Part shown: one piece after another, positions 1 through 36,219 of the stretch
Layout of the letters: each line of letters opens with the position of its first letter
Numbering within the stretch: the stretch's first letter is position 1
Virus record (IMG/VR): IMGVR_UViG_2571042636_000009
DNA from: a virus
Lineage: Duplodnaviria > Heunggongvirae > Uroviricota > Caudoviricetes
Length of the DNA: 36,219 bases
Strand: one strand, 5' to 3'
The notes under the pieces: model-generated
What the model was told of the DNA's origin: nothing
The model's database searches: none
The model's input: the letters and a program-made list of their open reading frames with translations, nothing else
Position numbers and translations under genes: made by a program

Positions 1-1
1 A

Positions 2-1297
2 TTAATTTTTCATTGCTTCGTTATGGGGCATGGTTGGGGCAAACTCGCTTAACTGTGTATTTAACAAAGCTACCTGTGCATTATTGTTTTCAGACATCCA
101 TTTTCCGTATACCTGAAATACCATTTGCGCATCTGCATGGCCCATCTGGTTTGCTATAAATGCCGGGTTAGCACCAGCTGTCAGCGACCAGCAGGCATAA
201 GTATGTCTCGACTGATATGATTTTCGATGGCGGAGTCCGGCACGTTTTATCGCTGCGTCCCACATCTGCCTTATTGAGTCAACGGTAAAATGGTCACCAT
301 AATTTTTTACTCTCGCTGACACTTCAGGTTGAAAAACAAAGGTGCATTTATGTTTTTCTGTTCTGCCATACTCTCTGAGGTGAACATCAATGATATGCTC
401 TTTGCTCAGTCTCGTTAATGTCATCTGACTCCGGAGAGCGTCGATTGCTGGCTTAATAAGATGAATGACCCGATTGGTTCCCGCCTGTGTTTTTGGTACC
501 GTGAAACGGTCTTTTGCTAAATTTCTCCTGATCATCATTGTTCCATTTTTCAGATCTATGTCCTCCCATCCAAGTGCACACAGCTCACCAGGGCGAACGC
601 CAGTATAAACAGAAACACACCATAAATTTTTGGCTTGCTGATTTCTGCACGCATCGATAAGACGGATGAATTCCTCCCGCGAAAGAGGATCCGGAATGGT
701 TCTTGATTCCTTTAATGGCGAGATCCCCTTAAACGGGTTATCTAACAGGTAACCGTTATCAACACCAAACTGGAACACGGCGTTAAGATTTGTCATGTAA
801 TTATTTACAGTTACAGCCGATCTCCCTGGTTGTGTAACAATATAGTTACTTTTGGGGATCTGGTATCCAGTCAGTAGCTCTTTACGAACCTCCAGTAATT
901 TTTCTTTATTAATCGATGAGGCAAGATTTTTTTCACCGATTATGCTCAGGATATTTTTGATGACGGCACGGTATGTGTTGAGTGATGTTTTTGCGACTTC
1001 AGTTTCTTTCAGTGCCAGAAATTTTTCAGCCAGTTCTTTTATGGTTAAATCTTGTCGGGCCTCACCAAATTTTTCCAGATTGCGTGAGGAGGGAAACTGT
1101 TTTGCATAGTCGAAAACACCAGTTTTTATTGCGTAACAAACAGAGGCGCGTAGCTCACCTGCAACGCGCCTGTTTTTTGCTGTGTCAGGAACCCCCAGGT
1201 TTTCCCTGACTCTTACGCCTTTATAAACAAACCAGATACGTAATTTCCCTCCATGGTTTTCCACGCCTGTCGGATATTTCATTTCAACTTCTCTCAT
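2..1297 (-). CDS. int: Phage tyrosine integrase (site-specific recombinase)
   Basis: 431-aa ORF with tyrosine-recombinase catalytic signature residues (TGVRPGE Arg, SRHTYA His-x-x-Arg, VYGKW Tyr); first gene of the prophage arm, followed by an excisionase-like gene. Alternative start at 1282 (MKYPTG). The 3-prime end is at the window edge, so the attachment site is probably outside the window. Confidence 0.85.
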   Translation of the reverse strand: MREVEMKYPTGVENHGGKLRIWFVYKGVRVRENLGVPDTAKNRRVAGELRASVCYAIKTGVFDYAKQFPSSRNLEKFGEARQDLTIKELAEKFLALKETEVAKTSLNTYRAVIKNILSIIGEKNLASSINKEKLLEVRKELLTGYQIPKSNYIVTQPGRSAVTVNNYMTNLNAVFQFGVDNGYLLDNPFKGISPLKESRTIPDPLSREEFIRLIDACRNQQAKNLWCVSVYTGVRPGELCALGWEDIDLKNGTMMIRRNLAKDRFTVPKTQAGTNRVIHLIKPAIDALRSQMTLTRLSKEHIIDVHLREYGRTEKHKCTFVFQPEVSARVKNYGDHFTVDSIRQMWDAAIKRAGLRHRKSYQSRHTYACWSLTAGANPAFIANQMGHADAQMVFQVYGKWMSENNNAQVALLNTQLSEFAPTMPHNEAMKN

Positions 1298-1316
1298 TAG
1301 TTAGTGTGGCTTTTAG

Positions 1317-1568
1317 TCAAGTAAGATGACGTCTTGGTCTCGCTGATGCCTGGCGCTCAATCCAGCGATCAATTTCTTCCAGGTTGTAAAAGCATGGACT
1401 GTTATCCCATGGCATACCGTCATGAGCGACATGCTTATATTCCCTTCCTTCCATAAACGATTTTTCCCGGGCCTTTTTTAACGTACCTTTTTTTATTCCT
1501 TTCAGCGCAATTAACTGCTCTTCGGATACCCATTTGCCGGGAGAGACAATCATGATTACTTCGCTCAT
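1317..1568 (-). CDS. xis: Excisionase-like small DNA-binding protein
   Basis: 83-aa ORF immediately upstream of int on the same strand, small and basic; position and size fit a phage Xis. Start may be the internal Met at 1553. Confidence 0.55.
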   Translation of the reverse strand: MSEVIMIVSPGKWVSEEQLIALKGIKKGTLKKAREKSFMEGREYKHVAHDGMPWDNSPCFYNLEEIDRWIERQASARPRRHLT

Positions 1569-1640
1569 CGATTTCTTTATCTCTTACATCAGACGAGCGC
1601 CGGTTGCAGAATACCAGTCACAACCGGCGACAGTTGAACA

Positions 1641-4112
1641 TTAAGAATCAGCCTGACTCGGGATCAGTTTTTGCCAGATAACTGAAACGTATTTTGCCTG
1701 GTAACGGGCGTCATCAAGTGCATTATGGCGCTCACCTTCGAATGGAATAGCCGTTCTGGCATCGAAGTCTATGGCTTTCCCCAGCTCAACGATTGTGCGT
1801 ACATCGCGATCGTTGTAGTAACGCCACGGGCAGGGGATCCCCTGCCGTTCGTATGAACGACGCAAAATCGTGTTGTCGAAGTTGGCTCCATTTCCCCAAA
1901 CCTGAACAAAAAATTCACCGGAGTTTTCGTCGATAAATTCCCGCAATTGTAACAGTGCATCATCTAACGGGATTTCATCGGTCATAATGGCAGATTGCGC
2001 TTCGCGTGATTGCTTAAGCCACCATTTAATGGTGTCCCGATCAATGACTCCGCCAGCAGTTTCCAGATCGATAGTCTTACTAAATTCCGGTCCCATATCT
2101 CCGGTTTGCGGATCGAAAAATATTGCACCTATTGAGATGATCGGGGCATCAGGATTTTTTCCCATGGTTTCAAGGTCGATCATTAGATGGTCACACGTCC
2201 TGCTGGTGGATGTGATTTCGTGATGACCGTTCACCTTAATTGAGTGATCTGCCGTCTCGCCAGTTTCATTATCGCTATTGTGATGCTGATTGCCGCCAGT
2301 GTTCTCCTTGTGTGGATGTTCAGCGCCTTCCATTTCCTCCAGATCATCTTCCTGAACTTCAACCTGATACTCTTCATCGAATGTTTCCTGGTATGTTGCG
2401 TCGCCCATCACCGCGCCACAATCAGGGCAGTTGCCGCCGCCGGTCTGACCGCAGGCGGTGCAGACTTTTTCCACTTCCAGTTGCGCCACTGGTTCAGGCT
2501 GTTTCGTTTCTGGCTCGTTTTGTAACGCATTTGTGCTGTTTTGTTCCGCTTTTTGGTAGTTCCGTTCCGATTCATGCTGGTTCTGGTTCACAGAATCGCG
2601 GGTCTGGATCCCCTTAACCCATTTCGGATCATTCGGGTCACTAATCCCTTCAACAAATTCACCACGTGACGCAGCAAGCAACTTATCGGCGTCAGGCTGG
2701 CTGATATTGGCTGCCTGCATAATTTTGTTTACTTCGTCAGCGGTAACTTTTATCGGCTCTGGTTGTTCTGAATCTTCAGCGGTATCTACATTTTGCGGTA
2801 AGCCCGTGTATGTGCCATTTTTTCGGGCAAAATATTCTTCTTTTGTGATTTCAGTGGCGCCAGCAGCCAGTGCCTTATCCAGACCAGAAAGTTTGTTTGC
2901 GCGACCGTATTTTTCTCCGTCCTTATCTGCGAAGAGGAAATAGAACGGCCCCTCACGCTCTACAGATGGTTCAGCTTCCGGCGCGGTTTCATTTTTTGGG
3001 ATATCAGATACCTCAGTTTCCACTGCATCAGTTTGTGTTTCTGATGACTGGAGAACATCAACAGTGCCCAGGTCTGTTTCTTCATTCTCAAACACGCCCT
3101 TTGTCGTCAGGTATTCGCAGATATATTTGTTCAGTGCTATGGGATCTTTGTGAATGTCGATCGGACGCTCACGGACAAGGCCAAAAATAGTCTGGCGGTC
3201 GTAGCGAAGGGCATCAGGCTGTTTGCGCATTGATGCCGAGATACGCTTCCAGTCTTCGCGGTCGTTGTCGATAACTTCTTTTTTTGCCCAGCGATGGATG
3301 CTGCCGTCAATGTTTCCGGCATCCACATCACCAGGCCAGAGAGCGTAGGCCAGTTCGTCATCCAGTGTTTTCCATGTCTGCTTGTATTCGCGATGAATGG
3401 CAGCAATGACCGGGCTGATTTTTCCTGTTGAATTTTCAGTGTACTGTTGATTGGTTCTGGCGCGGGCGAGATCAACAACAGACGTGTATTTTCCGGTTTC
3501 CTTGCGTTCACCTTCGCGACGTTTTTTCCAGATGCGCATCTCTGCCTGAATTTCGGGCCATTTAGCACCAGGAATACATTTATGCTTAACCCACCCAATG
3601 GCGTGCAACTTAAGCTCCGGATACATGGCGTTAACTTCTGGCATTTTCATCAACGCTTCAACGATATGTCCGTCGAATGTTGCCATGTCTTCCTGCAACA
3701 ATTCCTGTGCGCTAATAACCATATCAACGGTGATGTTTTCACATGTGTCGAACTTAACCATGACAGCGTTCTGTACTTCAGGGGCCAGCTTGTCAAAAGT
3801 GACGTTCATCGGATCGGATTCAGTCTCAACCGGGACAAAAGAAGCAGACTCCTCATCCCAGCGGTTTTCCTGCATATATTCAGCATCCCATGAATCGAGG
3901 GCAGGGCGGGGTATGCCAGGTTTATCCTCGCAGACAATAAATTTATAAGCGCAGTCCTGAGCAGCCGGATAATGTTCCAGGAACTGCCAGTGAAATTTTG
4001 CTCGAGCACGGCGTTCGTCGCCAGCTTCAATGGCTGTGGCTACAGCCACAGCGCCTTCTTCCCTTGTTGCCAGTTCGTCAGGAATAGCGGCGCAAATAAA
4101 GACTTTACTCAT
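1641..4112 (-). CDS. Large early protein with C-terminal DnaQ-like (DEDDh) 3-prime-5-prime exonuclease domain; intact counterpart of the YdfE fragment of K-12 Qin
   Basis: 823-aa ORF. The C-terminus carries exonuclease motifs (MIDLETMG, YNDRDVRT, HNALDDARY). The middle is acidic with a CTACGQTGGGNCPDCGA zinc-ribbon-like motif. Sits between xis and the dicB operon. Confidence 0.75.
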   Translation of the reverse strand: MSKVFICAAIPDELATREEGAVAVATAIEAGDERRARAKFHWQFLEHYPAAQDCAYKFIVCEDKPGIPRPALDSWDAEYMQENRWDEESASFVPVETESDPMNVTFDKLAPEVQNAVMVKFDTCENITVDMVISAQELLQEDMATFDGHIVEALMKMPEVNAMYPELKLHAIGWVKHKCIPGAKWPEIQAEMRIWKKRREGERKETGKYTSVVDLARARTNQQYTENSTGKISPVIAAIHREYKQTWKTLDDELAYALWPGDVDAGNIDGSIHRWAKKEVIDNDREDWKRISASMRKQPDALRYDRQTIFGLVRERPIDIHKDPIALNKYICEYLTTKGVFENEETDLGTVDVLQSSETQTDAVETEVSDIPKNETAPEAEPSVEREGPFYFLFADKDGEKYGRANKLSGLDKALAAGATEITKEEYFARKNGTYTGLPQNVDTAEDSEQPEPIKVTADEVNKIMQAANISQPDADKLLAASRGEFVEGISDPNDPKWVKGIQTRDSVNQNQHESERNYQKAEQNSTNALQNEPETKQPEPVAQLEVEKVCTACGQTGGGNCPDCGAVMGDATYQETFDEEYQVEVQEDDLEEMEGAEHPHKENTGGNQHHNSDNETGETADHSIKVNGHHEITSTSRTCDHLMIDLETMGKNPDAPIISIGAIFFDPQTGDMGPEFSKTIDLETAGGVIDRDTIKWWLKQSREAQSAIMTDEIPLDDALLQLREFIDENSGEFFVQVWGNGANFDNTILRRSYERQGIPCPWRYYNDRDVRTIVELGKAIDFDARTAIPFEGERHNALDDARYQAKYVSVIWQKLIPSQADS

Positions 4113-4205
4113 TTTGTTTTAACCTCATGACAGATTTAAGGATGAACAAATCCCTGCCATTGCTGGCATATAAGAATGAAACCGGATATTTATTACGGAA
4201 CTGTT

Positions 4206-4397
4206 TTAAAGACCTGCCGGGATTTCGTTATTATCCTGGTGAATAACTTTATCGACCGGGTAACAGTTACCGGGAATTTTCTGTTCGGTTGCTGCAGTCA
4301 TACACTCCTGCATTGTCCTGTGCACACTGACTGCAATATCAACTGGCTCTCCGGAAACAAGAAAAACTGTCAGAACAAGCACAAATGCTGAATTCAT
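4206..4397 (-). CDS. ydfD: YdfD lysis protein (63 aa, N-terminal hydrophobic segment)
   Basis: Recalled YdfD sequence MNSAFVLVLTVFLVSGEP...; start overlaps the dicB stop (translational coupling); last gene of the dicB operon. Confidence 0.8.
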   Translation of the reverse strand: MNSAFVLVLTVFLVSGEPVDIAVSVHRTMQECMTAATEQKIPGNCYPVDKVIHQDNNEIPAGL

Positions 4398-4582
4398 TGT
4401 GCACATCCTTTTGGCATCAGACGTAAACGAGCCAGCATTGAAACAATGCATATTTTATTTAATAGCTCCCGTTCTTGTTTTCTCTTGTTAATGGCATCTT
4501 CAGTAAATACTGGGTTACTGATAGTGACACCAATTTCAAAACAACCTTCAGACGTATTAACGTTTGGTAATAACGTTTTCAT
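4394..4582 (-). CDS. dicB: DicB cell-division inhibitor (62 aa)
   Basis: ORF translates to MKTLLPNVNTSEGCFEIGVTISNPVFTEDAINKRKQERELLNKICIVSMLARLRLMPKGCAQ, which I recognise as DicB; lies directly downstream of the DicF sequence. Confidence 0.9.
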   Translation of the reverse strand: MKTLLPNVNTSEGCFEIGVTISNPVFTEDAINKRKQERELLNKICIVSMLARLRLMPKGCAQ

Positions 4583-4751
4583 TATCGCGTCCTCAACAAT
4601 GAATTTTGTGATGCAGTGCCTGGTGCCTCCAGGTGACGTTAACCAGTTAACAATTAACGCCGGATACAGAGAATCCACCCATAACACTGTTTTTGGTTTT
4701 AACTGTTCCGCGTGCGCTCAGCCGCATTCACCACATCACAAAATTCACTTT

Positions 4752-4809
4752 AAAAAGGGCGGCAGAGCAGTCACGGAGTAAAACTGATACCGCCAAACGT
4801 CACCAGAAA
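4752..4809 (-). ncRNA. dicF: DicF small regulatory RNA (ftsZ-targeting sRNA)
   Basis: Minus strand reads TTTCTGGTGACGTTTGGCGGTATCAGTTTTACTCCGTGACTGCTCTGCCGCCCTTTTT, matching the DicF sequence as I recall it; located between ydfC and dicB as in Qin. Exact ends are approximate. Confidence 0.85.
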
Positions 4810-5149
4810 ATTGATAACAGAGGGCGTTGCAGCGGGGTTGTCACTTAAGCGTATGGTCAACCTGACAACCCGGTGTCCTCAACGGGGAAGGAATAACCCC
4901 GCCATACTTACCGCCGCGCCATTTCGCGGGTTGCCACAACCGGAAGCGCACGGTCGACGAAAATTTAACGACAGGCTATCTATGAACCAGCTACCTCGCC
5001 GTGCGCTTTCGCGTTATGGTCTGACTTTTCAGGGAAATATCCTTTCAGTAAACTGTCAGTGCCGGATGCTCACCCGTGTCCGGCGCACGCACTCCACCTC
5101 ACCCGTGGAGAACTCCTTAATTACTAACCTTAGCTTTGTTGATTAGCTA

Positions 5150-5368
5150 CTAACGCGGGTATGTAATCATTCTGGCAATGCTTAATGCCGCTGCTTTTTC
5201 CAGATTGGTGATATCCTGCTCCAGAGCGGACAGATTTTCAGCCTGCTTAGCCCTGGTTTCATTGGCCCATTTCAAATCCTGCGCTGCATTAATTTTCTGG
5301 CGCATCCACTCATAAAGTTCATCATCGGTATAGTCTGGCGCGATGATGACGGGTTCTCGTTTCTGCAT
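5150..5368 (-). CDS. ydfC: YdfC (72 aa) of the dicB operon
   Basis: ORF MQKREPVIIAPDYTDDELYEWMRQ..., recognised as YdfC; correct position upstream of dicF. Confidence 0.8.
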   Translation of the reverse strand: MQKREPVIIAPDYTDDELYEWMRQKINAAQDLKWANETRAKQAENLSALEQDITNLEKAAALSIARMITYPR

Positions 5369-5397
5369 ACTGATTCCTCGCGGTGCTGTTTCGCTTA

Positions 5398-5526
5398 TCA
5401 GCCGTTAGATTTTGCCGAACTGGAAAGCGCCTGTTTAAATTCGTTGAAGCTGAGAGCTTCTTCGCCGTCGGCAAGACCTTCGAAGTATTCTTCGTAAGCC
5501 TTTTCCATGATTGTGTCGAAATCCAT
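5398..5526 (-). CDS. ydfB: YdfB (42 aa) small protein of the dicB operon
   Basis: Hand-translated minus-strand ORF MDFDTIMEKAYEEYFEGLADGEEALSFNEFKQALSSSAKSNG (not in the supplied track, too short); size and position match ydfB between ydfA and ydfC. Confidence 0.7.
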   Translation of the reverse strand: MDFDTIMEKAYEEYFEGLADGEEALSFNEFKQALSSSAKSNG

Positions 5527-5527
5527 A

Positions 5528-5683
5528 TCACTCACCTGAGTTTCTTTCCAGCCAGCGACGGGCACCATTTTCGGTTTTAAACGTTTTGCTTTTGGTATAC
5601 GTCATCGCGGTGAACGTACCGTCCTGGTTGGGGAACACGCCACATACCAGAGATTCGCTGTTGCCAAGATCGATAGTATCCAT
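5528..5683 (-). CDS. ydfA: YdfA (51 aa), first gene of the dicB operon
   Basis: Internal Met of the 78-aa track ORF gives MDTIDLGNSESLVCGVFPNQDGTFTAMTYTKSKTFKTENGARRWLERNSGE (51 aa), matching YdfA in size and position. Confidence 0.75.
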   Translation of the reverse strand: MDTIDLGNSESLVCGVFPNQDGTFTAMTYTKSKTFKTENGARRWLERNSGE

Positions 5684-5889
5684 GCTGACCTCATTTCCCC
5701 TTAACGCCGGGGTAGCGGAACAAAAACCTGCTGCATAGTTATTAAAGTTGAACCCTGCCGTCATGTTCTTACGCCTCGGGCTGGCTACTTAACCCCTGAC
5801 CACTGCCCGGTAACTAGAAGTATTGCCCTGCATTCTGTGGGGTGGGGAGAGGGAATGAATGAAGTTTAGAAAAATGAACTTTTCAGGTC

Positions 5890-5911
5890 AATGTTTTTTT
5901 ATCAAAACATT
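5890..5911. promoter_or_regulatory. Operator-like palindrome (GTTTT-N6-AAAAC) in the leader of the early-left (dicB) operon
   Basis: AATGTTTTTTTATCAAAACATT is a 22-bp inverted repeat sharing the GTTTT...AAAAC core with the sites in the repressor/cro intergenic region; located between the repressor gene and ydfA. Confidence 0.45.
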
Positions 5912-5975
5912 TTAAGCAGGCAGCTGTTAAGCCATCACCACGATGGCATACAGTTAATCAAATAGATGAGGTCGG

Positions 5976-6614
5976 TTAAATATTTTGTTGAATTTTAAAG
6001 CATACGCCCAATATGCAAGATAGATCATCCAGCATAATTGAAGGGTAGCGAGGATTCGTGGGGACTAAAAGAATATCCGGCCCTTCTATCTCCAGTTTAC
6101 GAATGACAGGTGTTGTGGTCCCTTTGGGTAAGGCAAGGACAATATTTCCTGGTTGTACGGTTCGATCGGGATCAACAAAAACTGTTGAACCATTTGGGAT
6201 GGAAACTCCCCCACCAGATGTTGACATACTGTCACTCTCTAGAACAACTGCAAAGGTATTGGCCGGGATTTCTCCGACAAGCTGCACACAAGAGGTTATT
6301 GAGGAATTTTTCATATAATCACTCCAGCTTGCTGCCTGCTGAAGTGATAGTAGCGGAACCGTTTTTATCGGCGGTAAAGATAGATCAAGCGAATCACCTG
6401 TATTTAACTCTCCTCCATTAAGAAGCCAATTTTCGTTTACTTTCAATATTTTTGCCAGTGAACTTATGTAACGCGAGGACGGCGCTCCTCCACCGTTCAT
6501 CCATTGACTTACGGAGCCTTTTGATGCGCCAGTGGCATTGACAAGGTCTTTGCCTTTCAGGTTTAGCGCATGCATACGTTGGGTTATGCGTTCAGATATT
6601 GTTTGCTTGTTCAT
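5976..6614 (-). CDS. CI-like phage repressor, full length: N-terminal HTH plus C-terminal S24 (LexA-like) autopeptidase domain
   Basis: 212-aa ORF with an HTH-like N-terminus (GASKGSVSQWMNG), a Ser nucleophile context (ESDSMS) and a downstream Lys (VIRKLE) typical of S24 peptidases; divergent from the Cro-like gene. Confidence 0.85.
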   Translation of the reverse strand: MNKQTISERITQRMHALNLKGKDLVNATGASKGSVSQWMNGGGAPSSRYISSLAKILKVNENWLLNGGELNTGDSLDLSLPPIKTVPLLSLQQAASWSDYMKNSSITSCVQLVGEIPANTFAVVLESDSMSTSGGGVSIPNGSTVFVDPDRTVQPGNIVLALPKGTTTPVIRKLEIEGPDILLVPTNPRYPSIMLDDLSCILGVCFKIQQNI

Positions 6615-6676
6615 GTTTTGATTTTAAAACACAGATGGTTTTGTTTCTTGACTTTCTTTGGTTTTGATTATTAAAC
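6615..6676. promoter_or_regulatory. Immunity-region operator cluster: three GTTTTG(A/T)TT sites spaced 23 bp apart in the divergent repressor/cro promoter region
   Basis: GTTTTGATTTTAAAAC at 6615-6630, GTTTTGTTT at 6638-6646 and GTTTTGATTATTAAAC at 6661-6676. The outer two are partial palindromes; 23-bp centre-to-centre spacing resembles lambda OR1-OR3. Confidence 0.5.
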
Positions 6677-6705
6677 TTTTGGCGTTCAGTTTTATGGAGC
6701 GACTC

Positions 6706-6948
6706 ATGAAAAAATCAGAAGTATTAGGCTATTTTGGCGGAGTTGTTAAAACAGCCGCAGCTCTAGGAACGTCAAAAACCACAGTCAGCATGTGGGGGGA
6801 AGAGGTTCCGTGGAAATGGGCGTTGCTAATTCAGGCAGTCACTGCCGGGGCGCTCAAATATGAGTTACACATACCGACGGTTGTCATTCCCGGTTCTGAT
6901 CATAATCCGCCTTCTAACCAAGGGGGGATTCATGAAAATCAAGCATGA
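6706..6948 (+). CDS. Cro-like / YdaS-family small DNA-binding protein
   Basis: 80-aa ORF divergent from the repressor, with GGAG 7 nt upstream of the ATG and an HTH-like segment (KTAAALGTSKTTVSMW). Confidence 0.7.
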   Translation: MKKSEVLGYFGGVVKTAAALGTSKTTVSMWGEEVPWKWALLIQAVTAGALKYELHIPTVVIPGSDHNPPSNQGGIHENQA

Positions 6949-7357
6949 ACACATCCGCATGGCGATGAATGCCTGGGCGCGTCCTGATGGCGAAAAAGTT
7001 CCGGCAGCTGGAATAACCCAGGCTTATTTTGAGTTGGGTATGACGTTTCCTGAACTGTACGACGACAGCCATCCGGAAGCCCTGGCTCGCAATACCCAGA
7101 AAATTTTCCGCTGGATAGAGAAAGACACCCCTGATGCAGTTGAAAAAATTCAGGCGTTGTTACCAGCGATCGAAAAGGCAATGCCACCTTTGCTGGTGGC
7201 CAGAATGCGCAGCCACAGTTCAGCTTATTTTCGGGAGCTGGTGGAGACGCGGGAGCGACTGGTGAGAGACGCTGATGATTTTGTCGCAGTGGCAATCGCC
7301 GGTTTCAATCAGATGAACCGTGGTGGCCCGGCAGGAAATGCTGTGGCAGTACATTGA
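6932..7357 (+). CDS. YdaT-like (CII-position) regulatory protein
   Basis: 141-aa ORF starting MKIKHEHI, with a strong RBS (AAGGGGGG); recalled similarity to Rac YdaT; sits in the position of lambda cII. Confidence 0.6.
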   Translation: MKIKHEHIRMAMNAWARPDGEKVPAAGITQAYFELGMTFPELYDDSHPEALARNTQKIFRWIEKDTPDAVEKIQALLPAIEKAMPPLLVARMRSHSSAYFRELVETRERLVRDADDFVAVAIAGFNQMNRGGPAGNAVAVH

Positions 7358-7428
7358 CTGACAATAGCCATATCGAATCGCTTCCGGCAACTCGTGAGTA
7401 AAAAGATTCGGTATCAGAAGAGGTGAGT

Positions 7429-8499
7429 ATGGCTAACGCCTGGCTCAGATTATGGCATGACATGCCAAATGACCCTAAGTGGCGAACAATTGCCAGGGTG
7501 TCAGGGCAGCCAATTGCAACAGTGATGGCAGTGTATATCCACCTCCTGGTGAGCGCGTCACGAAATGTCACGCGAGGTCACATTGATGTCACGACAGAAG
7601 ATTTGGCAAGTGCGCTCGACGTGACAGAAGAGGTAATTGATTCAATTTTGCAGACGATGCAGGGGCGGGTACTTGATGGTGATTTAATCACTGGATGGGA
7701 AAAACGCCAGGTGCTTAAAGAGGACAACGGCAATATTTCGCAAACCGCAAAATCTCCTGCAGAGCGCAAGAGGGCGCAGCGAGAGAGGGAAAGAAAGCGG
7801 GAACAAAATGGCGATTGTCACGGCGCGTCACGAAATGTCACGCACATGTCACGACGAGTCACGACAGATAAAGATACAGATAAAGATACAGATCAAGAAG
7901 ATCAAAACACTATGGTCCATGGCGTAAAAAACGCCACGAACCAGGCAGGGGATGTTCAGACCGTCAATCTTGGTCAGCCAGCAGGCACGACACCGGAAGC
8001 CGATTCAGCGTATGCGCTGAAAGCCGATTCGGGCGCTGTGCAGCAGGTGATGACCGCAAGGCCGGAGCAATCACACCAACTGCAGCAGCCCGAAGCCGAT
8101 TCCGCCATTCAGCGGGAAGCCGATCGGGTAGTCCCGGAAAACACCGGGCAGTCTGTGGGACGAGTGGATTATCCGGATGTGTTCGAACAGGTCTGGCGGG
8201 AGTACCCGTTGCGTGCTGGGGCAAACCCGAAGAAATCCGCTTTCAGTGCCTGGAAGGCCAGATTACGCGAGGGGGTGCCACCAGAGGCCATGCTGGATGG
8301 CGTGAGGCGTTACGCAAGATACTTGGCGGCTACCGGGAAAACGGGAACGGAATTTGTTCAGCGAGCGACGACGTTTTTTGGACCGGACCGGAATTTTGAG
8401 AACCCCTGGTTGCTCCCGGTAAGCGGCACGAACAACCAGCGTTGTGTGAATCATATTTCTGAACCGGATAACGAAATTCCGCCGGGCTTCAGGGGGTAA
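7429..8499 (+). CDS. Phage replication initiator / replisome organiser (O-like)
   Basis: 356-aa ORF after the cro/cII-like genes; N-terminal domain, charged low-complexity linker (ERKRAQRERERKRE, TDKDTDKDTD) and C-terminal domain. Contains iteron-like GTCACG repeats with about 10.5-bp phasing in the linker region, as in lambdoid ori inside O. Confidence 0.7.
   Translation: MANAWLRLWHDMPNDPKWRTIARVSGQPIATVMAVYIHLLVSASRNVTRGHIDVTTEDLASALDVTEEVIDSILQTMQGRVLDGDLITGWEKRQVLKEDNGNISQTAKSPAERKRAQRERERKREQNGDCHGASRNVTHMSRRVTTDKDTDKDTDQEDQNTMVHGVKNATNQAGDVQTVNLGQPAGTTPEADSAYALKADSGAVQQVMTARPEQSHQLQQPEADSAIQREADRVVPENTGQSVGRVDYPDVFEQVWREYPLRAGANPKKSAFSAWKARLREGVPPEAMLDGVRRYARYLAATGKTGTEFVQRATTFFGPDRNFENPWLLPVSGTNNQRCVNHISEPDNEIPPGFRG
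7553..7573. repeat. 21-bp direct repeat GCGCGTCACGAAATGTCACGC, copy 1 (iteron-like)
   Basis: Exact 21-bp match to 7824-7844; embedded in a run of GTCACG motifs at 7556, 7567, 7577 and 7588. Confidence 0.7.
7816..7900. repeat. Candidate replication origin: five GTCACG iterons with 10-11 bp spacing followed by AGATAAAGATAC tandem repeats
   Basis: GTCACG at 7817, 7827, 7838, 7849 and 7859, then a tandem 12-mer AGATAAAGATAC x2.5 (A-rich); inside the interdomain linker of the initiator gene. Confidence 0.55.
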
Positions 8500-8539
8500 G
8501 TGTTAATTTCTGGTCATGAGGTAATTTTCAGGAGGGCTT

Positions 8540-8962
8540 GTGGCAAAAGTTTTTACACAAGAAGAGCGGGAAAAAATTAAAGGACAGGTTGTTGAACTCG
8601 TACGCCAGAGTGGGCGTGAGACGTTACGGCAACTGGAAGTCAAGACAGGTGCGACAAGATATCTGATGAGCGTTCTCGCAAGAGAGCTGGTTGCCAGCGG
8701 CGATGTATGCAACTCTGGTTACGGGTTATTCCCGTCTGAACAGGCGCGTAAGGACTGGCAAAATGCCCGTAAAAAGCTCTCAAGGGCAAAGCTGAAGAAA
8801 CCATCTGCGGTTGATCCGGACCTTATCTGGTCATTACCTGACGGAGAAATACGTCGCTACGACAGGCGTCAGAACATAATCTGTCGCGAGTGCCGGAAGA
8901 GTGAAGTTATGCAGCGCATATTGTCGTTTTATCAGGGTGATGTTCGGTATTTATTGAAGTGA
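8540..8962 (+). CDS. Hypothetical protein (140 aa) in the helicase-loader position
   Basis: Clean ORF with backbone-like GC content directly after the initiator gene; no family recognised (basic, CRECRK motif). Confidence 0.5.
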   Translation: MAKVFTQEEREKIKGQVVELVRQSGRETLRQLEVKTGATRYLMSVLARELVASGDVCNSGYGLFPSEQARKDWQNARKKLSRAKLKKPSAVDPDLIWSLPDGEIRRYDRRQNIICRECRKSEVMQRILSFYQGDVRYLLK

Positions 8963-9093
8963 CGAGATTAAAGTGCATTAGTTCAGATGCAAATTGACAT
9001 TTTGTGGCACAGGGTAGAGCTAGCGTGGTTGTCCGCTTTGTGCCAATAGCGGACATTGCTGGCTCATGGTATGTTAGTTTAAGGAGGCAGGTT

Positions 9094-10116
9094 ATGCCCT
9101 GTATTTCGCTGTGGTATAATAGTTGCGCAATTGATACAAGGGAGCGTTACATCGTGAAAATTGTTTTCGAGGTTAATGGAAAGAAAGTTCCACTAAAATC
9201 TTTAAAATACATAAGCAAAAAAGATCAACTCGAAGTAATGAAAAACTGGTTCTTTGAAAACTTTGAAGATCCGGCAAATGCTTGTCCGTATGAAAGTAGA
9301 GAAGGTGGCTATGCTTACATATATGGCGGGCCGTATGATGCGAGCGAAGAACTACAATCCATCTTCGGTCAATATGTTAAATCTGAGTATATTGAGGAAT
9401 TAGTAGATGAATTACAAACACAATGTTTTGACTGGTCTGGAAACTCAAATAATATAGATGATTGGTACGATGATGATATCTACGACGCTGTAACGTCTTC
9501 CGGTAATCCGTATTTAAAATTCATTGATAATATCGATAAAATAAAAAAACTTGCAAAAGATAAAACTGAACAACAGCAAAAAAACCACTTGCTTAGTTTG
9601 CTCTACACGAATGTTATTACAGCTTTGGAAACGCTTTATGTTGAGCTATTCATTAATTCTATAGAGAAAGATGATGTCTACATAGCCAATTGTATAGAAA
9701 AAGGTAAGACTGAATTTAAAGTAAGCAAAGATATTGCTGCGTTGCCTTTCAAGGGTGAACCCATCGAGAAAATTAGGGGAGAGCTAATCAGGTCAATCAA
9801 GGAACACTTGATCAGTGCAAGCTGGCATAGCACTAAAAAGGTAATCGACCGCTATGAAGCTACATTCGATATAAAAGTACAAAAAGACTGTCCGATAGAA
9901 GCTATTGAATTGGCAACCCTCAATCGAAATCACTTAGTGCATCGTGGTGGAAAGGATAAAGAAGGGAACCTCGTAGTGATTACAGACCAGGATCTTGAAA
10001 CGCTGATTGAAAATGCATCGAACCTGGCAATTATGCTCTACAACAGTTTAAATGTAGCAACGAATAAAACCACCATTTTGCAACCAGATGACAAACCGTT
10101 CATTCATGAATTTTAA
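9094..10116 (+). CDS. Candidate defense/toxin-module protein A with a C-terminal HEPN-like Rx4H motif (predicted RNase-type domain)
   Basis: 340-aa ORF (AAGGAGG 6 nt before the ATG at 9094; alternative GTG start at 9154 giving 320 aa). Strongly AT-rich compared with the flanks. Motif RNHLVH near the C-terminus matches the HEPN Rx4-6H signature. No named family recognised. Confidence 0.6.
   Translation: MPCISLWYNSCAIDTRERYIVKIVFEVNGKKVPLKSLKYISKKDQLEVMKNWFFENFEDPANACPYESREGGYAYIYGGPYDASEELQSIFGQYVKSEYIEELVDELQTQCFDWSGNSNNIDDWYDDDIYDAVTSSGNPYLKFIDNIDKIKKLAKDKTEQQQKNHLLSLLYTNVITALETLYVELFINSIEKDDVYIANCIEKGKTEFKVSKDIAALPFKGEPIEKIRGELIRSIKEHLISASWHSTKKVIDRYEATFDIKVQKDCPIEAIELATLNRNHLVHRGGKDKEGNLVVITDQDLETLIENASNLAIMLYNSLNVATNKTTILQPDDKPFIHEF
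9112..9120 (+). promoter_or_regulatory. Candidate extended -10 promoter element (TGgTATAAT) at the 5-prime edge of the AT-rich insert
   Basis: TGGTATAAT is a perfect extended -10; its position would fit the GTG start at 9154. It conflicts with the ATG start at 9094, so either the element or the longer start is wrong. Confidence 0.35.
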
Positions 10117-10131
10117 TAGCGCAGGTCATAC

Positions 10132-11133
10132 ATGGATATTCGCACACGAAAGACAAAATTTTTAGAGTCGTTAGATTCAACTGAAGTGATACGCAAAGCA
10201 GTAAGTCTCGCTATAGATTGCATTATTGATAATCATAATAGTAATGAAGATACCCCCTTAGTTATTACCAGCTATGATGATCTCTGTAGAATCCAGGTGC
10301 TAAATTATGTACAGGAGTTTTGCGAAGCTGCATTCCCTGATATGGATGAATATTACTTTAGTCCTAACATACTTCGCATCAACGGCAAGACTAGTGAAGA
10401 AGCTTGTATTAACTTAATTAAACTCTTAAGAAGTACAAAAGGCATGCTATTCTGGTCCGATGCCCCATCGTGGTTCGCTAGTCTCCCCGACGGATTATTC
10501 CATGTTGTTAACATTGATCAAAAAATCGTTACTCGCGGCCTTAATAAGAAAAACTCTAAGCCGACAATAATCAATAAAGATTACAGTGTAGATACACTAC
10601 TATCAGAGCTATTTTTGAATGGCGCACACATGGAGCAACCCAACGTACACAACGTTTCTGAGGGAAACATGAAGTTCTATGATGAATGCCATGCTGGATT
10701 AATCAGACCAATACCCGCTCCAATAGGCGCGTCATACGATGAAGAGATCACAATTAATTCTCCAGATTGGCAAAAGCTCGCGTGTGTAGCTTTACGCCGC
10801 TATCAGTCGAAGGAATGTCATGACGGAATGCAATGGGATACAACCGATCATGGTTGGACTGATGTAATCGCGTATCCATTCGTCGAAGAAATACAATCAA
10901 TGGATAATAGTGGTTATCGACAATGTTTAGTTGGGCTGGTCACAATAAACAATTCAAATGCAAATTCTCCGTACCTATCTACCGTTTGGATACATCCATT
11001 TTATCGCAGGAGAGGGTTATTAAGTAAGTTATGGCCAAAATTACAAGAGTTATATGGAAGTAACTTCGAAATTGAGCGACCTAATGAAAATATGAAAGCA
11101 TTTCTGAAAAGTGCGAAACACGCAGATTACTAA
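10132..11133 (+). CDS. Candidate defense/toxin-module protein B with a C-terminal GNAT-like acetyltransferase motif
   Basis: 333-aa ORF starting 15 nt after the stop of protein A (operon), AT-rich. The C-terminal segment LVGLVTINN...STVWIHPFYRRRGLLSKLW resembles a GNAT beta4-alpha3 motif; the N-terminal roughly 190 aa is unrecognised. Confidence 0.55.
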   Translation: MDIRTRKTKFLESLDSTEVIRKAVSLAIDCIIDNHNSNEDTPLVITSYDDLCRIQVLNYVQEFCEAAFPDMDEYYFSPNILRINGKTSEEACINLIKLLRSTKGMLFWSDAPSWFASLPDGLFHVVNIDQKIVTRGLNKKNSKPTIINKDYSVDTLLSELFLNGAHMEQPNVHNVSEGNMKFYDECHAGLIRPIPAPIGASYDEEITINSPDWQKLACVALRRYQSKECHDGMQWDTTDHGWTDVIAYPFVEEIQSMDNSGYRQCLVGLVTINNSNANSPYLSTVWIHPFYRRRGLLSKLWPKLQELYGSNFEIERPNENMKAFLKSAKHADY

Positions 11134-11244
11134 TTTATGAATCAGTCTGTGGAGTTAGGGTTGGTGTCAACAAGTAGGGTAAGAGCCTCAACGTGATGCT
11201 ATGCCGACCTGCTCCCTGAGAATTCACACAGAAGGCTGCTAGCA

Positions 11245-11535
11245 ATGTCTACAGATCGCTCAAAGCGGACTAGAAGGTTAGCTTGCGTCGGACTTGGCGT
11301 ATTTAAAGAAGTGCTGGTGGTGACTGGTTGTTGTGTTCCATTTCTACAGAACAAAATCACAGAAACTATACCCAATAGTTATATTGAATCAATGATGAGA
11401 CAGCCTCATATTTATCAGGACTGGTGTACGTCCAATACAGGAGGTTGTCGTGCTGGTTCTCAAATGTGCGCTAGCTATTGCGGCTGTAATGGCAATTTAT
11501 TGTCTTGCTGTTGTTCTTACGGATCGCCTTTCTGA
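11245..11535 (+). CDS. Hypothetical cysteine-rich small protein (96 aa)
   Basis: ORF with an AGAAGG RBS-like element about 8 nt upstream; the C-terminal 35 aa hold 10 Cys (GGCRAGSQMCASYCGCNGNLLSCCCSYGS). It could be spurious. Confidence 0.3.
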   Translation: MSTDRSKRTRRLACVGLGVFKEVLVVTGCCVPFLQNKITETIPNSYIESMMRQPHIYQDWCTSNTGGCRAGSQMCASYCGCNGNLLSCCCSYGSPF

Positions 11536-11750
11536 TTGATTTTATATTGGCGAGGTGACGTGAGTTAAGTAGAATTGCTGCGGGTGCTTGAGGCTATCTG
11601 CCTCAGGCATGAACACCAAAGGCAGATAGAGAAAAGCCCCAGTTAACATTACGCGTCCTGCAAGACGCTTAACATTAATCTGAGGCCAATTTCATGCTAG
11701 ACACATGTAGGTTAGCCTCTTACGTGCCGAAAGGCAAGGAGAAGCAGGCT

Positions 11751-11906
11751 ATGAAGCAGCAAAAGGCGATGTTAATCGCCCTGATCGTCATCTGTTTAAC
11801 CGTCATAGTGACGGCACTGGTAACGAGGAAAGACCTCTGCGAGGTACGAATCCGAACCGGCCAGACGGAGGTCGCTGTCTTCACAGCTTACGAACCTGAG
11901 GAGTAA
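11751..11906 (+). CDS. hokD: Hok-family membrane toxin HokD (RelF), 51 aa
   Basis: Translation MKQQKAMLIALIVICLTVIVTALVTRKDLCEVRIRTGQTEVAVFTAYEPEE recognised as HokD/RelF; the in-frame upstream extension from 11694 is read as a mok-like leader. Confidence 0.9.
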   Translation: MKQQKAMLIALIVICLTVIVTALVTRKDLCEVRIRTGQTEVAVFTAYEPEE

Positions 11907-11975
11907 GAGACCAGGCGAGGGAGAAATCCCTCGCCACCTCTGATGTGTCAGGCATCCTCAATGCACCCGCACTTA

Positions 11976-11998
11976 ACCCGCTTCGGCGGGTTTATTTT
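11976..11998 (+). terminator. Rho-independent terminator after hokD
   Basis: Hairpin CCCGC-TTCG-GCGGG followed by a T-run (TTTATTTTAT). Confidence 0.6.
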
Positions 11999-12364
11999 AT
12001 CTGTAAATATTTTTATAAAAATAATGCCCACACACAGCATAAAACAAAAAGTATCACAGATAAAAAAGGAGCGTAATGTGCAGATTTGTTGTTTTCCATA
12101 TTTACTCACTTTAACATAATCAAAATTGATATGGTTGTTGTTTTGGTGGTTTCAAACGAGATGTTATGGTGATCTGGTAAAATTGCATAACATTAAAATT
12201 TAATTTATCTAATCGCTTTTAATAATAAGCGTTGTGTTTATCCCAACAATCTGTTGTTTGACTTTTATTCCATTAATGTAGGGGCTTTACACTGGAACCA
12301 GTTTATTTATACTTTATACGCCAGCCTGAACAACTGGCACCTGCTGCGCCAGCAGAGACAACCG

Positions 12365-12643
12365 ATGGCGCACGATACCAAATTACACAATTCTGATGAT
12401 TCTGCCGTCTTTGCCAGCAGGTGCGGACGGCGTTTTCATGTATTCAAATCGGACTGGTTCCAGCATCCACCATGCACTGAAGAGCAGGCTGAATGGATAA
12501 TTCAGTGTTACCGCAGGCGCGGATACGAGGTTAAAAAAGCCCTTAGCCTCGACTACCGTCACTGGATAATCTCAGTCAGATTGCCTTACTCCGAACGCCC
12601 ACCGCGTCCGTCCCACACATTCCAGCAACGCATCTGGAGGTAA
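12365..12643 (+). CDS. rem: Rem-like small protein (position of rem in Qin)
   Basis: 92-aa ORF from an internal ATG (MAHDTKLHNSDDSAVF...), directly upstream of and overlapping the ydfU start; identity from recalled gene order hokD-rem-ydfU. Confidence 0.5.
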   Translation: MAHDTKLHNSDDSAVFASRCGRRFHVFKSDWFQHPPCTEEQAEWIIQCYRRRGYEVKKALSLDYRHWIISVRLPYSERPPRPSHTFQQRIWR

Positions 12644-12644
12644 C

Positions 12645-13694
12645 GTGCGGGTATTACTTCGACCTGTTCTGGTACCGGAACTCGGGCTGGTGATCGTTAA
12701 GCCGGGCCGTGAATCCATGCCGGTATTCCACAATACCCGGTTACTGGTGGAGCCGGAACCGAAAAGCATGCGTAATCTGCCGTCCGGGGTCGTTCCTGCC
12801 GCTCGCCAGCCGCTGGTGGAAGACAAAACATTGCTGCCGTTTTTCAGTAACGCACGGGTGATTCGTGCTGCTGGTGGTGCTGGTGCATTGTCTGACTGGC
12901 TGTTGCGCCATATTAAATCCTGCCAGTGGCCACACGGCGATTATCATCACAGCGAAACCGTCATTCACCGTTATGGTACCGGCGCAATGGTGTTGTGCTG
13001 GCACTGCGACAACCAGCTGCGTGACCAGACATCCGAATCACTCGAGCAACTTGCTCATCAAAACCTGTCAGCATGGATGATTGACGTCATCGGTCACGCA
13101 ATAAGCGGTACGCAGGAGCGTGAATTATCTCTGGCTGAATTATCCTGGTGGGCGGTCCGCAATCAGGTGGCGGACGCGCTACCGGAAGCGGTATTACGTC
13201 GCTCGCTGGGATTACCAGCGGAAAAAAACTGCTCGGTGTACCGCGAAAGCGACATCGTACCGGGAGAGCAGACCGCCACCAGCATATTGAAACAGCGCAC
13301 AAAAAATCTTGCACCGTTGCCTCACGCCCACCAGCAACAAAACCCATCACAGGAAAAAACGGTGGTAAGCATCACCGTTGATCCTGAGTCTCCGGAATCT
13401 TTCATGAAGCTGCCTAAACGTCACCGTTGGGTTAAGGAGAAATACACACGCTGGGTTAAGACACAGCCGTGTGCTTGCTGCGGTATGCCAGCCGACGATC
13501 CGCATCATCTGATTGGTCACGGGCAGGGCGGAATGGGAACCAAAGCACATGATCTCTTTGTGTTGCCTTTGTGCAGAAAGCATCACGACGAGTTGCATAC
13601 GGATACCGTGGCATTTGAAGAGAAGTATGGCTCCCAACTGGAGCTGATTTTTCGATTTATCGATCGCGCGCTGGCAATTGGTGTGCTGGCCTAA
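12645..13694 (+). CDS. ydfU: YdfU (DUF968 family) prophage protein
   Basis: 349-aa ORF, same length as K-12 YdfU, with C-terminal Cys/His-rich motifs ([23 protein letters not shown]); lies between rem and the Q antiterminator. Confidence 0.7.
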
Positions 13695-13711
13695 TTTTGT
13701 GGAGTAAGTTG

Positions 13712-14089
13712 ATGCGTGATATTCAGATGGTTCTTGAGCGTTGGGGGGCATGGGCGGCTAATAATCATGAAGATGTGACCTGGTCGTCCATTGCCGCCGG
13801 TTTTAAGGGATTAATTCCTTCAAAAGTAAGATCTCGTCCGCAATGCTGTGACGATGACGCGATGATCATTTGTGAATGTATGGCTCGCCTGAAAAAAAAC
13901 AACAGCGATTTACATGATTTATTGGTGGACTATTATGTCGGCGGCATGACTTTTATGGCGCTTGCACGTAAGCATGGGCGATCTGATTGTTGGGTTGGCA
14001 GGATGCTCCAGAAAGCTGAGGGCGTAGTGGAGGGCATGCTGATGGTGTTGGATCTCCGATTGGAGATGGATGCTGATTGTTCGAAATAA
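13712..14089 (+). CDS. quuQ: Late-gene antiterminator Q (phage 82 / QuuQ type)
   Basis: 125-aa [21 protein letters not shown]..., with GGAGTAAG RBS; recognised as QuuQ-like; located just upstream of the late/lysis region. Confidence 0.8.
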
Positions 14090-14188
14090 TTAAAGGAAAA
14101 GTTGCTGTCTGATTTTCATTAGTCTAACATTTTAAATGTTGGAATCGCAACGTAGTTATTATCATATAACAGCTTGTTTCCTGATTTA

Positions 14189-14217
14189 GCCAGCCTCCCC
14201 AAAGGCTGGTTTTTTTC
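14189..14217 (+). terminator. Rho-independent terminator downstream of Q (candidate tR-prime-like late terminator)
   Basis: Hairpin GCCAGCC-TCCCCAAA-GGCTGG followed by TTTTTTT; about 100 bp after the Q stop, where lambdoid phages carry PR-prime, qut and tR-prime. Confidence 0.55.
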
Positions 14218-14481
14218 TAATAAGTATCATTTCGGGTGGGGATTTTATTGTTTAACCCATAATAGTTCATTGACATTGAATCCCAACTTTTGAGCGGTAC
14301 GCACATAGTCTGCTTTTACATTATCTGGAATAGTTTGGGTCCTTGCCAGAATCCATAGGTATTCTCTGTTCGGACCACTGACAAGAGCATACTTATACTC
14401 ATCATCCAGCTTGATTACATTATAGCCACCATAGAAGGGGCCAAAAAACGAAACTTTCAACGCTGCAGTTTTAGTATCTCC

Positions 14482-14490
14482 AGTAAAGTA
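14482..14490. repeat. 9-bp target-site duplication AGTAAAGTA (left copy) flanking IS10
   Basis: Identical 9-mer immediately outside both IS10 termini (14482-14490 and 15820-15828). Confidence 0.9.
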
Positions 14491-14536
14491 CTGATGAATC
14501 CCCTAATGATTTTTATCAAAATCATTAAGTTAAGGT

Positions 14537-14605
14537 AGATACACATCTTGTCATATGATCAAATGGTTTCGCCAAAAATCAATAATCAGACAACAAAATG
14601 TGCGA
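14537..14605 (-). ncRNA. IS10 RNA-OUT antisense RNA (approximate coordinates)
   Basis: Placed from known IS10 organisation (RNA-OUT is antisense to the transposase translation start near the outside end); not independently verifiable here. A GATC Dam site at 14558-14561 lies in the pIN region. Confidence 0.4.
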
Positions 14606-15806
14606 ACTCGATATTTTACACGACTCTCTTTACCAATTCTGCCCCGAATTACACTTAAAACGACTCAACAGCTTAACGTTGGCTTGCCACGCCTTACTTG
14701 ACTGTAAAACTCTCACTCTTACCGAACTTGGCCGTAACCTGCCAACCAAAGCGAGAACAAAACATAACATCAAACGAATCGACCGATTGTTAGGTAATCG
14801 TCACCTCCACAAAGAGCGACTCGCTGTATACCGTTGGCATGCTAGCTTTATCTGTTCGGGCAATACGATGCCCATTGTACTTGTTGACTGGTCTGATATC
14901 CGTGAGCAAAAACGGCTTATGGTATTGCGAGCTTCAGTCGCACTACACGGTCGTTCTGTTACTCTTTATGAGAAAGCGTTCCCGCTTTCAGAGCAATGTT
15001 CAAAGAAAGCTCATGACCAATTTCTAGCCGACCTTGCGAGCATTCTACCGAGTAACACCACACCGCTCATTGTCAGTGATGCTGGCTTTAAAGTGCCATG
15101 GTATAAATCCGTTGAGAAGCTGGGTTGGTACTGGTTAAGTCGAGTAAGAGGAAAAGTACAATATGCAGACCTAGGAGCGGAAAACTGGAAACCTATCAGC
15201 AACTTACATGATATGTCATCTAGTCACTCAAAGACTTTAGGCTATAAGAGGCTGACTAAAAGCAATCCAATCTCATGCCAAATTCTATTGTATAAATCTC
15301 GCTCTAAAGGCCGAAAAAATCAGCGCTCGACACGGACTCATTGTCACCACCCGTCACCTAAAATCTACTCAGCGTCGGCAAAGGAGCCATGGATTCTAGC
15401 AACTAACTTACCTGTTGAAATTCGAACACCCAAACAACTTGTTAATATCTATTCGAAGCGAATGCAGATTGAAGAAACCTTCCGAGACTTGAAAAGTCCT
15501 GCCTACGGACTAGGCCTACGCCATAGCCGAACGAGCAGCTCAGAGCGTTTTGATATCATGCTGCTAATCGCCCTGATGCTTCAACTAACATGTTGGCTTG
15601 CGGGCGTTCATGCTCAGAAACAAGGTTGGGACAAGCACTTCCAGGCTAACACAGTCAGAAATCGAAACGTACTCTCAACAGTTCGCTTAGGCATGGAAGT
15701 TTTGCGGCATTCTGGCTACACAATAACAAGGGAAGACTCACTCGTGGCTGCAACCCTGCTTACTCAAAATCTATTCACACATGGTTACGTTTTGGGGAAA
15801 TTATGA
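14598..15806 (+). CDS. IS10 transposase
   Basis: 402-aa ORF MCELDILHDSLYQFCPELHLKRLNSL..., recognised as IS10 transposase; starts at IS position 108. Confidence 0.95.
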   Translation: MCELDILHDSLYQFCPELHLKRLNSLTLACHALLDCKTLTLTELGRNLPTKARTKHNIKRIDRLLGNRHLHKERLAVYRWHASFICSGNTMPIVLVDWSDIREQKRLMVLRASVALHGRSVTLYEKAFPLSEQCSKKAHDQFLADLASILPSNTTPLIVSDAGFKVPWYKSVEKLGWYWLSRVRGKVQYADLGAENWKPISNLHDMSSSHSKTLGYKRLTKSNPISCQILLYKSRSKGRKNQRSTRTHCHHPSPKIYSASAKEPWILATNLPVEIRTPKQLVNIYSKRMQIEETFRDLKSPAYGLGLRHSRTSSSERFDIMLLIALMLQLTCWLAGVHAQKQGWDKHFQANTVRNRNVLSTVRLGMEVLRHSGYTITREDSLVAATLLTQNLFTHGYVLGKL

Positions 15807-15819
15807 GGGGATCTCTCAG

Positions 15820-15828
15820 AGTAAAGTA
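15820..15828. repeat. 9-bp target-site duplication AGTAAAGTA (right copy) flanking IS10
   Basis: Identical to 14482-14490. Confidence 0.9.
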
Positions 15829-25816: not shown

Positions 25817-27324
25817 TGGCAATTCTTGATGATGTGATTGGCGTTTTTTCACCAGGATGGAAAGCGGCAAGGCTGCGTTCCCGTGCGGTGATCCAGGCTT
25901 ATGAGGCCGTAAAAACGACGCGGACACACAAAGCCCGACGGGAGAACCGAACTGCCGACCAGTTAAGCCAGTACGGGGCCGTGTCGTTACGTGAGCAGGC
26001 CCGTTACCTTGATAACAACCACGATCTGGTTATTGGTGTATTTGACAAGCTGGAAGAACGGGTGGTGGGGAAAAACGGGATTATTGTCGAGCCACATCCG
26101 GTATTACGCAATGGGGCCATTGCCCGTGACCTGGCTGCGGAGATTCGCACCCGATGGAGTGAATGGTCTGTCAGCCCGGAAGTCACCGGGCAGTTTACCC
26201 GTCCGATGCTGGAACGTCTGATGCTTCGTACCTGGCTGCGCGATGGTGAGGTGTTTGCCCAGATGGTTTCCGGGCGCATAAACAGCCTGACGCCTTCTGC
26301 CGGTGTTCATTTCTGGCTGGAGGCGCTCGAGCCGGACTTTATTCCCATGACCAGTGATGAGAGCAACAGGCTGAATCAGGGCGTGTTTGTTGATGACTGG
26401 GGGCGTCCCGAAAAATATCTGGTGTATAAAAGCCGTCCCGTATCCGGACGGCAGATGGAAACCAAAGAAGTGGATGCAGAGCGAATGCTGCATCTTAAAT
26501 TTGTTCGCCGTCTGCACCAGATGCGCGGGACGTCTTTATTGTCCGGTGTGCTGATCCGCCTCAGTGCTCTGAAAGAGTATGAAGATTCTGAGCTGACTGC
26601 AGCAAGGATCGCCGCTGCTCTGGGGATGTACATCCGGAAAGGCGACGGGCAGAGCTATGAAGCGGATGGTAATGGCAGCAAGGATAAGGAACGCGAGCTT
26701 ACCATTCAGCCAGGCATTATTTACGATGATCTGAAACCCGGCGAAGAAATCGGAATGGTGAAGTCGGATCGCCCCAATCCTAACCTTGAAACTTTTCGTA
26801 ATGGTCAGTTGCGTGCCGTGGCGGCGGGCAGTCGTCTGAGTTTTTCCAGTACAGCGCGCAACTATAACGGCACTTACAGCGCCCAGCGTCAGGAGCTGGT
26901 TGAATCCACTGATGGCTACCTGATCCTGCAGGACTGGTTTATTGGTGCCGTCACCCGTCCGATGTATCGTGCCTGGCTGAAACAGGCTGTGGCATCCGGT
27001 GTTATCAGGCTACCCCGCGATCTTGACCGTTCTTCACTGTATACCGCGGTGTATTCCGGACCGGTGATGCCGTGGATTGACCCTGTTAAGGAGGCTGAGG
27101 CCTGGAAAATCCAGATTCGTGGTGGAGCGGCGACAGAATCAGACTGGGTACGTGCTGGTGGTCGTAATCCGGATGATGTCAAACGTCGGCGCAAGGCCGA
27201 AATTGATGAAAACCGCAAACTGGATCTGGTATTTGATACCGATCCGGCCAGTGATAAAGGAGGCAGCAGTGCCGCAACGAAACGACATGAGCCGCAGCAC
27301 ACCGACGACCAGTCCGAAGAATAA
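25816..27324 (+). CDS. Portal protein (lambda gpB-like)
   Basis: 502-aa ORF overlapping the W stop (TGATG), in the canonical position after the large terminase and W. Confidence 0.8.
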   Translation: MAILDDVIGVFSPGWKAARLRSRAVIQAYEAVKTTRTHKARRENRTADQLSQYGAVSLREQARYLDNNHDLVIGVFDKLEERVVGKNGIIVEPHPVLRNGAIARDLAAEIRTRWSEWSVSPEVTGQFTRPMLERLMLRTWLRDGEVFAQMVSGRINSLTPSAGVHFWLEALEPDFIPMTSDESNRLNQGVFVDDWGRPEKYLVYKSRPVSGRQMETKEVDAERMLHLKFVRRLHQMRGTSLLSGVLIRLSALKEYEDSELTAARIAAALGMYIRKGDGQSYEADGNGSKDKERELTIQPGIIYDDLKPGEEIGMVKSDRPNPNLETFRNGQLRAVAAGSRLSFSSTARNYNGTYSAQRQELVESTDGYLILQDWFIGAVTRPMYRAWLKQAVASGVIRLPRDLDRSSLYTAVYSGPVMPWIDPVKEAEAWKIQIRGGAATESDWVRAGGRNPDDVKRRRKAEIDENRKLDLVFDTDPASDKGGSSAATKRHEPQHTDDQSEE

Positions 27325-29296
27325 TTCCTGGTTCAGGATGCAGGCTGGTCACCAGAGTGACGCGGATATTTATATTTATGACGAGATTGGTTTCTGGGGT
27401 GTTACAGCGAAGCAGTTTATCAGTGATCTGAATGCACTGGGCGATATCACCCACATTAATCTCCATATTAATTCACCGGGTGGCGATGTCTTTGAAGGCA
27501 TCGCCATTTTTAATGCGCTGAAAACACATGGTGCGTCCATTACCGTTTATGTCGACGGTGTGGCGGCGTCAATGGCGTCGGTCATTGCGATGGTGGGAAA
27601 CCCGGTCATTATGCCGGAAAACACCTTCATGATGATTCATAAACCATTTGGCTTTACGGGCGGTGATGCGGAGGACATGCGCACCTATGCCGACCTGCTC
27701 GATAAAGTTGAGGCGGTTCTGTTACCCGCTTATGCACAGAAAACCGGGAAAACCACCGATGAAATTGCTGCCATGCTGGCGGATGAGACCTGGATGTCCG
27801 GTGCCGAATGTCTGGCACATGGATTTGCTGATCAGGTAACGCCAGCCGTTAAGGCAATGGCATGTATTCAGTCAAAACGTACAGAGGAATTTAAAAAGAT
27901 GCCGGAATCCATTCGAAACATGATTACTCCGCCACGCAACAGTGCTCCACGCGTACAGGATAATGAACCTGAAGCCTCCCGGACGCCAGTGCAGGCAGCA
28001 GCACCCGTGGTGGATGAAAACAGCATCCGTGCGCAGGTACTGGCAGAGCAAAAAGCGCGTGTAAACGGTATTAATGATCTGTTTGCCATGTTTGGCGGGC
28101 GTTATCAGACGCTGCAGGCTCAGTGTCTTGCCGATCCTGAATGTTCGCTGGAGCAGGCCCGCGAAAAGCTGTTGAACGAGATGGGGCGCGAGTCCACGCC
28201 ATCCAATAAAAATACCCCGGCTCATATTTATGCCGGTAACGGTAATTTTGTGGGGGACGGGATCCGCCAGGCGCTGATGGCGCGTGCCGGATTTGAAAAA
28301 ACCGAACGTGATAATGTTTACAACGGGATGACCCTGCGTGAATATGCCCGTATGTCACTAACTGAACGGGGTATTGGGGTTTCCGGTTATAACCCGATGC
28401 AGATGGTCGGTGCGGCGTTCACACACAGTACGTCTGACTTCGGTAATATTCTGCTGGATGTTGCGAACAAAGCCATTCTGCAGGGCTGGGAAGATGCCCC
28501 TGAAACCTATGAACAGTGGACGCGGAAAGGTCAGTTGTCTGATTTTAAAATTGCCCATCGTGTGGGTATGGGTGGCTTCAGTGCTCTGCGTCAGGTGCGT
28601 GAAGGGGCGGAATATAAATACGTCACCACCGGAGATAAACAGGCCACTATTGCACTGGCGACCTATGGCGAGCTGTTCAGTATCACCCGTCAGGCCATTA
28701 TCAATGATGATCTGAATATGCTGACCGATGTCCCGATGAAACTGGGCCGTGCGGCGAAATCCACTATTGCCGATCTGGTTTATGCCATTCTGACGTCTAA
28801 CCCGAAAATCTCCACAGATAATGTAAGTCTGTTCGATAAAGCGAAACATGCAAACGTACTGGAGAGCGCTGCAATGGACGTGGCATCGCTGGATAAAGCC
28901 CGCCAGTTGATGCGCGTTCAGAAAGAGGGGGAGCGTCATCTGAATATTCGTCCTGCGTTCGTACTGGTACCGACGGCGATGGAGTCTGTTGCTAACCAGG
29001 TCATTCGCTCCTCAAGTGTCAAGGGGGCTGACATTAACGCCGGTATTATTAACCCGGTGAAAGATTTTGCGACCGTTATTGCAGAGCCTCGTCTTGATGA
29101 TAACAGCCAGACCACCTTCTACCTGGCTGCGTCAAAAGGCTCCGATACGATTGAAGTGGCTTATCTCAACGGTGTGGATACGCCATATATTGATCAGATG
29201 GAGGGCTTCAGTGTGGATGGCGTGACAACGAAAGTGCGTATTGACGCCGGTGTCGCGCCAGTTGATCACCGCGGTCTGGTGAAATGTACGGCGTAA
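27269..29296 (+). CDS. Prohead protease (ClpP/S49-like) fused to major capsid protein
   Basis: 675-aa ORF with AAAGGAGG 6 nt before the GTG at 27269. The N-terminal 200 aa look like a ClpP/S49 peptidase (NSPGGDVFEGIAIFNAL, VDGVAASMASVIAMVG); the rest is capsid-sized. Followed by a strong terminator. Confidence 0.75.
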   Translation: MPQRNDMSRSTPTTSPKNNSWFRMQAGHQSDADIYIYDEIGFWGVTAKQFISDLNALGDITHINLHINSPGGDVFEGIAIFNALKTHGASITVYVDGVAASMASVIAMVGNPVIMPENTFMMIHKPFGFTGGDAEDMRTYADLLDKVEAVLLPAYAQKTGKTTDEIAAMLADETWMSGAECLAHGFADQVTPAVKAMACIQSKRTEEFKKMPESIRNMITPPRNSAPRVQDNEPEASRTPVQAAAPVVDENSIRAQVLAEQKARVNGINDLFAMFGGRYQTLQAQCLADPECSLEQAREKLLNEMGRESTPSNKNTPAHIYAGNGNFVGDGIRQALMARAGFEKTERDNVYNGMTLREYARMSLTERGIGVSGYNPMQMVGAAFTHSTSDFGNILLDVANKAILQGWEDAPETYEQWTRKGQLSDFKIAHRVGMGGFSALRQVREGAEYKYVTTGDKQATIALATYGELFSITRQAIINDDLNMLTDVPMKLGRAAKSTIADLVYAILTSNPKISTDNVSLFDKAKHANVLESAAMDVASLDKARQLMRVQKEGERHLNIRPAFVLVPTAMESVANQVIRSSSVKGADINAGIINPVKDFATVIAEPRLDDNSQTTFYLAASKGSDTIEVAYLNGVDTPYIDQMEGFSVDGVTTKVRIDAGVAPVDHRGLVKCTA

Positions 29297-29319
29297 ACGT
29301 CGCAGACAACAACTCTGAT

Positions 29320-29339
29320 GGCCCGTAAGGGCTTTTTTT
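29320..29339 (+). terminator. Rho-independent terminator after the capsid gene
   Basis: GCCC-GTAA-GGGC followed by TTTTTTT. Confidence 0.6.
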
Positions 29340-29382
29340 GTACCTGAAATCAGCCCCTGAACGGGGCTGTGCGGAGACAGTT

Positions 29383-29706
29383 ATGGCAAAGAATTTTGTA
29401 GAAGAAGGAAAAACGGTGGCGATTGTTGCCAGTGCAGCCATCAGCAGCGGAGATCTGGTGCAGGTGGGTGATGTTTTTGCGGTGGCGCTGACCGATATTC
29501 CACAGGGTGAAACAGGCGACGGCATGACCGAAGGTGTGTTTATCCTGCCTAAACTGAAAACGGATGACATGAAAACGGGTAAGAAGGTTTATCTGAAGTC
29601 CGGAAAAGTTCAGCTGACTAACAGCGGCTCTGATCCGCTGGTCGGGGTTGTCTGGGCAGATGCCGGAACCAGTGCAGAAGAAGTGCCGGTAAAACTCAAT
29701 GTCTGA
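29383..29706 (+). CDS. Head decoration / DUF2190-like small structural protein
   Basis: 107-aa Gly/Val-rich ORF directly after the capsid gene. Confidence 0.55.
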   Translation: MAKNFVEEGKTVAIVASAAISSGDLVQVGDVFAVALTDIPQGETGDGMTEGVFILPKLKTDDMKTGKKVYLKSGKVQLTNSGSDPLVGVVWADAGTSAEEVPVKLNV

Positions 29707-29974
29707 TCCCTTTTCCCGGCTGGCAGCGCGTATGGATGCGATCACGGTCAGAAAGATGGGAAAGACAGCCTCGATTAATGATGTCGATATGGCTGTGATC
29801 CCGGGCGAAACACTGGCAGAGCTGAATGCTCTGTCCGGACCTGCGGTCTCTCTGGTGGTGTTTTCTTCGGGATACCGCCCACGGCGCGGGGATCGCGTTG
29901 TTTATGACGGACAACAATGGACGGTCACACGGCATGAACGTTTTAACGGTAAGCCAATGATCTTTATTGAGTAA
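29699..29974 (+). CDS. Head completion / head-tail connector protein
   Basis: 91-aa ORF overlapping the previous stop, in the position of lambda FII. Confidence 0.5.
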   Translation: MSDPFSRLAARMDAITVRKMGKTASINDVDMAVIPGETLAELNALSGPAVSLVVFSSGYRPRRGDRVVYDGQQWTVTRHERFNGKPMIFIE

Positions 29975-29985
29975 AGAGGTGTGGG

Positions 29986-30564
29986 ATGAAGGGGCTTGAG
30001 AATGCCATCCGCAATCTGAACAGCCTTGATACCCGTATGGTGCCACAGGCCAGCGCATGGGCGATAAACCGTGTGGCACAGAAAGCGGTCTCGGTTGCCA
30101 CCCGGCAGGTTGCCGGGAATACCGTTGCGGGAGATAACCAGGTGAAAGGGATCCCCCTGAAACTGGTACGTCAGCGTGTCCGGGTGTTTAAAGCCAGTCC
30201 GTCAGGAAAAATGACGGCCAGGATCCGCGTTAACCGGGGCAATCTGCCCGCCATTAAGCTGGGGACAGCCCGGGTCAGACTGGCCCGGCGTGGTGGAAAA
30301 CTGCAGTACCGTGGCAGTGTGCTGAAGGTGGGTAAATATCTTTTCCGGGATGCGTTTATTCAGCAACTGGCGAATGGTCGCTGGCATGTGATGCGGCGTA
30401 TTGATGGCAAAAATCGTTACCCCATTGATGTGGTGAAAATCCCGCTTTCCGGACCGCTGACACAGGCATTTGAAGATGCCCGCGACCGCATCATTGCTGC
30501 GGAAATGCCGAAACAGCTGGGGTATGCACTGAAACAACAACTGAGGTTATGGCTGACCCGATGA
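29986..30564 (+). CDS. Minor tail protein Z-like (tail completion)
   Basis: 192-aa ORF, same length as lambda gpZ, basic; followed by U, V, G/T, H, M and L homologues in lambda order. Confidence 0.7.
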   Translation: MKGLENAIRNLNSLDTRMVPQASAWAINRVAQKAVSVATRQVAGNTVAGDNQVKGIPLKLVRQRVRVFKASPSGKMTARIRVNRGNLPAIKLGTARVRLARRGGKLQYRGSVLKVGKYLFRDAFIQQLANGRWHVMRRIDGKNRYPIDVVKIPLSGPLTQAFEDARDRIIAAEMPKQLGYALKQQLRLWLTR

Positions 30565-30962
30565 ACCGACATACACAAATCCGCCAGGCCGTACTGGCAC
30601 GCCTTCGGGAACAGTGTGGAGACAGCGCCACGTTTTTTGACGGGCTTCCGGCATTTATTGATGCGCAGGAACTGCCTGCCGTGGCGGTGTGGCTGAGTGA
30701 TGCTCAGTACACCGGAAAAATGACGGATGAAGATGACTGGCAGGCTGTTCTGCATATTGCTGTCTTCATCCGGGCACAGGCACCGGATTCAGAGCTGGAT
30801 ATGTGGATGGAGAGCACCATTTTCCCGGCTCTGAATGATATACCGGCACTTTCCGGACTCATCGACACCCTGATCCCTCTCGGTTTTAACTATCAACGTG
30901 ATAATGAGATGGCCACCTGGGCGATGGCGGAAATCACGTACCAGATCACGTACACGAATTAA
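30549..30962 (+). CDS. Minor tail protein U-like (tail terminator)
   Basis: 137-aa ORF overlapping the Z stop, upstream of the major tail gene. Confidence 0.7.
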   Translation: MADPMNRHTQIRQAVLARLREQCGDSATFFDGLPAFIDAQELPAVAVWLSDAQYTGKMTDEDDWQAVLHIAVFIRAQAPDSELDMWMESTIFPALNDIPALSGLIDTLIPLGFNYQRDNEMATWAMAEITYQITYTN

Positions 30963-30973
30963 AGGAGGTGGCA

Positions 30974-31717
30974 ATGACCACACCAAATCCACTGGCAAAA
31001 ACGAAAGGTGCGGGAACGACGTTCTGGATGTACACCGGCAAGGGCGATGCGTTTGCGAACCCTTTATCGGACACTGACTGGCTGCGTCTTGCGATGGTGA
31101 AGGATCTGCAACCTGGCGAAATGACCGCTGATGCAGAAGATGACACTTATCTCGATGATGAAGATGCAGACTGGAAAACGACAACACAGGGGCAGAAATC
31201 CGTCGGTGATACTTCGGCGACGCTGGCCTGGCGTCCGGGTGACAGCGGACAGAAAAAACTGGTTCAGTTGTTCGACTCCGGTGAAGTCTGCGCGTTTCGT
31301 ATCAAATATCCCAACGGCACTGTTGATGTTTTCCGTGGCTGGCTGAGCTCACTGGGTAAAACCATTGCCTCAAAAGACGTGATGACCCGCACAGTGAAAA
31401 TCAGCGGTGTGGGGCGTCCGTATCTGGCAGAGGAAGGCACTGAAACAGTGAGCGTTACCGGGCTGACGGTGGCACCGGCATCTGCCAGTGTAAAAGTGGG
31501 AGCAACCACCACGCTGACCTTTACAGTAAAACCTGACGGAGCCAGTGACAAAGCGATCAGTGTGCATTCGACAGATCCACAGACTGCCACGGTGACCCTG
31601 AACGGGCTTGTGGCCACGGTGAAAGGCGTGAAGCAGGGCAGTGTCAGCATTGTGGGCATGACTTCTGACGGCGATTTTGTGGCAGTGGCTGCGGTGGCTG
31701 TCAGCGCCGCAGGTTAA
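30974..31717 (+). CDS. Major tail protein V-like with C-terminal Ig-like (Big_2) domain
   Basis: 247-aa ORF with AAGGAGG RBS; C-terminal Ig-like repeat (TVAPASASVKVGATTTLTFTVKPDGASDKAISVHSTDPQTATVTLNG); followed by a terminator. Confidence 0.8.
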   Translation: MTTPNPLAKTKGAGTTFWMYTGKGDAFANPLSDTDWLRLAMVKDLQPGEMTADAEDDTYLDDEDADWKTTTQGQKSVGDTSATLAWRPGDSGQKKLVQLFDSGEVCAFRIKYPNGTVDVFRGWLSSLGKTIASKDVMTRTVKISGVGRPYLAEEGTETVSVTGLTVAPASASVKVGATTTLTFTVKPDGASDKAISVHSTDPQTATVTLNGLVATVKGVKQGSVSIVGMTSDGDFVAVAAVAVSAAG

Positions 31718-31737
31718 CAGGACGATACTCATCATTT

Positions 31738-31762
31738 GCCCCGGTTATCCGGGGCTTTTTTG
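31738..31762 (+). terminator. Rho-independent terminator after the major tail gene
   Basis: CCCCGG-TTAT-CCGGGG followed by a T-run; it overlaps the longest track ORF for G, which supports the later G start at 31775. Confidence 0.6.
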
Positions 31763-31774
31763 CAGGTGGAGAAC

Positions 31775-32164
31775 ATGATGTTTCTGAAACAGGGCACGTT
31801 TAATTATGAAAAGCAGTCCGTGGTGCTCAGTGAGCTGTCCGGGCTGCAGAGAATTGAATATCTGGCGTTTGTTCAGCAGCGAACGGCAAAGTTTGATGCC
31901 GAAGAGGGAGAACTGCCGGAGGCTGAACGACAGATTGCTTTTCTGCGGATGGGGATGGATATCAATGCCTGGCTGGTTTCCCGCTCACTGTGGAATGCGG
32001 AACAGTCTCAGGATGTTGAGACGCTTTGCGCATCCGTTATTACAACATGGTCGTATGATGCCCTGGGAGCGGGGGCGGAGATGGTTCTGTCGCTGAGCGG
32101 TATGGGAGCCATTGAGAATGCCGGGGATTTGGAGCATGAGGTGCTGACGCCGGAAAAGTCCTGA
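31775..32164 (+). CDS. Tail assembly chaperone G-like
   Basis: 129-aa ORF (MMFLKQGTFNYEK...) with AGGTGGAG RBS, between the major tail and tape-measure genes. Confidence 0.75.
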   Translation: MMFLKQGTFNYEKQSVVLSELSGLQRIEYLAFVQQRTAKFDAEEGELPEAERQIAFLRMGMDINAWLVSRSLWNAEQSQDVETLCASVITTWSYDALGAGAEMVLSLSGMGAIENAGDLEHEVLTPEKS

Positions 32165-32172
32165 CGCGGGAA

Positions 32173-32502
32173 ATGCAGTTTGTCATGCGGCTTGCCCGGG
32201 AGTTCCGGCGGGCAGACTGGCGGCGGATGCTGTCGGAAATGTCGGCCACTGAGCTTGGTGAGTGGGGCGATTATTTCCGGATGCAGAGCTTCAGTGATGT
32301 GTGGATGGATGCGCAGTTTGCCTCGCTGAAGGCATTGATCGTGAGAATGGTGTCCGGTAGCAGTGATGCTGCGGTGGCTGATTTCAGCCTTTTACCGGAA
32401 GAGAACGGGATACCGGAGCGAACGGACGAAGAACTGATGCATCTTGGGGAAGGTATTTCCGGAGGTGTGCGTTATGGACCAGATAGCCAACCTGGTCATT
32501 GA
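32173..32502 (+). CDS. Tail assembly chaperone T-frame segment (expected to be expressed as a G-T fusion by -1 frameshift)
   Basis: The -1 frame relative to G is open from 32140 to 32502 and overlaps the G 3-prime end by 25 nt. The only slippery-like sequence in the overlap is CCGGAAAAG (32149-32157). Confidence 0.55.
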   Translation: MQFVMRLAREFRRADWRRMLSEMSATELGEWGDYFRMQSFSDVWMDAQFASLKALIVRMVSGSSDAAVADFSLLPEENGIPERTDEELMHLGEGISGGVRYGPDSQPGH

Positions 32503-35500
32503 TTTGGGGATTGATGCGGCAGAGTTTAAAAATGAAATTCCCCGTATCAAAAACCTTCTGAATGGTGCAGCCAGCGATGCAGAACGGTCTTCTGCCCGTA
32601 TGCAGCGTCTTATGGAGCGTCAGACTCAGGCCGCCCGGCAGACAATGCAGGCGGCTTCTTCGGCTGCAACAGCCGCATCCGTCCATGCGCAGACGGTGGA
32701 GAAGAGCGCACAGGCTCATGAACGCATGGCCCGCGAGGTGGAGCAAACCCGCCAGCGTATGGAGGCACTGAGCCAGAAAATGCGCGAGGAACAGGCGCAG
32801 GCCATGGCTCTGGCGGAGGCTCAGGATAAAGCGGCTGCCGCGTTTTATCGTCAGATTGACAGTGTGAAACAGGCCAGTGCGGGGCTGCAGGAATTACAGC
32901 GTATTCAGCAGCAGATCCGACAGGCCAGAAACAGTGGCGGGATTGGTCAGCAGGATTATCTGGCGCTGATTTCTGAGGTTACGGCGAAAACCCGTGTTCT
33001 TACGCAGGCTGAGGCAGAGGCTACCCGACAGAAAGTGGCGTTTATCCGTCAGCTTAAAGAGCAGGCAACCCGCCAGAATCTTTCTTCTTCTGAGTTGCTT
33101 CGTGCTAAGGCTGCCCAGCTGGGGGTAAGCAGTGCTGCAGAAGTGTATATCCGCAAAATGGAGCAGGCAGGAAAAGCCACGCATTCGCTGGGTCTGAAAA
33201 GTGCAGCGGCCCGCCAGGAGATAGGCGTTCTGATAGGTGAACTGGCTCGCGGCAATTTAGGTGCGCTGAGGGGATCCGGGATAACGCTGGCTAACCGTGC
33301 CGGATGGATAGACACACTGATGTCACCGAAAGGCATGATGCTGGGCGGGGTTATTGGCGGTATTGCCGCGGCCGTCTATGGTCTGGGTAAAGCCTGGTAT
33401 GATGGTCAGAAGGAGGGGGAAGAATTTAACCGCCAGTTGTCGCTGACGGGGCATTATGCCGGAGTCACTGCCGGGCAGCTGTGGACGCTCAGTCGTGCTA
33501 TTGCCGGGAATGGTATTACGCAACATGCTGCAGCCGGTGCGCTGGCTCAGGTGGTGGGGAGTGGTGCATTTCGTGGAAACGATATCGGTATGGTGGCGAG
33601 AGCTGCCGCACAGATGGAGCGATCGGTTGGCCAGTCGGTCAGCGATACCATAAATCAGTTTAAGCGGCTGAAGGATGATCCTGTAAATGCCGCGAAGGCT
33701 CTGGACAATGAGCTGCATTTTCTTACTGCCACTCAGCTTGAACAGATACGCGTCCTTGGGGAACAGGGGCGGTCCAGTGATGCGGCACGGATAGCCATGT
33801 CTGCACTGGCAGAGGAAACCGGTCGGCGTACTGCGGATATTGATAATAACCTCAATGCGCTGGGCAGTACGCTGAAGTATCTGTCTGATTTATGGAGTCG
33901 TTTCTGGGATGCGGCCATGAATATTGGTCGTGAAGACTCGCTGGATGAACAGATTTCCGCTTTACAGGAGAAAGTGTCGCGGGCGAAAAGACTCCCCTGG
34001 ACGGCATCATCTTCTCAGGTTGAGTACGATCAGCAGCGTCTTAACGAGCTTCAGGAGAAAAAACGCCAGAAGGATTTGCAGGATGCAAAAGAGCAGGCAG
34101 AGCGGAATTATCAGGAGCAACAGAAACGCCGTAATGCTGAAAATGCTGCACTGAACCGGATGAATGAAACGGAAGCAGCACGACATCAGCGTGAAATTGC
34201 GCGTATTAATGCCATGCAGTACGCCGATCAGGCTGTCAGGGATGCGGCGATACAACGTGAAAATGAACGTTACGAGAAAGCCCTGGCATCCGGTAAGAAA
34301 AAAACACGCGAACCCCGTAATGATGAGGCCACCCGGTTATTGCTGCAGTACAGTCAGCAACAGGCACAGGTGGAAGGACAGATTGCTGCTGCAAGACAGT
34401 CAGCAGGCATTGCCACGGAAAGGATGACAGAAGCGCATAAACAGCTTCTGGCTCTGCAGCAGCGCATCAGCGATCTGGACGGGAAAAAACTGACGGCAGA
34501 TGAAAAGAGTGTGCTGGCCCGTAAAGATGAACTGATTCAGGCACTGACGCTGCTGGATGTAAAACAGCAGGAGCTTCAGAAACAGACGGCACTCAACGAT
34601 CTGAAGAAAAAAACAATTCAGCTGACCAGTCAACTGGCTGAAGAAGAGCGCGCTCAGCGTCAGCAACATGACCTGGATATCGCCACGGTGGGTATGGGTG
34701 ATCAGCAGCGGCAGCGATATCAGGTACAACTGAGTCTTCGCCAGAAATACCAGCAACAGCTGGAGCAGTTGAGGCGGGATAGTGAGCAGAAAGGGACATA
34801 TAACACGGATGACTACAGAAAGGCCGAGCAGGCGCTGACGGAGAGCCTGAACCGACAACTGAATGAGAATCGCCGTTACTGGCAACAGCTTGAAGTTGTG
34901 CAGGGTAACTGGAAAAACGGAGTCCTGCGTGCATTTCAGGATTTTACCGTGGATGCAGACAATACGGCAGGAACAGCAGAACAGGTGTTCTCATCAGCCT
35001 TCAGCAACATGGGAAATGGCCTGGCAACTTTTGTCACTACCGGCAAACTCAACGTCAAATCCTTCACCTCTTCGGTGCTGTCAGATATGGCGAAAATCCT
35101 GGCGCAGGCAACCATGATGAAATCGATAAAAGGGATTGGCAGTGTACTGGGATTTGATCTCAGCAGCCTTTCCCTGAATGCCAATGGGGGGATTTATCAG
35201 TCTGCTGATTTGAGTCGTTACAGTGGCACGGTGGTTAACCGTCCGACGTTTTTTGCTTTTGCAAAAGGCGCGGGTGTGATGGGGGAAGCTGGACCTGAAG
35301 CCATTCTGCCACTGCGTCGTGGTGCTGACGGTAAGCTGGGGGTTGTGGCGGATATTGGTGGTTCAGGTATGGCGATGTTTGCCCCGCAGTACAACATCGA
35401 GATCAATAACGATGGCACGAACGGGCAGATAGGTCCGGCTGCCCTGAAGGTGGTTTATGACCTTGGGAAAAAAGCGGCAGCGGACTTTATGCAACAGCAG

Positions 35501-35539
35501 GCCCGTGATGGTGGTCGGTTAAGTGGAGCATATCGGTAA
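32474..35539 (+). CDS. Tail tape measure protein (gpH-like)
   Basis: 1021-aa ORF with GGAGG RBS; long Ala/Gln/Glu/Arg-rich coiled-coil-like sequence; located between G/T and M. Confidence 0.85.
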   Translation: MDQIANLVIDLGIDAAEFKNEIPRIKNLLNGAASDAERSSARMQRLMERQTQAARQTMQAASSAATAASVHAQTVEKSAQAHERMAREVEQTRQRMEALSQKMREEQAQAMALAEAQDKAAAAFYRQIDSVKQASAGLQELQRIQQQIRQARNSGGIGQQDYLALISEVTAKTRVLTQAEAEATRQKVAFIRQLKEQATRQNLSSSELLRAKAAQLGVSSAAEVYIRKMEQAGKATHSLGLKSAAARQEIGVLIGELARGNLGALRGSGITLANRAGWIDTLMSPKGMMLGGVIGGIAAAVYGLGKAWYDGQKEGEEFNRQLSLTGHYAGVTAGQLWTLSRAIAGNGITQHAAAGALAQVVGSGAFRGNDIGMVARAAAQMERSVGQSVSDTINQFKRLKDDPVNAAKALDNELHFLTATQLEQIRVLGEQGRSSDAARIAMSALAEETGRRTADIDNNLNALGSTLKYLSDLWSRFWDAAMNIGREDSLDEQISALQEKVSRAKRLPWTASSSQVEYDQQRLNELQEKKRQKDLQDAKEQAERNYQEQQKRRNAENAALNRMNETEAARHQREIARINAMQYADQAVRDAAIQRENERYEKALASGKKKTREPRNDEATRLLLQYSQQQAQVEGQIAAARQSAGIATERMTEAHKQLLALQQRISDLDGKKLTADEKSVLARKDELIQALTLLDVKQQELQKQTALNDLKKKTIQLTSQLAEEERAQRQQHDLDIATVGMGDQQRQRYQVQLSLRQKYQQQLEQLRRDSEQKGTYNTDDYRKAEQALTESLNRQLNENRRYWQQLEVVQGNWKNGVLRAFQDFTVDADNTAGTAEQVFSSAFSNMGNGLATFVTTGKLNVKSFTSSVLSDMAKILAQATMMKSIKGIGSVLGFDLSSLSLNANGGIYQSADLSRYSGTVVNRPTFFAFAKGAGVMGEAGPEAILPLRRGADGKLGVVADIGGSGMAMFAPQYNIEINNDGTNGQIGPAALKVVYDLGKKAAADFMQQQARDGGRLSGAYR

Positions 35540-35868
35540 TGGAGACGTTTCACTGGAAAGTGCGCCCGGATATGAATGTGGTATCAGAGCCGAAAGTGGT
35601 GACAGTGAAGCTGGGCGATGGTTATGAACAGCGTCGTGCGGCGGGACTGAATAACCAGTTGTCGATTTACAGCGTGACGATACGTGTTCGTAAATGTGAA
35701 CACCCATCTTTAAAAGCCTTTCTGGAACGGCACGGTGGCGTCCGCGCATTTCAGTGGACGCCACCTTATGACTGGAAGCCGATCAGGGTGGTTTGTCGTA
35801 AATGGTCGGCAAGCGTGGGGGCGTTGTGGGTAACCATAACGGCAGATTTTGAACAGGTCGTGGCATAG
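35539..35868 (+). CDS. Minor tail protein M-like
   Basis: 109-aa ORF, same length as lambda gpM, start overlapping the H stop (TAATG). Confidence 0.75.
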   Translation: METFHWKVRPDMNVVSEPKVVTVKLGDGYEQRRAAGLNNQLSIYSVTIRVRKCEHPSLKAFLERHGGVRAFQWTPPYDWKPIRVVCRKWSASVGALWVTITADFEQVVA

Positions 35869-35877
35869 GAGTCTCTG

Positions 35878-36219
35878 ATGCAGGATATTCCACAGGAAAC
35901 ACATCATGAGACGACACGCCTCACTCAGTCAGCCCAGGTGCTGCTCTGGGAAATCGACCTGACCGAGGTAGGCGGGGAACGCTACTTTTTCTGTAATGAG
36001 CAGAACGATAAAGGTGAGCCGGTCACCTGGCAGGGGCGACAGTATCAGGCGTATCCCATTCAGGGGACGGGATTTGAACTGAACGGCAAAGGCAGTGCTG
36101 CCCGTCCGACACTGACGGTTTCTAACCTGCACGGCATGGTCACCGGGATGGCGGAAGACCTGCAGAGTCTGGTCGGCGGAACGGTGGTCCGGCGTAAGGT
36201 TTACGCCCGTTTTCTGGAT
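35878..36219 (+). CDS. Minor tail protein L-like, 5-prime partial (runs off the window end)
   Basis: Open frame from the ATG at 35878 to the window end without a stop (MQDIPQETHHETTRLTQSAQVLLWEIDL...); follows M as in lambda. Confidence 0.7.
   Translation, partial: MQDIPQETHHETTRLTQSAQVLLWEIDLTEVGGERYFFCNEQNDKGEPVTWQGRQYQAYPIQGTGFELNGKGSAARPTLTVSNLHGMVTGMAEDLQSLVGGTVVRRKVYARFLD

Follow-up and report, generated by a model that had tools for sequence, protein, structure and literature searches.

An intact YdfE-type gene of a lambdoid prophage encodes an 823-aa protein in which the nuclease of RecE appears to have been exchanged for one of opposite polarity. From sequence and a structural model, the last ~185 aa are predicted to be an intact DexA/Rv2179c-type DEDDh 3'-5' exonuclease, placed where RecE has its PD-(D/E)XK nuclease. 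The ~620 aa in front of it share ancestry with the N-terminal part of RecE (exonuclease VIII). RefSeq, PHROGs and Pfam already label the protein as a 3'-5' exonuclease, and the family is already catalogued. What appears to be new here is the RecE-like N-terminal ~620 aa together with the nuclease swap, without an annealing-protein partner.

An intact and widespread form of ydfE

The gene was analysed in its whole stretch of DNA of 36,219 nt, hereafter the window, in which it is a single ORF.

1641..4112, (-) strand: intact YdfE-type exonuclease, complete CDS of 823 aa plus stop (ORF list)

The ORF starts with ATG, and GAGG is found ~12 nt upstream. The protein matches PHROG 2082 ('exonuclease') over its full length, end to end, with 1822 bits, and an 823-codon ORF with such matches is no product of chance. 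Full-length ORFs are intact in the viable phages HannyBb, Tritos, mEp460 and Evi; identity to 1641..4112 is 99.4% in HannyBb and 98.9% in Tritos. Matches of at least 80% coverage are present in 3537 of 5426 complete E. coli genomes (~65%), with a median of 2 and a maximum of 10 matching places per genome. The gene is one of the commonest E. coli prophage genes.

An earlier note on this DNA had taken the gene to be the intact form of K-12 ydfE, and this identification is correct. K-12 ydfE is made up of the first 767 nt of the gene at 99.7% identity, up to an IS2 element, and lies directly after dicB-ydfD in the Qin prophage. YdfE_N (PF27430) and YdfE_C (PF27432) are both precomputed for homologs of 95-100% identity, which places the protein in the YdfE family. 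The literature on ydfE yielded incidental mentions and no functional study. Besides K-12 Qin, broken or partial copies were seen in BL21, as frameshifted genes in the O26 PPompW prophages, and as a copy split into 456+157+183 aa. Since pseudogene copies persist in K-12 Qin and O26 PPompW, the gene is dispensable for prophage carriage. A group of '183-aa standalone exonucleases' (70-90% identity) was rejected as a set of independent genes, at least one of its clusters being a fragment of a split long gene.

The C-terminal domain is a predicted DexA-like exonuclease

1653..2195, (-) strand: DEDDh 3'-5' exonuclease domain (Rv2179c-like/DexA-like), aa 640-820 (PF16473, catalytic residues, Foldseek, AF2)

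The profile of PF16473 (Rv2179c-like) matched aa 642-813 over its positions 2-177 of 177 (E 2.3e-67; 226.5 bits against a cut-off of 27), and the nuclease domain matched PHROG 255 with E 1e-79. When aligned with T4 DexA and eight enterobacterial homologs, residues D646, E648, D746, H796 and D801 were invariant. These supply the catalytic motifs Exo I (DxE, D646/E648), Exo II (D746) and Exo III (Hx4D, H796/D801). A PDB sequence search with the domain retrieved DexA (8kel, E 1.6e-6). An RNase H-like DEDD fold was predicted by AF2 for aa 640-820 with a pLDDT of ~90, and Foldseek of the model against the PDB ranked DexA (8ken/8kel) first with E 2e-10; RNase T, Orn/REXO2 and 3'hExo came next. Structure prediction, which had been proposed as a check, thus finds an exonuclease fold, the nearest solved structure being DexA. 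The earlier suggestion of DnaQ-like exonuclease motifs, and not a RecE/lambda-Exo-type fold, at the C-terminus is upheld by PF16473, by the five catalytic residues and by the DexA fold match. The dN/dS in the nuclease domain is 0.15-0.20. Several phage records carry the label 'exonuclease VIII', which is wrong for the catalytic domain.

PF16473 takes its name from an exoribonuclease, and as far as the sequence goes the substrate may be DNA or RNA, modified or unmodified, a point to be set against the end-trimming role discussed below.

The N-terminal region resembles that of RecE

3489..4112, (-) strand: N1 head, aa 1-208, with an alpha/beta part (aa 1-95) and a helical part (aa 105-208); equals Pfam YdfE_N (AF2, hhalign)
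3084..3380, (-) strand: N2 helical module, aa 245-343, Pfam YdfE_C region (phmmer mapping, BLASTP)
2952..3083, (-) strand: acidic linker, predicted disordered, aa 344-387 (pLDDT 33-38; dN/dS 0.7-0.8)
2808..2951, (-) strand: small folded 'mid' domain of beta-hairpins and helices, aa 388-435 (pLDDT 91-96)
2250..2693, (-) strand: module shared with RecE, mostly predicted disordered, aa 474-621 (BLASTP, PRK09709, pLDDT ~35-60)
2418..2462, (-) strand: CxxC-x7-CxxC knuckle, putative Zn site, aa 551-565 (sequence)
2313..2402, (-) strand: highly acidic stretch, aa 571-600, 13 D/E in 30 residues (composition scan)

The protein departs from the RecE type in the nuclease domain and not in the N-terminal ~620 aa, which BLASTP and hhalign connect to RecE. 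As the whole of this region is RecE-like, the nuclease alone would differ from RecE. The N1 head is remotely homologous to PF06630, the N-terminal domain of RecE. Alignment of N1 with RecE heads by hhalign gave probabilities of 99.1-99.5% (E 1e-18 to 5e-23), and the reversed, shuffled and unrelated controls gave 0.1-0.3%; no direct Pfam match to PF06630 (Exonuc_VIII) was obtained with the 823-aa protein. The head is modelled with pLDDT >90 and has a dN/dS of 0.06. Its fold found no informative match in the PDB or BFVD, and Foldseek of the N-terminal 345 aa (AF2 pLDDT 90) against BFVD returned nothing at E<=1e-3.

The N2 module (pLDDT >94; dN/dS 0.16) is common to YdfE-type and RecE-type proteins, as seen by phmmer mapping in both head classes; its BLASTP match to RecE aa 295-368 is weak (E 3e-4). 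The linker that follows carries a net charge of -6 to -7 per 30 residues. No other part of the protein is as constrained as the 'mid' domain (dN/dS 0.03-0.05), which recurs in YdfE-head relatives regardless of their C-terminal module. The module at aa 474-621 is 73% identical to aa 471-611 of Rac-SA53 RecE (BLASTP E 8e-64), with a dN/dS of 0.34-0.43, and the NCBIfam model PRK09709 (exoVIII) gave a partial match of 280 bits against a cut-off of 1269. Overall, dN/dS is 0.03-0.20 in folded domains compared with 0.6-0.8 in linkers, and these ratios indicate strong purifying selection on every folded domain.

The gene is highly mosaic, dS changing from 0.065 to 1.12 between domains in one pairwise comparison. 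All four combinations of head and nuclease are found among 56 long relatives, pointing to module swapping. A third C-terminal class among the relatives gave a Rad52-like Pfam match at E 0.041 only; a profile search of the PDB with this class returned nothing, and hhalign of it against PDDEXK and DEDDh was negative. In end-to-end recombination, full-length RecE is superior to its nuclease domain alone (PMC11611040), which shows that the RecE scaffold acts in recombination.

A zinc ribbon and an acidic region had been described as preceding the nuclease. The CxxC pair and the acidic stretch are indeed there. The knuckle CTACGQTGGGNCPDC has its cysteines at C551, C554, C562 and C565, and the acidic stretch lies between it and the nuclease domain and is common to RecE. 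Rac RecE has the knuckle too, as do the copies of mEp460, Evi, Tritos and HannyBb; it is absent in ten more distant relatives (P0123, P0128, P0135, P0138, P0140, P0190, P0244, P0257, P0266 and P0268). Because it is missing from most family members, this small knuckle is not a defining domain, which refines the earlier description. Model confidence in the knuckle region is low (pLDDT ~50-60). A zinc ribbon as the core functional domain was rejected for want of conservation in the family; the knuckle lies inside a low-confidence linker shared with RecE.

The gene occupies the recE slot

The host element is a lambdoid prophage of the Qin/mEp460/Tritos type. The gene is situated in its early-left operon, between the ydfD/dicB/DicF block and xis-int.

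2..1297, (-) strand: tyrosine integrase int (PHROG 1, E 4e-77)
1317..1568, (-) strand: excisionase xis, immediately downstream of the gene (PHROG 539, E 1e-35)
4206..4582, (-) strand: ydfD-like gene (4206-4397) and dicB-like gene (4394-4582), immediately upstream (PHROG 1092 and 1251)
4757..4808, (-) strand: DicF sRNA, same leftward operon (Rfam RF00039, 76.7 bits against a gathering score of 48)
5976..6614, (-) strand: CI-type repressor, right end of the early-left region (PHROG 4, E 1.5e-40)

Gaps of 72 nt and 93 nt separate the gene from xis downstream and from the ydfD-like gene upstream, and the ydfD/dicB order is the same in K-12 Qin, Tritos and mEp460. The ORF list and the PHROG neighbours agree with the placement, made in the earlier note, in the recombination-gene position next to xis. 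Small ORFs between the CI repressor and int match PHROGs of 54-70 aa and of unknown function. No SSAP or Gam candidate was present among the ORFs of this interval, and no annealing-protein gene between the nuclease gene and xis. Consensus matches for a promoter or terminator of the gene's own were at or below the shuffled expectation.

Relatives with a PD-(D/E)XK tail are followed by recT in 4/4 loci examined, whereas DEDDh-tailed genes run directly into xis/int in 9/9 (the 36,219-nt window, HannyBb, Tritos, mEp460, Evi, P0138, P0233, P0240 and P0123), a small sample of 4 against 9 loci. The gene thus takes the place that recE has elsewhere, and its presence is anti-correlated with that of recT. 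The window contains 10 Chi sites (8 on the + strand) against 1.15 expected, and HannyBb contains 7 against 1.44 expected.

A possible role in trimming of 3' DNA ends

The reading that we favour, with confidence a little short of even, is that of an early-expressed enzyme trimming 3' DNA ends in phages dependent on RecBCD and RecA of the host. In lytic growth or on induction, transcription of the pL operon would include the gene. The RecE-like scaffold would deliver the nuclease to the DNA substrates of RecE (double-strand ends, and intermediates of recombination or replication), and the Mg-dependent DEDDh site would then strip nucleotides from the 3' ends. In a phage with many Chi sites and with neither an annealase nor a RecBCD inhibitor, such 3' trimming could aid host-dependent recombination by two routes. 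Blunting of 3'-tailed ends could lead to RecBCD loading, or removal of non-homologous 3' tails and flaps could allow the invading ends to prime synthesis. The protein would be a one-gene, opposite-polarity alternative to RecE plus RecT. The published role of DexA in intron homing points to a related end-processing job.

In the main text of PMC12315714, Tritos is the prototype of a lambdoid class that has a nuclease and many Chi sites but lacks both a SAP and an anti-RecBCD protein, and Chi-rich phages lacking a Rec module are proposed to use RecBCD. The same text holds a point against 3' trimming, since a 3'-5' exonuclease as a rule counteracts homologous recombination, the 3' end needed for invasion being degraded. 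Targeting to DNA ends is itself an assumption, as the function of the RecE scaffold is obscure and its fold uninformative. A standalone E. coli relative of the domain (~60% identity) is probably EcD, a reported anti-T4 defence nuclease, which is also to be set against this role.

A wider form of the end-trimming reading can be put forward as a speculation that is rather doubtful. The RecE/YdfE N-terminus may be a general, exchangeable lambdoid 'DNA-end platform'. It would bear either a 5'-3' nuclease that works with RecT, or a 3'-5' nuclease without a partner, or else a module of a third kind that is no nuclease and is possibly Rad52-like. The DEDDh version would then be a new one-protein recombination strategy, in which RecBCD of the host is not blocked but receives the DNA ends of the phage at Chi.

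Alternative functions

It is unlikely that the gene serves inter-phage exclusion or defence, with the DEDDh domain degrading the genome of a competing phage and the prophage protecting its host. The target in this case could be 5hmC-modified T-even DNA, as reported for EcD ('HREX'), the DexA homolog of E. coli, or the 3' ends of RNA-phage genomes, as reported for the prophage-borne ISG20-like 'TONDO' exonucleases. DexA is the closest solved structure, and standalone enterobacterial homologs of ~190 aa are 58-60% identical to the domain, several having Ala at residue 78 as described for EcD. EcD supplied on a plasmid stopped T4, and it cleaved 5hmC DNA while leaving unmodified DNA uncut (PMC12153337). 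Defence against MS2 and Qbeta is provided by DEDDh nucleases of prophages that have auxiliary domains (PMC13344964). Close to where W152 and D169 of DexA align, the protein has an aromatic residue (Y766) and acidic ones (D782, D784); however, W152 itself aligns with the Tyr, at a position where a number of the standalone relatives carry Trp. The architecture is also different, 823 aa with a RecE scaffold as against ~190 aa (EcD) or <500 aa (TONDO), and the PADLOC defence models gave no meaningful match (E 0.024 over 23 residues). A defence gene need show neither the recE-equivalent position nor the anti-correlation with recT. Moreover, the gene is inside a repressor-controlled early-left operon and has no promoter-like signal of its own, so expression is predicted in lytic growth and not in lysogens. 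EcD (HAK9828821.1) was sought in ten clusters of standalone homologs and was not found among them; many homologs of ~190 aa fit its description.

Anti-defence is a function to which we assign a small probability. Here an early enzyme would destroy the 3'-ended nucleic acids of immunity systems, such as retron msDNA, defence-RT cDNA or oligonucleotide signals. The gene is predicted to be early-expressed, and it is non-essential, highly mosaic and located in the lambdoid accessory/counter-defence region, all of which would suit this function. Among the fold relatives are the CBASS-associated Cap18 and Orn/REXO2, whose substrates are short oligonucleotides. Going by the title of a 2026 preprint, activation of the DRT10 reverse-transcriptase defence is reportedly controlled by SbcB, a 3'-5' exonuclease of the host, and this was also counted in favour. 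Anti-defence does not, however, account for the RecE scaffold, the recE slot or the alternation with PD-(D/E)XK plus RecT, and no defence system adjoins the gene.

Nucleotide scavenging or breakdown of host DNA, by which fragments or oligonucleotides would be converted to mononucleotides for phage replication as by DexA, is very unlikely. Scavenging is one of the two established roles of DexA, and the gene would be co-expressed with the host-disabling kil-type functions dicB, ydfD and DicF. Against it, bulk degradation would not need a conserved RecE-like scaffold of 620 aa, the anti-correlation with RecT is left without a reason, and degradation of host DNA is not known from temperate lambdoid phages. 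That the gene is a decaying or selfish remnant of recE-type x dnaQ-type recombination without current function is scarcely credible, for in spite of its strong mosaicism (dS 0.065 to 1.12) and frequent fragments (K-12 ydfE, BL21, the PPompW copies and the split 456+157+183-aa copy), the ORF is intact in viable phages and matched at 80% coverage or more in 3537 genomes, dN/dS is 0.03-0.20 in every folded domain, and the five catalytic residues are invariant.

Implications

The shared RecE scaffold, the opposite-polarity nuclease and the loss of recT together constitute a natural experiment. It bears on the role of the 600-aa RecE N-terminus, which is relevant to linear-linear recombineering, and on the recombination-dependent growth of lambdoid phages that are rich in Chi and have no Gam, among them many prophages in pathogenic E. 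coli strains. If the reading as an exchangeable platform is true, the function of the RecE N-terminus would also be revealed. If the protein is instead an exclusion or anti-defence nuclease, it would be a very widespread additional player in phage-phage and phage-host conflict.

Comparison with known systems

The window shares its features with the 'nuclease-only' Rec module of the Tritos class (a nuclease, no SAP, SSB or anti-RecBCD protein, and many Chi sites) as given in the main text of Zheng et al. (Genome Res 2025, PMC12315714), and Tritos itself carries the gene (98.9%) in the same gene order. Neither the architecture of this protein nor the RecE-like scaffold and the exchange of the nuclease are described in that main text.

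The nuclease domain belongs to the same DEDDh subfamily as T4 DexA (8KEL/8KEN; PF16473, PHROG 255), and the five catalytic residues align. DexA is the best structural match (E 2e-10), with a TM of ~0.65-0.72 on the DexA chain. Identity of the domain is ~21-27% to DexA and ~60% to standalone EcD-like proteins (P0376 and others), which occur in a different prophage context. Unlike in DexA and EcD, the domain here makes up the last quarter of a protein of 823 aa, and the extra loops of DexA are absent. In a sequence alignment that is loose in this part, DexA W152 (5hmC contact) aligns with Y766, with W763 three residues upstream, D169 (likewise of 5hmC recognition) with D782-F783-D784, and the tetramer residue D90 with D718/A719. 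M. tuberculosis Rv2179c, the founder of PF16473, is related through the profile match over the full 177-position model and differs in being a standalone exoribonuclease of a non-phage organism; the PDB sequence search gave no direct match to it at E<=1.

ExoI (SbcB) and ExoX are 3'-5' ssDNA exonucleases of the DEDD superfamily, with the 3' tails of recombination intermediates among their substrates. They differ in being host-encoded, in having no RecE-like scaffold and in belonging to other subfamilies, and on balance they often inhibit recombination.

Rac RecE (exodeoxyribonuclease VIII) has the same genomic slot, that of the last large early-left gene before xis/int, and its N-terminal ~600 aa are homologous in the head, in N2 and in aa 474-621 with the CxxC knuckle and acidic tail. 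The 'mid' domain is present in the YdfE-type protein and was not detected in RecE. The C-terminus of RecE is a DUF3799/PDDEXK nuclease that acts 5'-3' as a tetrameric ring, whereas the YdfE-type protein has no PDDEXK domain and carries a predicted DEDDh (3'-5') domain in its place. RecE is partnered by an adjacent recT, whereas the YdfE-type gene is followed directly by xis.

A DexA-like nuclease domain is predicted at the C-terminus of the protein

The ORF at 1641-4112 on the (-) strand has 823 codons and an ATG start, with GAGG located ~12 nt upstream. Pfam profile PF16473 (Rv2179c-like 3'-5' exonuclease) matched the C-terminal ~185 aa over its full length (E 2.3e-67; 226 bits against a cut-off of 27). 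When PDB sequences were searched with phmmer, the sole match was 8KEL/8KEN, a 227-aa 'exodeoxyribonuclease' which is T4 DexA. D646, E648, D746, H796 and D801 align with the DEDDh residues of DexA and do not vary in an alignment that includes DexA and eight homologs from enterobacteria. Structure prediction, suggested as a check in the earlier note, gave a pLDDT of ~90 across aa 640-820 in the AF2 model of the whole protein. The best Foldseek match in the PDB was DexA (E 2e-10), followed by RNase T, oligoribonuclease/REXO2, 3'hExo, CRN-4 and Cap18. An exonuclease fold is thus detected. The profile match, the catalytic residues and the structural ranking agree with the proposal of a DnaQ-like 3'-5' exonuclease C-terminus and not one of RecE/lambda-Exo type. 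All features of a DEDDh (PF16473) enzyme that can be addressed from sequence or structure are present, and the protein is predicted to be a 3'-5' exonuclease.

Domain organization, selection and mosaicism

Two AF2 models of the protein gave a beads-on-a-string arrangement. The dN/dS values were determined against the copies of the gene in phages mEp460 and Evi, and they show purifying selection on the folded domains.

Domains of the 823-aa protein, with AF2 prediction and dN/dS
aa 1-208: N1, alpha/beta unit and helical bundle; folded; 0.06-0.07
aa 245-343: N2, helical; folded; 0.16
aa 344-387: acidic linker; low confidence; 0.68-0.77
aa 388-435: 'mid' domain; folded; 0.03-0.05
aa 439-636: long linker with CxxC knuckle and acidic run; low confidence; 0.34-0.43 over aa 474-621
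aa 640-820: DEDDh domain; folded; 0.15-0.20

In both comparisons (loci L013 and L014), dS shifts abruptly between segments, at domain borders. In the DEDDh domain dS is 0.065 when the mEp460 copy is compared and 1.12 with that of Evi; values of ~0.6 for the mid domain and 0.15 for N2 were also obtained when the gene at 1641-4112 was compared with these loci. Because of these abrupt changes the gene itself is considered a mosaic, and the pattern points to repeated intragenic recombination at the linker regions.

The CxxC pair and very acidic stretch described earlier ahead of the nuclease domain were located. The knuckle is made up by the four cysteines of CTACGQTGGGNCPDC (aa 551-565), and 13 of the 30 residues in the run that follows it (aa 571-600) are D or E. 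The four-cysteine motif is a putative Zn site. It lies in a low-confidence linker, and as a hallmark of the family it was rejected: the knuckle is restricted to the 823-aa protein, closely related E. coli proteins and RecE of Rac, and the remaining relatives that bear the modules lack it.

Genomic context of the gene

The window represents a lambdoid prophage whose early-left operon is of the Qin type. In this operon the gene adjoins excisionase and integrase and occupies the recE slot, the recombination-gene position assigned to it in the earlier note.

Features from the integrase to the repressor
2-1297 (-): integrase
1317-1568 (-): excisionase
1641-4112 (-): 823-aa protein
4206-4397 (-): ydfD-like gene
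4394-4582 (-): dicB-like gene
4757-4808 (-): DicF sRNA (Rfam, 76.7 bits), between the ydfC-like and dicB-like genes
between DicF and the repressor (-): three small ORFs with no assigned function
5976-6614 (-): CI-type repressor

No annealase or Gam candidate was found, by size or similarity, among the ORFs from the repressor to int. Gaps of 72 and 93 nt separate the gene from its neighbours, and matches to a promoter or terminator of its own were no commoner than in shuffled sequence; from these we infer that the gene would be co-transcribed from the early-left promoter. The layout of the K-12 dicB operon is kept entire here, in an apparently intact prophage.

Past the repressor, cII and a replication-initiator gene are read rightward, and further right are a Ren-like gene, hok/sok, an HNH gene, a probable IS10 insertion, endolysin, large terminase and a fused protease-capsid gene. 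Directly after the Ren-like gene, a patch of low GC (0.38-0.40) holds two adjacent (+) genes (9004-10116, 370 aa; 10132-11133, 333 aa); their only PHROG matches, 17908 and 16994, are of unknown function, and they are moron or defence candidates. A sok antitoxin RNA at 11582-11756 (+) (120 bits) marks a toxin-antitoxin locus of the hok/sok type; Qin (hokD) and HannyBb (MokW-like) have such loci too. An IS10 RNA-OUT match at 14536-14605 (-) (97 bits) adjoins a 402-aa ORF without PHROG match (14598-15806, +), which probably reflects an IS10 insertion in the nin/Q region. The cspA-type 5'UTR thermoregulator at 20690-21105 (+) (111 bits), in a low-GC stretch (0.34-0.39, 17-22 kb), implies a cold-shock gene on the prophage, like cspB/cspI of Qin. 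The 739-aa ORF at 27077-29296 (+) has PHROG matches to head maturation protease as well as to major head protein; such a fused gene is also present in phage LLS (PMC12315714).

Distribution of the gene and its identity with ydfE

The gene is 99.4% identical in HannyBb, 99.3% in PhiR42_1 and 98.9% in Tritos, and 87-92% identical in Evi, mEp460_ev081 and the PPompW prophages. Matches were obtained in 4800 of 5426 complete E. coli genomes, with at least 80% coverage in 3537 of the 5426, at a median of 2 and a maximum of 10 places per genome. The K-12 match comprises the first 767 nt at 99.7% and runs up to IS2; this fragment lies directly after dicB-ydfD and ahead of the intQ remnant. The K-12 fragment is ydfE, and the earlier identification of the gene as its intact form is thus right. 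The family is already catalogued: near-identical proteins match Pfam YdfE_N (PF27430) and YdfE_C (PF27432) in their N-terminal region, RefSeq names them '3'-5' exonuclease' or 'exonuclease', and several phage records use 'exonuclease VIII'.

Many database entries of 140-190 aa named '3'-5' exonuclease' are fragments of disrupted copies of the gene. Such copies include one split into 456 + 157 + 183 aa (L019, 737-3127), the frameshifted PPompW copies of O26 strains (L015, 1501-3968) and the IS2-cut ydfE of K-12 (L001, 6001-6768). The number of 'standalone DexA homologs' counted in E. coli is therefore probably too high.

The scaffold is shared with RecE and carries different C-terminal modules

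RecE consists of an N-terminal PF06630 domain and a PD-(D/E)XK C-terminus. By BLASTP, aa 474-621 are 73% identical to the 1048-aa RecE of Rac-SA53, including the CxxC knuckle and acidic tail, and N2 matches RecE aa 295-368 weakly. A search with aa 1-470 recovered only 187 clusters among 1.84 billion cluster representatives, and the family is thus narrow. The modules of 56 long members were mapped. Their heads are of two kinds, YdfE-type N1 or PF06630; N2 is common to both, the mid and linker modules are optional, and at the C-terminus there is a DEDDh domain, a PD-(D/E)XK domain or neither of these. Each of the four combinations of head and nuclease was found. When 20 YdfE-type heads were aligned with 17 RecE-type heads, hhalign gave 99.1-99.5% (E 1e-18 to 5e-23, 224-249 columns), against 0.1-0.3% for reversed, column-shuffled and unrelated controls. 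On these profile alignments the two head types are homologous. Taken with the similarity in N2 and aa 474-621, the protein therefore resembles RecE over its whole length save for its catalytic domain.

A nuclease domain was not recognisable by phmmer in 24 long relatives, which fall into three groups. Seventeen (among them P0128, P0131, P0132, P0143, P0158 and P0170; alignment A5) share a ~260-aa C-terminal module related to neither nuclease (hhalign 0.1-0.2%). Four (the P0182/P0232 cluster) have a divergent PD-(D/E)XK look by eye, and three (P0126, P0223, P0259) have a separate C-terminal module in common. Rad52/Sak-like motifs are seen by eye in the ~260-aa module; the Pfam Rad52_Rad22 match is just E 0.041, and a PDB profile search with the module gave no match. 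After the P0131 gene carrying it (L021, 4001-6717) come a Sipho_Gp157 gene and an integrase, in that order. In the classification of lambdoid Rec modules by Zheng et al. (Genome Res 2025; PMC12315714), 'RecE-2' proteins have no nuclease domain, and the relatives with the ~260-aa module may be these proteins. Should this module prove to be an annealase, the scaffold would carry recombination effectors in general, and a recombination role would be favoured.

RecT and the type of nuclease tail in the loci examined

A RecT gene comes next in all four loci examined with a PD-(D/E)XK tail: Rac-SA53, P0129 (E 2e-36), P0204 (E 2e-34) and P0241. At the nine DEDDh-tailed loci examined (window, HannyBb, Tritos, mEp460, Evi, P0138, P0233, P0240 and P0123), excisionase/integrase is directly next and annealase is absent in every case. 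The sample is small (4 versus 9 loci), the pattern is clean, and both head types are represented.

Chi sites

The Chi octamer GCTGGTGG occurs 10 times in the window against 1.15 expected (~9-fold), a number reached by no shuffle. Eight sites are on the (+) strand (2202, 7192, 7237, 11313, 12812, 12870, 19875, 27154) and two on the (-) strand (13276, 13328). One of the sites is within the exonuclease gene. HannyBb (L022) has 7 against 1.44 expected. Some of the published Rec modules contain DnaQ-like 3'-5' nucleases; the Tritos-prototype class has a nuclease, lacks SAP, SSB and anti-RecBCD, and has many Chi (21/6 to 7/2 top/bottom), and Chi-rich phages without Rec functions were argued to exploit RecBCD (PMC12315714). 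Tritos carries the same gene in an identical gene order, and the Chi numbers of the window and HannyBb agree with this class.

Proposed role

An intact DEDDh site and a RecE-type scaffold are encoded in the recE slot of an early-left operon without annealase, in a Chi-rich genome without Gam. The scaffold would take the nuclease to the DNA ends or intermediates that RecE would meet, where its predicted activity would trim 3' ends. In a phage dependent on host RecBCD/RecA, trimming could blunt 3'-tailed ends for RecBCD entry, and could also clear non-homologous 3' tails and flaps so that invading ends prime replication. We give this reading slightly less than an even chance. One of the two established roles of DexA is intron homing (PMC12153337), which points to a related end-processing job. 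Against 3'-end trimming as the role, 3'-5' exonucleases usually depress recombination (PMC12315714), and a relative of the domain is reported as a defence nuclease.

That relative, the E. coli DexA homolog EcD, cuts 5hmC DNA and not unmodified DNA and protects against T4, as reported with the DexA structure by Kang et al. (NAR 2025; PMC12153337). Prophage-borne ISG20-like DEDDh nucleases block RNA phages (2026 preprint, PMC13344964). The description of EcD (D at residue 7, A at residue 78) fits many standalone ~190-aa enterobacterial proteins, ~58-60% identical to the DEDDh domain here; among these proteins, one is encoded in another type of prophage. The EcD accession itself was not found in ten clusters of standalone homologs. 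That the 823-aa protein excludes phages with modified DNA or RNA phages appears unlikely. Its operon position and different architecture argue against this, as do a Tyr that aligns, loosely, with DexA W152 and the lack of PADLOC similarity. Anti-defence is quite improbable and nucleotide scavenging very much so, as both leave the alternation with RecE/RecT unexplained. The selection pattern contradicts a functionless remnant, and so do the intact copies that viable phages carry.

RecE is among the closest known systems. The function of its N-terminal domain is unknown according to a 2023 review, in which full-length RecE surpasses the nuclease domain alone in linear-linear recombination (PMC11611040). 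The protein differs from RecE in its nuclease, DEDDh here, and in having no RecT or other annealase partner. Set beside known systems, it is a variant of RecE in which the nuclease has the opposite predicted polarity and the annealase partner is absent.

Follow-up and report, generated by a model that had tools for sequence, protein, structure and literature searches.

A canonical dicBF operon as the early-left operon of a full-size Qin-family lambdoid prophage, with a conserved structured RNA ahead of DicF

The dicBF operon is an ordinary, textbook Escherichia coli prophage operon that blocks cell division, and its last product, YdfD, causes lysis. In K-12 MG1655 it belongs to the cryptic prophage Qin (b1571-b1576). 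RNase E cuts the K-12 polycistronic transcript and so defines the 5' end of the small RNA DicF (PMC5069750); the 3' end arises either by termination at DicF's own hairpin and U-run, giving 53 nt, or by RNase III cleavage of the read-through transcript, giving 72 nt (PMC5069750, PMC9438474). Published K-12 work shows that DicF, together with Hfq, base-pairs to the ribosome-binding site of ftsZ and also to xylR, pykA and manX; that DicB brings MinC to the septal ring via ZipA, stopping Z-ring assembly; and that DicB also inhibits ManYZ and FhuB, inner-membrane proteins used for DNA entry by some phages (PMC5069750, PMC6832061, PMC9438474). DicB protects against lambda and related phages (PMC6832061).

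Here we describe a copy of this operon in a 36,219-nucleotide stretch of a Caudoviricetes virus record (IMG/VR IMGVR_UViG_2571042636_000009), hereafter the window. The initial annotation, made from the sequence alone, had proposed one co-directional block of six elements; all six were located on the minus strand at 5683..4206, in the canonical order ydfA-ydfB-ydfC-DicF-dicB-ydfD and every one intact, with coordinates and translations as follows:

5683..5528, minus strand: ydfA, 51 aa, DUF1391 (Pfam, 96.2 bits), 49/51 residues identical to K-12 YdfA
5526..5398, minus strand: ydfB, 42 aa, phrog_2061, 40/42 identical to K-12 YdfB
5368..5150, minus strand: ydfC, 72 aa, phrog_1744, 71/72 identical to K-12 YdfC
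4809..4757, minus strand: DicF sRNA, 53 nt, followed by a U-run at 4756-4752 (Rfam RF00039)
4582..4394, minus strand: dicB, 62 aa, MinC-dependent division inhibitor, 62/62 identical to K-12 DicB
4397..4206, minus strand: ydfD, 63 aa, DUF1482 (Pfam, 89.2 bits), lysis protein, 62/63 identical to K-12 YdfD

The start-to-stop overlap noted earlier between dicB and ydfD is an ATGA, in which the dicB TGA occupies 4396..4394 and the ydfD ATG 4397..4395. DicB passes its family cut-offs (NCBIfam NF049927, 132.8 bits vs 100; Pfam PF05358, 136.8 bits vs 27), and YdfA and YdfD score above theirs too. In the region 4752-4809, to which DicF had been assigned, the Rfam RF00039 covariance model matches at 4808..4757 over its whole length (positions 1-52 of 52) with 76.7 bits (E = 2e-15; the gathering score is 48), and DicF is identical to K-12 dicF at 53 of 53 positions. 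The functions first ascribed to DicB and DicF are indeed the published ones (PMC5069750, PMC6832061). The lysis ascribed to YdfD is likewise its known function. Given the identity with the tested K-12 products, DicB and DicF of this allele would be expected to inhibit division through MinC and ftsZ mRNA, respectively.

This copy of the operon is already known. Since a 2.6-kb stretch is 100% identical in at least 18 complete E. coli genomes (strain KSC9 and 17 others), the match is far beyond chance, and on this stretch PGAP gives the operon genes the same names in KSC9 and the 17 other genomes. Of 5426 complete E. coli genomes, 2230 carry 80% or more of the operon in one place, with a median of 2 and a maximum of 10 places per genome. 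Some records deposited as phage genomes contain the operon as well (Tritos, PhiR42_1, HannyBb and mEp460_ev081), and in the Tritos record DicF and DicB are already annotated; the ON4706xx "phage" records derive from work on prophages identified in clinical isolates and were not counted as virions. PADLOC gave no match for the neighbouring unnamed ORFs. In the E. coli collection, no genome matches the window exactly; the best one covers 98% of it at 98.5% identity.

Comparison with K-12 Qin, which had been suggested from the outset, shows DNA identity of 98.6% across 1622 nt, with identical gene order and spacing. The homology runs from 5721, 38 nt upstream of ydfA, through ydfD into the exonuclease gene; upstream of 5721 it is absent, and the promoter-operator DNA here is unrelated to that of K-12. 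The immunity regions differ likewise: K-12 Qin has DicA (135 aa, a helix-turn-helix (HTH) domain only) and DicC, whereas the window has a 212-aa repressor with HTH and S24 domains and a different P22_Cro-family protein. The exonuclease gene, which in K-12 is the pseudogene ydfE with an IS2 fragment, is intact here, and K-12 Qin is a 20-kb remnant, whereas the prophage here is full-size. Within the left arm, K-12 matches only window positions 1-1161 and 3346-5721; therefore, K-12 Qin has lost the DNA corresponding to 1162-3345.

The surrounding DNA is that of a Qin-family lambdoid prophage of full size, with dicBF as its early-left (P_L-type) operon. The window carries int, xis, exonuclease, cI, cro, replication, Q, lysis, terminase, portal, capsid and tail genes. 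The earlier description of an otherwise complete prophage can be followed as far as the window extends, up to the tape measure gene and an M-like gene at 35539-35868; the tail tip and fibres lie outside the window. An IS10 at 14491-15819 interrupts a blc cargo gene. In KSC9, a collinear prophage lies between ydfJ and rspB, which is the Qin attachment site. The repressor gene, the operon and the exonuclease, xis and int genes are all on the minus strand, and the P22_Cro-family and YdaT-like genes diverge on the plus strand. Downstream of the operon are the following genes, which probably belong to the same early-left transcription unit (4112..2):

4112..1641, minus strand: exonuclease, 823 aa, with a Pfam Rv2179c-like 3'-5' exoribonuclease domain (226.5 bits); named by PGAP in KSC9
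1568..1317, minus strand: excisionase, named by PGAP in the collinear KSC9 genome
1297..2, minus strand: integrase, named by PGAP in the collinear KSC9 genome

The control elements lie on the other side of the operon:

6614..5976, minus strand: immunity repressor, 212 aa, with an N-terminal HTH and a C-terminal S24 (LexA/lambda cI-type) peptidase domain
5892-5910: operator-like palindrome, TGTTTTTTTATCAAAACA, abutting the predicted leftward promoter
5891..5863, minus strand: predicted leftward P_L-like promoter, TTGACC-17-TAAACT, a 9/12 match in the promoter scan

The repressor occupies the slot of K-12 dicA, in the same position and orientation, and is assigned by Pfam Peptidase_S24 (50.5 bits, cut-off 23.3) together with HTH_3. 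The DicA/DicC repression module is absent from the adjacent immunity region: the NCBIfam DicA model scores 41.5 on the repressor against a cut-off of 101, over residues 1-71 only, and the DicC model reaches 30.7 vs 130. Repressor residues 13-204 align to residues 25-224 of lambda cI (PDB 3bdn). In this alignment the serine motif ESDSM is kept, the column of the lambda cleavage site, Ala111-Gly112, reads Ala-Ala, and the column of the catalytic Lys192 has Arg, with Lys one residue later. The S24 domain suggests, short of proof, that the repressor is inducible by DNA damage; the Ala-Ala and Arg columns make such inducibility uncertain. The palindrome resembles two sites in the cI/cro intergenic region, at 6613-6631 and 6661-6679; across the window, enrichment of the operator motif is not significant (6 matches, with 2.0 +/- 1.4 expected). 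Both the promoter and the operators are thus putative, predicted at the level of consensus.

Based on these findings, we propose the following scheme. In the lysogen, the 212-aa HTH+S24 repressor would bind the palindrome by the leftward promoter (~5863-5910) and keep the operon silent. Upon induction, the operon would be transcribed as an early host-takeover module of the phage and would serve as a functional counterpart of lambda kil, combining division arrest with exclusion of superinfecting phages. Since the repressor has a LexA-type peptidase domain that is missing from K-12 DicA, the trigger may be RecA-stimulated self-cleavage of the repressor upon DNA damage. To our knowledge, the natural inducing signal of the operon was not found in studies of K-12; strains whose prophage has this type of immunity may offer a natural setting for studying DNA damage as the inducer. 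Taken as a whole, the locus is best explained as a canonical dicBF operon in the early-left slot of a Qin-family lambdoid prophage of full size, a reading that we hold with high confidence.

Two other views of the operon need to be weighed against this one. The block could be a neutral remnant that looks intact merely through recent acquisition; the divergence from K-12 is just 1.4%, and the K-12 pair alone would have little power to show selection. Among diverged copies from other prophage and phage contigs, however, pooled pN/pS is 0.16, 0.27, 0.09, 0.18 and 0.32 for ydfA, ydfB, ydfC (few alleles), dicB and ydfD, respectively, each pooled against one allele and with alleles that are not phylogenetically independent. 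In each of the five small genes, synonymous change is thus 3 to 10 times the non-synonymous change, and the genes are under purifying selection. The frames are kept in nearly all of these alleles (all for ydfA, ydfB, ydfC and dicB, and 21 of 23 for ydfD), and DicF, the structured domain upstream of it and the duplex in the spacer downstream are conserved in phages whose flanks otherwise differ. A neutral remnant is therefore highly improbable, and the earlier statement that the operon reflects a selected function rather than decay is borne out. What the operon is selected for can be read in more than one way. It could be kept mainly for the benefit of the host, as a domesticated module for phage resistance or for control of morphology under stress or anaerobiosis, its location in a prophage being incidental. 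K-12 Qin retains the operon despite having lost part of the exonuclease gene and the left-arm DNA mentioned above, and its intQ is annotated as a pseudogene; the operon is very widespread, often in several copies per genome; and DicB-dependent protection from lambda and its relatives is published (PMC6832061). It was also argued in 2016 that the operon occurs in defective prophages and is absent from phage genomes (PMC5069750), but this argument is removed by its presence in records deposited as phage genomes. In the window, moreover, the operon sits in a full-size prophage, in the early-left position and under the immunity repressor, and inducing it fully is toxic to cells (PMC5069750), which fits a function in the lytic phase. 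From its location in a complete prophage, the operon can be assigned to the phage's early-left unit; this location is not proof of a host-beneficial, domesticated function. Mainly host-directed retention thus appears doubtful to us, and the operon is most simply a phage early-lytic module; the two readings are not mutually exclusive.

The long untranslated region around DicF is no featureless spacer: DicF is preceded by a conserved, covarying structured domain and followed by a long duplex. We refer to these as module A and module C:

4941..4822, minus strand: module A, conserved structured RNA, 120 nt, ending 16 nt upstream of the DicF 5' end
4940-4933 with 4833-4826: module A stem P1
4929-4925 with 4918-4914: module A stem P2
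4912-4910 with 4874-4872: module A stem P3a
4901-4897 with 4887-4883: module A stem P3
4871-4863 with 4843-4835: module A stem P4
4907-4902 with 4856-4851: proposed pseudoknot of module A
4749..4598, minus strand: module C, the dicF-dicB spacer, with a long-range duplex of ~21 bp

DicF itself has a 3' hairpin (GGCGGUAUCAG...CUGCUCUGCCGCC) followed by C UUUUU at 4756-4752, so that an intrinsic terminator and Hfq module is present. Its predicted duplex with ftsZ spans the Shine-Dalgarno sequence and AUG (-38.5 kcal/mol), an energy matched by 48 of 500 shuffles. The module C duplex begins right after the DicF U-run and finishes beside the dicB ribosome-binding site; the minimum free energy (MFE) fold of 4830..4575 has -90.4 kcal/mol (z = -4.9). 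In 75/02 Stx and pPE4 the segment is kept ahead of kil, and D6 and P7 also have it. As the RNase III route to the 72-nt DicF is established in K-12, the module C duplex is likely the RNase III substrate that yields this form. The Rfam scan returned only DicF and a weak STnc100 match at 4759..4550 (34.4 bits, cut-off 47), and no nut-type element.

For module A, the four-way junction was recovered both by RNAalifold and by the single-sequence MFE fold. Among 59 distinct sequences, 95.9% of cells pair, vs 34-53% with slid partners, and compensatory change is seen at ten pairs; these values were reached by 0 of 500 shuffles. A conserved RCCA-like 3' tail is frequent among the homologues, not universal. 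Module A matches no Rfam family, and we found no description of it in the literature, although earlier papers on DicF and phage P1 may contain one. ARAGORN finds no tRNA or tmRNA gene in the window, and we rejected such an identity, as well as that of an anti-sRNA of the AgvB/AsxR type; those RNAs, 51-60 nt in length, belong to the P_R' moron site. The ydfC-dicF spacer was also considered as coding, through a plus-strand ORF of 111 aa (4811-5146) or a minus-strand ORF of 36 aa (4951..4841). Since homologue lengths of 118, 120, 121, 123, 124 and 125 imply indels that are not multiples of three, and since substitutions track base-pairing, the spacer is non-coding; the same evidence leads us to reject the "hypothetical protein" calls made for it in some phage records.

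A covariance model of module A, R1, scores 142 bits on the single copy in the window and finds none on the P_R side. The module recurs ahead of DicF-like terminator sRNAs in the early operons of other lambdoid phages and of phage P1; in every case a DicF-like hairpin with its U-run follows within ~15-45 nt, and the seed between them varies. In cdtI and 2H10, module A and its DicF-like terminator come after P_L and before any annotated co-directional gene; in Salmonella F1055, one small co-directional ORF precedes module A. In 75/02 Stx and pPE4, the DicF-like units are kept and module A is truncated. A scan of genome contigs with a 16-nt pattern (14 positions specified) gave mostly chance matches, and only that in E. 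albertii was real.

What module A does can be considered together with these contexts. It may be a maturation scaffold, a compact folded domain that sets the position of a single-stranded RNase E site, 16 nt further downstream, and thereby where DicF-family RNAs begin. Small RNAs released from tRNA 3' trailers and the stem-loops that guide MicL processing are analogous, and the four-way junction of module A is cloverleaf-like in topology. The constant position ahead of a DicF-like hairpin with variable seed and the RNase E-dependent 5' end of DicF (PMC5069750) are what such a scaffold would predict. On the other side, known RNase E guides are simpler than this 120-nt junction with its conserved unpaired nucleotides and likely pseudoknot; ARAGORN reports nothing tRNA-like; DicF made from plasmids without the module A region is functional (PMC5069750, PMC6582626); and the DicF-like units of 75/02 Stx and pPE4 persist beside truncated modules. 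We therefore entertain the scaffold tentatively. Alternatively, module A could act in cis as an antiterminator like HK022 put, modifying RNA polymerase so that the DicF terminator is read through into dicB, ydfD, exonuclease, xis and int. It occupies the slot of lambda nutL-N and HK022 putL; in cdtI, 2H10 and phage P1 it is placed after P_L or Pban and before a terminator, and in F1055 one small ORF comes before it; and upstream of it no N-like protein was found, ydfA, ydfB and ydfC having neither an N-like family nor an arginine-rich motif, nor was a nut site. Induction of the K-12 operon gives strong DicB effects with DicF undetectable (PMC5069750), which is compatible with efficient read-through. 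However, module A has no BLAST match and R1 no match in HK022, and we rejected homology to put; the module is present in single copy without a P_R counterpart; and its tight coupling to an sRNA hairpin is unexpected for a processive antiterminator. Moreover, 75/02 Stx has a DicF-type terminator with kil and the exonuclease gene downstream. On the antiterminator view, a phage without an intact module A might carry an N-type protein in its stead, and 75/02 Stx does not bear this out. Because module A is truncated there and no recognisable N is present, the upstream ORFs not being N-like, an intact module A is not needed for read-through in that phage, which somewhat weakens the antiterminator idea; we consider it unlikely. 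In broader terms, module A could represent an undescribed class of phage cis-acting RNA, a pseudoknotted four-way junction ahead of a DicF-like sRNA with an exchangeable seed, which acts in read-through licensing or in sRNA maturation. This class would be common to Qin-type prophages (K-12 included), cdtI, 2H10, Stx2c phages, Salmonella F1055 and phage P1, always in a repressor-controlled early operon; we regard this possibility, too, with some doubt. Control of read-through or sRNA maturation by module A, if real, would account for the expression of dicB and of the recombination and integration genes beyond the DicF terminator.

Returning to the preferred reading of the operon as an early-left unit, its closest functional likeness is to the lambda P_L operon with kil and to Rac kilR. 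These lie in the same slot, leftward from immunity and ahead of the recombination and xis-int genes, and have the same effect, inhibition of the FtsZ ring in early lytic growth (PMC3961180); the repressor here is also cI-like. In contrast, lambda has N with nutL, and Kil. None of these is present here, and the division block consists of an sRNA and a MinC-dependent protein of unrelated sequence. As for DicF, the RNA does not differ from Rfam RF00039, with the same single-stranded 5' seed and terminator hairpin, but the model covers neither module A nor the duplex downstream. HK022 putL and putR recall module A as cis-encoded structured RNAs placed before terminators in the early-left leader of a lambdoid phage that lacks N (PMC9378689); put, however, is ~70 nt with two stem-loops and serves both left and right operons, whereas module A is ~120 nt with a four-way junction and occurs once. 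In phage P1, the "dicF-like region" (NC_005856, 68791-68892) is a diverged module A, scoring 85.8 bits with R1 and followed by a terminator hairpin. It lies ~50-100 nt past the C1-controlled Pban promoter and before the terminator, but its 3' unit has a different hairpin without the DicF seed, and tRNA genes and ban, not dicB, lie downstream.

The block at 5683..4206 on the minus strand is the known dicB operon, an intact copy of an element routinely annotated in public genomes, and as such it is ordinary. As the initial annotation had proposed, its six elements, ydfA, ydfB, ydfC, DicF, dicB and ydfD, are intact and co-directional, and dicB and ydfD overlap start-to-stop through ATGA at 4397..4394. 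The block contains the following features:

minus strand, ydfA, 51 aa, DUF1391 (Pfam)
minus strand, ydfB, 42 aa
minus strand, ydfC, 72 aa
minus strand, untranslated stretch of 567 nt between ydfC and dicB, containing DicF
4941..4822, minus strand, module A, a structured RNA domain of 120 nt that ends 16 nt before DicF and is conserved independently of its flanking genes
4809..4757, minus strand, DicF, 53 nt, Rfam DicF model
4749-4729 with about 4618-4598 (region 4598-4749), minus strand, predicted spacer duplex of about 21 bp, from the DicF U-run to the dicB ribosome-binding site
minus strand, dicB, 62 aa, above the curated NCBIfam and Pfam cut-offs
minus strand, ydfD, 63 aa, DUF1482 (Pfam)

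In the covariance-model search that had been named as the test of the DicF assignment, 4808..4757 gave a full-length match to Rfam DicF (76.7 bits vs a gathering score of 48); since the region scores above that threshold, the test favours the assignment. The suggested comparison with the cryptic prophage Qin of K-12 agrees: the 53 nt of DicF and the DicB protein are identical to those of MG1655, YdfA, YdfB, YdfC and YdfD each differ by 1-2 residues, and DNA identity is 98.6% over 1622 nt. The homology begins at 5721, 38 nt upstream of ydfA, and extends leftward into the exonuclease gene. K-12 lacks 1162-3345, and the window therefore represents the undeleted state of the K-12 ydfE pseudogene region. 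At least 18 complete E. coli genomes share a 2.6-kb stretch at 100% identity, and in them PGAP labels ydfA, ydfB, ydfC, dicB and ydfD. Of 5426 complete E. coli genomes, 4756 match the operon at least in part, and 2230 hold 80% or more of it at a single place (median two places per genome). The 2.6 kb that includes the window's immunity type is at least 80% present in 714 genomes. Full-length alleles were intact for ydfA (31/31), ydfB (17/17), ydfC (3/3) and dicB (8/8), and for 21 of 23 in the case of ydfD. Pooled pN/pS, taken over diverged copies on phage and prophage contigs with the window allele as reference, was 0.16 for ydfA, 0.27 for ydfB, 0.09 for ydfC (from few alleles), 0.18 for dicB and 0.32 for ydfD, these comparisons being phylogenetically non-independent. 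The direction is clear from values of 0.09-0.32, and purifying selection on all five genes bears out the earlier suggestion of a selected function rather than decay.

What we consider worth keeping is that the untranslated region of this operon carries a conserved structured domain, module A. It appears to be undescribed; a description in the Bouche papers of 1990 and 1994, or in the paper on the P1 genome, is possible. No Rfam family matched it, and a covariance-model scan did not find it in HK022. BLAST matches to the segment came from Stx2c phages, cdtI, 2H10, Ayreon, Salmonella F1055 and phage P1, where it is annotated "dicF-like region"; the window holds a single copy, K-12 Qin an identical one and E. 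albertii another. All lambdoid copies are located downstream of a cI/DicA-type repressor gene and run in its direction; in phage P1 the segment lies about 50-100 nt past the C1-controlled Pban promoter. A hairpin and U-run follow within about 15-45 nt of its 3' end in each case, while the 5' single-stranded "seed" varies between phages. RNAalifold and the single-sequence fold gave the same four-way junction (stems P1-P4), the latter with an unexceptional energy (z = -1.2). Ten pairs have compensatory changes, and no shuffle reached the observed values. We further propose a six-base pseudoknot, modelled as GUAUGG with CCAUAC (GCAUGG/CCAUGC in P1-like copies), the support for which amounts to essentially one compensatory event. 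Over 59 distinct but closely related sequences, aligned by a covariance model that leaves the pseudoknot out, 95.9% of cells can pair, vs 34-53% with slid partners. Conservation of the P4 loop is partly by construction, because most sequences were retrieved with a 23-nt pattern inside it. A protein-coding reading of module A was ruled out by length variants of 118 to 125 nt. In the Actinobacillus phage vB_Apl-pPE4 (2985-3270 of its record, L249), a P_L (early-left promoter) leader like that of the window carries a tandem duplication of the DicF-like unit, and its module A is without the 5' strands of stems P1 and P2; this phage is otherwise E. coli-type lambdoid sequence, which is odd for its stated host.

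Two roles for module A can be considered, and its position fits both. It could be a maturation platform that sets the RNase E cut and frees a family of seed-swapped terminator sRNAs, which would account for its tight coupling to the hairpin. Alternatively, it could be an RNA antiterminator that lets polymerase pass the DicF terminator in phages without a recognisable N, the lambda antiterminator protein. The observation that induction of the K-12 operon gives strong DicB effects with DicF undetectable (PMC5069750) fits antitermination. However, module A has no similarity to put, the HK022 antiterminator RNA, and occurs as a single copy; moreover, 75/02 Stx has a DicF-type terminator with downstream kil (in lambda, the early-left division inhibitor gene) and exonuclease, yet its module A is truncated and it has no N-like protein.

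For the processing and action of the transcript we rely on K-12 experiments, the sequences concerned being identical in the window. RNase E makes the DicF 5' end, and the 3' end comes from termination at its own hairpin and U-run (53 nt) or, when transcription reads through, from cleavage by RNase III (72 nt) (PMC5069750, PMC9438474, PMC6582626). Here likewise, an RNase E cut would set the 5' end, and the DicF terminator or RNase III acting on read-through RNA would set the 3' end. The fold of 4830..4575 (-90.4 kcal/mol, z = -4.9) places the DicF hairpin directly before the long-range duplex, which is probably the RNase III site, being in the right place for the cut. Rfam STnc100 matches the dicF-dicB spacer below its threshold (34.4 vs 47 bits), and other phages retain this spacer ahead of kil. 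In cdtI (2676-2770 of L004) and 2H10 (3176-3270 of L250), an inverted repeat of about 15 bp, ACAAAACAGAGAAGA ... TCTTCTCTGTTTTGT, lies downstream of the DicF-like terminator; its position matches that of the window's duplex, whereas its sequence differs. DicB works via MinC and ZipA; phage DNA entry that depends on ManYZ or FhuB is blocked by it as well (PMC6832061). Mature DicF would pair across the ftsZ Shine-Dalgarno and start codon, a predicted pairing that we reproduced with an unexceptional energy, equalled by 48 of 500 shuffles. DicB would act through MinC/ZipA and exclude phages at ManYZ/FhuB, and YdfD, which reportedly causes lysis (Masuda et al. 2016; Lu et al. 2020), would lyse the cell.

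Within a lambdoid prophage, the block takes the place of early-left operon. An 823-aa exonuclease, excisionase and integrase follow it co-directionally, and 1-13687 is collinear at 98.8% with a prophage of E. coli KSC9 that occupies the Qin attachment site, between ydfJ and rspB; from the mosaic junction at 13688 onward the two diverge. Elsewhere the window has hok/sok, a DUF968 gene, a quuD-type Q antiterminator (PF06530, 171.6 bits, within 13697-18379), cargo, lysis and csp genes, and then terminase, portal, a protease-capsid fusion and tail genes through the tape measure and an M-like gene (35539-35868). The description "otherwise complete prophage" is thus reasonable for what the window covers, through the M-like gene; the tail end lies beyond it, and in strain 22AR0750 a sibling prophage, also at the Qin attachment site, extends past J, lom, stf and tfa as far as ydfJ. 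The cargo between Q and holin comprises blc::IS10, a YbgA-family gene (16300-17259) and an AraC-like regulator (17657-18379).

14491-15819, IS10, 1329 bp, with an RNA-OUT Rfam match at 14536-14605 and transposase at 14598-15806

The insertion is flanked by a 9-bp target duplication, AGTAAAGTA, and splits a minus-strand blc lipocalin gene that sits between Q and the lysis genes (fragments 14245-14460 and 15820-16107) and is whole in 22AR0750; the target is a cargo gene, and no phage function was hit. Two unnamed ORFs of 370 and 333 aa lie at 9004-11133 (+) between the replication genes and hok; PADLOC returned nothing on them, and Pfam only sub-threshold matches (HEPN/RES N-terminal domain; GNAT). 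Since the sibling prophage has QueH and a KwaB-like (Kiwa) gene there, the position may be a variable slot for defence or cargo genes. A sok antitoxin RNA (119.9 bits vs 59) and a hokD-type toxin ORF region at 11582-11756 (+) together form a type I toxin-antitoxin locus, which Qin also has. A cspA-thermoregulator-type 5' UTR at 20690-21105 (+; 111.1 bits vs 78) precedes a cold-shock gene (20844-21059), which lies downstream of the lysis genes like cspI/cspB in Qin.

In 2016, a BLAST search of about 2000 phage genomes found DicB and DicF absent, which was read as the operon mattering more to hosts than to phages (PMC5069750). In the present phage collection, 60 records match the operon region, some of which (the ON4706xx series) come from prophages found in clinical isolates, not from virions. 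The matches include Tritos, with DicF and DicB annotated, HannyBb, mEp460_ev081 and PhiR42_1, which has DicA/DicC-type immunity and the order ydfABC-dicF-dicB-ydfD-exo-xis-int. Because phage records carry the operon, and because of its position in the prophage, its simplest reading is an early-lytic host-takeover and exclusion module, like lambda kil. A benefit to the host in lysogens is possible; it is not required.

Upstream of 5721 there is no K-12 homology, and the operon is preceded by:

6614..5976, minus strand, repressor gene, 212 aa, directly upstream of the operon and co-directional
5891..5863, minus strand, predicted leftward promoter, TTGACC-17-TAAACT
5892-5910, palindrome adjoining the predicted promoter, with two related sites between cI and cro

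Two genes, one of the P22_Cro family and one YdaT-like, are divergent from the repressor gene. Operator motif enrichment across the window was not significant, so both promoter and operators are kept as putative. In KSC9, whose sequence here is 100% identical, the PGAP call, "LexA family protein", covers just the C-terminal 113 aa and omits the HTH half of the 212-aa ORF. K-12 studies give no natural inducer for the operon and report that DNA damage does not induce it (PMC5069750, PMC6832061). With a LexA-type repressor, this variant may be responsive to DNA damage, a view we hold loosely because the column of the lambda Ala111-Gly112 cleavage site is Ala-Ala and that of the catalytic Lys192 is Arg, with Lys one position later. 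Also worth keeping is that this copy of the operon is wired to a LexA-type repressor within a full-size prophage: K-12 DicA has 135 aa and an HTH only, whereas the repressor here combines an N-terminal HTH with a C-terminal S24 peptidase domain (Pfam, 50.5 bits) and aligns with lambda cI over nearly its full length.

Follow-up and report, generated by a model that had tools for sequence, protein, structure and literature searches.

Introduction

Iterons located inside initiator genes are already textbook knowledge, as in lambda and in oriL of SPP1 (PMC5737612). In lambda gene O, the iterons of ori-lambda lie in the middle of the gene, and next to them come a purine-rich A/T tract and a palindrome, in this order (PMC7466680); four 18-bp iterons are found there at nt 349-433 of the gene. 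In SPP1, oriL is inside gene 38, which encodes the replisome organizer G38P, and the AB boxes bound by this organizer adjoin an A/T-rich unwinding element, a 356-bp region being sufficient in vitro (PMC5737612), while a second G38P-binding region, oriR, is located elsewhere in the SPP1 genome (PMC5737612, PMC3485210). Within E. coli itself, the oriJ of the Rac prophage was reported as an active origin (PMC3945230). The ydaU region of Rac in E. coli K-12 is probably the site of this oriJ.

Origins with two separate clusters of sites include P4 ori/crr, RK2 oriV (5+3 iterons), P1 incC/incA and the oriC regions flanking dnaA in Bacillus and Helicobacter. One of the clusters lies beside the unwinding element, and the other one acts from a distance through loops or paired arrays, either as an enhancer or to control copy number. 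In P4, RK2, P1 and the bipartite oriC the distant cluster is found between genes or at the side of the initiator gene, and in P1, F and RK2 the additional iteron clusters limit initiation by array pairing.

Here we analyse a stretch of viral DNA of 36,219 nt (the window), which corresponds to a lambdoid E. coli prophage. From the sequence features described below, the region 7553-7943 is most probably the vegetative replication origin of this prophage, placed inside the gene of its own initiator. No published description of this origin was found in the PMC and bioRxiv literature, a coverage that leaves outside a major review on phage replication modules, nor was a description found in that literature of a family-wide two-array design, of its covariation or of its repeated placement in the sequence coding for an N-terminal domain.

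Results

The replication module and its initiator protein

The features of the region are collected in Table 1. No gene for a P-type loader or for a helicase was detected after the initiator gene in the window. E. coli ATCC 11775, the type strain, has an initiator gene with 100% identity to this one, and among 5426 complete E. coli genomes the module finds a match in 2699, with a coverage of at least 80% in 1647 of them. The isolated phages Evi, Tritos and vB_EcoS-689R5 have copies of the module with 98-99.5% identity, so it is carried by viable temperate phages.

Table 1. Coordinates of the replication module and of the repeats found in it (positions in the window).
Feature	Position	Strand	Remarks
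CI-like repressor	5976-6614	-	
Cro/DicC-like gene	6658-6948		
CII/YdaT-like gene	6860-7357		
Initiator gene	7429-8499	+	356 aa with ATG 7429 as start; an alternative start of the ORF is GTG 7423
21-mer, copy 1	7553-7573	+	GCGCGTCACGAAATGTCACGC; contains two cores
Cluster 1, upstream (candidate auxiliary) iteron array	7557-7593	+	encodes aa 42-56
Lone inverted GTCACG core	7620-7625	-	32 bp past the last core of cluster 1
Cluster 2, main iteron array	7817-7863	+	five GTCACG; encodes aa 130-145, in the first part of the disordered linker
21-mer, copy 2	7823-7843	+	GCGCGTCACGAAATGTCACGC; 270 bp downstream of copy 1, in the identical codon frame
Candidate DNA unwinding element	7864-7905	+	three 12-bp ACAGATAAAGAT, then CAAGAAGATCAA; 71% A+T
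Inverted repeat	7913-7943		TGGTCCATGGCGT-AAAAA-ACGCCACGAACCA; just past the A/T-rich tract, where ori-lambda has its palindrome
Ren-like DUF977 gene	8540-8962		next gene after the initiator

The initiator is matched end to end by PHROG 3729 'replication initiation protein' (E 5e-258), and its NCBI name is 'phage replisome organizer', in a cluster of 5786 members. An AlphaFold model was built from a 30-sequence alignment, in which the N-terminal domain (aa 1-95) is predicted with confidence as a winged-helix-like assembly of helices and a hairpin, followed by a basic helix (aa 110-127), a disordered linker (aa 128-244) and a second confident domain at the C-terminus (aa 245-333). The latter is DnaT-like, as its profile matched the solved DnaT C-terminal domains 6aep (E 1.1e-7), 2ru8 (E 1.3e-5) and 9zbt (E 5e-5), the NCBIfam DnaT model matched the last 24 aa (E 7e-4), and PF17948 was found on sister variants.

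The N-terminal domain is more divergent from described families. PF09681 (Phage_rep_org_N) scored 15-16 bits against it, under the cut-off of 23.3, in an alignment covering 1-119 of 121, and TIGR01714 scored 15.4 bits, also below its cut-off of 49.8; of seven diverse members of the family, only one was matched. No PDB structure was matched by the domain in Foldseek at E 0.001 or better, the top weak matches being the winged helices of MarR, GntR and Rrf2, and because of this weakness the fold is named here only as winged-helix-like. Homology of the domain to G38P of SPP1 was discarded (hhalign probability of 0.1%). As the Phage_rep_org_N match is sub-threshold and no fold match is significant, the role in DNA binding that we propose for this domain derives from analogy and from the covariation shown below. 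An earlier note on this DNA, made from its letters, had called the protein O-like; PF04492 (Phage_rep_O), which matches lambda O at 5.7e-36, has no match in it, so that it has to be taken as an analogue of lambda O and not as a homolog.

Two phased arrays of a hexamer inside the initiator gene

On the + strand, GTCACG starts at positions 7557, 7567 and 7588 in cluster 1 and at 7817, 7827, 7837, 7848 and 7858 in cluster 2, and the gap in cluster 1 is filled by a degenerate GTCACA at 7577. This gives nine GTCAC(G/A) cores, four in cluster 1, spaced by 10, 10 and 11 bp, and five in cluster 2, spaced by 10, 10, 11 and 10 bp. The eight + strand GTCACG copies fall in 321 nt, compared to 0.054 expected (Poisson P = 1.6e-15), and the rest of the 36-kb window contains 12 copies counting both strands. 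The recurrence of GTCACG in two clusters at intervals of about 10.5 bp, as pointed out in the earlier note, is thus borne out, with an actual spacing of 10-11 bp. Cluster 2 was also detected by Tandem Repeats Finder, as five copies with a period of 10 and consensus TGTCACGACA at 7816-7866. At least three direct and regularly spaced copies of a short motif are expected in an iteron origin, and five and four cores of this kind are present in the two arrays.

The clusters share an exact 21-mer (Table 1), as had also been noticed before, though at a start-to-start distance of 270 bp, equivalent to 90 codons, and not of 271 bp. This sequence is present exactly twice: no third copy was found with up to three mismatches, and none appeared in 100 shuffles. 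It had been stated as well that all the repeats lie in the charged linker of the protein, and this holds for cluster 2 and for the 12-bp repeats that follow it, but cluster 1 falls in the folded N-terminal domain, where it encodes, according to the AlphaFold model, the end of the helix 29-45 and the least confident loop of the domain. The lone inverted core is at nt 192 of the gene, a position that is kept in many homologs of the GTCACG class.

The A/T-rich tract and other local signals

The A/T-rich tandem repeats reported after the second cluster were confirmed by Tandem Repeats Finder, which delimits them at 7864-7898 with a period of 12 and 2.9 copies of the consensus ACAGATAAAGAT. These three repeats encode aa 146-157, in the disordered linker. 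The whole tract in which they lie (7864-7905) is 74% purine on the coding strand, and it is the least stable 40-mer between positions 7000 and 9000, within the top 2.3% of the window; an equivalent tract is more A+T-rich than its own gene in 66 of 69 homolog loci. An easily melted A/T-rich element beside the iterons, as iteron origins have, is therefore found at this position. Mosaics of the gene in E. coli break at the end of the tract, with the junction around 7886-7904, and therefore the N-terminal domain and the repeats travel as one module.

The inverted repeat that follows, when folded as single-stranded DNA, has a dG of -8.7 kcal/mol (z -3.2), and hairpins after the tract show a modest enrichment in homologs, with 24 of 67 loci beating 90% of the controls. 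This palindrome is a probable but unproven part of the origin.

Neither DnaA boxes nor IHF sites were found in 7300-8600, and their counts in the window are at chance level, an absence that is neutral because ori-lambda does not have them either. The GATC sequences at 7891 and 7900 do not represent an enrichment. A likeness to the 13-mers of oriC was discarded as uninformative, since it consists of one match with two mismatches (7882-7894, - strand) among 28 in the window. Internal promoters and terminators were also discarded, as only three promoter-like matches were detected compared to 1.9 expected by chance, the "-35-like" match being the complement of the iteron and the "terminator" match being the inverted repeat of Table 1.

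Conservation and covariation of the arrays in homologs

A scan of viral contigs with the N-terminal domain returned only E. coli copies with around 100% identity, and the useful diversity came from genome contigs. The survey comprised 80 homologous loci from contigs of one genome per species, with the genes located by HMM, and yielded 70 unique genes. A phased array of at least three copies in the linker-coding part, followed by an A/T- and purine-rich tract, was detected in 55 of them. A second phased array of the identical hexamer was found upstream, at nt 40-300 of the gene, in 38 of these 55, with at least three copies in 27 of the 38, and none of the 55 had a phased hexamer array in a control zone of equal size (nt 500-760). 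Since the remaining 17 genes have no upstream array, this one is not universally required. The distance between the centres of both arrays ranges from 196 to 318 bp, with a median of 262, and no helical phasing of this distance was found across the homologs.

The place of the upstream array is variable. In the homologous alignment it is mostly at nt ~123-190, but in Xanthomonadales it is at nt 65-107, and in one locus from a metagenome-assembled genome (L133) at nt 194-224. Two loci, L140 and L142, have it in the opposite orientation to the main array, and an orientation flip was also seen in L169. The extra cores that cluster 1 has in E. albertii and in E. coli NCTC86 correspond to a 7-aa insertion in a loop of the protein.

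The hexamer itself also changes. Six classes were found (GTCACG, GTAACG, GAACGC/CGAACG, TAACGC, GCAACG and GTGACG), each of them in both arrays, and the classes follow the lineages of the N-terminal domain. Both arrays change together. This is the covariation with the cognate initiator that would be expected of iterons, and it is confounded with phylogeny except for one comparison among close relatives, in which L106 of Pantoea, with GTAACG, and L111, with GTCACG, have their cores at six shared positions (nt 160, 181, 224, 412, 422 and 451), and L109 has GTAACG at five of the six.

Phages of Escherichia, Aeromonas, Pseudomonas, Bordetella and Acidovorax all have these GTCACG arrays. The Aeromonas phage pAEv1818 and the Pseudomonas phage P7869 have N-terminal domains that are around 70% identical to the one described here, and both have the same two GTCACG arrays and the same AGATAAAGA tract; their C-terminal domains and neighbouring genes are different. 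Across the E. coli, Aeromonas and Pseudomonas phages, the N-terminal domain alone stays with the GTCACG arrays. The next gene also varies among the relatives, being Ren-like, DnaC-like, a primase-helicase or P. More distant relatives have the hexamer in both positions as GAACGC (Manatee Spring phage) or GCAACG (Ralstonia phage Hennie).

Across hosts, the N-terminal domain is the only element that always accompanies the hexamer, and the two change together, from which we infer that this domain is the part of the initiator that binds the cores. The hexamers could alternatively be sites for some other protein, such as a host factor or a Cro-, CII- or Ren-like regulator, and the resemblance of the core complement GTGACA to a -35 hexamer could be taken in this sense. 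Nevertheless, the phages that share GTCACG arrays have unlike repressor genes, cro genes and gene neighbours, the hexamer follows the lineage of the N-terminal domain, and the promoter-like matches do not exceed chance, all of which makes this alternative highly improbable compared to recognition by the initiator.

Another initiator, which occurs in an E. coli O157:H7 prophage, in the Shigella Stx phage 75/02 and in a related set of 55 unique viral contigs, has the same two-array layout, with GAAGGGGCTT repeats, so this feature may be a general one.

Constraint on the DNA rather than on the peptide

The nine cores use all three codon frames. Val-Thr dipeptides number 133 within the initial 470 nt of 30 related genes, and GTCACG encodes 91 of them. 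In 23 genes from different genera, with a mean nucleotide identity of 70%, third codon positions are conserved at 98% within the cores of cluster 1, compared to 55% in the 85 third positions outside them (Mann-Whitney p 1.3e-5); four of the eight third positions in cluster 1 are fixed by the way the genes were selected, and the remaining four showed conservations of 0.91, 0.96, 1.0 and 1.0. The two third positions of the inverted core showed values of 0.74 and 0.91.

These data bear on whether the repeats have a function as DNA at all, as they could reflect a peptide motif (SRNVT) or be the debris of slippage or gene conversion copied from the linker to the N-terminal domain. The two 21-mers do share their frame, each one encoding ASRNVT, and the copy number of the 12-bp repeat varies among E. 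coli strains, showing slippage. Against this, all three frames are occupied by cores, synonymous positions are nearly invariant across genera, arrays in inverted orientation exist, the upstream array is fixed at three distinct positions of the protein, and the control zone is free of arrays, so that a by-product origin of the repeats is scarcely credible and is already largely refuted. Frame usage, synonymous conservation and inverted arrays exclude an explanation at the level of the peptide or the RNA, and the location of the upstream array at differing places rules it out as well and indicates repeated selection. On these patterns, the repeats are constrained at the DNA level and not as peptide. 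An Rfam scan of 6500-9100 in search of RNA elements, with E values up to 1, produced a single chance-level match, outside the region.

Comparison with described origins

A close parallel is ori-lambda. Both this origin and the one proposed here are internal to the initiator gene, in its middle, linker-coding part, with the same order of iterons, A/T tract and palindrome and at an equal relative position in the gene (nt ~350-430); and as in lambda and the lambdoid Stx phages, the N-terminal domain and the origin form one recombination module and the C-terminal domain another. By contrast, the initiator described here is outside PF04492, and whereas the iterons of lambda are 18-bp palindromes separated by ~20-23 bp, about two helical turns, the cores here are direct, of 6 bp, and separated by one turn. 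A second array ~260 bp upstream, in the sequence coding for the N-terminal domain, is present only here, as no upstream iteron-like sequence was found in lambda O even at five mismatches. A further difference is that no P-like loader gene follows the initiator.

With oriL of SPP1 the locus has in common the location within the gene of a replisome organizer and a similar position of the repeats in that gene, but the repeat sequences are different and the second binding region of SPP1 is not in gene 38. As in P4, RK2, P1 and the bipartite oriC, there are two separated clusters of presumed sites for a single initiator, but here both of them are placed within the initiator gene itself, the upstream one among the codons of the putative DNA-binding domain. 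The ydaU region of Rac resembles the locus in its operon position after ydaS- and ydaT-like genes, and in having TGTTCAAAC-type repeats followed by the near-identical tract GATACAGATAAAGATCT and by a CCCCCCC...GGGGG palindrome; it differs in the N-terminal domain (DUF1376) and in the iteron, and its upstream array is rudimentary at best.

In the earlier note the region had been read as a lambda-like origin that differs from lambda in its iteron and in having the cluster twice. This reading is supported by the constraint at the DNA level, by the low stability of the tract and by the recurrence of the layout across genera, and also by the joint change of the hexamer in both clusters and by the exclusive linkage of the N-terminal domain to them.

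Discussion

The locus is best read, from its organization, as a lambda-style origin serving a non-lambda initiator, with iterons, an unwinding element and a palindrome, to which a conserved auxiliary array is added around 260 bp upstream. We infer that the initiator would be the protein that binds the cores, melts the DNA and recruits the helicase. The 6-bp core GTCACG would be recognised by its winged-helix-like N-terminal domain, and with one core per helical turn the subunits would align on one face of the DNA, assembling cooperatively on the five-core main array (7817-7863). The resulting oligomer would destabilise the adjoining A/T- and purine-rich tract, and the DnaT-like C-terminal domain could then bind the exposed single strand, recruit the host DnaB-DnaC, or both. 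The upstream array (7557-7593 plus the inverted core at 7620) would be a second binding region, ~260 bp away and functionally required, and our guess is that it most likely loops onto the main array, stabilising or tuning the initiation complex.

A different possibility is that the arrays, and cluster 1 in particular, serve as regulatory operators. The initiator bound inside its own gene would then block or throttle transcription from pR, as autoregulation, or else pair the arrays and so limit initiation, and the true unwinding could take place elsewhere. Both arrays are within the body of a transcribed gene, the upstream one is dispensable in 17 of 55 homologs, and the orientation flips seen in L140, L142 and L169 are typical of looping or control sites. 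However, the main array always adjoins a purine-skewed tract which is the least stable one locally, and it is placed exactly as ori-lambda is in O, which makes a purely regulatory nature of the arrays unlikely. For cluster 2 the operator function is compatible with the origin that we propose, and it is only over the role of cluster 1 that both explanations compete; for this cluster, a regulatory role (autoregulation or copy control) and a role as an enhancer cannot be separated by sequence data.

It is possible, and we suggest it only tentatively, that the locus represents a widespread class of phage origins with two co-evolving iteron arrays inside the gene, in which the upstream array, located in the code for the DNA-binding domain, would have arisen independently at no fewer than three positions in one domain family, and which would also include the O157/Stx initiator, despite its unrelated appearance. 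If such a class is real, a contact between arrays over ~200-320 bp would be a selected part of the firing of the origin or of its control, and any change in origin specificity would, with both codes overlapping, alter residues of the binding domain too. The conservation of the second array suggests that many origins of "lambdoid" phages other than lambda are bipartite.

The combination of a DnaT-like C-terminal domain with the lack of a loader gene may point, as a working hypothesis, to recruitment of the helicase through the restart machinery of the host. The natural switches in specificity, such as that from GTCACG to GTAACG, offer cases of co-evolution between an initiator and its sites where these overlap the code of the initiator. 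A known origin would help to annotate origins in many phages of Proteobacteria and, together with a specificity code, it would explain the replication incompatibility and the swapping of modules among these prophages.

A second initiator type with two arrays

The two-array design of the window initiator gene is also found in the initiator genes of the O157:H7 and Stx phage 75/02 type (see the table), in such a way that repeats of (G)AAGGGGCTT form one array in the N-domain code, at gene nt ~186-208, and another in the linker, at gene nt ~440-470, the latter being followed by a GATCAGGAACAGG purine tract. Both arrays and the purine tract were present in all unique sequences of this type examined (55/55), with the linker array of Shigella Stx phage 75/02 in inverted orientation. 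The N-domain of this initiator type looks unrelated to that of the window initiator.

Features discussed in this part and their positions
Feature	Position	Genome or evidence
Recombination junction	window ~7886-7904	E. coli genome sharing pattern; protein variants
C-domain of the window initiator	window 8149-8499	
Ren-like gene	window 8540-8962	
Two ORFs after ren	window 9004-11133	370 aa, weak HEPN/RES N-terminal domain match; 333 aa, weak GNAT match
TGTTCAAAC-type repeats in ydaU (DUF1376)	L173 3000-3160	E. coli K-12 Rac prophage; two direct, one inverted
Second initiator type	L167 981-2072; L169 894-1982; L174-L253	E. coli O157:H7 prophage; Shigella Stx phage 75/02; related viral contigs

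In ydaU of the Rac prophage, the TGTTCAAAC-type repeats are followed by GATACAGATAAAGATCT, a tract nearly identical to window 7864-7890, and then by a CCCCCCC...GGGGG palindrome. We take the position of these repeats and tract to be, probably, that of the known Rac origin oriJ. Small G/C-rich inverted repeats, such as CCCCC(N3-6)GGGGG and GTCRTCTGGCGAYGAC, were also detected after the purine tract at homologous loci of unrelated lineages, 40-55 nt past the last iteron, with a statistical enrichment that is only modest.

Variation of the iterons and of the encoded protein

In E. albertii and E. coli NCTC86 (L088, L168), an expanded cluster 1 carries six cores at gene nt 129-186, and this expansion corresponds to a 7-aa insertion (TCHGVSL) in an N-domain loop; the protein insertion is the price of the iteron gain. 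The Erwinia/Pantoea/Enterobacter sub-lineage (L111, L106, L109) has one extra core, at gene nt 224-229, which lies within the code for N-domain helix 67-77, and therefore the switch from GTCACG to GTAACG replaces His by Asn at that site (ERHV against ERNV in L106; SNV in L109).

As for the junction, E. coli genomes match either the upstream part only (query nt 1-464) or the downstream part only (from nt 482 or 599), and the protein variants show at least three different C-terminal modules, with the switch directly after the DKDTD repeats. Strains differ in how many copies of the 6/12-bp repeats they carry. Two rare, single-sequence E. coli protein variants (P0010, P0019) are missing all or most of both linker array and repeat tract; these are presumably origin-defective prophage copies.

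C-domain and downstream genes

The 370-aa and 333-aa ORFs occupy the accessory/defence gene position of lambdoid phages. The C-domain of the window initiator resembles the C-terminal ssDNA-binding domain of DnaT, and the gene directly after the initiator is Ren-like, with no helicase or loader gene following the initiator. Downstream of homologous initiators lie DnaC-like, primase-helicase, DnaB or P genes. These data suggest that the window initiator is an "initiator-only" module that uses the host loading machinery.

Follow-up and report, generated by a model that had tools for sequence, protein, structure and literature searches.

The 36,219-nucleotide stretch of DNA analysed here (the window) carries an AT-rich insert with two genes, A and B, in an accessory-gene slot of a Rac/Qin-like prophage, with the replication genes on one side and hokD on the other, which raises the question of what this insert is and what it does for its carriers. 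A preliminary description had put it forward as a candidate toxin or abortive-infection module. Here we find that positions 9031-11270 are a discrete, horizontally mobile cargo cassette with imperfect terminal inverted repeats of about 33 bp at its ends. Because the same slot holds known anti-phage genes in other strains, the insert is very probably an anti-phage module rather than a toxin-antitoxin pair. Guilt by association and domain logic both point to this predicted defence function, and they leave room for several ways in which A and B might work, which we weigh below.

A repeat-bounded mobile cassette upstream of hokD

The cassette and its surroundings comprise the following features.

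8540-8962, + strand: DUF977 family gene belonging to the replication region of the prophage, the backbone neighbour on the left (annotated by RefSeq at the identical S88 locus)
9031-11270, + strand: whole cassette of 2,240 bp, with terminal repeats, leader, gene A and gene B (shared end points and GC)
9031-9063, + strand: left terminal inverted repeat, GTCCGCTTTGTGCCAATAGCGGACATTGCTGGC, with a small internal palindrome GTCCGC..GCGGAC (inverted-repeat search)
9112-9120, + strand: promoter-like extended -10 element (TGGTATAAT) inside the conserved leader 9031-9126, read straight from the sequence
11238-11270, + strand: right terminal inverted repeat, whose reverse complement is GTCCGCTTTGAGCGATCTGTAGACATTGCTAGC (inverted-repeat search and homology)
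11582-11906, + strand: right backbone neighbour, a sok/mok/hokD type I toxin-antitoxin locus (Rfam and annotation)

The end points 9031 and 11270 were set by DNA homology across seven unrelated contexts and replace the boundaries of 9000 and 11140 suggested previously. Identical ends were found in an E. coli prophage, a Serratia chromosome (L003), an IncF plasmid (L104), a Citrobacter phage-plasmid (L103), a Providencia plasmid (L102), a P4-like satellite (L099) and IMG/VR contigs. The occurrence of the 2,240-bp unit in prophages, plasmids and a satellite bears out the proposal that it was acquired laterally. Among 5,426 complete E. coli genomes, 205 carry the whole cassette, which is common in ExPEC/APEC lineages (for example S88, UTI89, APEC O1 and IHE3034). 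None of these 5,426 genomes showed an empty insertion site, the smallest filling being a remnant of 272 nt.

With a GC content of 0.389 (0.361 in gene A and 0.390 in gene B), compared to 0.516 in the left flank (6800-9030) and 0.484 in the right flank (11271-13500), the cassette is marked by a clear compositional break. The break had been noticed by eye, as one third GC against about half, a contrast that proved overstated; only the lowest 300-nt windows of the cassette reach 0.32-0.33. The cassette ranks within the lowest 9% GC among 2.24-kb windows of the whole stretch, and a more AT-rich stretch (GC 0.36) lies at about 17050-19500. As originally reported, its two genes are separated by 15 nt, between the end of the stop codon of A (10116) and the ATG of B (10132), and both are read from the same strand.

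The view that this position is a cargo hotspot was well founded. At least eight alternative contents occupy the slot between DUF977 and hokD, and relBE takes the corresponding place in K-12 Qin. These other contents, relBE included, resemble the cassette in lying immediately upstream of hokD in related prophages and differ from it in that their genes are unrelated to A and B. The spacing differs as well: relE of K-12 ends 71 nt before hokD, whereas about 470 nt of backbone, including sok/mok, lie between the cassette and hokD. Rfam recognised sok (RF01794, 119.9 bits) at 11582-11756, homology to K-12 hokD begins at 11737, and the HokD coding sequence is annotated.

Sister cassettes share terminal inverted repeats of 27-33 bp with the A-B cassette, and the repeats align from cassette to cassette. 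Cassettes with nine different contents have the left repeat conserved at their left end, and it is conserved in at least ten further insertion contexts. A weak TGGTY motif stands at several of the left insertion flanks. Same-ended sister cassettes carry PD-T7-1 (E 7e-157), AbiH (1e-27), PDC-S39/DUF4209 (3e-102) or SMODS+SLATT; at the prophage slot most protein-coding ones hold a recognised or candidate defence gene, and the rest encode proteins without a PADLOC match. The vehicle is not specific to defence, since some cassettes of this repeat family contain other cargo, namely LysR/AraC regulators, hydrolases and transporters. A nearby IS10-like element was considered as an autonomous partner of the cassette and rejected, as its ends are unrelated. 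Our literature search returned no account of such repeat-bounded cassettes, and the repeat sequence strings likewise gave no match.

Domain architecture of proteins A and B

The two genes and their motifs are as follows.

9154-10116, + strand: gene A, 320 aa, a PF18870 N-terminal domain (about aa 1-115) followed by a HEPN domain (about aa 140-308)
9925-9942, + strand: HEPN Rx4H motif RNHLVH (R258...H263), residues 258-263 of the 320-aa form (alignment A1)
10132-11133, + strand: gene B, 333 aa (WP_000354966.1), a degenerate P-loop-NTPase-like domain (about aa 1-190, no Walker A) followed by a GNAT-like domain (about aa 205-333)
10993-11034, + strand: GNAT motif-A-like segment HPFYRRRGLLSKLW, residues 288-301, from strand beta4 to helix alpha3 (alignment A2)

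The mechanical open reading frame of A spans 9004-10116. RefSeq starts the gene at GTG 9154, giving the 320-aa protein WP_014639476.1, and an alternative ATG at 9094, after a strong TAAGGAGG, would give 340 aa. The C-terminal part of the protein has a four-helix up-and-down HEPN fold. R258, H263 and R264 are invariant in alignment A1 (44 sequences), in which the motif takes the forms RNHLVH, RHDIVH and RAIxxRH, confirming the earlier assignment of RNHLVH to the HEPN Rx4-6H signature. The protein A of the window itself matched no HEPN family in Pfam at E <= 1, and PF18735 (RiboL-PSP-HEPN) was matched by 24 of the 44 relatives (best E 7e-11).

The N-terminal two thirds of both proteins had been thought to match nothing; for A this did not hold, as its N-terminus corresponds to PF18870 (HEPN/RES N-terminal domain 1), the domain that defines aRES. 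Protein A scored 22.1 bits (E 2e-4), below the Pfam cut-off of 27.4, and the family was matched by 41 of the 44 A relatives at E <= 0.01 (best E 1e-6) and by 84 of 109 N-domain relatives at E <= 0.001 (best E 8e-13). Elsewhere the N-domain of A is fused to HEPN, PIN_8, GmrSD_N or KAP NTPase domains; no RES domain was found in protein A or its relatives. A-family genes stand alone in islands and satellites and adjoining toxin-antitoxin genes, and the neighbouring ORFs form no clusters that would indicate a conserved alternative partner. A tblastn search of 50,697 phage records recovered A from two distant metagenomic phages only.

The resemblance of the end of protein B to a GNAT enzyme stands as far as the alpha/beta fold is concerned, while the acetyl-CoA loop is only partly canonical. 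W286, H288, P289 and R292 are invariant in alignment A2 of the B family. Within the pyrophosphate loop Q/RxxGxG/A, R292 is invariant and G295 is present in most members and replaced in some (RRKRKL, RRKQKL), and the last G/A position is L or M. With such a loop and a GNAT fold that stops after helix alpha4, B may lack transferase activity. The protein B of the window scored 19.9 bits against PF00583, for which the cut-off is 20.7 (E 9e-4), and 16 of 42 relatives matched this family (best E 6e-6). We looked for fusions of the N-domain of B to other C-terminal domains and found none, and tblastn of B against the same 50,697 phage records gave no match.

The pair had not been recognised as any named system, and our searches agree: PADLOC-DB v2.0.0 gave no consistent match for A, B, the 44 A relatives or the 42 B relatives. 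PHROGs lists both families as of unknown function, RefSeq calls both proteins hypothetical, and NCBIfam matched neither. Profile searches of both families against PDB sequences returned only eL20 and a radical SAM protein, at E about 0.02. Literature searches with the protein accessions, with HEPN plus GNAT defence and with the DUF977-hokD slot gave no match, and no experiment on the HEPN version of PF18870 proteins was found in the literature searched.

Linkage of the two genes and their possible function

Given the operon-like arrangement, we considered that A and B form one two-component system, in which A would be a HEPN RNase effector and B would restrain, activate or complement it. The A-B pair was found in 19 loci with a spacer constant at 15 nt, in prophages, plasmids and an Aeromonas mobilisable element; it is kept in three vehicles, two of them without terminal repeats; and the identities of A and B fall together (98/96, 98/95, 96/92, 86/79 and 78/74%). 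In the close lineage, two independent deletions and one truncation have affected A, each leaving B intact; the reverse was not seen, in what is a small sample of uncoupling events. The constant spacer, the co-divergence and the loss of A only would fit a functional dependence of A on B, and in one version B would acetylate A, by analogy with the nucleotidyltransferase MntA, which AMPylates and silences HepT.

The wider families speak against such dependence. B is absent from 50 of the 60 A-family loci with room downstream (at least 1.2 kb), including relatives at 71-77% identity with intact ORFs of 311-324 aa. Conversely, B occurs without A in L082, L083, L105, the P0164 locus, L098 and L099. 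It is found alone in five distant contexts, and B relatives at 39-62% identity stand by themselves and have no conserved neighbour. The settings of lone B genes include a defence island that also contains BrxC/D-like, Mrr and HEPN_Toprim_N genes, a position beside Abi_2, an ICE, and elements of the Mu-like and satellite kinds. Moreover, aRES, which has the same N-domain as A, works alone. Contrary to what the preliminary description had implied, A and B thus do not appear to be obligate partners, and we regard a single two-component system as possible but rather unlikely.

A classical addiction-type toxin-antitoxin pair, with one toxin and a dedicated antitoxin stabilising the prophage or plasmid, is far less probable still. 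The slot holds relBE in K-12 and adjoins hok/sok, HEPN and GNAT domains are both known as toxins in toxin-antitoxin systems, and A is the only gene lost in the close lineage. However, an obligate toxin-antitoxin pair is not supported, because both families are far more often found alone. In addition, both proteins are large and have two domains, and the cassette contains no small DNA-binding antitoxin, MNT or RHH/DUF1778 partner. No tandem repeats of the type III toxin-antitoxin or AbiF type were found upstream of A, and Rfam, searched for an RNA antitoxin there, matched nothing except sok.

The reading we prefer, to which we assign about an even chance, is a mobile cargo cassette in which A and B are each an autonomous, single-protein defence factor of the abortive-infection type. 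Co-transcription of both genes from a promoter in the leader of the cassette is probable and would allow their expression in the lysogen. The candidate -10 element at 9112-9120 was missed by a consensus promoter scan because its -35 is poor; the leader is retained in the A-deleted derivative L098, where it lies directly upstream of B. Protein A would be the HEPN counterpart of aRES, with the PF18870 N-domain keeping the enzyme off and responding to an infection cue. Cleavage of RNA (tRNA or mRNA) by the HEPN domain would follow, at a composite site made up of R258 and H263 of a dimer, and translation and phage growth would stop. B is predicted to be a two-domain, acetyltransferase-like protein, and most likely it would acetylate a translation component or a phage protein once infection triggers it. 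A GNAT protein could plausibly halt translation by acetylating aminoacyl-tRNA.

It is also conceivable, albeit improbable, that A and B are not immune genes at all, and are instead morons that alter host physiology (for example by RNA processing and by acetylating tRNA or host proteins) or passengers in decay on a promiscuous vehicle bounded by repeats. The regulators, hydrolases and transporters in the same repeat family would fit this, and defence is a prediction from sequence and context. Against it, both ORFs stay intact and their catalytic-type residues are invariant at 27-40% identity. The prevalence of defence genes among the same-ended sister cassettes at the prophage slot likewise argues for immunity, as does the architecture of A, which is that of a conflict-system family with a validated member.

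Considering the vehicle and its cargo together, we tentatively propose that the A-B unit belongs to an undescribed Enterobacterales family of non-autonomous cassettes, a broader scenario that we consider possible and somewhat short of probable. Its members would be bounded by terminal inverted repeats of 27-33 bp (left GTCCGCTTTGTGCCAAnAGCGGACATT, right a related inverted copy), insert without target-site duplication, lack a transposase of their own and swap defence genes (PD-T7-1, AbiH, DUF4209/PDC-S39, SMODS+SLATT and the HEPN/GNAT pair) among a fixed prophage slot, plasmids, satellites and chromosomes. On the same proposal, aRES would have in A its first relative with a HEPN effector, and B would open a new family of immune effectors based on acetyltransferases. 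Repeat-bounded cassettes offer a possible and testable route by which defence genes could replace one another at a prophage hotspot and reach plasmids. Since the cassette is common in ExPEC/APEC lineages, it could matter for host range in phage therapy.

Comparison with known systems

Protein B shares its GNAT fold and its mobile-element context with the GNAT toxins of type II toxin-antitoxin systems (TacT, AtaT, ItaT and KacT). Each of these toxins has a single domain and about 170 aa and lies next to an RHH/DUF1778 antitoxin, whereas B, at 333 aa, has an additional alpha/beta domain at its N-terminus, a GNAT domain truncated at its C-terminus and no such neighbour. As an acetyltransferase-type effector, B would bring in a chemistry that none of the PADLOC-DB v2 models searched represents.

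Protein A differs from the type VII toxin-antitoxin system HepT/MntA in size and domain order and in lacking an MNT partner; no nucleotidyltransferase was found in the cassette, where the sole neighbour of A is the GNAT-like B. The HEPN defence proteins PD-T7-3/DARNA, PD-T4-2, PD-T4-5, ApeA, AbiV and Csm6 also differ from A in size and domain order, and neither their PADLOC models nor that of HepT/MntA matched A or its relatives. A precedent is HepS, a solo HEPN anticodon nuclease of the Gifsy-1 prophage that causes abortive infection through tRNA cleavage and has no partner gene (PMC13043305). Like A, it is a prophage-encoded HEPN protein in the lambdoid accessory slot between replication genes and late regulators (PMC13043305). 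Size, domain order and the absence of a profile match rule out HepS and DARNA/PD-T7-3 as the identity of A.

A system similar to A in architecture is aRES, described in a preprint from the Sorek laboratory, which consists of PF18870 plus RES and occurs in defence islands; one gene is enough for protection, and growth is arrested upon infection (10.64898/2026.01.28.702374). Both are single polypeptides in which a PF18870 N-domain precedes a toxic effector domain, and both have a stand-alone distribution. The effector of aRES is a RES NAD+ phosphorylase, in contrast to the HEPN RNase fold of A, so RNA, and not NAD+, would be the target of A. With a C-terminal HEPN domain and no RES match, A is not a member of aRES and has only the architecture in common with it. 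If A protects against phage, PF18870 would be a portable switch that arms either an NADase, as in aRES, or an RNase, and aRES and A would form a clean pair for asking what this domain senses.

A repeat-bounded cassette in the DUF977-hokD slot

The window is an E. coli Rac/Qin-like lambdoid prophage integrated beside ompW. Over the stretch compared (8500-11800) it is 99.5% identical to a prophage of strain S88, and around A and B its genes run in the order repressor/cro, YdaT, a 358-aa replication-region protein, DUF977, A, B, sok/mok/hokD, DUF968, RusA and antiterminator. ARAGORN found no tRNA genes in the window, against three at the corresponding place in the S88 prophage. The proposal that A and B occupy a hotspot equivalent to that of relBE proved correct: relB-relE lie directly upstream of hokD in K-12 Qin, the window regains homology to K-12 at 11737, just ahead of hokD, and E. 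coli genomes hold many alternative contents between DUF977 and hokD, including a 269-aa protein, DUF4209, QueH with or without a methyltransferase, an alpha/beta hydrolase and DUF7167-type small-gene sets. K-12 Qin differs in lacking the hok regulatory region of about 470 nt found here between the cassette and hokD.

Features of the window
8540-8962, DUF977 gene
9031-9063 and 11238-11270, left and right terminal inverted repeats of the A-B cassette
9154-10116, gene A
10132-11133, gene B (333 aa)
11245-11535, 96-aa Cys-rich ORF beginning within the right terminal repeat
11582-11906, sok/mok/hokD, where hokD is overlapped by a full-length match to the sok antitoxin RNA (RF01794, 119.9 bits) and by a mok-like ORF
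14598-15806, 402-aa DDE transposase of an IS10-like element past the antiterminator region (IS10-type ends near 14504)
16300-17259, 2-thiouracil desulfurase/DUF1722 protein in the AT-rich part beyond the IS10-like element
17657-18379, AraC-family regulator in the same AT-rich part

At either end the cassette has an imperfect terminal inverted repeat, about 33 bp long and with a small palindrome inside, and the identical ends (9031 and 11270) occur in an E. coli prophage, a Serratia chromosome, an IncF plasmid by IS26, a Citrobacter phage-plasmid, a Providencia plasmid and a P4-like satellite. Across the cassette family (besides the window, loci L109, L111, L112, L116, L120, L121, L123, L126, L127, L135, L140 and L144) the repeats measure 27-33 bp, with the left end GTCCGCTTTGTGCCAAnAGCGGACATT, which a viral-contig scan located on 44 contigs. 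Eight further versions, with other cargo, the same repeats and identical flanks, were recovered from the same prophage slot.

Sister cassettes in the prophage slot
272 nt, deletion remnant
1,032 nt, 269-aa Cys-rich protein
1,228 nt, protein bearing an RSKAVH motif
1,442 nt (L121), divergent pair of an XRE/cupin-type regulator and a canonical 147-aa GNAT (PF13673, E 2.7e-13), a second acetyltransferase cargo in this repeat family
2,104 nt, DUF4209, matching PADLOC PDC-S39 (E 3e-102)
2,680 nt, AbiH (E 1e-27) and a partner
4,335 nt, SMODS, SLATT and an IS
5,411 nt, cargo including PD-T7-1 (E 7e-157)

The repeat family has at least 10 other insertion contexts, where the cargo is sometimes non-defence. 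Most cassettes are without a transposase, no target-site duplication was seen at cassette insertions, and no empty insertion site was present in 5,426 E. coli genomes. The literature searched contained no mention of the terminal repeat strings, and this vehicle is the most novel element of the finding.

The AT-rich stretch reported in the preliminary description was borne out, with a GC content of 0.389 over 9031-11270 (A 0.361, B 0.390) between flanks of 0.516 on the left and 0.484 on the right. This falls within the lowest 9% of equal-sized windows of the sequence without being its AT-richest part, which follows the IS10-like element (GC about 0.36). The two ORFs 15 nt apart were likewise confirmed, A ending at 10116 and B starting at 10132 on the same strand. 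A may start at GTG 9154 (the RefSeq choice, 320 aa) or at ATG 9094, which has a strong ribosome-binding site (340 aa); conservation of the A family begins at 9154, and with solo relatives the shared DNA begins only at about 9131. An extended -10 element, TGGTATAAT, lies at 9112-9120 in the conserved leader, ahead of AAGGGAG and GTG 9154. A consensus promoter scan did not flag this element, and no convincing terminator was found downstream of B. The extended -10 element, a putative promoter, would let a lysogen express A and B independently of the repressed early operon.

Domain architecture of A and B

The window's protein A has a sub-threshold match (E 2e-4) to PF18870 ("HEPN/RES N-terminal domain 1"). 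Among 44 aligned relatives of 87-26% identity, 41 match PF18870 and 24 match PF18735 (HEPN; best E 7e-11), while R258, H263 and R264 of the RNHLVHR motif are invariant. These profile matches and invariant residues make A a two-domain protein, PF18870 followed by a predicted HEPN domain. An exhaustive search with the N-domain returned 1,399 cluster representatives; in the closest 109 full-length ones the C-terminal partner is mostly HEPN, and also PIN_8, GmrSD_N or KAP NTPase, with yet other C-termini in alphaproteobacterial proteins. Such a range of fusions is typical of a conserved module with a regulatory or sensor role that is coupled to exchangeable toxic effectors. Such fusions were seen in loci L058-L081 and proteins P0189, P0219 and P0227, among others, and alphaproteobacterial members carry a GIGHNNPP motif and a hydrophobic tail after the N-domain.

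Protein B falls just below threshold for the GNAT model PF00583, which 16 of 42 B relatives match (best E 6e-6); some sources name relatives "GNAT family N-acetyltransferase". Its structure model has two domains (pLDDT 90), with an acetyl-CoA loop that is canonical only in part and a GNAT-like fold that ends after helix alpha4. The architecture is invariant throughout what is an uncharacterised family. At L100 (6644-7606), a chimeric ORF of 320 aa fuses ~120 N-terminal residues of a DnaC-like replication protein, through its Walker A loop, to B from residue 133 onward. It evidently arose by a deletion that took out the remainder of the replication gene, all of A and the beginning of B, and nine contigs on record carry the product (P0148).

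Linkage and uncoupling of A and B

The partnership proposed for the two genes has evidence for and against it. At the 19 pair loci examined the A-B spacer is constant, and A and B diverge together, with identities to the window proteins of 98/96, 98/95, 96/92, 86/79 and 78/74%. Three kinds of vehicle carry the pair. One is the repeat-bounded cassette; the others, an Aeromonas mobilisable element by a SIR2 gene and a third context, lack the terminal repeats. In the relaxase-bearing Aeromonas element (L089-L091), SIR2 and cREC_REC genes adjoin the pair on the opposite strand and may be another defence module.

The pairing is not obligate, however. B is missing at 50 of the 60 A-family loci with at least 1.2 kb of downstream sequence, and intact A relatives of 71-77% identity without B occur in Aeromonas (amid housekeeping genes), Yersinia and Dickeya (beside ParE), as well as on E. 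coli satellites and a phage. Conversely, B relatives of 39-62% identity without A lie in a defence island, beside an Abi_2 gene, in an ICE, in a Mu-like prophage and in a primase-bearing element. Gene A was also deleted twice independently, with different end points (L098, 6817-8075; L099, 6380-7578); window positions 9127-10054 and 9088-10074, respectively, are absent, and each locus retains the leader and an intact B together with the final 42-62 nt of A. On a Providencia plasmid (L102), truncation has left a 102-aa remnant of A beside an intact B. That losses in the close lineage hit A only, with B intact in all three cases, leaves room for the main rival explanation, in which B restrains A in this lineage. 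On the combined evidence for linkage and for uncoupling, obligate pairing is ruled out and a classical toxin-antitoxin module is unlikely.

Relation to known defence systems

As anticipated, A and B belong to no named system that we could recognise: neither they nor their relatives matched PADLOC-DB v2, PHROGs lists both as unknown function and RefSeq as hypothetical. Identification of A as HepS, DARNA/PD-T7-3, HepT or ApeA was rejected, as was that of B as a TacT/AtaT-type toxin. The single-gene defence protein aRES combines PF18870 with a RES domain and protects with growth arrest and NAD+ depletion (Sorek laboratory preprint 10.64898/2026.01.28.702374). A represents a new version of an architecture already known, and the A-B unit is a strong anti-phage candidate. 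In its predicted mode of action, A would resemble both aRES and HepS, the solo HEPN anticodon nuclease of the Gifsy-1 prophage, while being a member of neither.

Follow-up and report, generated by a model that had tools for sequence, protein, structure and literature searches.

A single open reading frame (ORF) in the 36,219-nucleotide stretch of viral DNA analyzed here (the window; Caudoviricetes, IMG/VR record IMGVR_UViG_2571042636_000009) specifies one polypeptide of 675 residues (73.5 kDa) that combines a head-maturation protease, a scaffold-like middle region, and the major capsid protein (Table 1). We have little doubt that the tripartite capsid gene of the Gifsy-2 type is represented here in the version carried by E. 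coli lambdoid prophages, with the assembly and autoprocessing mechanism proposed below. The fused arrangement as such is already known: Salmonella phage Gifsy-2 carries a fused 'tripartite capsid gene' (described by Effantin et al., 2010, Virology 402:355, as reported in papers citing that work), and such fusions constitute a long-known curated family with its own NCBIfam and PHROG families.

Table 1. Features of the fusion gene and its neighborhood (positions in the window).
Feature	Residues	Position	Strand	Remarks
Portal gene	502 aa	25816..27324	+	From ATG 25816; Pfam Phage_portal_2 (lambda-family), E 5.9e-82; extent as in mEp460 portal CDS
Shine-Dalgarno AAAGGAGG		27256..27263	+	Read off the sequence; GTG 27269 follows after a 5-nt spacer
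Fusion ORF (ClpP-like prohead protease, scaffold-like region, major capsid protein)	675 aa	27269..29296	+	Stop codon included
ClpP-fold serine peptidase domain	~21-192	27329..27844	+	
Catalytic Ser	101	27569-27571	+	
Catalytic His	124	27638-27640	+	
Third catalytic position (Glu)	173	27785-27787	+	
Disordered Pro/Ala-rich linker	223-246	27935..28006	+	Variable length; pLDDT < 50
Helical middle region	250-385	28016..28423	+	AlphaFold2; pLDDT 85-95 except loop 309-326
HK97-fold major capsid domain	~386-675	28424..29293	+	About 31.5 kDa
Terminator-like hairpin and T-run		29320..29340	+	GGCCC-GTAA-GGGCT (29320-29333), then 7 T; annotated as rho-independent in mEp460
Head decoration (cement) gene	107 aa	29383..29706	+	Next in the module; Pfam Phage_cement_2, E 1.3e-20; PHROG 122 'head decoration', E 1.4e-46

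Both terminal domains were recognized by Pfam, the N-terminal one as CLP_protease (residues 31-191, E 2.8e-36) and the C-terminal one as Phage_capsid_4 (residues 377-672, E 2.8e-54), and the ClpP and HK97 folds are present in them, respectively. Against the PDB, the capsid half gave a marginal match in a single-sequence search (E 3e-4) and a match at E 3e-12 with the family profile. The AlphaFold2 model used here was computed with 97 diverged fusions (pLDDT 85.5); a model computed with 15 close relatives was unusable (pLDDT 36). Between the two domains lie about 200 residues (~193-385), comprising the disordered linker followed by the helical middle region, in which no Pfam domain was found and for which AlphaFold2 predicted helices at residues 250-273, 280-288, 294-308, 327-339, 356-365, and 376-385. 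The linker is the least conserved and most gapped stretch of the protein, accommodates the size differences among relatives of 675, 686, and 690 aa, and may be where the protease is cut from the scaffold-like part. The helical region is presumed to act as an internal scaffold in the manner of a delta domain. With both the peptidase and capsid folds detected and the ORF uninterrupted, the preliminary description of this locus as a single-ORF protease-scaffold-capsid fusion is confirmed. Its wording for the peptidase, ClpP/S49-like, is correct in the ClpP (S14) part and has to be dropped in the S49 part: the fusion protein gave no Peptidase_S49 match in Pfam at E <= 0.01, S49/SppA models scored far below their cut-offs (TIGR00706 SppA_dom, 22.3 bits versus 155), and the best models were all of the S14 type.

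The fusion gene has a lambda-family portal gene upstream and a cement/decoration gene downstream, the latter followed by the tail genes Z, U, V, and G. No separate capsid gene was found in the interval from the portal gene to the decoration and tail genes, and no other protease gene in the head module, which agrees with the contrast drawn earlier to phage lambda, where C, Nu3, and E are separate genes. Lambda has a portal and terminase of the same family, couples a ClpP-clan serine protease to a scaffold, and likewise uses a small decoration protein; however, its gpC belongs to S49 rather than S14, Nu3 is nested in C, and the capsid gene E is a separate gene after D, whereas here all parts are joined in a single chain and the decoration protein is encoded downstream of the capsid part. 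The terminator proposed after the ORF was also recovered, as a hairpin and a run of seven T downstream of position 29296; it is energetically weak, the folding energy of the hairpin alone being unremarkable (z = -0.84), and its stem is identical in Gifsy-2, with a different loop.

The Gifsy-2 fusion protein (STM1033 / STM1034.3n; 22471-24561 of L002) aligns over its full length with 70% identity (669 aa). In Gifsy-2, likewise, a single ORF encodes a ClpP-like protease and an HK97-fold capsid protein with about 200 residues between them; the terminase, a small ORF, the portal, the fusion gene, a Phage_cement_2 gene, and tail genes follow in the same order; the fusion gene starts inside the portal 3' end; and a hairpin with a T-run precedes the Phage_cement_2 decoration gene. 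The two differ in size (675 aa here versus 696 aa in Gifsy-2, the disordered linker and N-terminal tail accounting for most of the difference), in the start codon (GTG with a strong AAAGGAGG here versus ATG), in the portal overlap (56 nt here versus 86 nt), and in the host, which is E. coli here and Salmonella for Gifsy-2. The Gifsy-2 decoration protein is trimeric and located at the 3-fold axes (PMC8538268), and the Gifsy-2 capsid is listed as T=7 (PMC8814770).

The fusion protein scored 986.6 bits on the NCBIfam model NF045540 (cut-off 475), residues 32-674 covering profile positions 2-651 of 652, and the Gifsy-2 protein scored 949.6 bits; PHROG 133 matched residues 15-675. RefSeq names NF045540 proteins 'ClpP-like prohead protease/major capsid protein fusion protein', and by this name the gene occurs in 2125 of the 5426 complete E. 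coli genomes (~40%); it is among the commonest head genes of E. coli prophages. The isolated phages mEp460, cdtI, Ayreon, HannyBb, and Tritos carry it in a single piece with 99.0-99.7% DNA identity over all 2028 nt, and the gene is thus intact in viable phages. In these phages and in E. coli prophages it is essentially the same gene, with point substitutions only (e.g., Met7 here versus Arg there). Their database records vary in start codon and product name, and many records of the gene state only 'protease', 'scaffold', or 'Nu3', or use a wrong start, which is a matter of annotation hygiene. Capsid-finding pipelines can overlook the fusion gene; no HK97-fold capsid protein was obtained for Gifsy-2 in one published survey (PMC8814770).

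Two further head systems help to place this chain. HK97 carries its scaffolding function in an N-terminal extension of the capsid protein, which is removed by the phage protease inside the prohead. HK97 gp4/gp5 thereby resemble the present protein in joining an HK97-fold capsid protein to an N-terminal scaffolding extension (delta domain), but the HK97 protease is the product of a separate gene and has another fold (S78), whereas here it is ClpP-like and part of the same chain, and the HK97 shell relies on covalent chainmail, not on a decoration protein, for its stability. The second system is NF045541, 'prohead protease/major capsid protein fusion protein' (Ralstonia phage YO178_1; PHROG 4523), which has the same fused layout and homologous scaffold-like and capsid parts (31% identity between YO178_1 and our protein over residues 224-672); its N-terminal protease, in contrast, is non-ClpP (YO178_1 has no CLP_protease match). 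The NF045541 model covered only residues 223-672 of our protein (E 3e-120), and because its score of 402.5 bits is below the cut-off of 525, the protein is not a member of that family.

Since the ORF is a full-length, 70%-identical homolog of the Gifsy-2 gene (as reported on in papers citing its description), self-processing is the accepted reading and is presumed for this chain as well. The 73.5-kDa chain would be translated from GTG 27269, probably in coupling with the portal gene, because the start lies inside the end of that gene. The C-terminal HK97-fold domain would then form capsomers and the procapsid, with the ClpP-like protease and the helical middle region facing inward and providing a built-in scaffold, much like the delta domain of HK97. 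After shell assembly, the tethered serine protease (Ser101-His124-Glu173) may remove the protease and scaffold parts, most plausibly by cutting in the flexible segments at about residues 223-246 and 309-326, and/or 366-376, all of which are candidates. This would leave a mature capsid protein of some 31-40 kDa, and the shell would expand on DNA packaging and be cemented by the decoration protein encoded immediately downstream. Autoprocessing inside the procapsid, the sites at which the chain is cut, and the function of the middle region as a scaffold are all inferred.

The proposed mechanism depends on an active protease, and the conservation of the catalytic site was assessed in 97 fusion sequences of 35-100% identity. 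Ser101 and His124 are invariant (97/97), as are Gly71 and Gly72 of the oxyanion region, whereas position 173, aligned with the catalytic Asp of cellular ClpP, is acidic in 93 of the 97 (Glu in 86, Asp in 7), so that the predicted triad is not canonical, an acidic residue being kept with Glu for Asp. The domain could instead be catalytically dead and contribute scaffold mass only, with any processing left to a host or another phage protease. The Glu in place of the canonical Asp fits such a loss, as does the difficulty that tethered ClpP domains would have in building heptameric rings; yet the invariant residues, the retained acidic position, and the lack of any other protease gene in the head module make it very improbable. 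ClpP usually works as heptameric rings, and a canonical ring appears doubtful for copies tethered to 5- and 6-fold capsomers. We put forward, tentatively and as a possibility that we do not favor over its negation, that the domain is a non-canonical ClpP with a Ser-His-Glu triad, independent of heptameric rings and positioned and activated by covalent tethering to 5- and 6-fold capsomers, at about 415 copies per procapsid. The invariant Ser and His, the conserved Glu, the presence of one protease in each capsid subunit, and the lack of a conserved internal start are compatible with this proposal, which, if true, would provide a natural example of an assembly-activated, ring-independent ClpP-fold protease; the fusion family is in any case a convenient system for studying how capsid assembly activates such a protease.

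Other readings concern the integrity of the ORF and the products expressed from it. Separate protease-scaffold and capsid genes could have been joined in the window through a mistake in sequencing or a mutation that shifted the frame, and product names in older annotations do mention just one part ('protease/scaffold protein' or 'major head protein'). However, no frameshift, a concern attached to the preliminary description, was detected: the ORF aligns unbroken to Gifsy-2 (669 residues) and to the isolated phages, is uninterrupted at a coverage of at least 80% in 2017 complete E. coli genomes, occurs in the same form in Pseudomonas phage F10, and keeps its fused architecture in diverged clusters (35-60% identity), of which there are more than 100. 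Among the best 150 clusters formed at 50% identity, all matched at E < 1e-98, and most members have 640-700 aa and align in one stretch. On this comparative evidence, ORF conservation refutes the artefact or pseudogene reading, to which we assign a negligible probability. A possible unfused scaffold-capsid relative, P0228 (468 aa), was rejected, as its gene starts 36 nt from the end of a 1.5-kb contig and is probably a truncated gene call. In lambda, Nu3 is made from an internal start within gene C, and on this precedent an internal in-frame start could add a scaffold-capsid or capsid-only product, with the protease carried by a minority of subunits. A weak GAGGAA motif before Met211 points in the same direction, as does the densely filled procapsid interior expected if each of the ~415 subunits of a T=7 shell brought 385 extra residues. 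A scan of the ORF, however, revealed no internal in-frame ATG, GTG, or TTG with a good Shine-Dalgarno sequence, scores of 5/6 being reached only at codons 302 (14-nt spacer) and 649 (near the C-terminus). Initiation at Met211 was rejected because of its weak ribosome-binding site and the poor conservation of the Met (Val 20, Ala 18, Met 13, Pro 13, and Ile 12 of 97). We consider nested expression improbable, and expression as one full-length chain remains the preferred reading.

The start of that chain was examined in the same way. The mechanical ORF call opens at TTG 27077 and closes with the stop codon ending at 29296; a perfect AGGAGG precedes only one in-frame start, GTG 27269. The earlier proposal that translation begins at a GTG, behind a strong ribosome-binding site lying inside the portal 3' end, stands. 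The two genes overlap in different frames. The same motif with its 5-nt spacer is kept in mEp460 and in an Stx2d phage, and the alignment column of GTG 27269 holds the GTG of the Stx2d phage and the annotated ATG of Gifsy-2. ATG 27287 (Met7) was rejected, being unique to the window and replaced by Arg in relatives. A start at ATG 27338 (652 aa) corresponds to the CDS start in the mEp460 GenBank record, and it would agree with the predicted disorder of residues 1-17 of the 675-aa form and with the beginning of Gifsy-2 homology at residue 18; moreover, in a variant lacking G27274, a free protease-capsid chain is possible only from this codon. On the other hand, ATG 27338 lacks a proper ribosome-binding site, with an AGG directly abutting it, and a Met at this position is absent from Gifsy-2, the annotated start of which aligns with GTG 27269. 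Together with the motif and spacing conserved in the E. coli relatives and the identical 675-aa call in RefSeq/PGAP, these points favor GTG 27269 and leave the shorter form unlikely. Proteins of 1159 aa that join portal, protease, and capsid were considered as products of programmed read-through, which was rejected, as they are rare and trace back to the deletion of one nucleotide at a non-slippery site; they most likely represent a mutant prophage lineage.

From GTG 27269 the fusion ORF runs uninterrupted for 675 codons, as the preliminary description had stated; its product has a mass of 73.5 kDa, and its frame extends open between 27077 and the stop codon at 29294-29296. Both a peptidase and a capsid fold were detected in the product by Pfam (with a weaker Mu-like_gpT match besides the two domains tabulated), NCBIfam, PHROG, AlphaFold2, and BFVD. 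The NCBIfam model NF045540 bears the curated name 'ClpP-like prohead protease/major capsid protein fusion protein'. Structure was taken from an AlphaFold2 model based on 97 diverged fusion proteins (33-99% identity; mean pLDDT 85.5) instead of one based on a shallow alignment (pLDDT 36). When the middle and C-terminal parts were searched as a profile, they matched capsid chains of known structure (8rkc/8rkx, E 3e-12; 9jod, E 4e-12). The BFVD matches are phage ClpP-like proteases and capsid proteins that each stand alone, one of the capsid proteins being 284 aa long (TMt 0.81).

Features of the window and segments of the fusion protein (residues counted from GTG 27269)
Feature	Window position	Residues	Basis
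DicF small RNA	4757-4808 (-)		Rfam, 77 bits
sok antitoxin RNA	11582-11756 (+)		Rfam, 120 bits
RNA-OUT	14536-14605 (-)		Rfam, 97 bits
DDE transposase ORF, 402 aa	14598-15806 (+)		
cspA thermoregulator 5' UTR	20690-21105 (+)		Rfam, 111 bits
AAAGGAGG, 5 bases 5' of GTG	27256-27263		
Fusion ORF	27269-29296 (+)	1-675	
Glu173 codon	27785-27787	173	
Phe/Tyr-x-x-x-Pro motif	27890-27904	208-212	
Hairpin GGCCC-GTAA-GGGCT, then seven T	29320-29340		
Hairpin cagcccc-tgaa-cggggctg	29346-29366		
CLP_protease		31-191	Pfam, E 2.8e-36
Phage_capsid_4		377-672	Pfam, E 2.8e-54
NF045540		32-674	NCBIfam, 986.6 bits (cut-off 475)
PHROG 133 (668-position profile)		15-675	PHROG
Disordered		1-17	AlphaFold2
Compact alpha/beta domain		~21-192	AlphaFold2
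Pro/Ala-rich disordered linker		223-246	AlphaFold2
Three helices		250-308	AlphaFold2
Low-confidence loop		309-326	AlphaFold2
Three more helices		327-385	AlphaFold2
Mixed alpha/beta domain, long helix at 483-510		~386 to end	AlphaFold2

Conservation of the fusion ORF rules out an artefact of sequencing or frameshifting. The gene is present at full length, with 99.0-99.7% DNA identity, in the isolated phages vB_EcoS-569R4, Ayreon, HannyBb, mEp460, cdtI, and Tritos, and 2125 of 5426 complete E. coli genomes carry it, annotated with the NF045540 name. The product of the Salmonella phage Gifsy-2 (NC_010393 22471-24561) shows 70% identity and 84% similarity over 669 residues and matches the same NCBIfam model, and the fusion is also found in Pseudomonas phage F10 (56% identity). 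Against 1.84 billion cluster representatives, the 150 best-scoring clusters each reached E < 1e-98, the majority being 640-700 aa long and aligning in a single stretch over residues ~20-672 at 35-60% identity. The fusion is, in short, already known, curated, and extremely common; for Gifsy-2 it was reported in 2010 (Effantin et al.). In the sister family NF045541/PHROG 4523, homologous scaffold-like and capsid parts follow a different, non-ClpP protease; its example from Ralstonia phage YO178_1 (L004:2392-4422; 744 bits; PHROG 4523 'major head and protease protein') has no ClpP signature in the N-terminal domain. One protease type looks to have been swapped in place for another before the same capsid module.

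Some ten proteins in the database, 1158-1159 aa long (P0006, P0007, P0009-P0015, and P0017), are portal-protease-scaffold-capsid read-through products. On the P0007 contig (compared region L006:2915-3015), the read-through is caused by loss of a single G at window position 27274, which joins the portal frame to that of the fusion, and the frame initiated at the GTG then ends at the portal TAA; the site is neither a homopolymer nor a slippery sequence. Because such variants are rare against thousands of normal copies, they probably stem from a mutant, defective lineage of the prophage and not from programmed frameshifting.

The upstream gene encodes a lambda-family portal (Pfam Phage_portal_2, E 5.9e-82) that ends at 27324 and overlaps the fusion ORF by 56 nt, so that the strong ribosome-binding site noted previously does lie within the portal 3' end; among all in-frame starts, only GTG 27269 is preceded by a perfect AGGAGG. 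The CDS in the mEp460 record begins at the equivalent of ATG 27338 (652 aa), and RefSeq/PGAP gives 675 aa. GTG 27269 is the best-supported start, since AAAGGAGGCA(G/A)CAGTG is kept among E. coli relatives with just 77% DNA identity, the GTG shares an alignment column with the annotated Gifsy-2 ATG, ATG 27287 is window-specific (Arg in relatives), and Gifsy-2 lacks a Met where ATG 27338 lies. Structurally, little depends on which start is used, because residues 1-17 are predicted to be disordered. A Nu3-like internal start is unsupported, there being no good internal ribosome-binding site and no conservation of Met211.

The peptidase belongs to family S14; of the earlier label 'ClpP/S49-like', the ClpP part held, whereas S49/SppA models scored far below their cut-offs. 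Ser101 (GVAASMAS), His124 (MMIHKP), Gly71, and Gly72 are invariant in the 97-sequence alignment, which makes a catalytically dead domain unlikely. In the HMMER alignment, Glu173 (..adEtwms..) matches the catalytic Asp of S. pneumoniae ClpP (..erDnwms..); the column holds Glu in 86 of the 97 sequences and Asp in seven, and the adjoining Asp172 varies (Lys in Gifsy-2). The domain thus looks active, and the residue pattern suggests that this prohead-protease lineage has a variant ClpP triad, Ser-His-Glu instead of the canonical Ser-His-Asp. Just C-terminal to the domain lies the Phe/Tyr208-x-x-x-Pro212 motif (Phe in 66 and Tyr in 21, Pro in 93 of the 97), flanked by variable sequence; this motif may serve in docking or help to determine cleavage.

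The window represents a lambdoid prophage of E. coli, and the left-hand portion matches Tritos, HannyBb, and mEp460-like phages. The late region encodes, in order, the small (DUF1441) and large (GpA) terminase subunits, a 72-aa ORF, the portal, the fusion protein, a 107-aa decoration protein (Phage_cement_2; PHROG 'head decoration'), a 91-aa protein, tail proteins Z, U, V, and G, and the tape-measure protein. No second capsid gene is present in the head module, and the shell protein must therefore derive from the fusion ORF. Gene order is the same in Gifsy-2, whose capsid gene reportedly encodes an N-terminal ClpP-like protease, a central domain of ~200 residues that may act in scaffolding, and a C-terminal capsid protein, and whose procapsids and capsids are said to have been visualized by cryo-EM. 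The Gifsy-2 capsid is described as T=7 (PMC8814770), and its decoration protein as trimeric, sitting at the 3-fold axes (PMC8538268).

The earlier interpretation is supported, with self-processing as an inferred step, and a Gifsy-2/HK97-type pathway is the best-supported model. The HK97-fold domain would drive assembly of the polyprotein, whose protease and helical region would face inward as a built-in scaffold, a putative role for residues ~193-385; the tethered protease would next cut away the internal parts, the shell would expand, and the decoration protein would then cement it. Candidate cleavage regions are the flexible segments 223-246, 309-326, and about 366-376, cuts in which would leave a mature capsid protein of about 40, 34, or 31.5 kDa. 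In this model, the ClpP-fold domain, with Glu for the ClpP Asp, would become active while attached to 5- and 6-fold capsomers.

The terminator placed after the ORF by the preliminary description was recovered as a hairpin followed by seven T, labeled rho-independent by the mEp460 depositors; its folding energy is by itself unremarkable (z = -0.84). Gifsy-2 has the same stem in the same place with a different loop. The second hairpin, located before the decoration-gene ribosome-binding site, corresponds in position to a Gifsy-2 hairpin of unrelated sequence (L002 24613-24629; ccggcac-ggc-gtgccgg), and this structure, kept despite sequence change, could act in RNA processing or in controlling translation of the decoration gene.

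Elsewhere in the prophage, the adjoining RNA-OUT match and transposase ORF look like an IS10-type insertion sequence within the early/regulatory part. The sok match implies a putative hok/sok-type toxin-antitoxin locus, the cspA match, between the lysis and terminase genes, indicates a probable cold-shock protein gene, and the DicF match lies in the early leftward region.

What the first reader, a model, noticed from the sequence alone, without database searches (positions are those of the whole stretch)
32140..32175. G-T tail chaperone overlap with a non-canonical candidate slippery site (CCGGAAAAG)
The T frame is open in the -1 frame across the last 25 nt of G, as expected for the conserved G-T programmed frameshift. 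The overlap does not contain the lambda heptamer GGGAAAG; the only candidate is GAAAAG, at which an AAG-to-AAA lysine slip could occur. Either this phage uses an unusual shift site, or T is initiated independently at the ATG at 32173.
Basis: partly seen in the sequence, partly recalled or inferred. Interest (0 to 1): 0.4.

Follow-up and report, generated by a model that had tools for sequence, protein, structure and literature searches.

The report
Tail chaperone G-T frameshift site GGAAAAG
This is the ordinary lambda-type programmed -1 frameshift that fuses tail chaperone G to T, using the heptamer G_GAA_AAG, a variant that is common in related prophages and already annotated in phages N15, phi80 and LLS.

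Summary
G (31778..32164) ends at TGA 32162. The -1 frame carrying the T domain is open from 32140, so the overlap is 25 nt. It contains no GGGAAAG; the only slip-prone motif is G_GAA_AAG (32152..32158).

Comparative data favour the frameshift reading. The heptamer lies at the position homologous to lambda's G_GGA_AAG, differing by one base. In 33 divergent lineages it keeps a fixed, gap-free register with the T ORF. 27 of the 33 carry G_GAA_AAG, and its three synonymous positions are 90-100% conserved, against 30-48% at flanking third positions. Other relatives carry A_AAA_AAG, C_CCA_AAA or G_GGA_AAG at the same spot.

The ATG at 32173 has no usable Shine-Dalgarno sequence and is CTG in most lineages. 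Independent initiation is therefore unlikely to be the main route.

GenBank already marks GGAAAAG as the -1 slippery sequence in N15, phi80 and LLS, and Gifsy-1 T is described as a frameshift product. Records of this clade (mEp460, cdtI, Ayreon, RefSeq E. coli) annotate T as a separate gene, which looks like an annotation gap. I found no conserved RNA stimulator. No experimental test of this heptamer in a phage was found in the papers I could reach.

Low novelty, low to moderate interest.

The parts
30974..31717 (+). Major tail protein V gene (lambda gpV type with a C-terminal Big_2 domain), immediately upstream of G
   Evidence: Pfam Phage_TTP_12 E 6e-67 and Big_2. The start is taken from the Ayreon, mEp460 and RefSeq annotations mapped onto the window.
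31738..31764 (+). Intrinsic-terminator-like hairpin plus T-run between V and G
   Evidence: Seven G-C pairs followed by TTTTTTG. It is annotated as a terminator in Ayreon and mEp460, and N15 annotates a putative rho-independent terminator stem-loop at the corresponding place.
31778..32164 (+). Gene G, tail assembly chaperone (128 aa), zero-frame product
   Evidence: Pfam Phage_TAC_2 E 1.7e-39. RefSeq gpG has the same coordinates. SD duplex -6.4 kcal/mol at 5 nt spacing.
32138..32143 (+). SD-like GAGGTG, 8 nt upstream of the heptamer; a possible stimulator that is not conserved
   Evidence: Anti-SD duplex -6.9 kcal/mol in the window. The family median is -3.5 against -2.8 background, p = 0.046. 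Close relatives carry GAGGCG instead.
32140..32164 (+). G/T overlap: the 25 nt in which both the G frame and the -1 frame are open
32152..32158 (+). Proposed -1 slippery heptamer G_GAA_AAG (P-site GAA to GGA, A-site AAG to AAA)
   Evidence: It is positionally homologous to lambda G_GGA_AAG. It is present in 56 of 66 unique junctions and 27 of 33 divergent lineages, in fixed register. The same heptamer is annotated as the slippery sequence in N15, phi80 and LLS.
32158..32502 (+). T-domain coding part read after the shift. The predicted GT is join(31778..32158, 32158..32502), 241 aa, with junction ...VLTPEK/VLTREMQF...
   Evidence: Translation. Pfam Phage_tail_T E 5e-15. The join has the same architecture as the phi80 gpG-T and LLS gene 11 joined CDSs.
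32173..32175 (+). ATG used as the T start in public annotation; probably just an internal Met codon of GT
   Evidence: It is annotated as the start in mEp460 and RefSeq. The SD duplex is -4.3 kcal/mol at 0 spacing, which is background level. Gifsy-1, Citrobacter, N15 and lambda have CTG at this position.
32474..35539 (+). Tape measure gene H, which overlaps the end of T by 29 nt
   Evidence: Pfam TMP_2, Tape_meas_lam_C and TMP_4. Strong SD GGAGGTG, -10.8 kcal/mol at 6 nt spacing.

Best explanation
A small fraction of ribosomes translating gene G slip back one nucleotide on G_GAA_AAG (32152..32158) and continue in the -1 frame to the stop at 32500. They produce a 241-aa G-T fusion (...TPEK-VLTREMQF...). 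Most ribosomes terminate at TGA 32162 and produce the 128-aa G. With GAA in the P site and AAG in the A site, tRNA-Lys (anticodon mnm5s2UUU) re-pairs perfectly from AAG to AAA. tRNA-Glu (mnm5s2UUC) re-pairs from GAA to GGA, keeping the first and third positions and forming a G-U pair in the middle. This is lambda's G_GGA_AAG site with one substitution. By analogy with lambda, G and the G part of GT bind the tape measure protein H, the T part recruits the major tail protein V, and the low shift rate sets a high G:GT ratio. Shown here: the gene identities, the frames, the positional homology of the heptamer, its nucleotide-level conservation, and the lack of an RBS for T. Inferred: that the shift actually occurs, its efficiency, which tRNAs slip, and the function of the products.
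For: 1. Gene order Z-U-V-G-T-H-M with Pfam matches to the lambda families.
2. The -1 frame after the heptamer reads GKVLTREMQFVMRLARE, against lambda GKVFDGELSFALKLARE. The heptamer therefore aligns codon-for-codon with lambda G_GGA_AAG.
3. Gifsy-1 is only 56% identical in G and has diverged flanks, yet it keeps ACGCCGGAAAAGTCCTGA exactly.
4. Among 66 unique junctions from genomes and viral contigs, 56 have in-frame G_GAA_AAG, 5 have G_GGA_AAG, and the rest have A_AAA-type variants.
5. In 33 lineages less than 90% identical to each other, heptamer positions 1, 4 and 7 (all third-codon positions in G) are 100%, 100% and 90% conserved. Flanking third positions are 30-48% conserved. The preceding codon varies (GCG, CCG, CTG, TTG, ACG, GTG) but always ends in G.
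6. The alignment from -15 to +95 is gap-free in all 33, while the sequence further upstream diverges and the overlap length varies. The heptamer is thus in fixed register with T.
7. Overlaps as short as 16 nt (L063, L045) leave room for nothing but the heptamer.
8. Canonical heptamers occupy the same position in other relatives: A_AAA_AAG in Stx2_14040 and C_CCA_AAA in Vibrio phages.
9. N15, phi80 and LLS records annotate GGAAAAG as the -1 slippery sequence, and phi80 and LLS carry joined CDSs. Gifsy-1 T is annotated as made by frameshifting.
10. A_AAG is the most shift-prone tetramer in E. coli (PMC4066793). The PRFect paper discusses G:U pairing in GAA-to-GGA re-pairing at a phage slippery motif, GGGGGAA, and lists a 'twofour' motif class that GGAAAA appears to fit (PMC10885494).
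11. T has no usable SD, whereas G and H do.
Against: There is no direct protein evidence for GT in this phage. I found no accessible paper with an experimental test of G_GAA_AAG in any phage. In a reconstituted E. coli system, G GAA AAG was used as the poorly slippery control and gave mainly zero-frame product, because of the second-position mismatch of tRNA-Glu on GGA (PMC6924986). Without a stimulator, A_AAG tetramers are near background in vivo (PMC4066793). I found no significant or conserved downstream structure and no conserved upstream SD. All public records of this clade annotate T from its own ATG.
Confidence: 0.85

Rival explanations
1. T is made as a free 109-aa protein by independent initiation, or by termination-reinitiation, at ATG 32173, as the public annotations show. 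In that case the GGAAAAG motif is irrelevant in this clade.
For: An in-frame ATG lies 8 nt after the G stop codon, close enough for reinitiation in principle. mEp460, RefSeq/PGAP and a cluster of at least 1148 database proteins annotate T from this ATG. The heptamer is intrinsically weak in vitro.
Against: The best anti-SD duplex upstream of the ATG is -4.3 kcal/mol with zero spacing. About 40% of random 22-mers from the window bind at least about as strongly (-4.0 kcal/mol or lower). G scores -6.4 at 5 nt spacing and H scores -10.8 at 6 nt. The ATG is CTG (Leu) in Gifsy-1, Citrobacter, N15, lambda and most lineages, so it cannot be the family's start. The T-frame codons between the heptamer and the ATG are conserved as coding sequence, for example a Glu codon that varies between GAA and GAG. 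In lambda, the G part of GT is what tethers T to the tape measure protein (review PMC5009743). A minor extra contribution from reinitiation cannot be excluded.
Confidence: 0.07
2. The same GT product is made, but by single-tRNA slippage. Only tRNA-Lys slips on A_AAG, either in the A site as in the hexanucleotide CGA_AAG sites, or as peptidyl-tRNA in the P site while the next codon or the nearby stop codon is decoded slowly. Re-pairing of tRNA-Glu plays no role.
For: A_AAG alone supports -1 shifting, and NNA_AAG hexanucleotide sites are used by IS1222 and occur in B. subtilis cdd (PMC5009743; PMC4066793). Relatives with G_GCA_AAA_TAG cannot re-pair the P-site tRNA beyond the first base and have a stop codon directly after the slip codon. 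The G stop codon lies 0, 1 or 5 codons after the heptamer.
Against: Heptamer position 1 is G in 33 of 33 lineages even though it is a synonymous third position behind six different codons. In the canonical relatives, positions 1 and 2 are also identical to each other (A_A, C_C). This is what is expected if first-base re-pairing of the P-site tRNA matters. The product is identical under both models, so sequence alone cannot separate them.
Confidence: 0.2
3. The frame change is made at the RNA level by transcriptional slippage of RNA polymerase on the A run.
For: The heptamer contains a run of four A residues.
Against: From general knowledge, productive transcriptional slippage needs considerably longer homopolymer runs; I did not test this here. 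The conserved feature is a frame-specific heptamer that includes the flanking G residues, not the length of the A run. Lambda's homologous site has only three A residues.
Confidence: 0.01

Closest known systems
Phage lambda G / G-T programmed -1 frameshift at G_GGA_AAG (Levin, Hendrix and Casjens 1993; Xu, Hendrix and Duda 2004, 2013, 2014, as cited in PMC5009743)
   Same: Same gene families (Phage_TAC_2 and Phage_tail_T). Same position between V and H, same -1 direction, and a slip site at the homologous codon pair near the end of G. The A-site slip AAG to AAA is the same, and T has no RBS of its own.
   Different: The P-site codon is GAA (Glu) rather than GGA (Gly), so re-pairing on GGA needs a middle-position G-U pair. 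The overlap is 25 nt rather than 64 nt, and the G stop lies 1 codon rather than 5 codons after the site. G is about 33% identical and T about 38% identical to lambda.
N15 genes 14/15, phi80 gpG-T and phage LLS genes 11/12, where the GenBank records mark GGAAAAG as the -1 slippery sequence
   Same: The identical heptamer in the same frame and at the same position. In phi80 and LLS, joined CDSs use the architecture predicted here.
   Different: T is only about 41-45% identical. In those phages the G stop lies 5 codons downstream and there is no ATG after the site. In the sources I could read, the evidence there is also at the annotation level.
Salmonella prophage Gifsy-1 STM2596/STM2595
   Same: The nearest named relative outside the clade: 56% identity in G and 65% in T. 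The 18-nt junction ACGCCGGAAAAGTCCTGA is identical, and T is annotated as part of gpG made by translational frameshifting.
   Different: It has CTG where the window has ATG 32173, and the overlap is 31 nt.
A_AAG tetramer and NNA_AAG hexanucleotide -1 sites (IS1222 G_CGA_AAG, B. subtilis cdd A_CGA_AAG)
   Same: The A-site tRNA-Lys slip on A_AAG, with a P-site codon that does not fit the X_XXY rule.
   Different: Those sites have CGA in the P site, and IS1222 uses a downstream stimulator. Here the P-site codon can re-pair through a G-U pair, and no stimulator was detected.
E. coli dnaX A_AAA_AAG with an upstream SD and a downstream stem-loop
   Same: AAG as the A-site codon. In this window only, an SD-like GAGGTG lies 8 nt upstream of the site.
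   Different: No significant downstream hairpin was found. The SD-like element is not conserved in relatives. The expected efficiency is a few percent rather than about 50-80%.

Membership tests
Lambda-type G/GT tail assembly chaperone frameshift | Two ORFs lie between the major tail protein gene and the tape measure gene, with the second in the -1 frame and overlapping the end of the first | tested here: met
   V 30974..31717, G 31778..32164, -1 ORF open 32140..32502, H 32474..35539.
Lambda-type G/GT tail assembly chaperone frameshift | Homology of the two ORFs to lambda gpG and gpT | tested here: met
   Pfam Phage_TAC_2 E 1.7e-39 and Phage_tail_T E 5e-15. Alignment with lambda and Gifsy-1 T.
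Lambda-type G/GT tail assembly chaperone frameshift | A canonical X_XXY_YYZ slippery heptamer in the overlap | tested here: not met
   G_GAA_AAG departs from the rule at position 3 (A instead of G). It still occupies the homologous position, and it fits the rule if a G-U pair is allowed.
Lambda-type G/GT tail assembly chaperone frameshift | The slip site is conserved at the nucleotide level, in fixed register with the downstream ORF, across relatives | tested here: met
   27 of 33 lineages carry G_GAA_AAG and all 33 carry an A_AAG- or A_AAA-type site at the same column. The alignment is gap-free. Synonymous positions in the heptamer are 90-100% conserved against 30-48% nearby.
Lambda-type G/GT tail assembly chaperone frameshift | The downstream ORF has no translation start of its own | tested here: inconclusive
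   An ATG exists at 32173, but without a usable SD (-4.3 kcal/mol at 0 spacing), and it is not conserved. Reinitiation after the G stop cannot be excluded by sequence alone.
Lambda-type G/GT tail assembly chaperone frameshift | A G-T fusion protein is made at a low, fixed ratio to G and is required for tail assembly | not testable with these tools
   This needs a western blot, mass spectrometry or a reporter assay, plus genetics.
dnaX-type stimulated -1 frameshift | A downstream stem-loop or pseudoknot 5-9 nt after the heptamer | tested here: not met
   Fold z-scores of -0.77 and -1.09. The consensus fold of the 33 lineages is -1.35 kcal/mol with no covarying pair. No Rfam match.
dnaX-type stimulated -1 frameshift | An upstream SD-like sequence at a stimulatory distance | tested here: inconclusive
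   GAGGTG lies 8 nt upstream in the window (-6.9 kcal/mol), but it is not conserved across the family (median -3.5 against -2.8 background, p = 0.046).
Z_ZZN tetramer / NNA_AAG hexanucleotide -1 sites | An in-frame A_AAG that allows cognate A-site re-pairing of tRNA-Lys | tested here: met
   GAA AAG is in the G frame at 32153..32158.

The most novel reading that the evidence does not exclude
G_GAA_AAG may not be a degraded copy of lambda's heptamer. It may be the preferred, selected set-point for G:GT stoichiometry in enterobacterial lambdoid phages. On this reading it works in vivo at about a percent or more with no RNA stimulator, through a middle-position G-U re-pairing of tRNA-Glu. That would be notable because the same sequence serves as the 'non-slippery' control in reconstituted translation. 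Separately, the clade-specific ATG at 32173 might add a little free T by reinitiation.
Probability: 0.3. Interest if true: 0.35.

Novelty: already known. Interest (0 to 1): 0.15.

Why it matters
The practical consequence is for annotation. Every public record of this very common E. coli prophage type that I examined lists T as a free-standing gene starting at an ATG that is probably internal. The type is present in 1849 of 5426 complete genomes. The predicted 241-aa GT fusion is absent from a collection of about 15 billion proteins. Tools that search only for X_XXY_YYZ heptamers will miss this site. There is also a small point for frameshifting biology. The heptamer that biochemists use as a poorly slippery control is the commonest natural G-T site among the relatives retrieved here. 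Measuring its in vivo efficiency would show how much P-site mismatch a low-level programmed shift tolerates. Nothing here changes the understanding of tail assembly.

Tried and rejected
- **Downstream RNA stimulator.** Single-sequence folds of 32159..32260 and 32120..32240 are no more stable than shuffles. The consensus fold of 33 lineages shows no structure and no covariation.
- **Rfam.** An E-value scan of 31650..32600 gave only a chance lncRNA hit.
- **Conserved upstream SD stimulator.** One is present in the window, but there is at most marginal enrichment across the family.
- **RBS for T.** None found.
- **Chance occurrence of the motif.** GGAAAAG is not rare in the window (10 against 6.5 expected), so the argument rests on position and conservation only.
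- **Exact look-up of the predicted GT fusion.** Starting at either candidate start codon, it is not in the protein collection.
- **Literature.** Xu et al. 2004 (Mol Cell), Licznar et al. 2003 (EMBO J), Xu et al. 2014 (JMB) and Rotman et al. 2012 (phi80) are not held. I could therefore not check whether GGAAAAG was tested experimentally or tabulated there. Full-text searches for GGAAAAG with frameshift and tape measure found nothing relevant.
- **Transcriptional slippage.** Rejected on the short A run and on the frame-specific conservation of the heptamer.
- **Minus-strand ORFs over the site** (for example 32040..32249). I took these to be spurious overlaps of conserved plus-strand genes; they were not tested.

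Full report
**1. The observation**

The window around 32140..32175 reads ...CAT GAG GTG CTG ACG CCG GAA AAG TCC TGA CGC GGG AAA TGC.... A script confirmed four things:
- The ORF matching lambda gpG runs 31778..32164, with its stop TGA at 32162.
- The -1 frame is closed by TGA at 32137..32139.
- The -1 frame is then open from 32140 to TGA at 32500.
- The overlap is therefore 25 nt, GGTGCTGACGCCGGAAAAGTCCTGA.

ATG 32173 is in the -1 frame. GGGAAAG is absent from the overlap. Of the in-frame heptamers there, only G_GAA_AAG (32152..32158) allows cognate A-site re-pairing.

The heptamer is not rare in itself. It occurs 10 times in the window against 6.5 expected from shuffles. Any significance must come from its context.

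**2. Gene identities and source**

Pfam identifies the following:

| Gene | Pfam match | E-value |
|---|---|---|
| G | Phage_TAC_2 | 1.7e-39 |
| -1 ORF | Phage_tail_T | 5e-15 |
| Upstream gene | lambda-type tail tube protein with a Big_2 domain | |
| Downstream gene | lambda-type tape measure protein | |
| Flanking genes | Z, U and M homologues | |

The gene order is lambda's Z-U-V-G-T-H-M.

The DNA belongs to the mEp460 / cdtI / Ayreon group of lambdoid phages:
- It is 99.8% identical to phage Ayreon, and 97.6-99.8% identical across 17 phage records.
- It is 100% identical to a prophage of E. coli 214-4.
- It is present in 1849 of 5426 complete E. coli genomes.

None of the records I opened joins G and T. 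mEp460 and RefSeq/PGAP start T at ATG 32173, and Ayreon starts it even later. The T protein starting at that ATG sits in a 1148-member database cluster named "phage tail assembly protein T". The predicted fusion is not in the collection at all.

**3. Homology of the site**

After the heptamer the -1 frame reads G-K-V-L-T-R-E-M-Q-F-V-M-R-L-A-R-E. Lambda reads G-K-V-F-D-G-E-L-S-F-A-L-K-L-A-R-E after its proven G_GGA_AAG. The two heptamers align codon for codon and differ by one base, GGA against GAA in the P-site codon.

Gifsy-1 is only 56% identical in G and has a divergent G tail. It nevertheless keeps ACGCCGGAAAAGTCCTGA exactly. It has CTG where the window has the ATG.

**4. Comparative survey**

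An alignment of three T domains was used to fetch 68 loci from one-genome-per-species contigs and 80 from viral contigs. Unique junctions broke down as follows:

| Heptamer | Unique junctions (of 66) |
|---|---|
| G_GAA_AAG, in the G frame | 56 |
| G_GGA_AAG | 5 |
| G_GCA_AAA followed by TAG | 2 |
| G_GGA_AAA followed by TAG | 1 |

The two remaining loci are doubtful: L072 has no such heptamer, and in L073 the script picked C_GCA_AAA 13 codons before the stop. I excluded both when selecting the 33 lineages.

I then reduced the set, together with lambda, Gifsy-1 and N15, to 33 lineages less than 90% identical around the site. These include Citrobacter, Kluyvera, Kosakonia, Enterobacter, Klebsiella, Providencia, Edwardsiella, Sodalis and others. 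In this set:
- 27 of 33 carry G_GAA_AAG.
- Heptamer positions 1, 4 and 7 are all third-codon positions in G. They are 100%, 100% and 90% conserved.
- The five third positions just upstream are 30-48% conserved.
- The codon before GAA varies (GCG, CCG, CTG, TTG, ACG, GTG), encoding five different amino acids, but always ends in G.

A MAFFT alignment from -15 to +95 is gap-free in all 33. Upstream of that, the G tails diverge in sequence and the overlap ranges from 16 to 163 nt. The 16-nt overlaps (L063, L045) leave no room for any other site.

Further relatives fetched from the phage collection carry canonical heptamers at the same position: A_AAA_AAG in Stx2_14040 and C_CCA_AAA in Vibrio phages K245 and HY01. 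mEp043 and HK225 again carry G_GAA_AAG.

This is the pattern expected of a selected frameshift site. It also suggests a working rule for the family: positions 1 and 2 are identical to each other, so first-base P-site re-pairing is preserved; position 3 is tolerant; and the A site is A_AAG or A_AAA.

The survey has a bias. The loci were retrieved with patterns derived from three seed sequences, so the proportions are not an unbiased census.

**5. Independent initiation**

| Start | Best anti-SD duplex (kcal/mol) | Spacing (nt) |
|---|---|---|
| T, ATG 32173 | -4.3 | 0 |
| G | -6.4 | 5 |
| H | -10.8 | 6 |

About 40% of random 22-mers in the window bind at least about as strongly as the T site, at -4.0 kcal/mol or lower. 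The ATG column is CTG (Leu) in most lineages. The conserved Glu codon just before it varies synonymously between GAA and GAG, as coding sequence does.

Independent initiation is therefore not the family's mechanism and is unlikely to be the main route here. The ATG lies only 8 nt after the G stop codon, so low-level reinitiation cannot be excluded from sequence alone.

**6. Stimulators**

- Folding of the downstream 100 nt gives z-scores of -0.77 and -1.09 against shuffles.
- The consensus fold of the 33 lineages is -1.35 kcal/mol with no covarying pair.
- Rfam finds nothing.
- The window has an SD-like GAGGTG 8 nt upstream of the heptamer (-6.9 kcal/mol). Close relatives have GAGGCG, and across the family the enrichment is marginal (p = 0.046).

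I treat this element as a possible, unproven and non-conserved modulator.

**7. Mechanism and its weak point**

From established knowledge of E. coli tRNAs:
- tRNA-Lys (mnm5s2UUU) reads both AAG and AAA.
- tRNA-Glu (mnm5s2UUC) on GGA would pair at positions 1 and 3 and make a G-U pair at position 2.

Published findings bear on this as follows:
- The review PMC5009743 records A_AAG as the classic E. coli -1 tetramer. [quoted passage not shown]
- Sharma et al. found A_AAG to be the best tetramer, reaching 5.6% with a strong pseudoknot, but near background without one (PMC4066793).
- Peng et al. used exactly AUG GAA AAG as the less slippery control and saw mainly zero-frame product (PMC6924986).
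- The PRFect paper lists a "twofour" motif class, which GGAAAA appears to fit, and discusses G:U pairing in GAA-to-GGA re-pairing at a phage slippery motif, GGGGGAA (PMC10885494).

The site is therefore expected to be weak. That fits a system needing only a few percent fusion, but the actual in vivo rate is unknown.

Single-tRNA slippage would give the same product. The invariant G at position 1 argues for a contribution from P-site re-pairing. The G_GCA_AAA_TAG relatives show that it is not absolutely required.

**8. What is already known**

- GenBank record NC_001901 (N15) carries a misc_feature "slippery sequence for -1 translational frameshift" at 10027..10033, which reads GGAAAAG.
- FN582354 (phi80) has the same feature plus a joined gpG-T CDS.
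- PQ299149 (LLS) says "minus-one programmed translational frameshift site GGAAAAG" and has a joined CDS.
- HK225 and mEp237 name the product GT.
- Gifsy-1 T is described as made by frameshifting.

The kind of site, the exact heptamer and its role are thus already recognised. What is missing is the annotation for this clade and, as far as I could find, an experimental measurement.

**9. Verdict**

The best explanation is a lambda-type -1 programmed frameshift at G_GAA_AAG producing GT (confidence about 0.85). It is already known in kind and in exact motif. Interest is low, apart from the annotation gap and the unmeasured efficiency of a heptamer that in vitro work treats as non-slippery.

Noticed in passing
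window 31738-31764: A strong intrinsic-terminator-like hairpin (7 G-C pairs plus a T-run) sits between the major tail gene V and G. It is annotated as a terminator in Ayreon and mEp460, and N15 has a putative terminator stem-loop at the same place. It may lower transcription of G, T and H relative to V.
   Followed up: partly
window 32455-32502: The strong SD (GGAGGTG) and the ATG 32474 of the tape measure gene H lie inside the codons for the conserved C-terminal GGVRYG motif of T. T and H overlap by 29 nt, so one stretch serves as a conserved T peptide and as the H ribosome binding site.
   Followed up: partly
window 32138-32151 and the homologous columns of alignment A3: The G tail just before the slip site carries a conserved peptide pattern, acidic-x-x-(T/S)-(A/P/L)-E-K. 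The GA at positions -14 and -13 is 96% and 93% conserved across 33 lineages. It could be a functional end of G, a nascent-peptide effect or an mRNA effect on shifting; I did not test this.
   Followed up: no
L014, L016, L046, L028, L063 (Kluyvera, Ewingella, Providencia prophages): In some relatives the slip codon is followed directly by the G stop codon (G_GCA_AAA_TAG, G_GGA_AAA_TAG, G_GAA_AAG_TAG). In the G_GCA_AAA_TAG cases the P-site tRNA cannot re-pair beyond its first base. This suggests a stop-assisted single-tRNA slip.
   Followed up: partly
L159 (Stx2_14040), L158 and L162 (Vibrio phages K245, HY01): Different canonical heptamers occupy the homologous position in other G-T relatives: A_AAA_AAG, as in dnaX, and C_CCA_AAA. 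None of these records annotates a joined CDS.
   Followed up: partly
L048-L054, L056-L060 and L067-L071 (genome-contig hits): Lambda-type G-T junction sequence, identical over the stretch compared, turns up on short, mostly low-coverage contigs. These assemblies are labelled Kitasatospora, Neobacillus, Oceanobacillus, Shewanella, Pseudomonas, Paenibacillus, Enterococcus and others. The most likely cause is lambda DNA contamination or spike-in. E. coli prophage sequence also appears in MAGs labelled Bacillota, Proteobacteria and Geobacteraceae (L007, L012, L043).
   Followed up: no
window 27287-29296: A single long ORF combines a ClpP-type protease domain (Pfam CLP_protease, E 3e-36) with a phage major capsid domain (Phage_capsid_4, E 3e-54). 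It looks like a prohead protease-capsid fusion gene.
   Followed up: partly
window about 32376-32393 (mEp460 NC_019716 9389..9406): The mEp460 record annotates a rho-independent terminator inside the T coding region. The simple terminator scan of 31600..32600 found nothing there.
   Followed up: no
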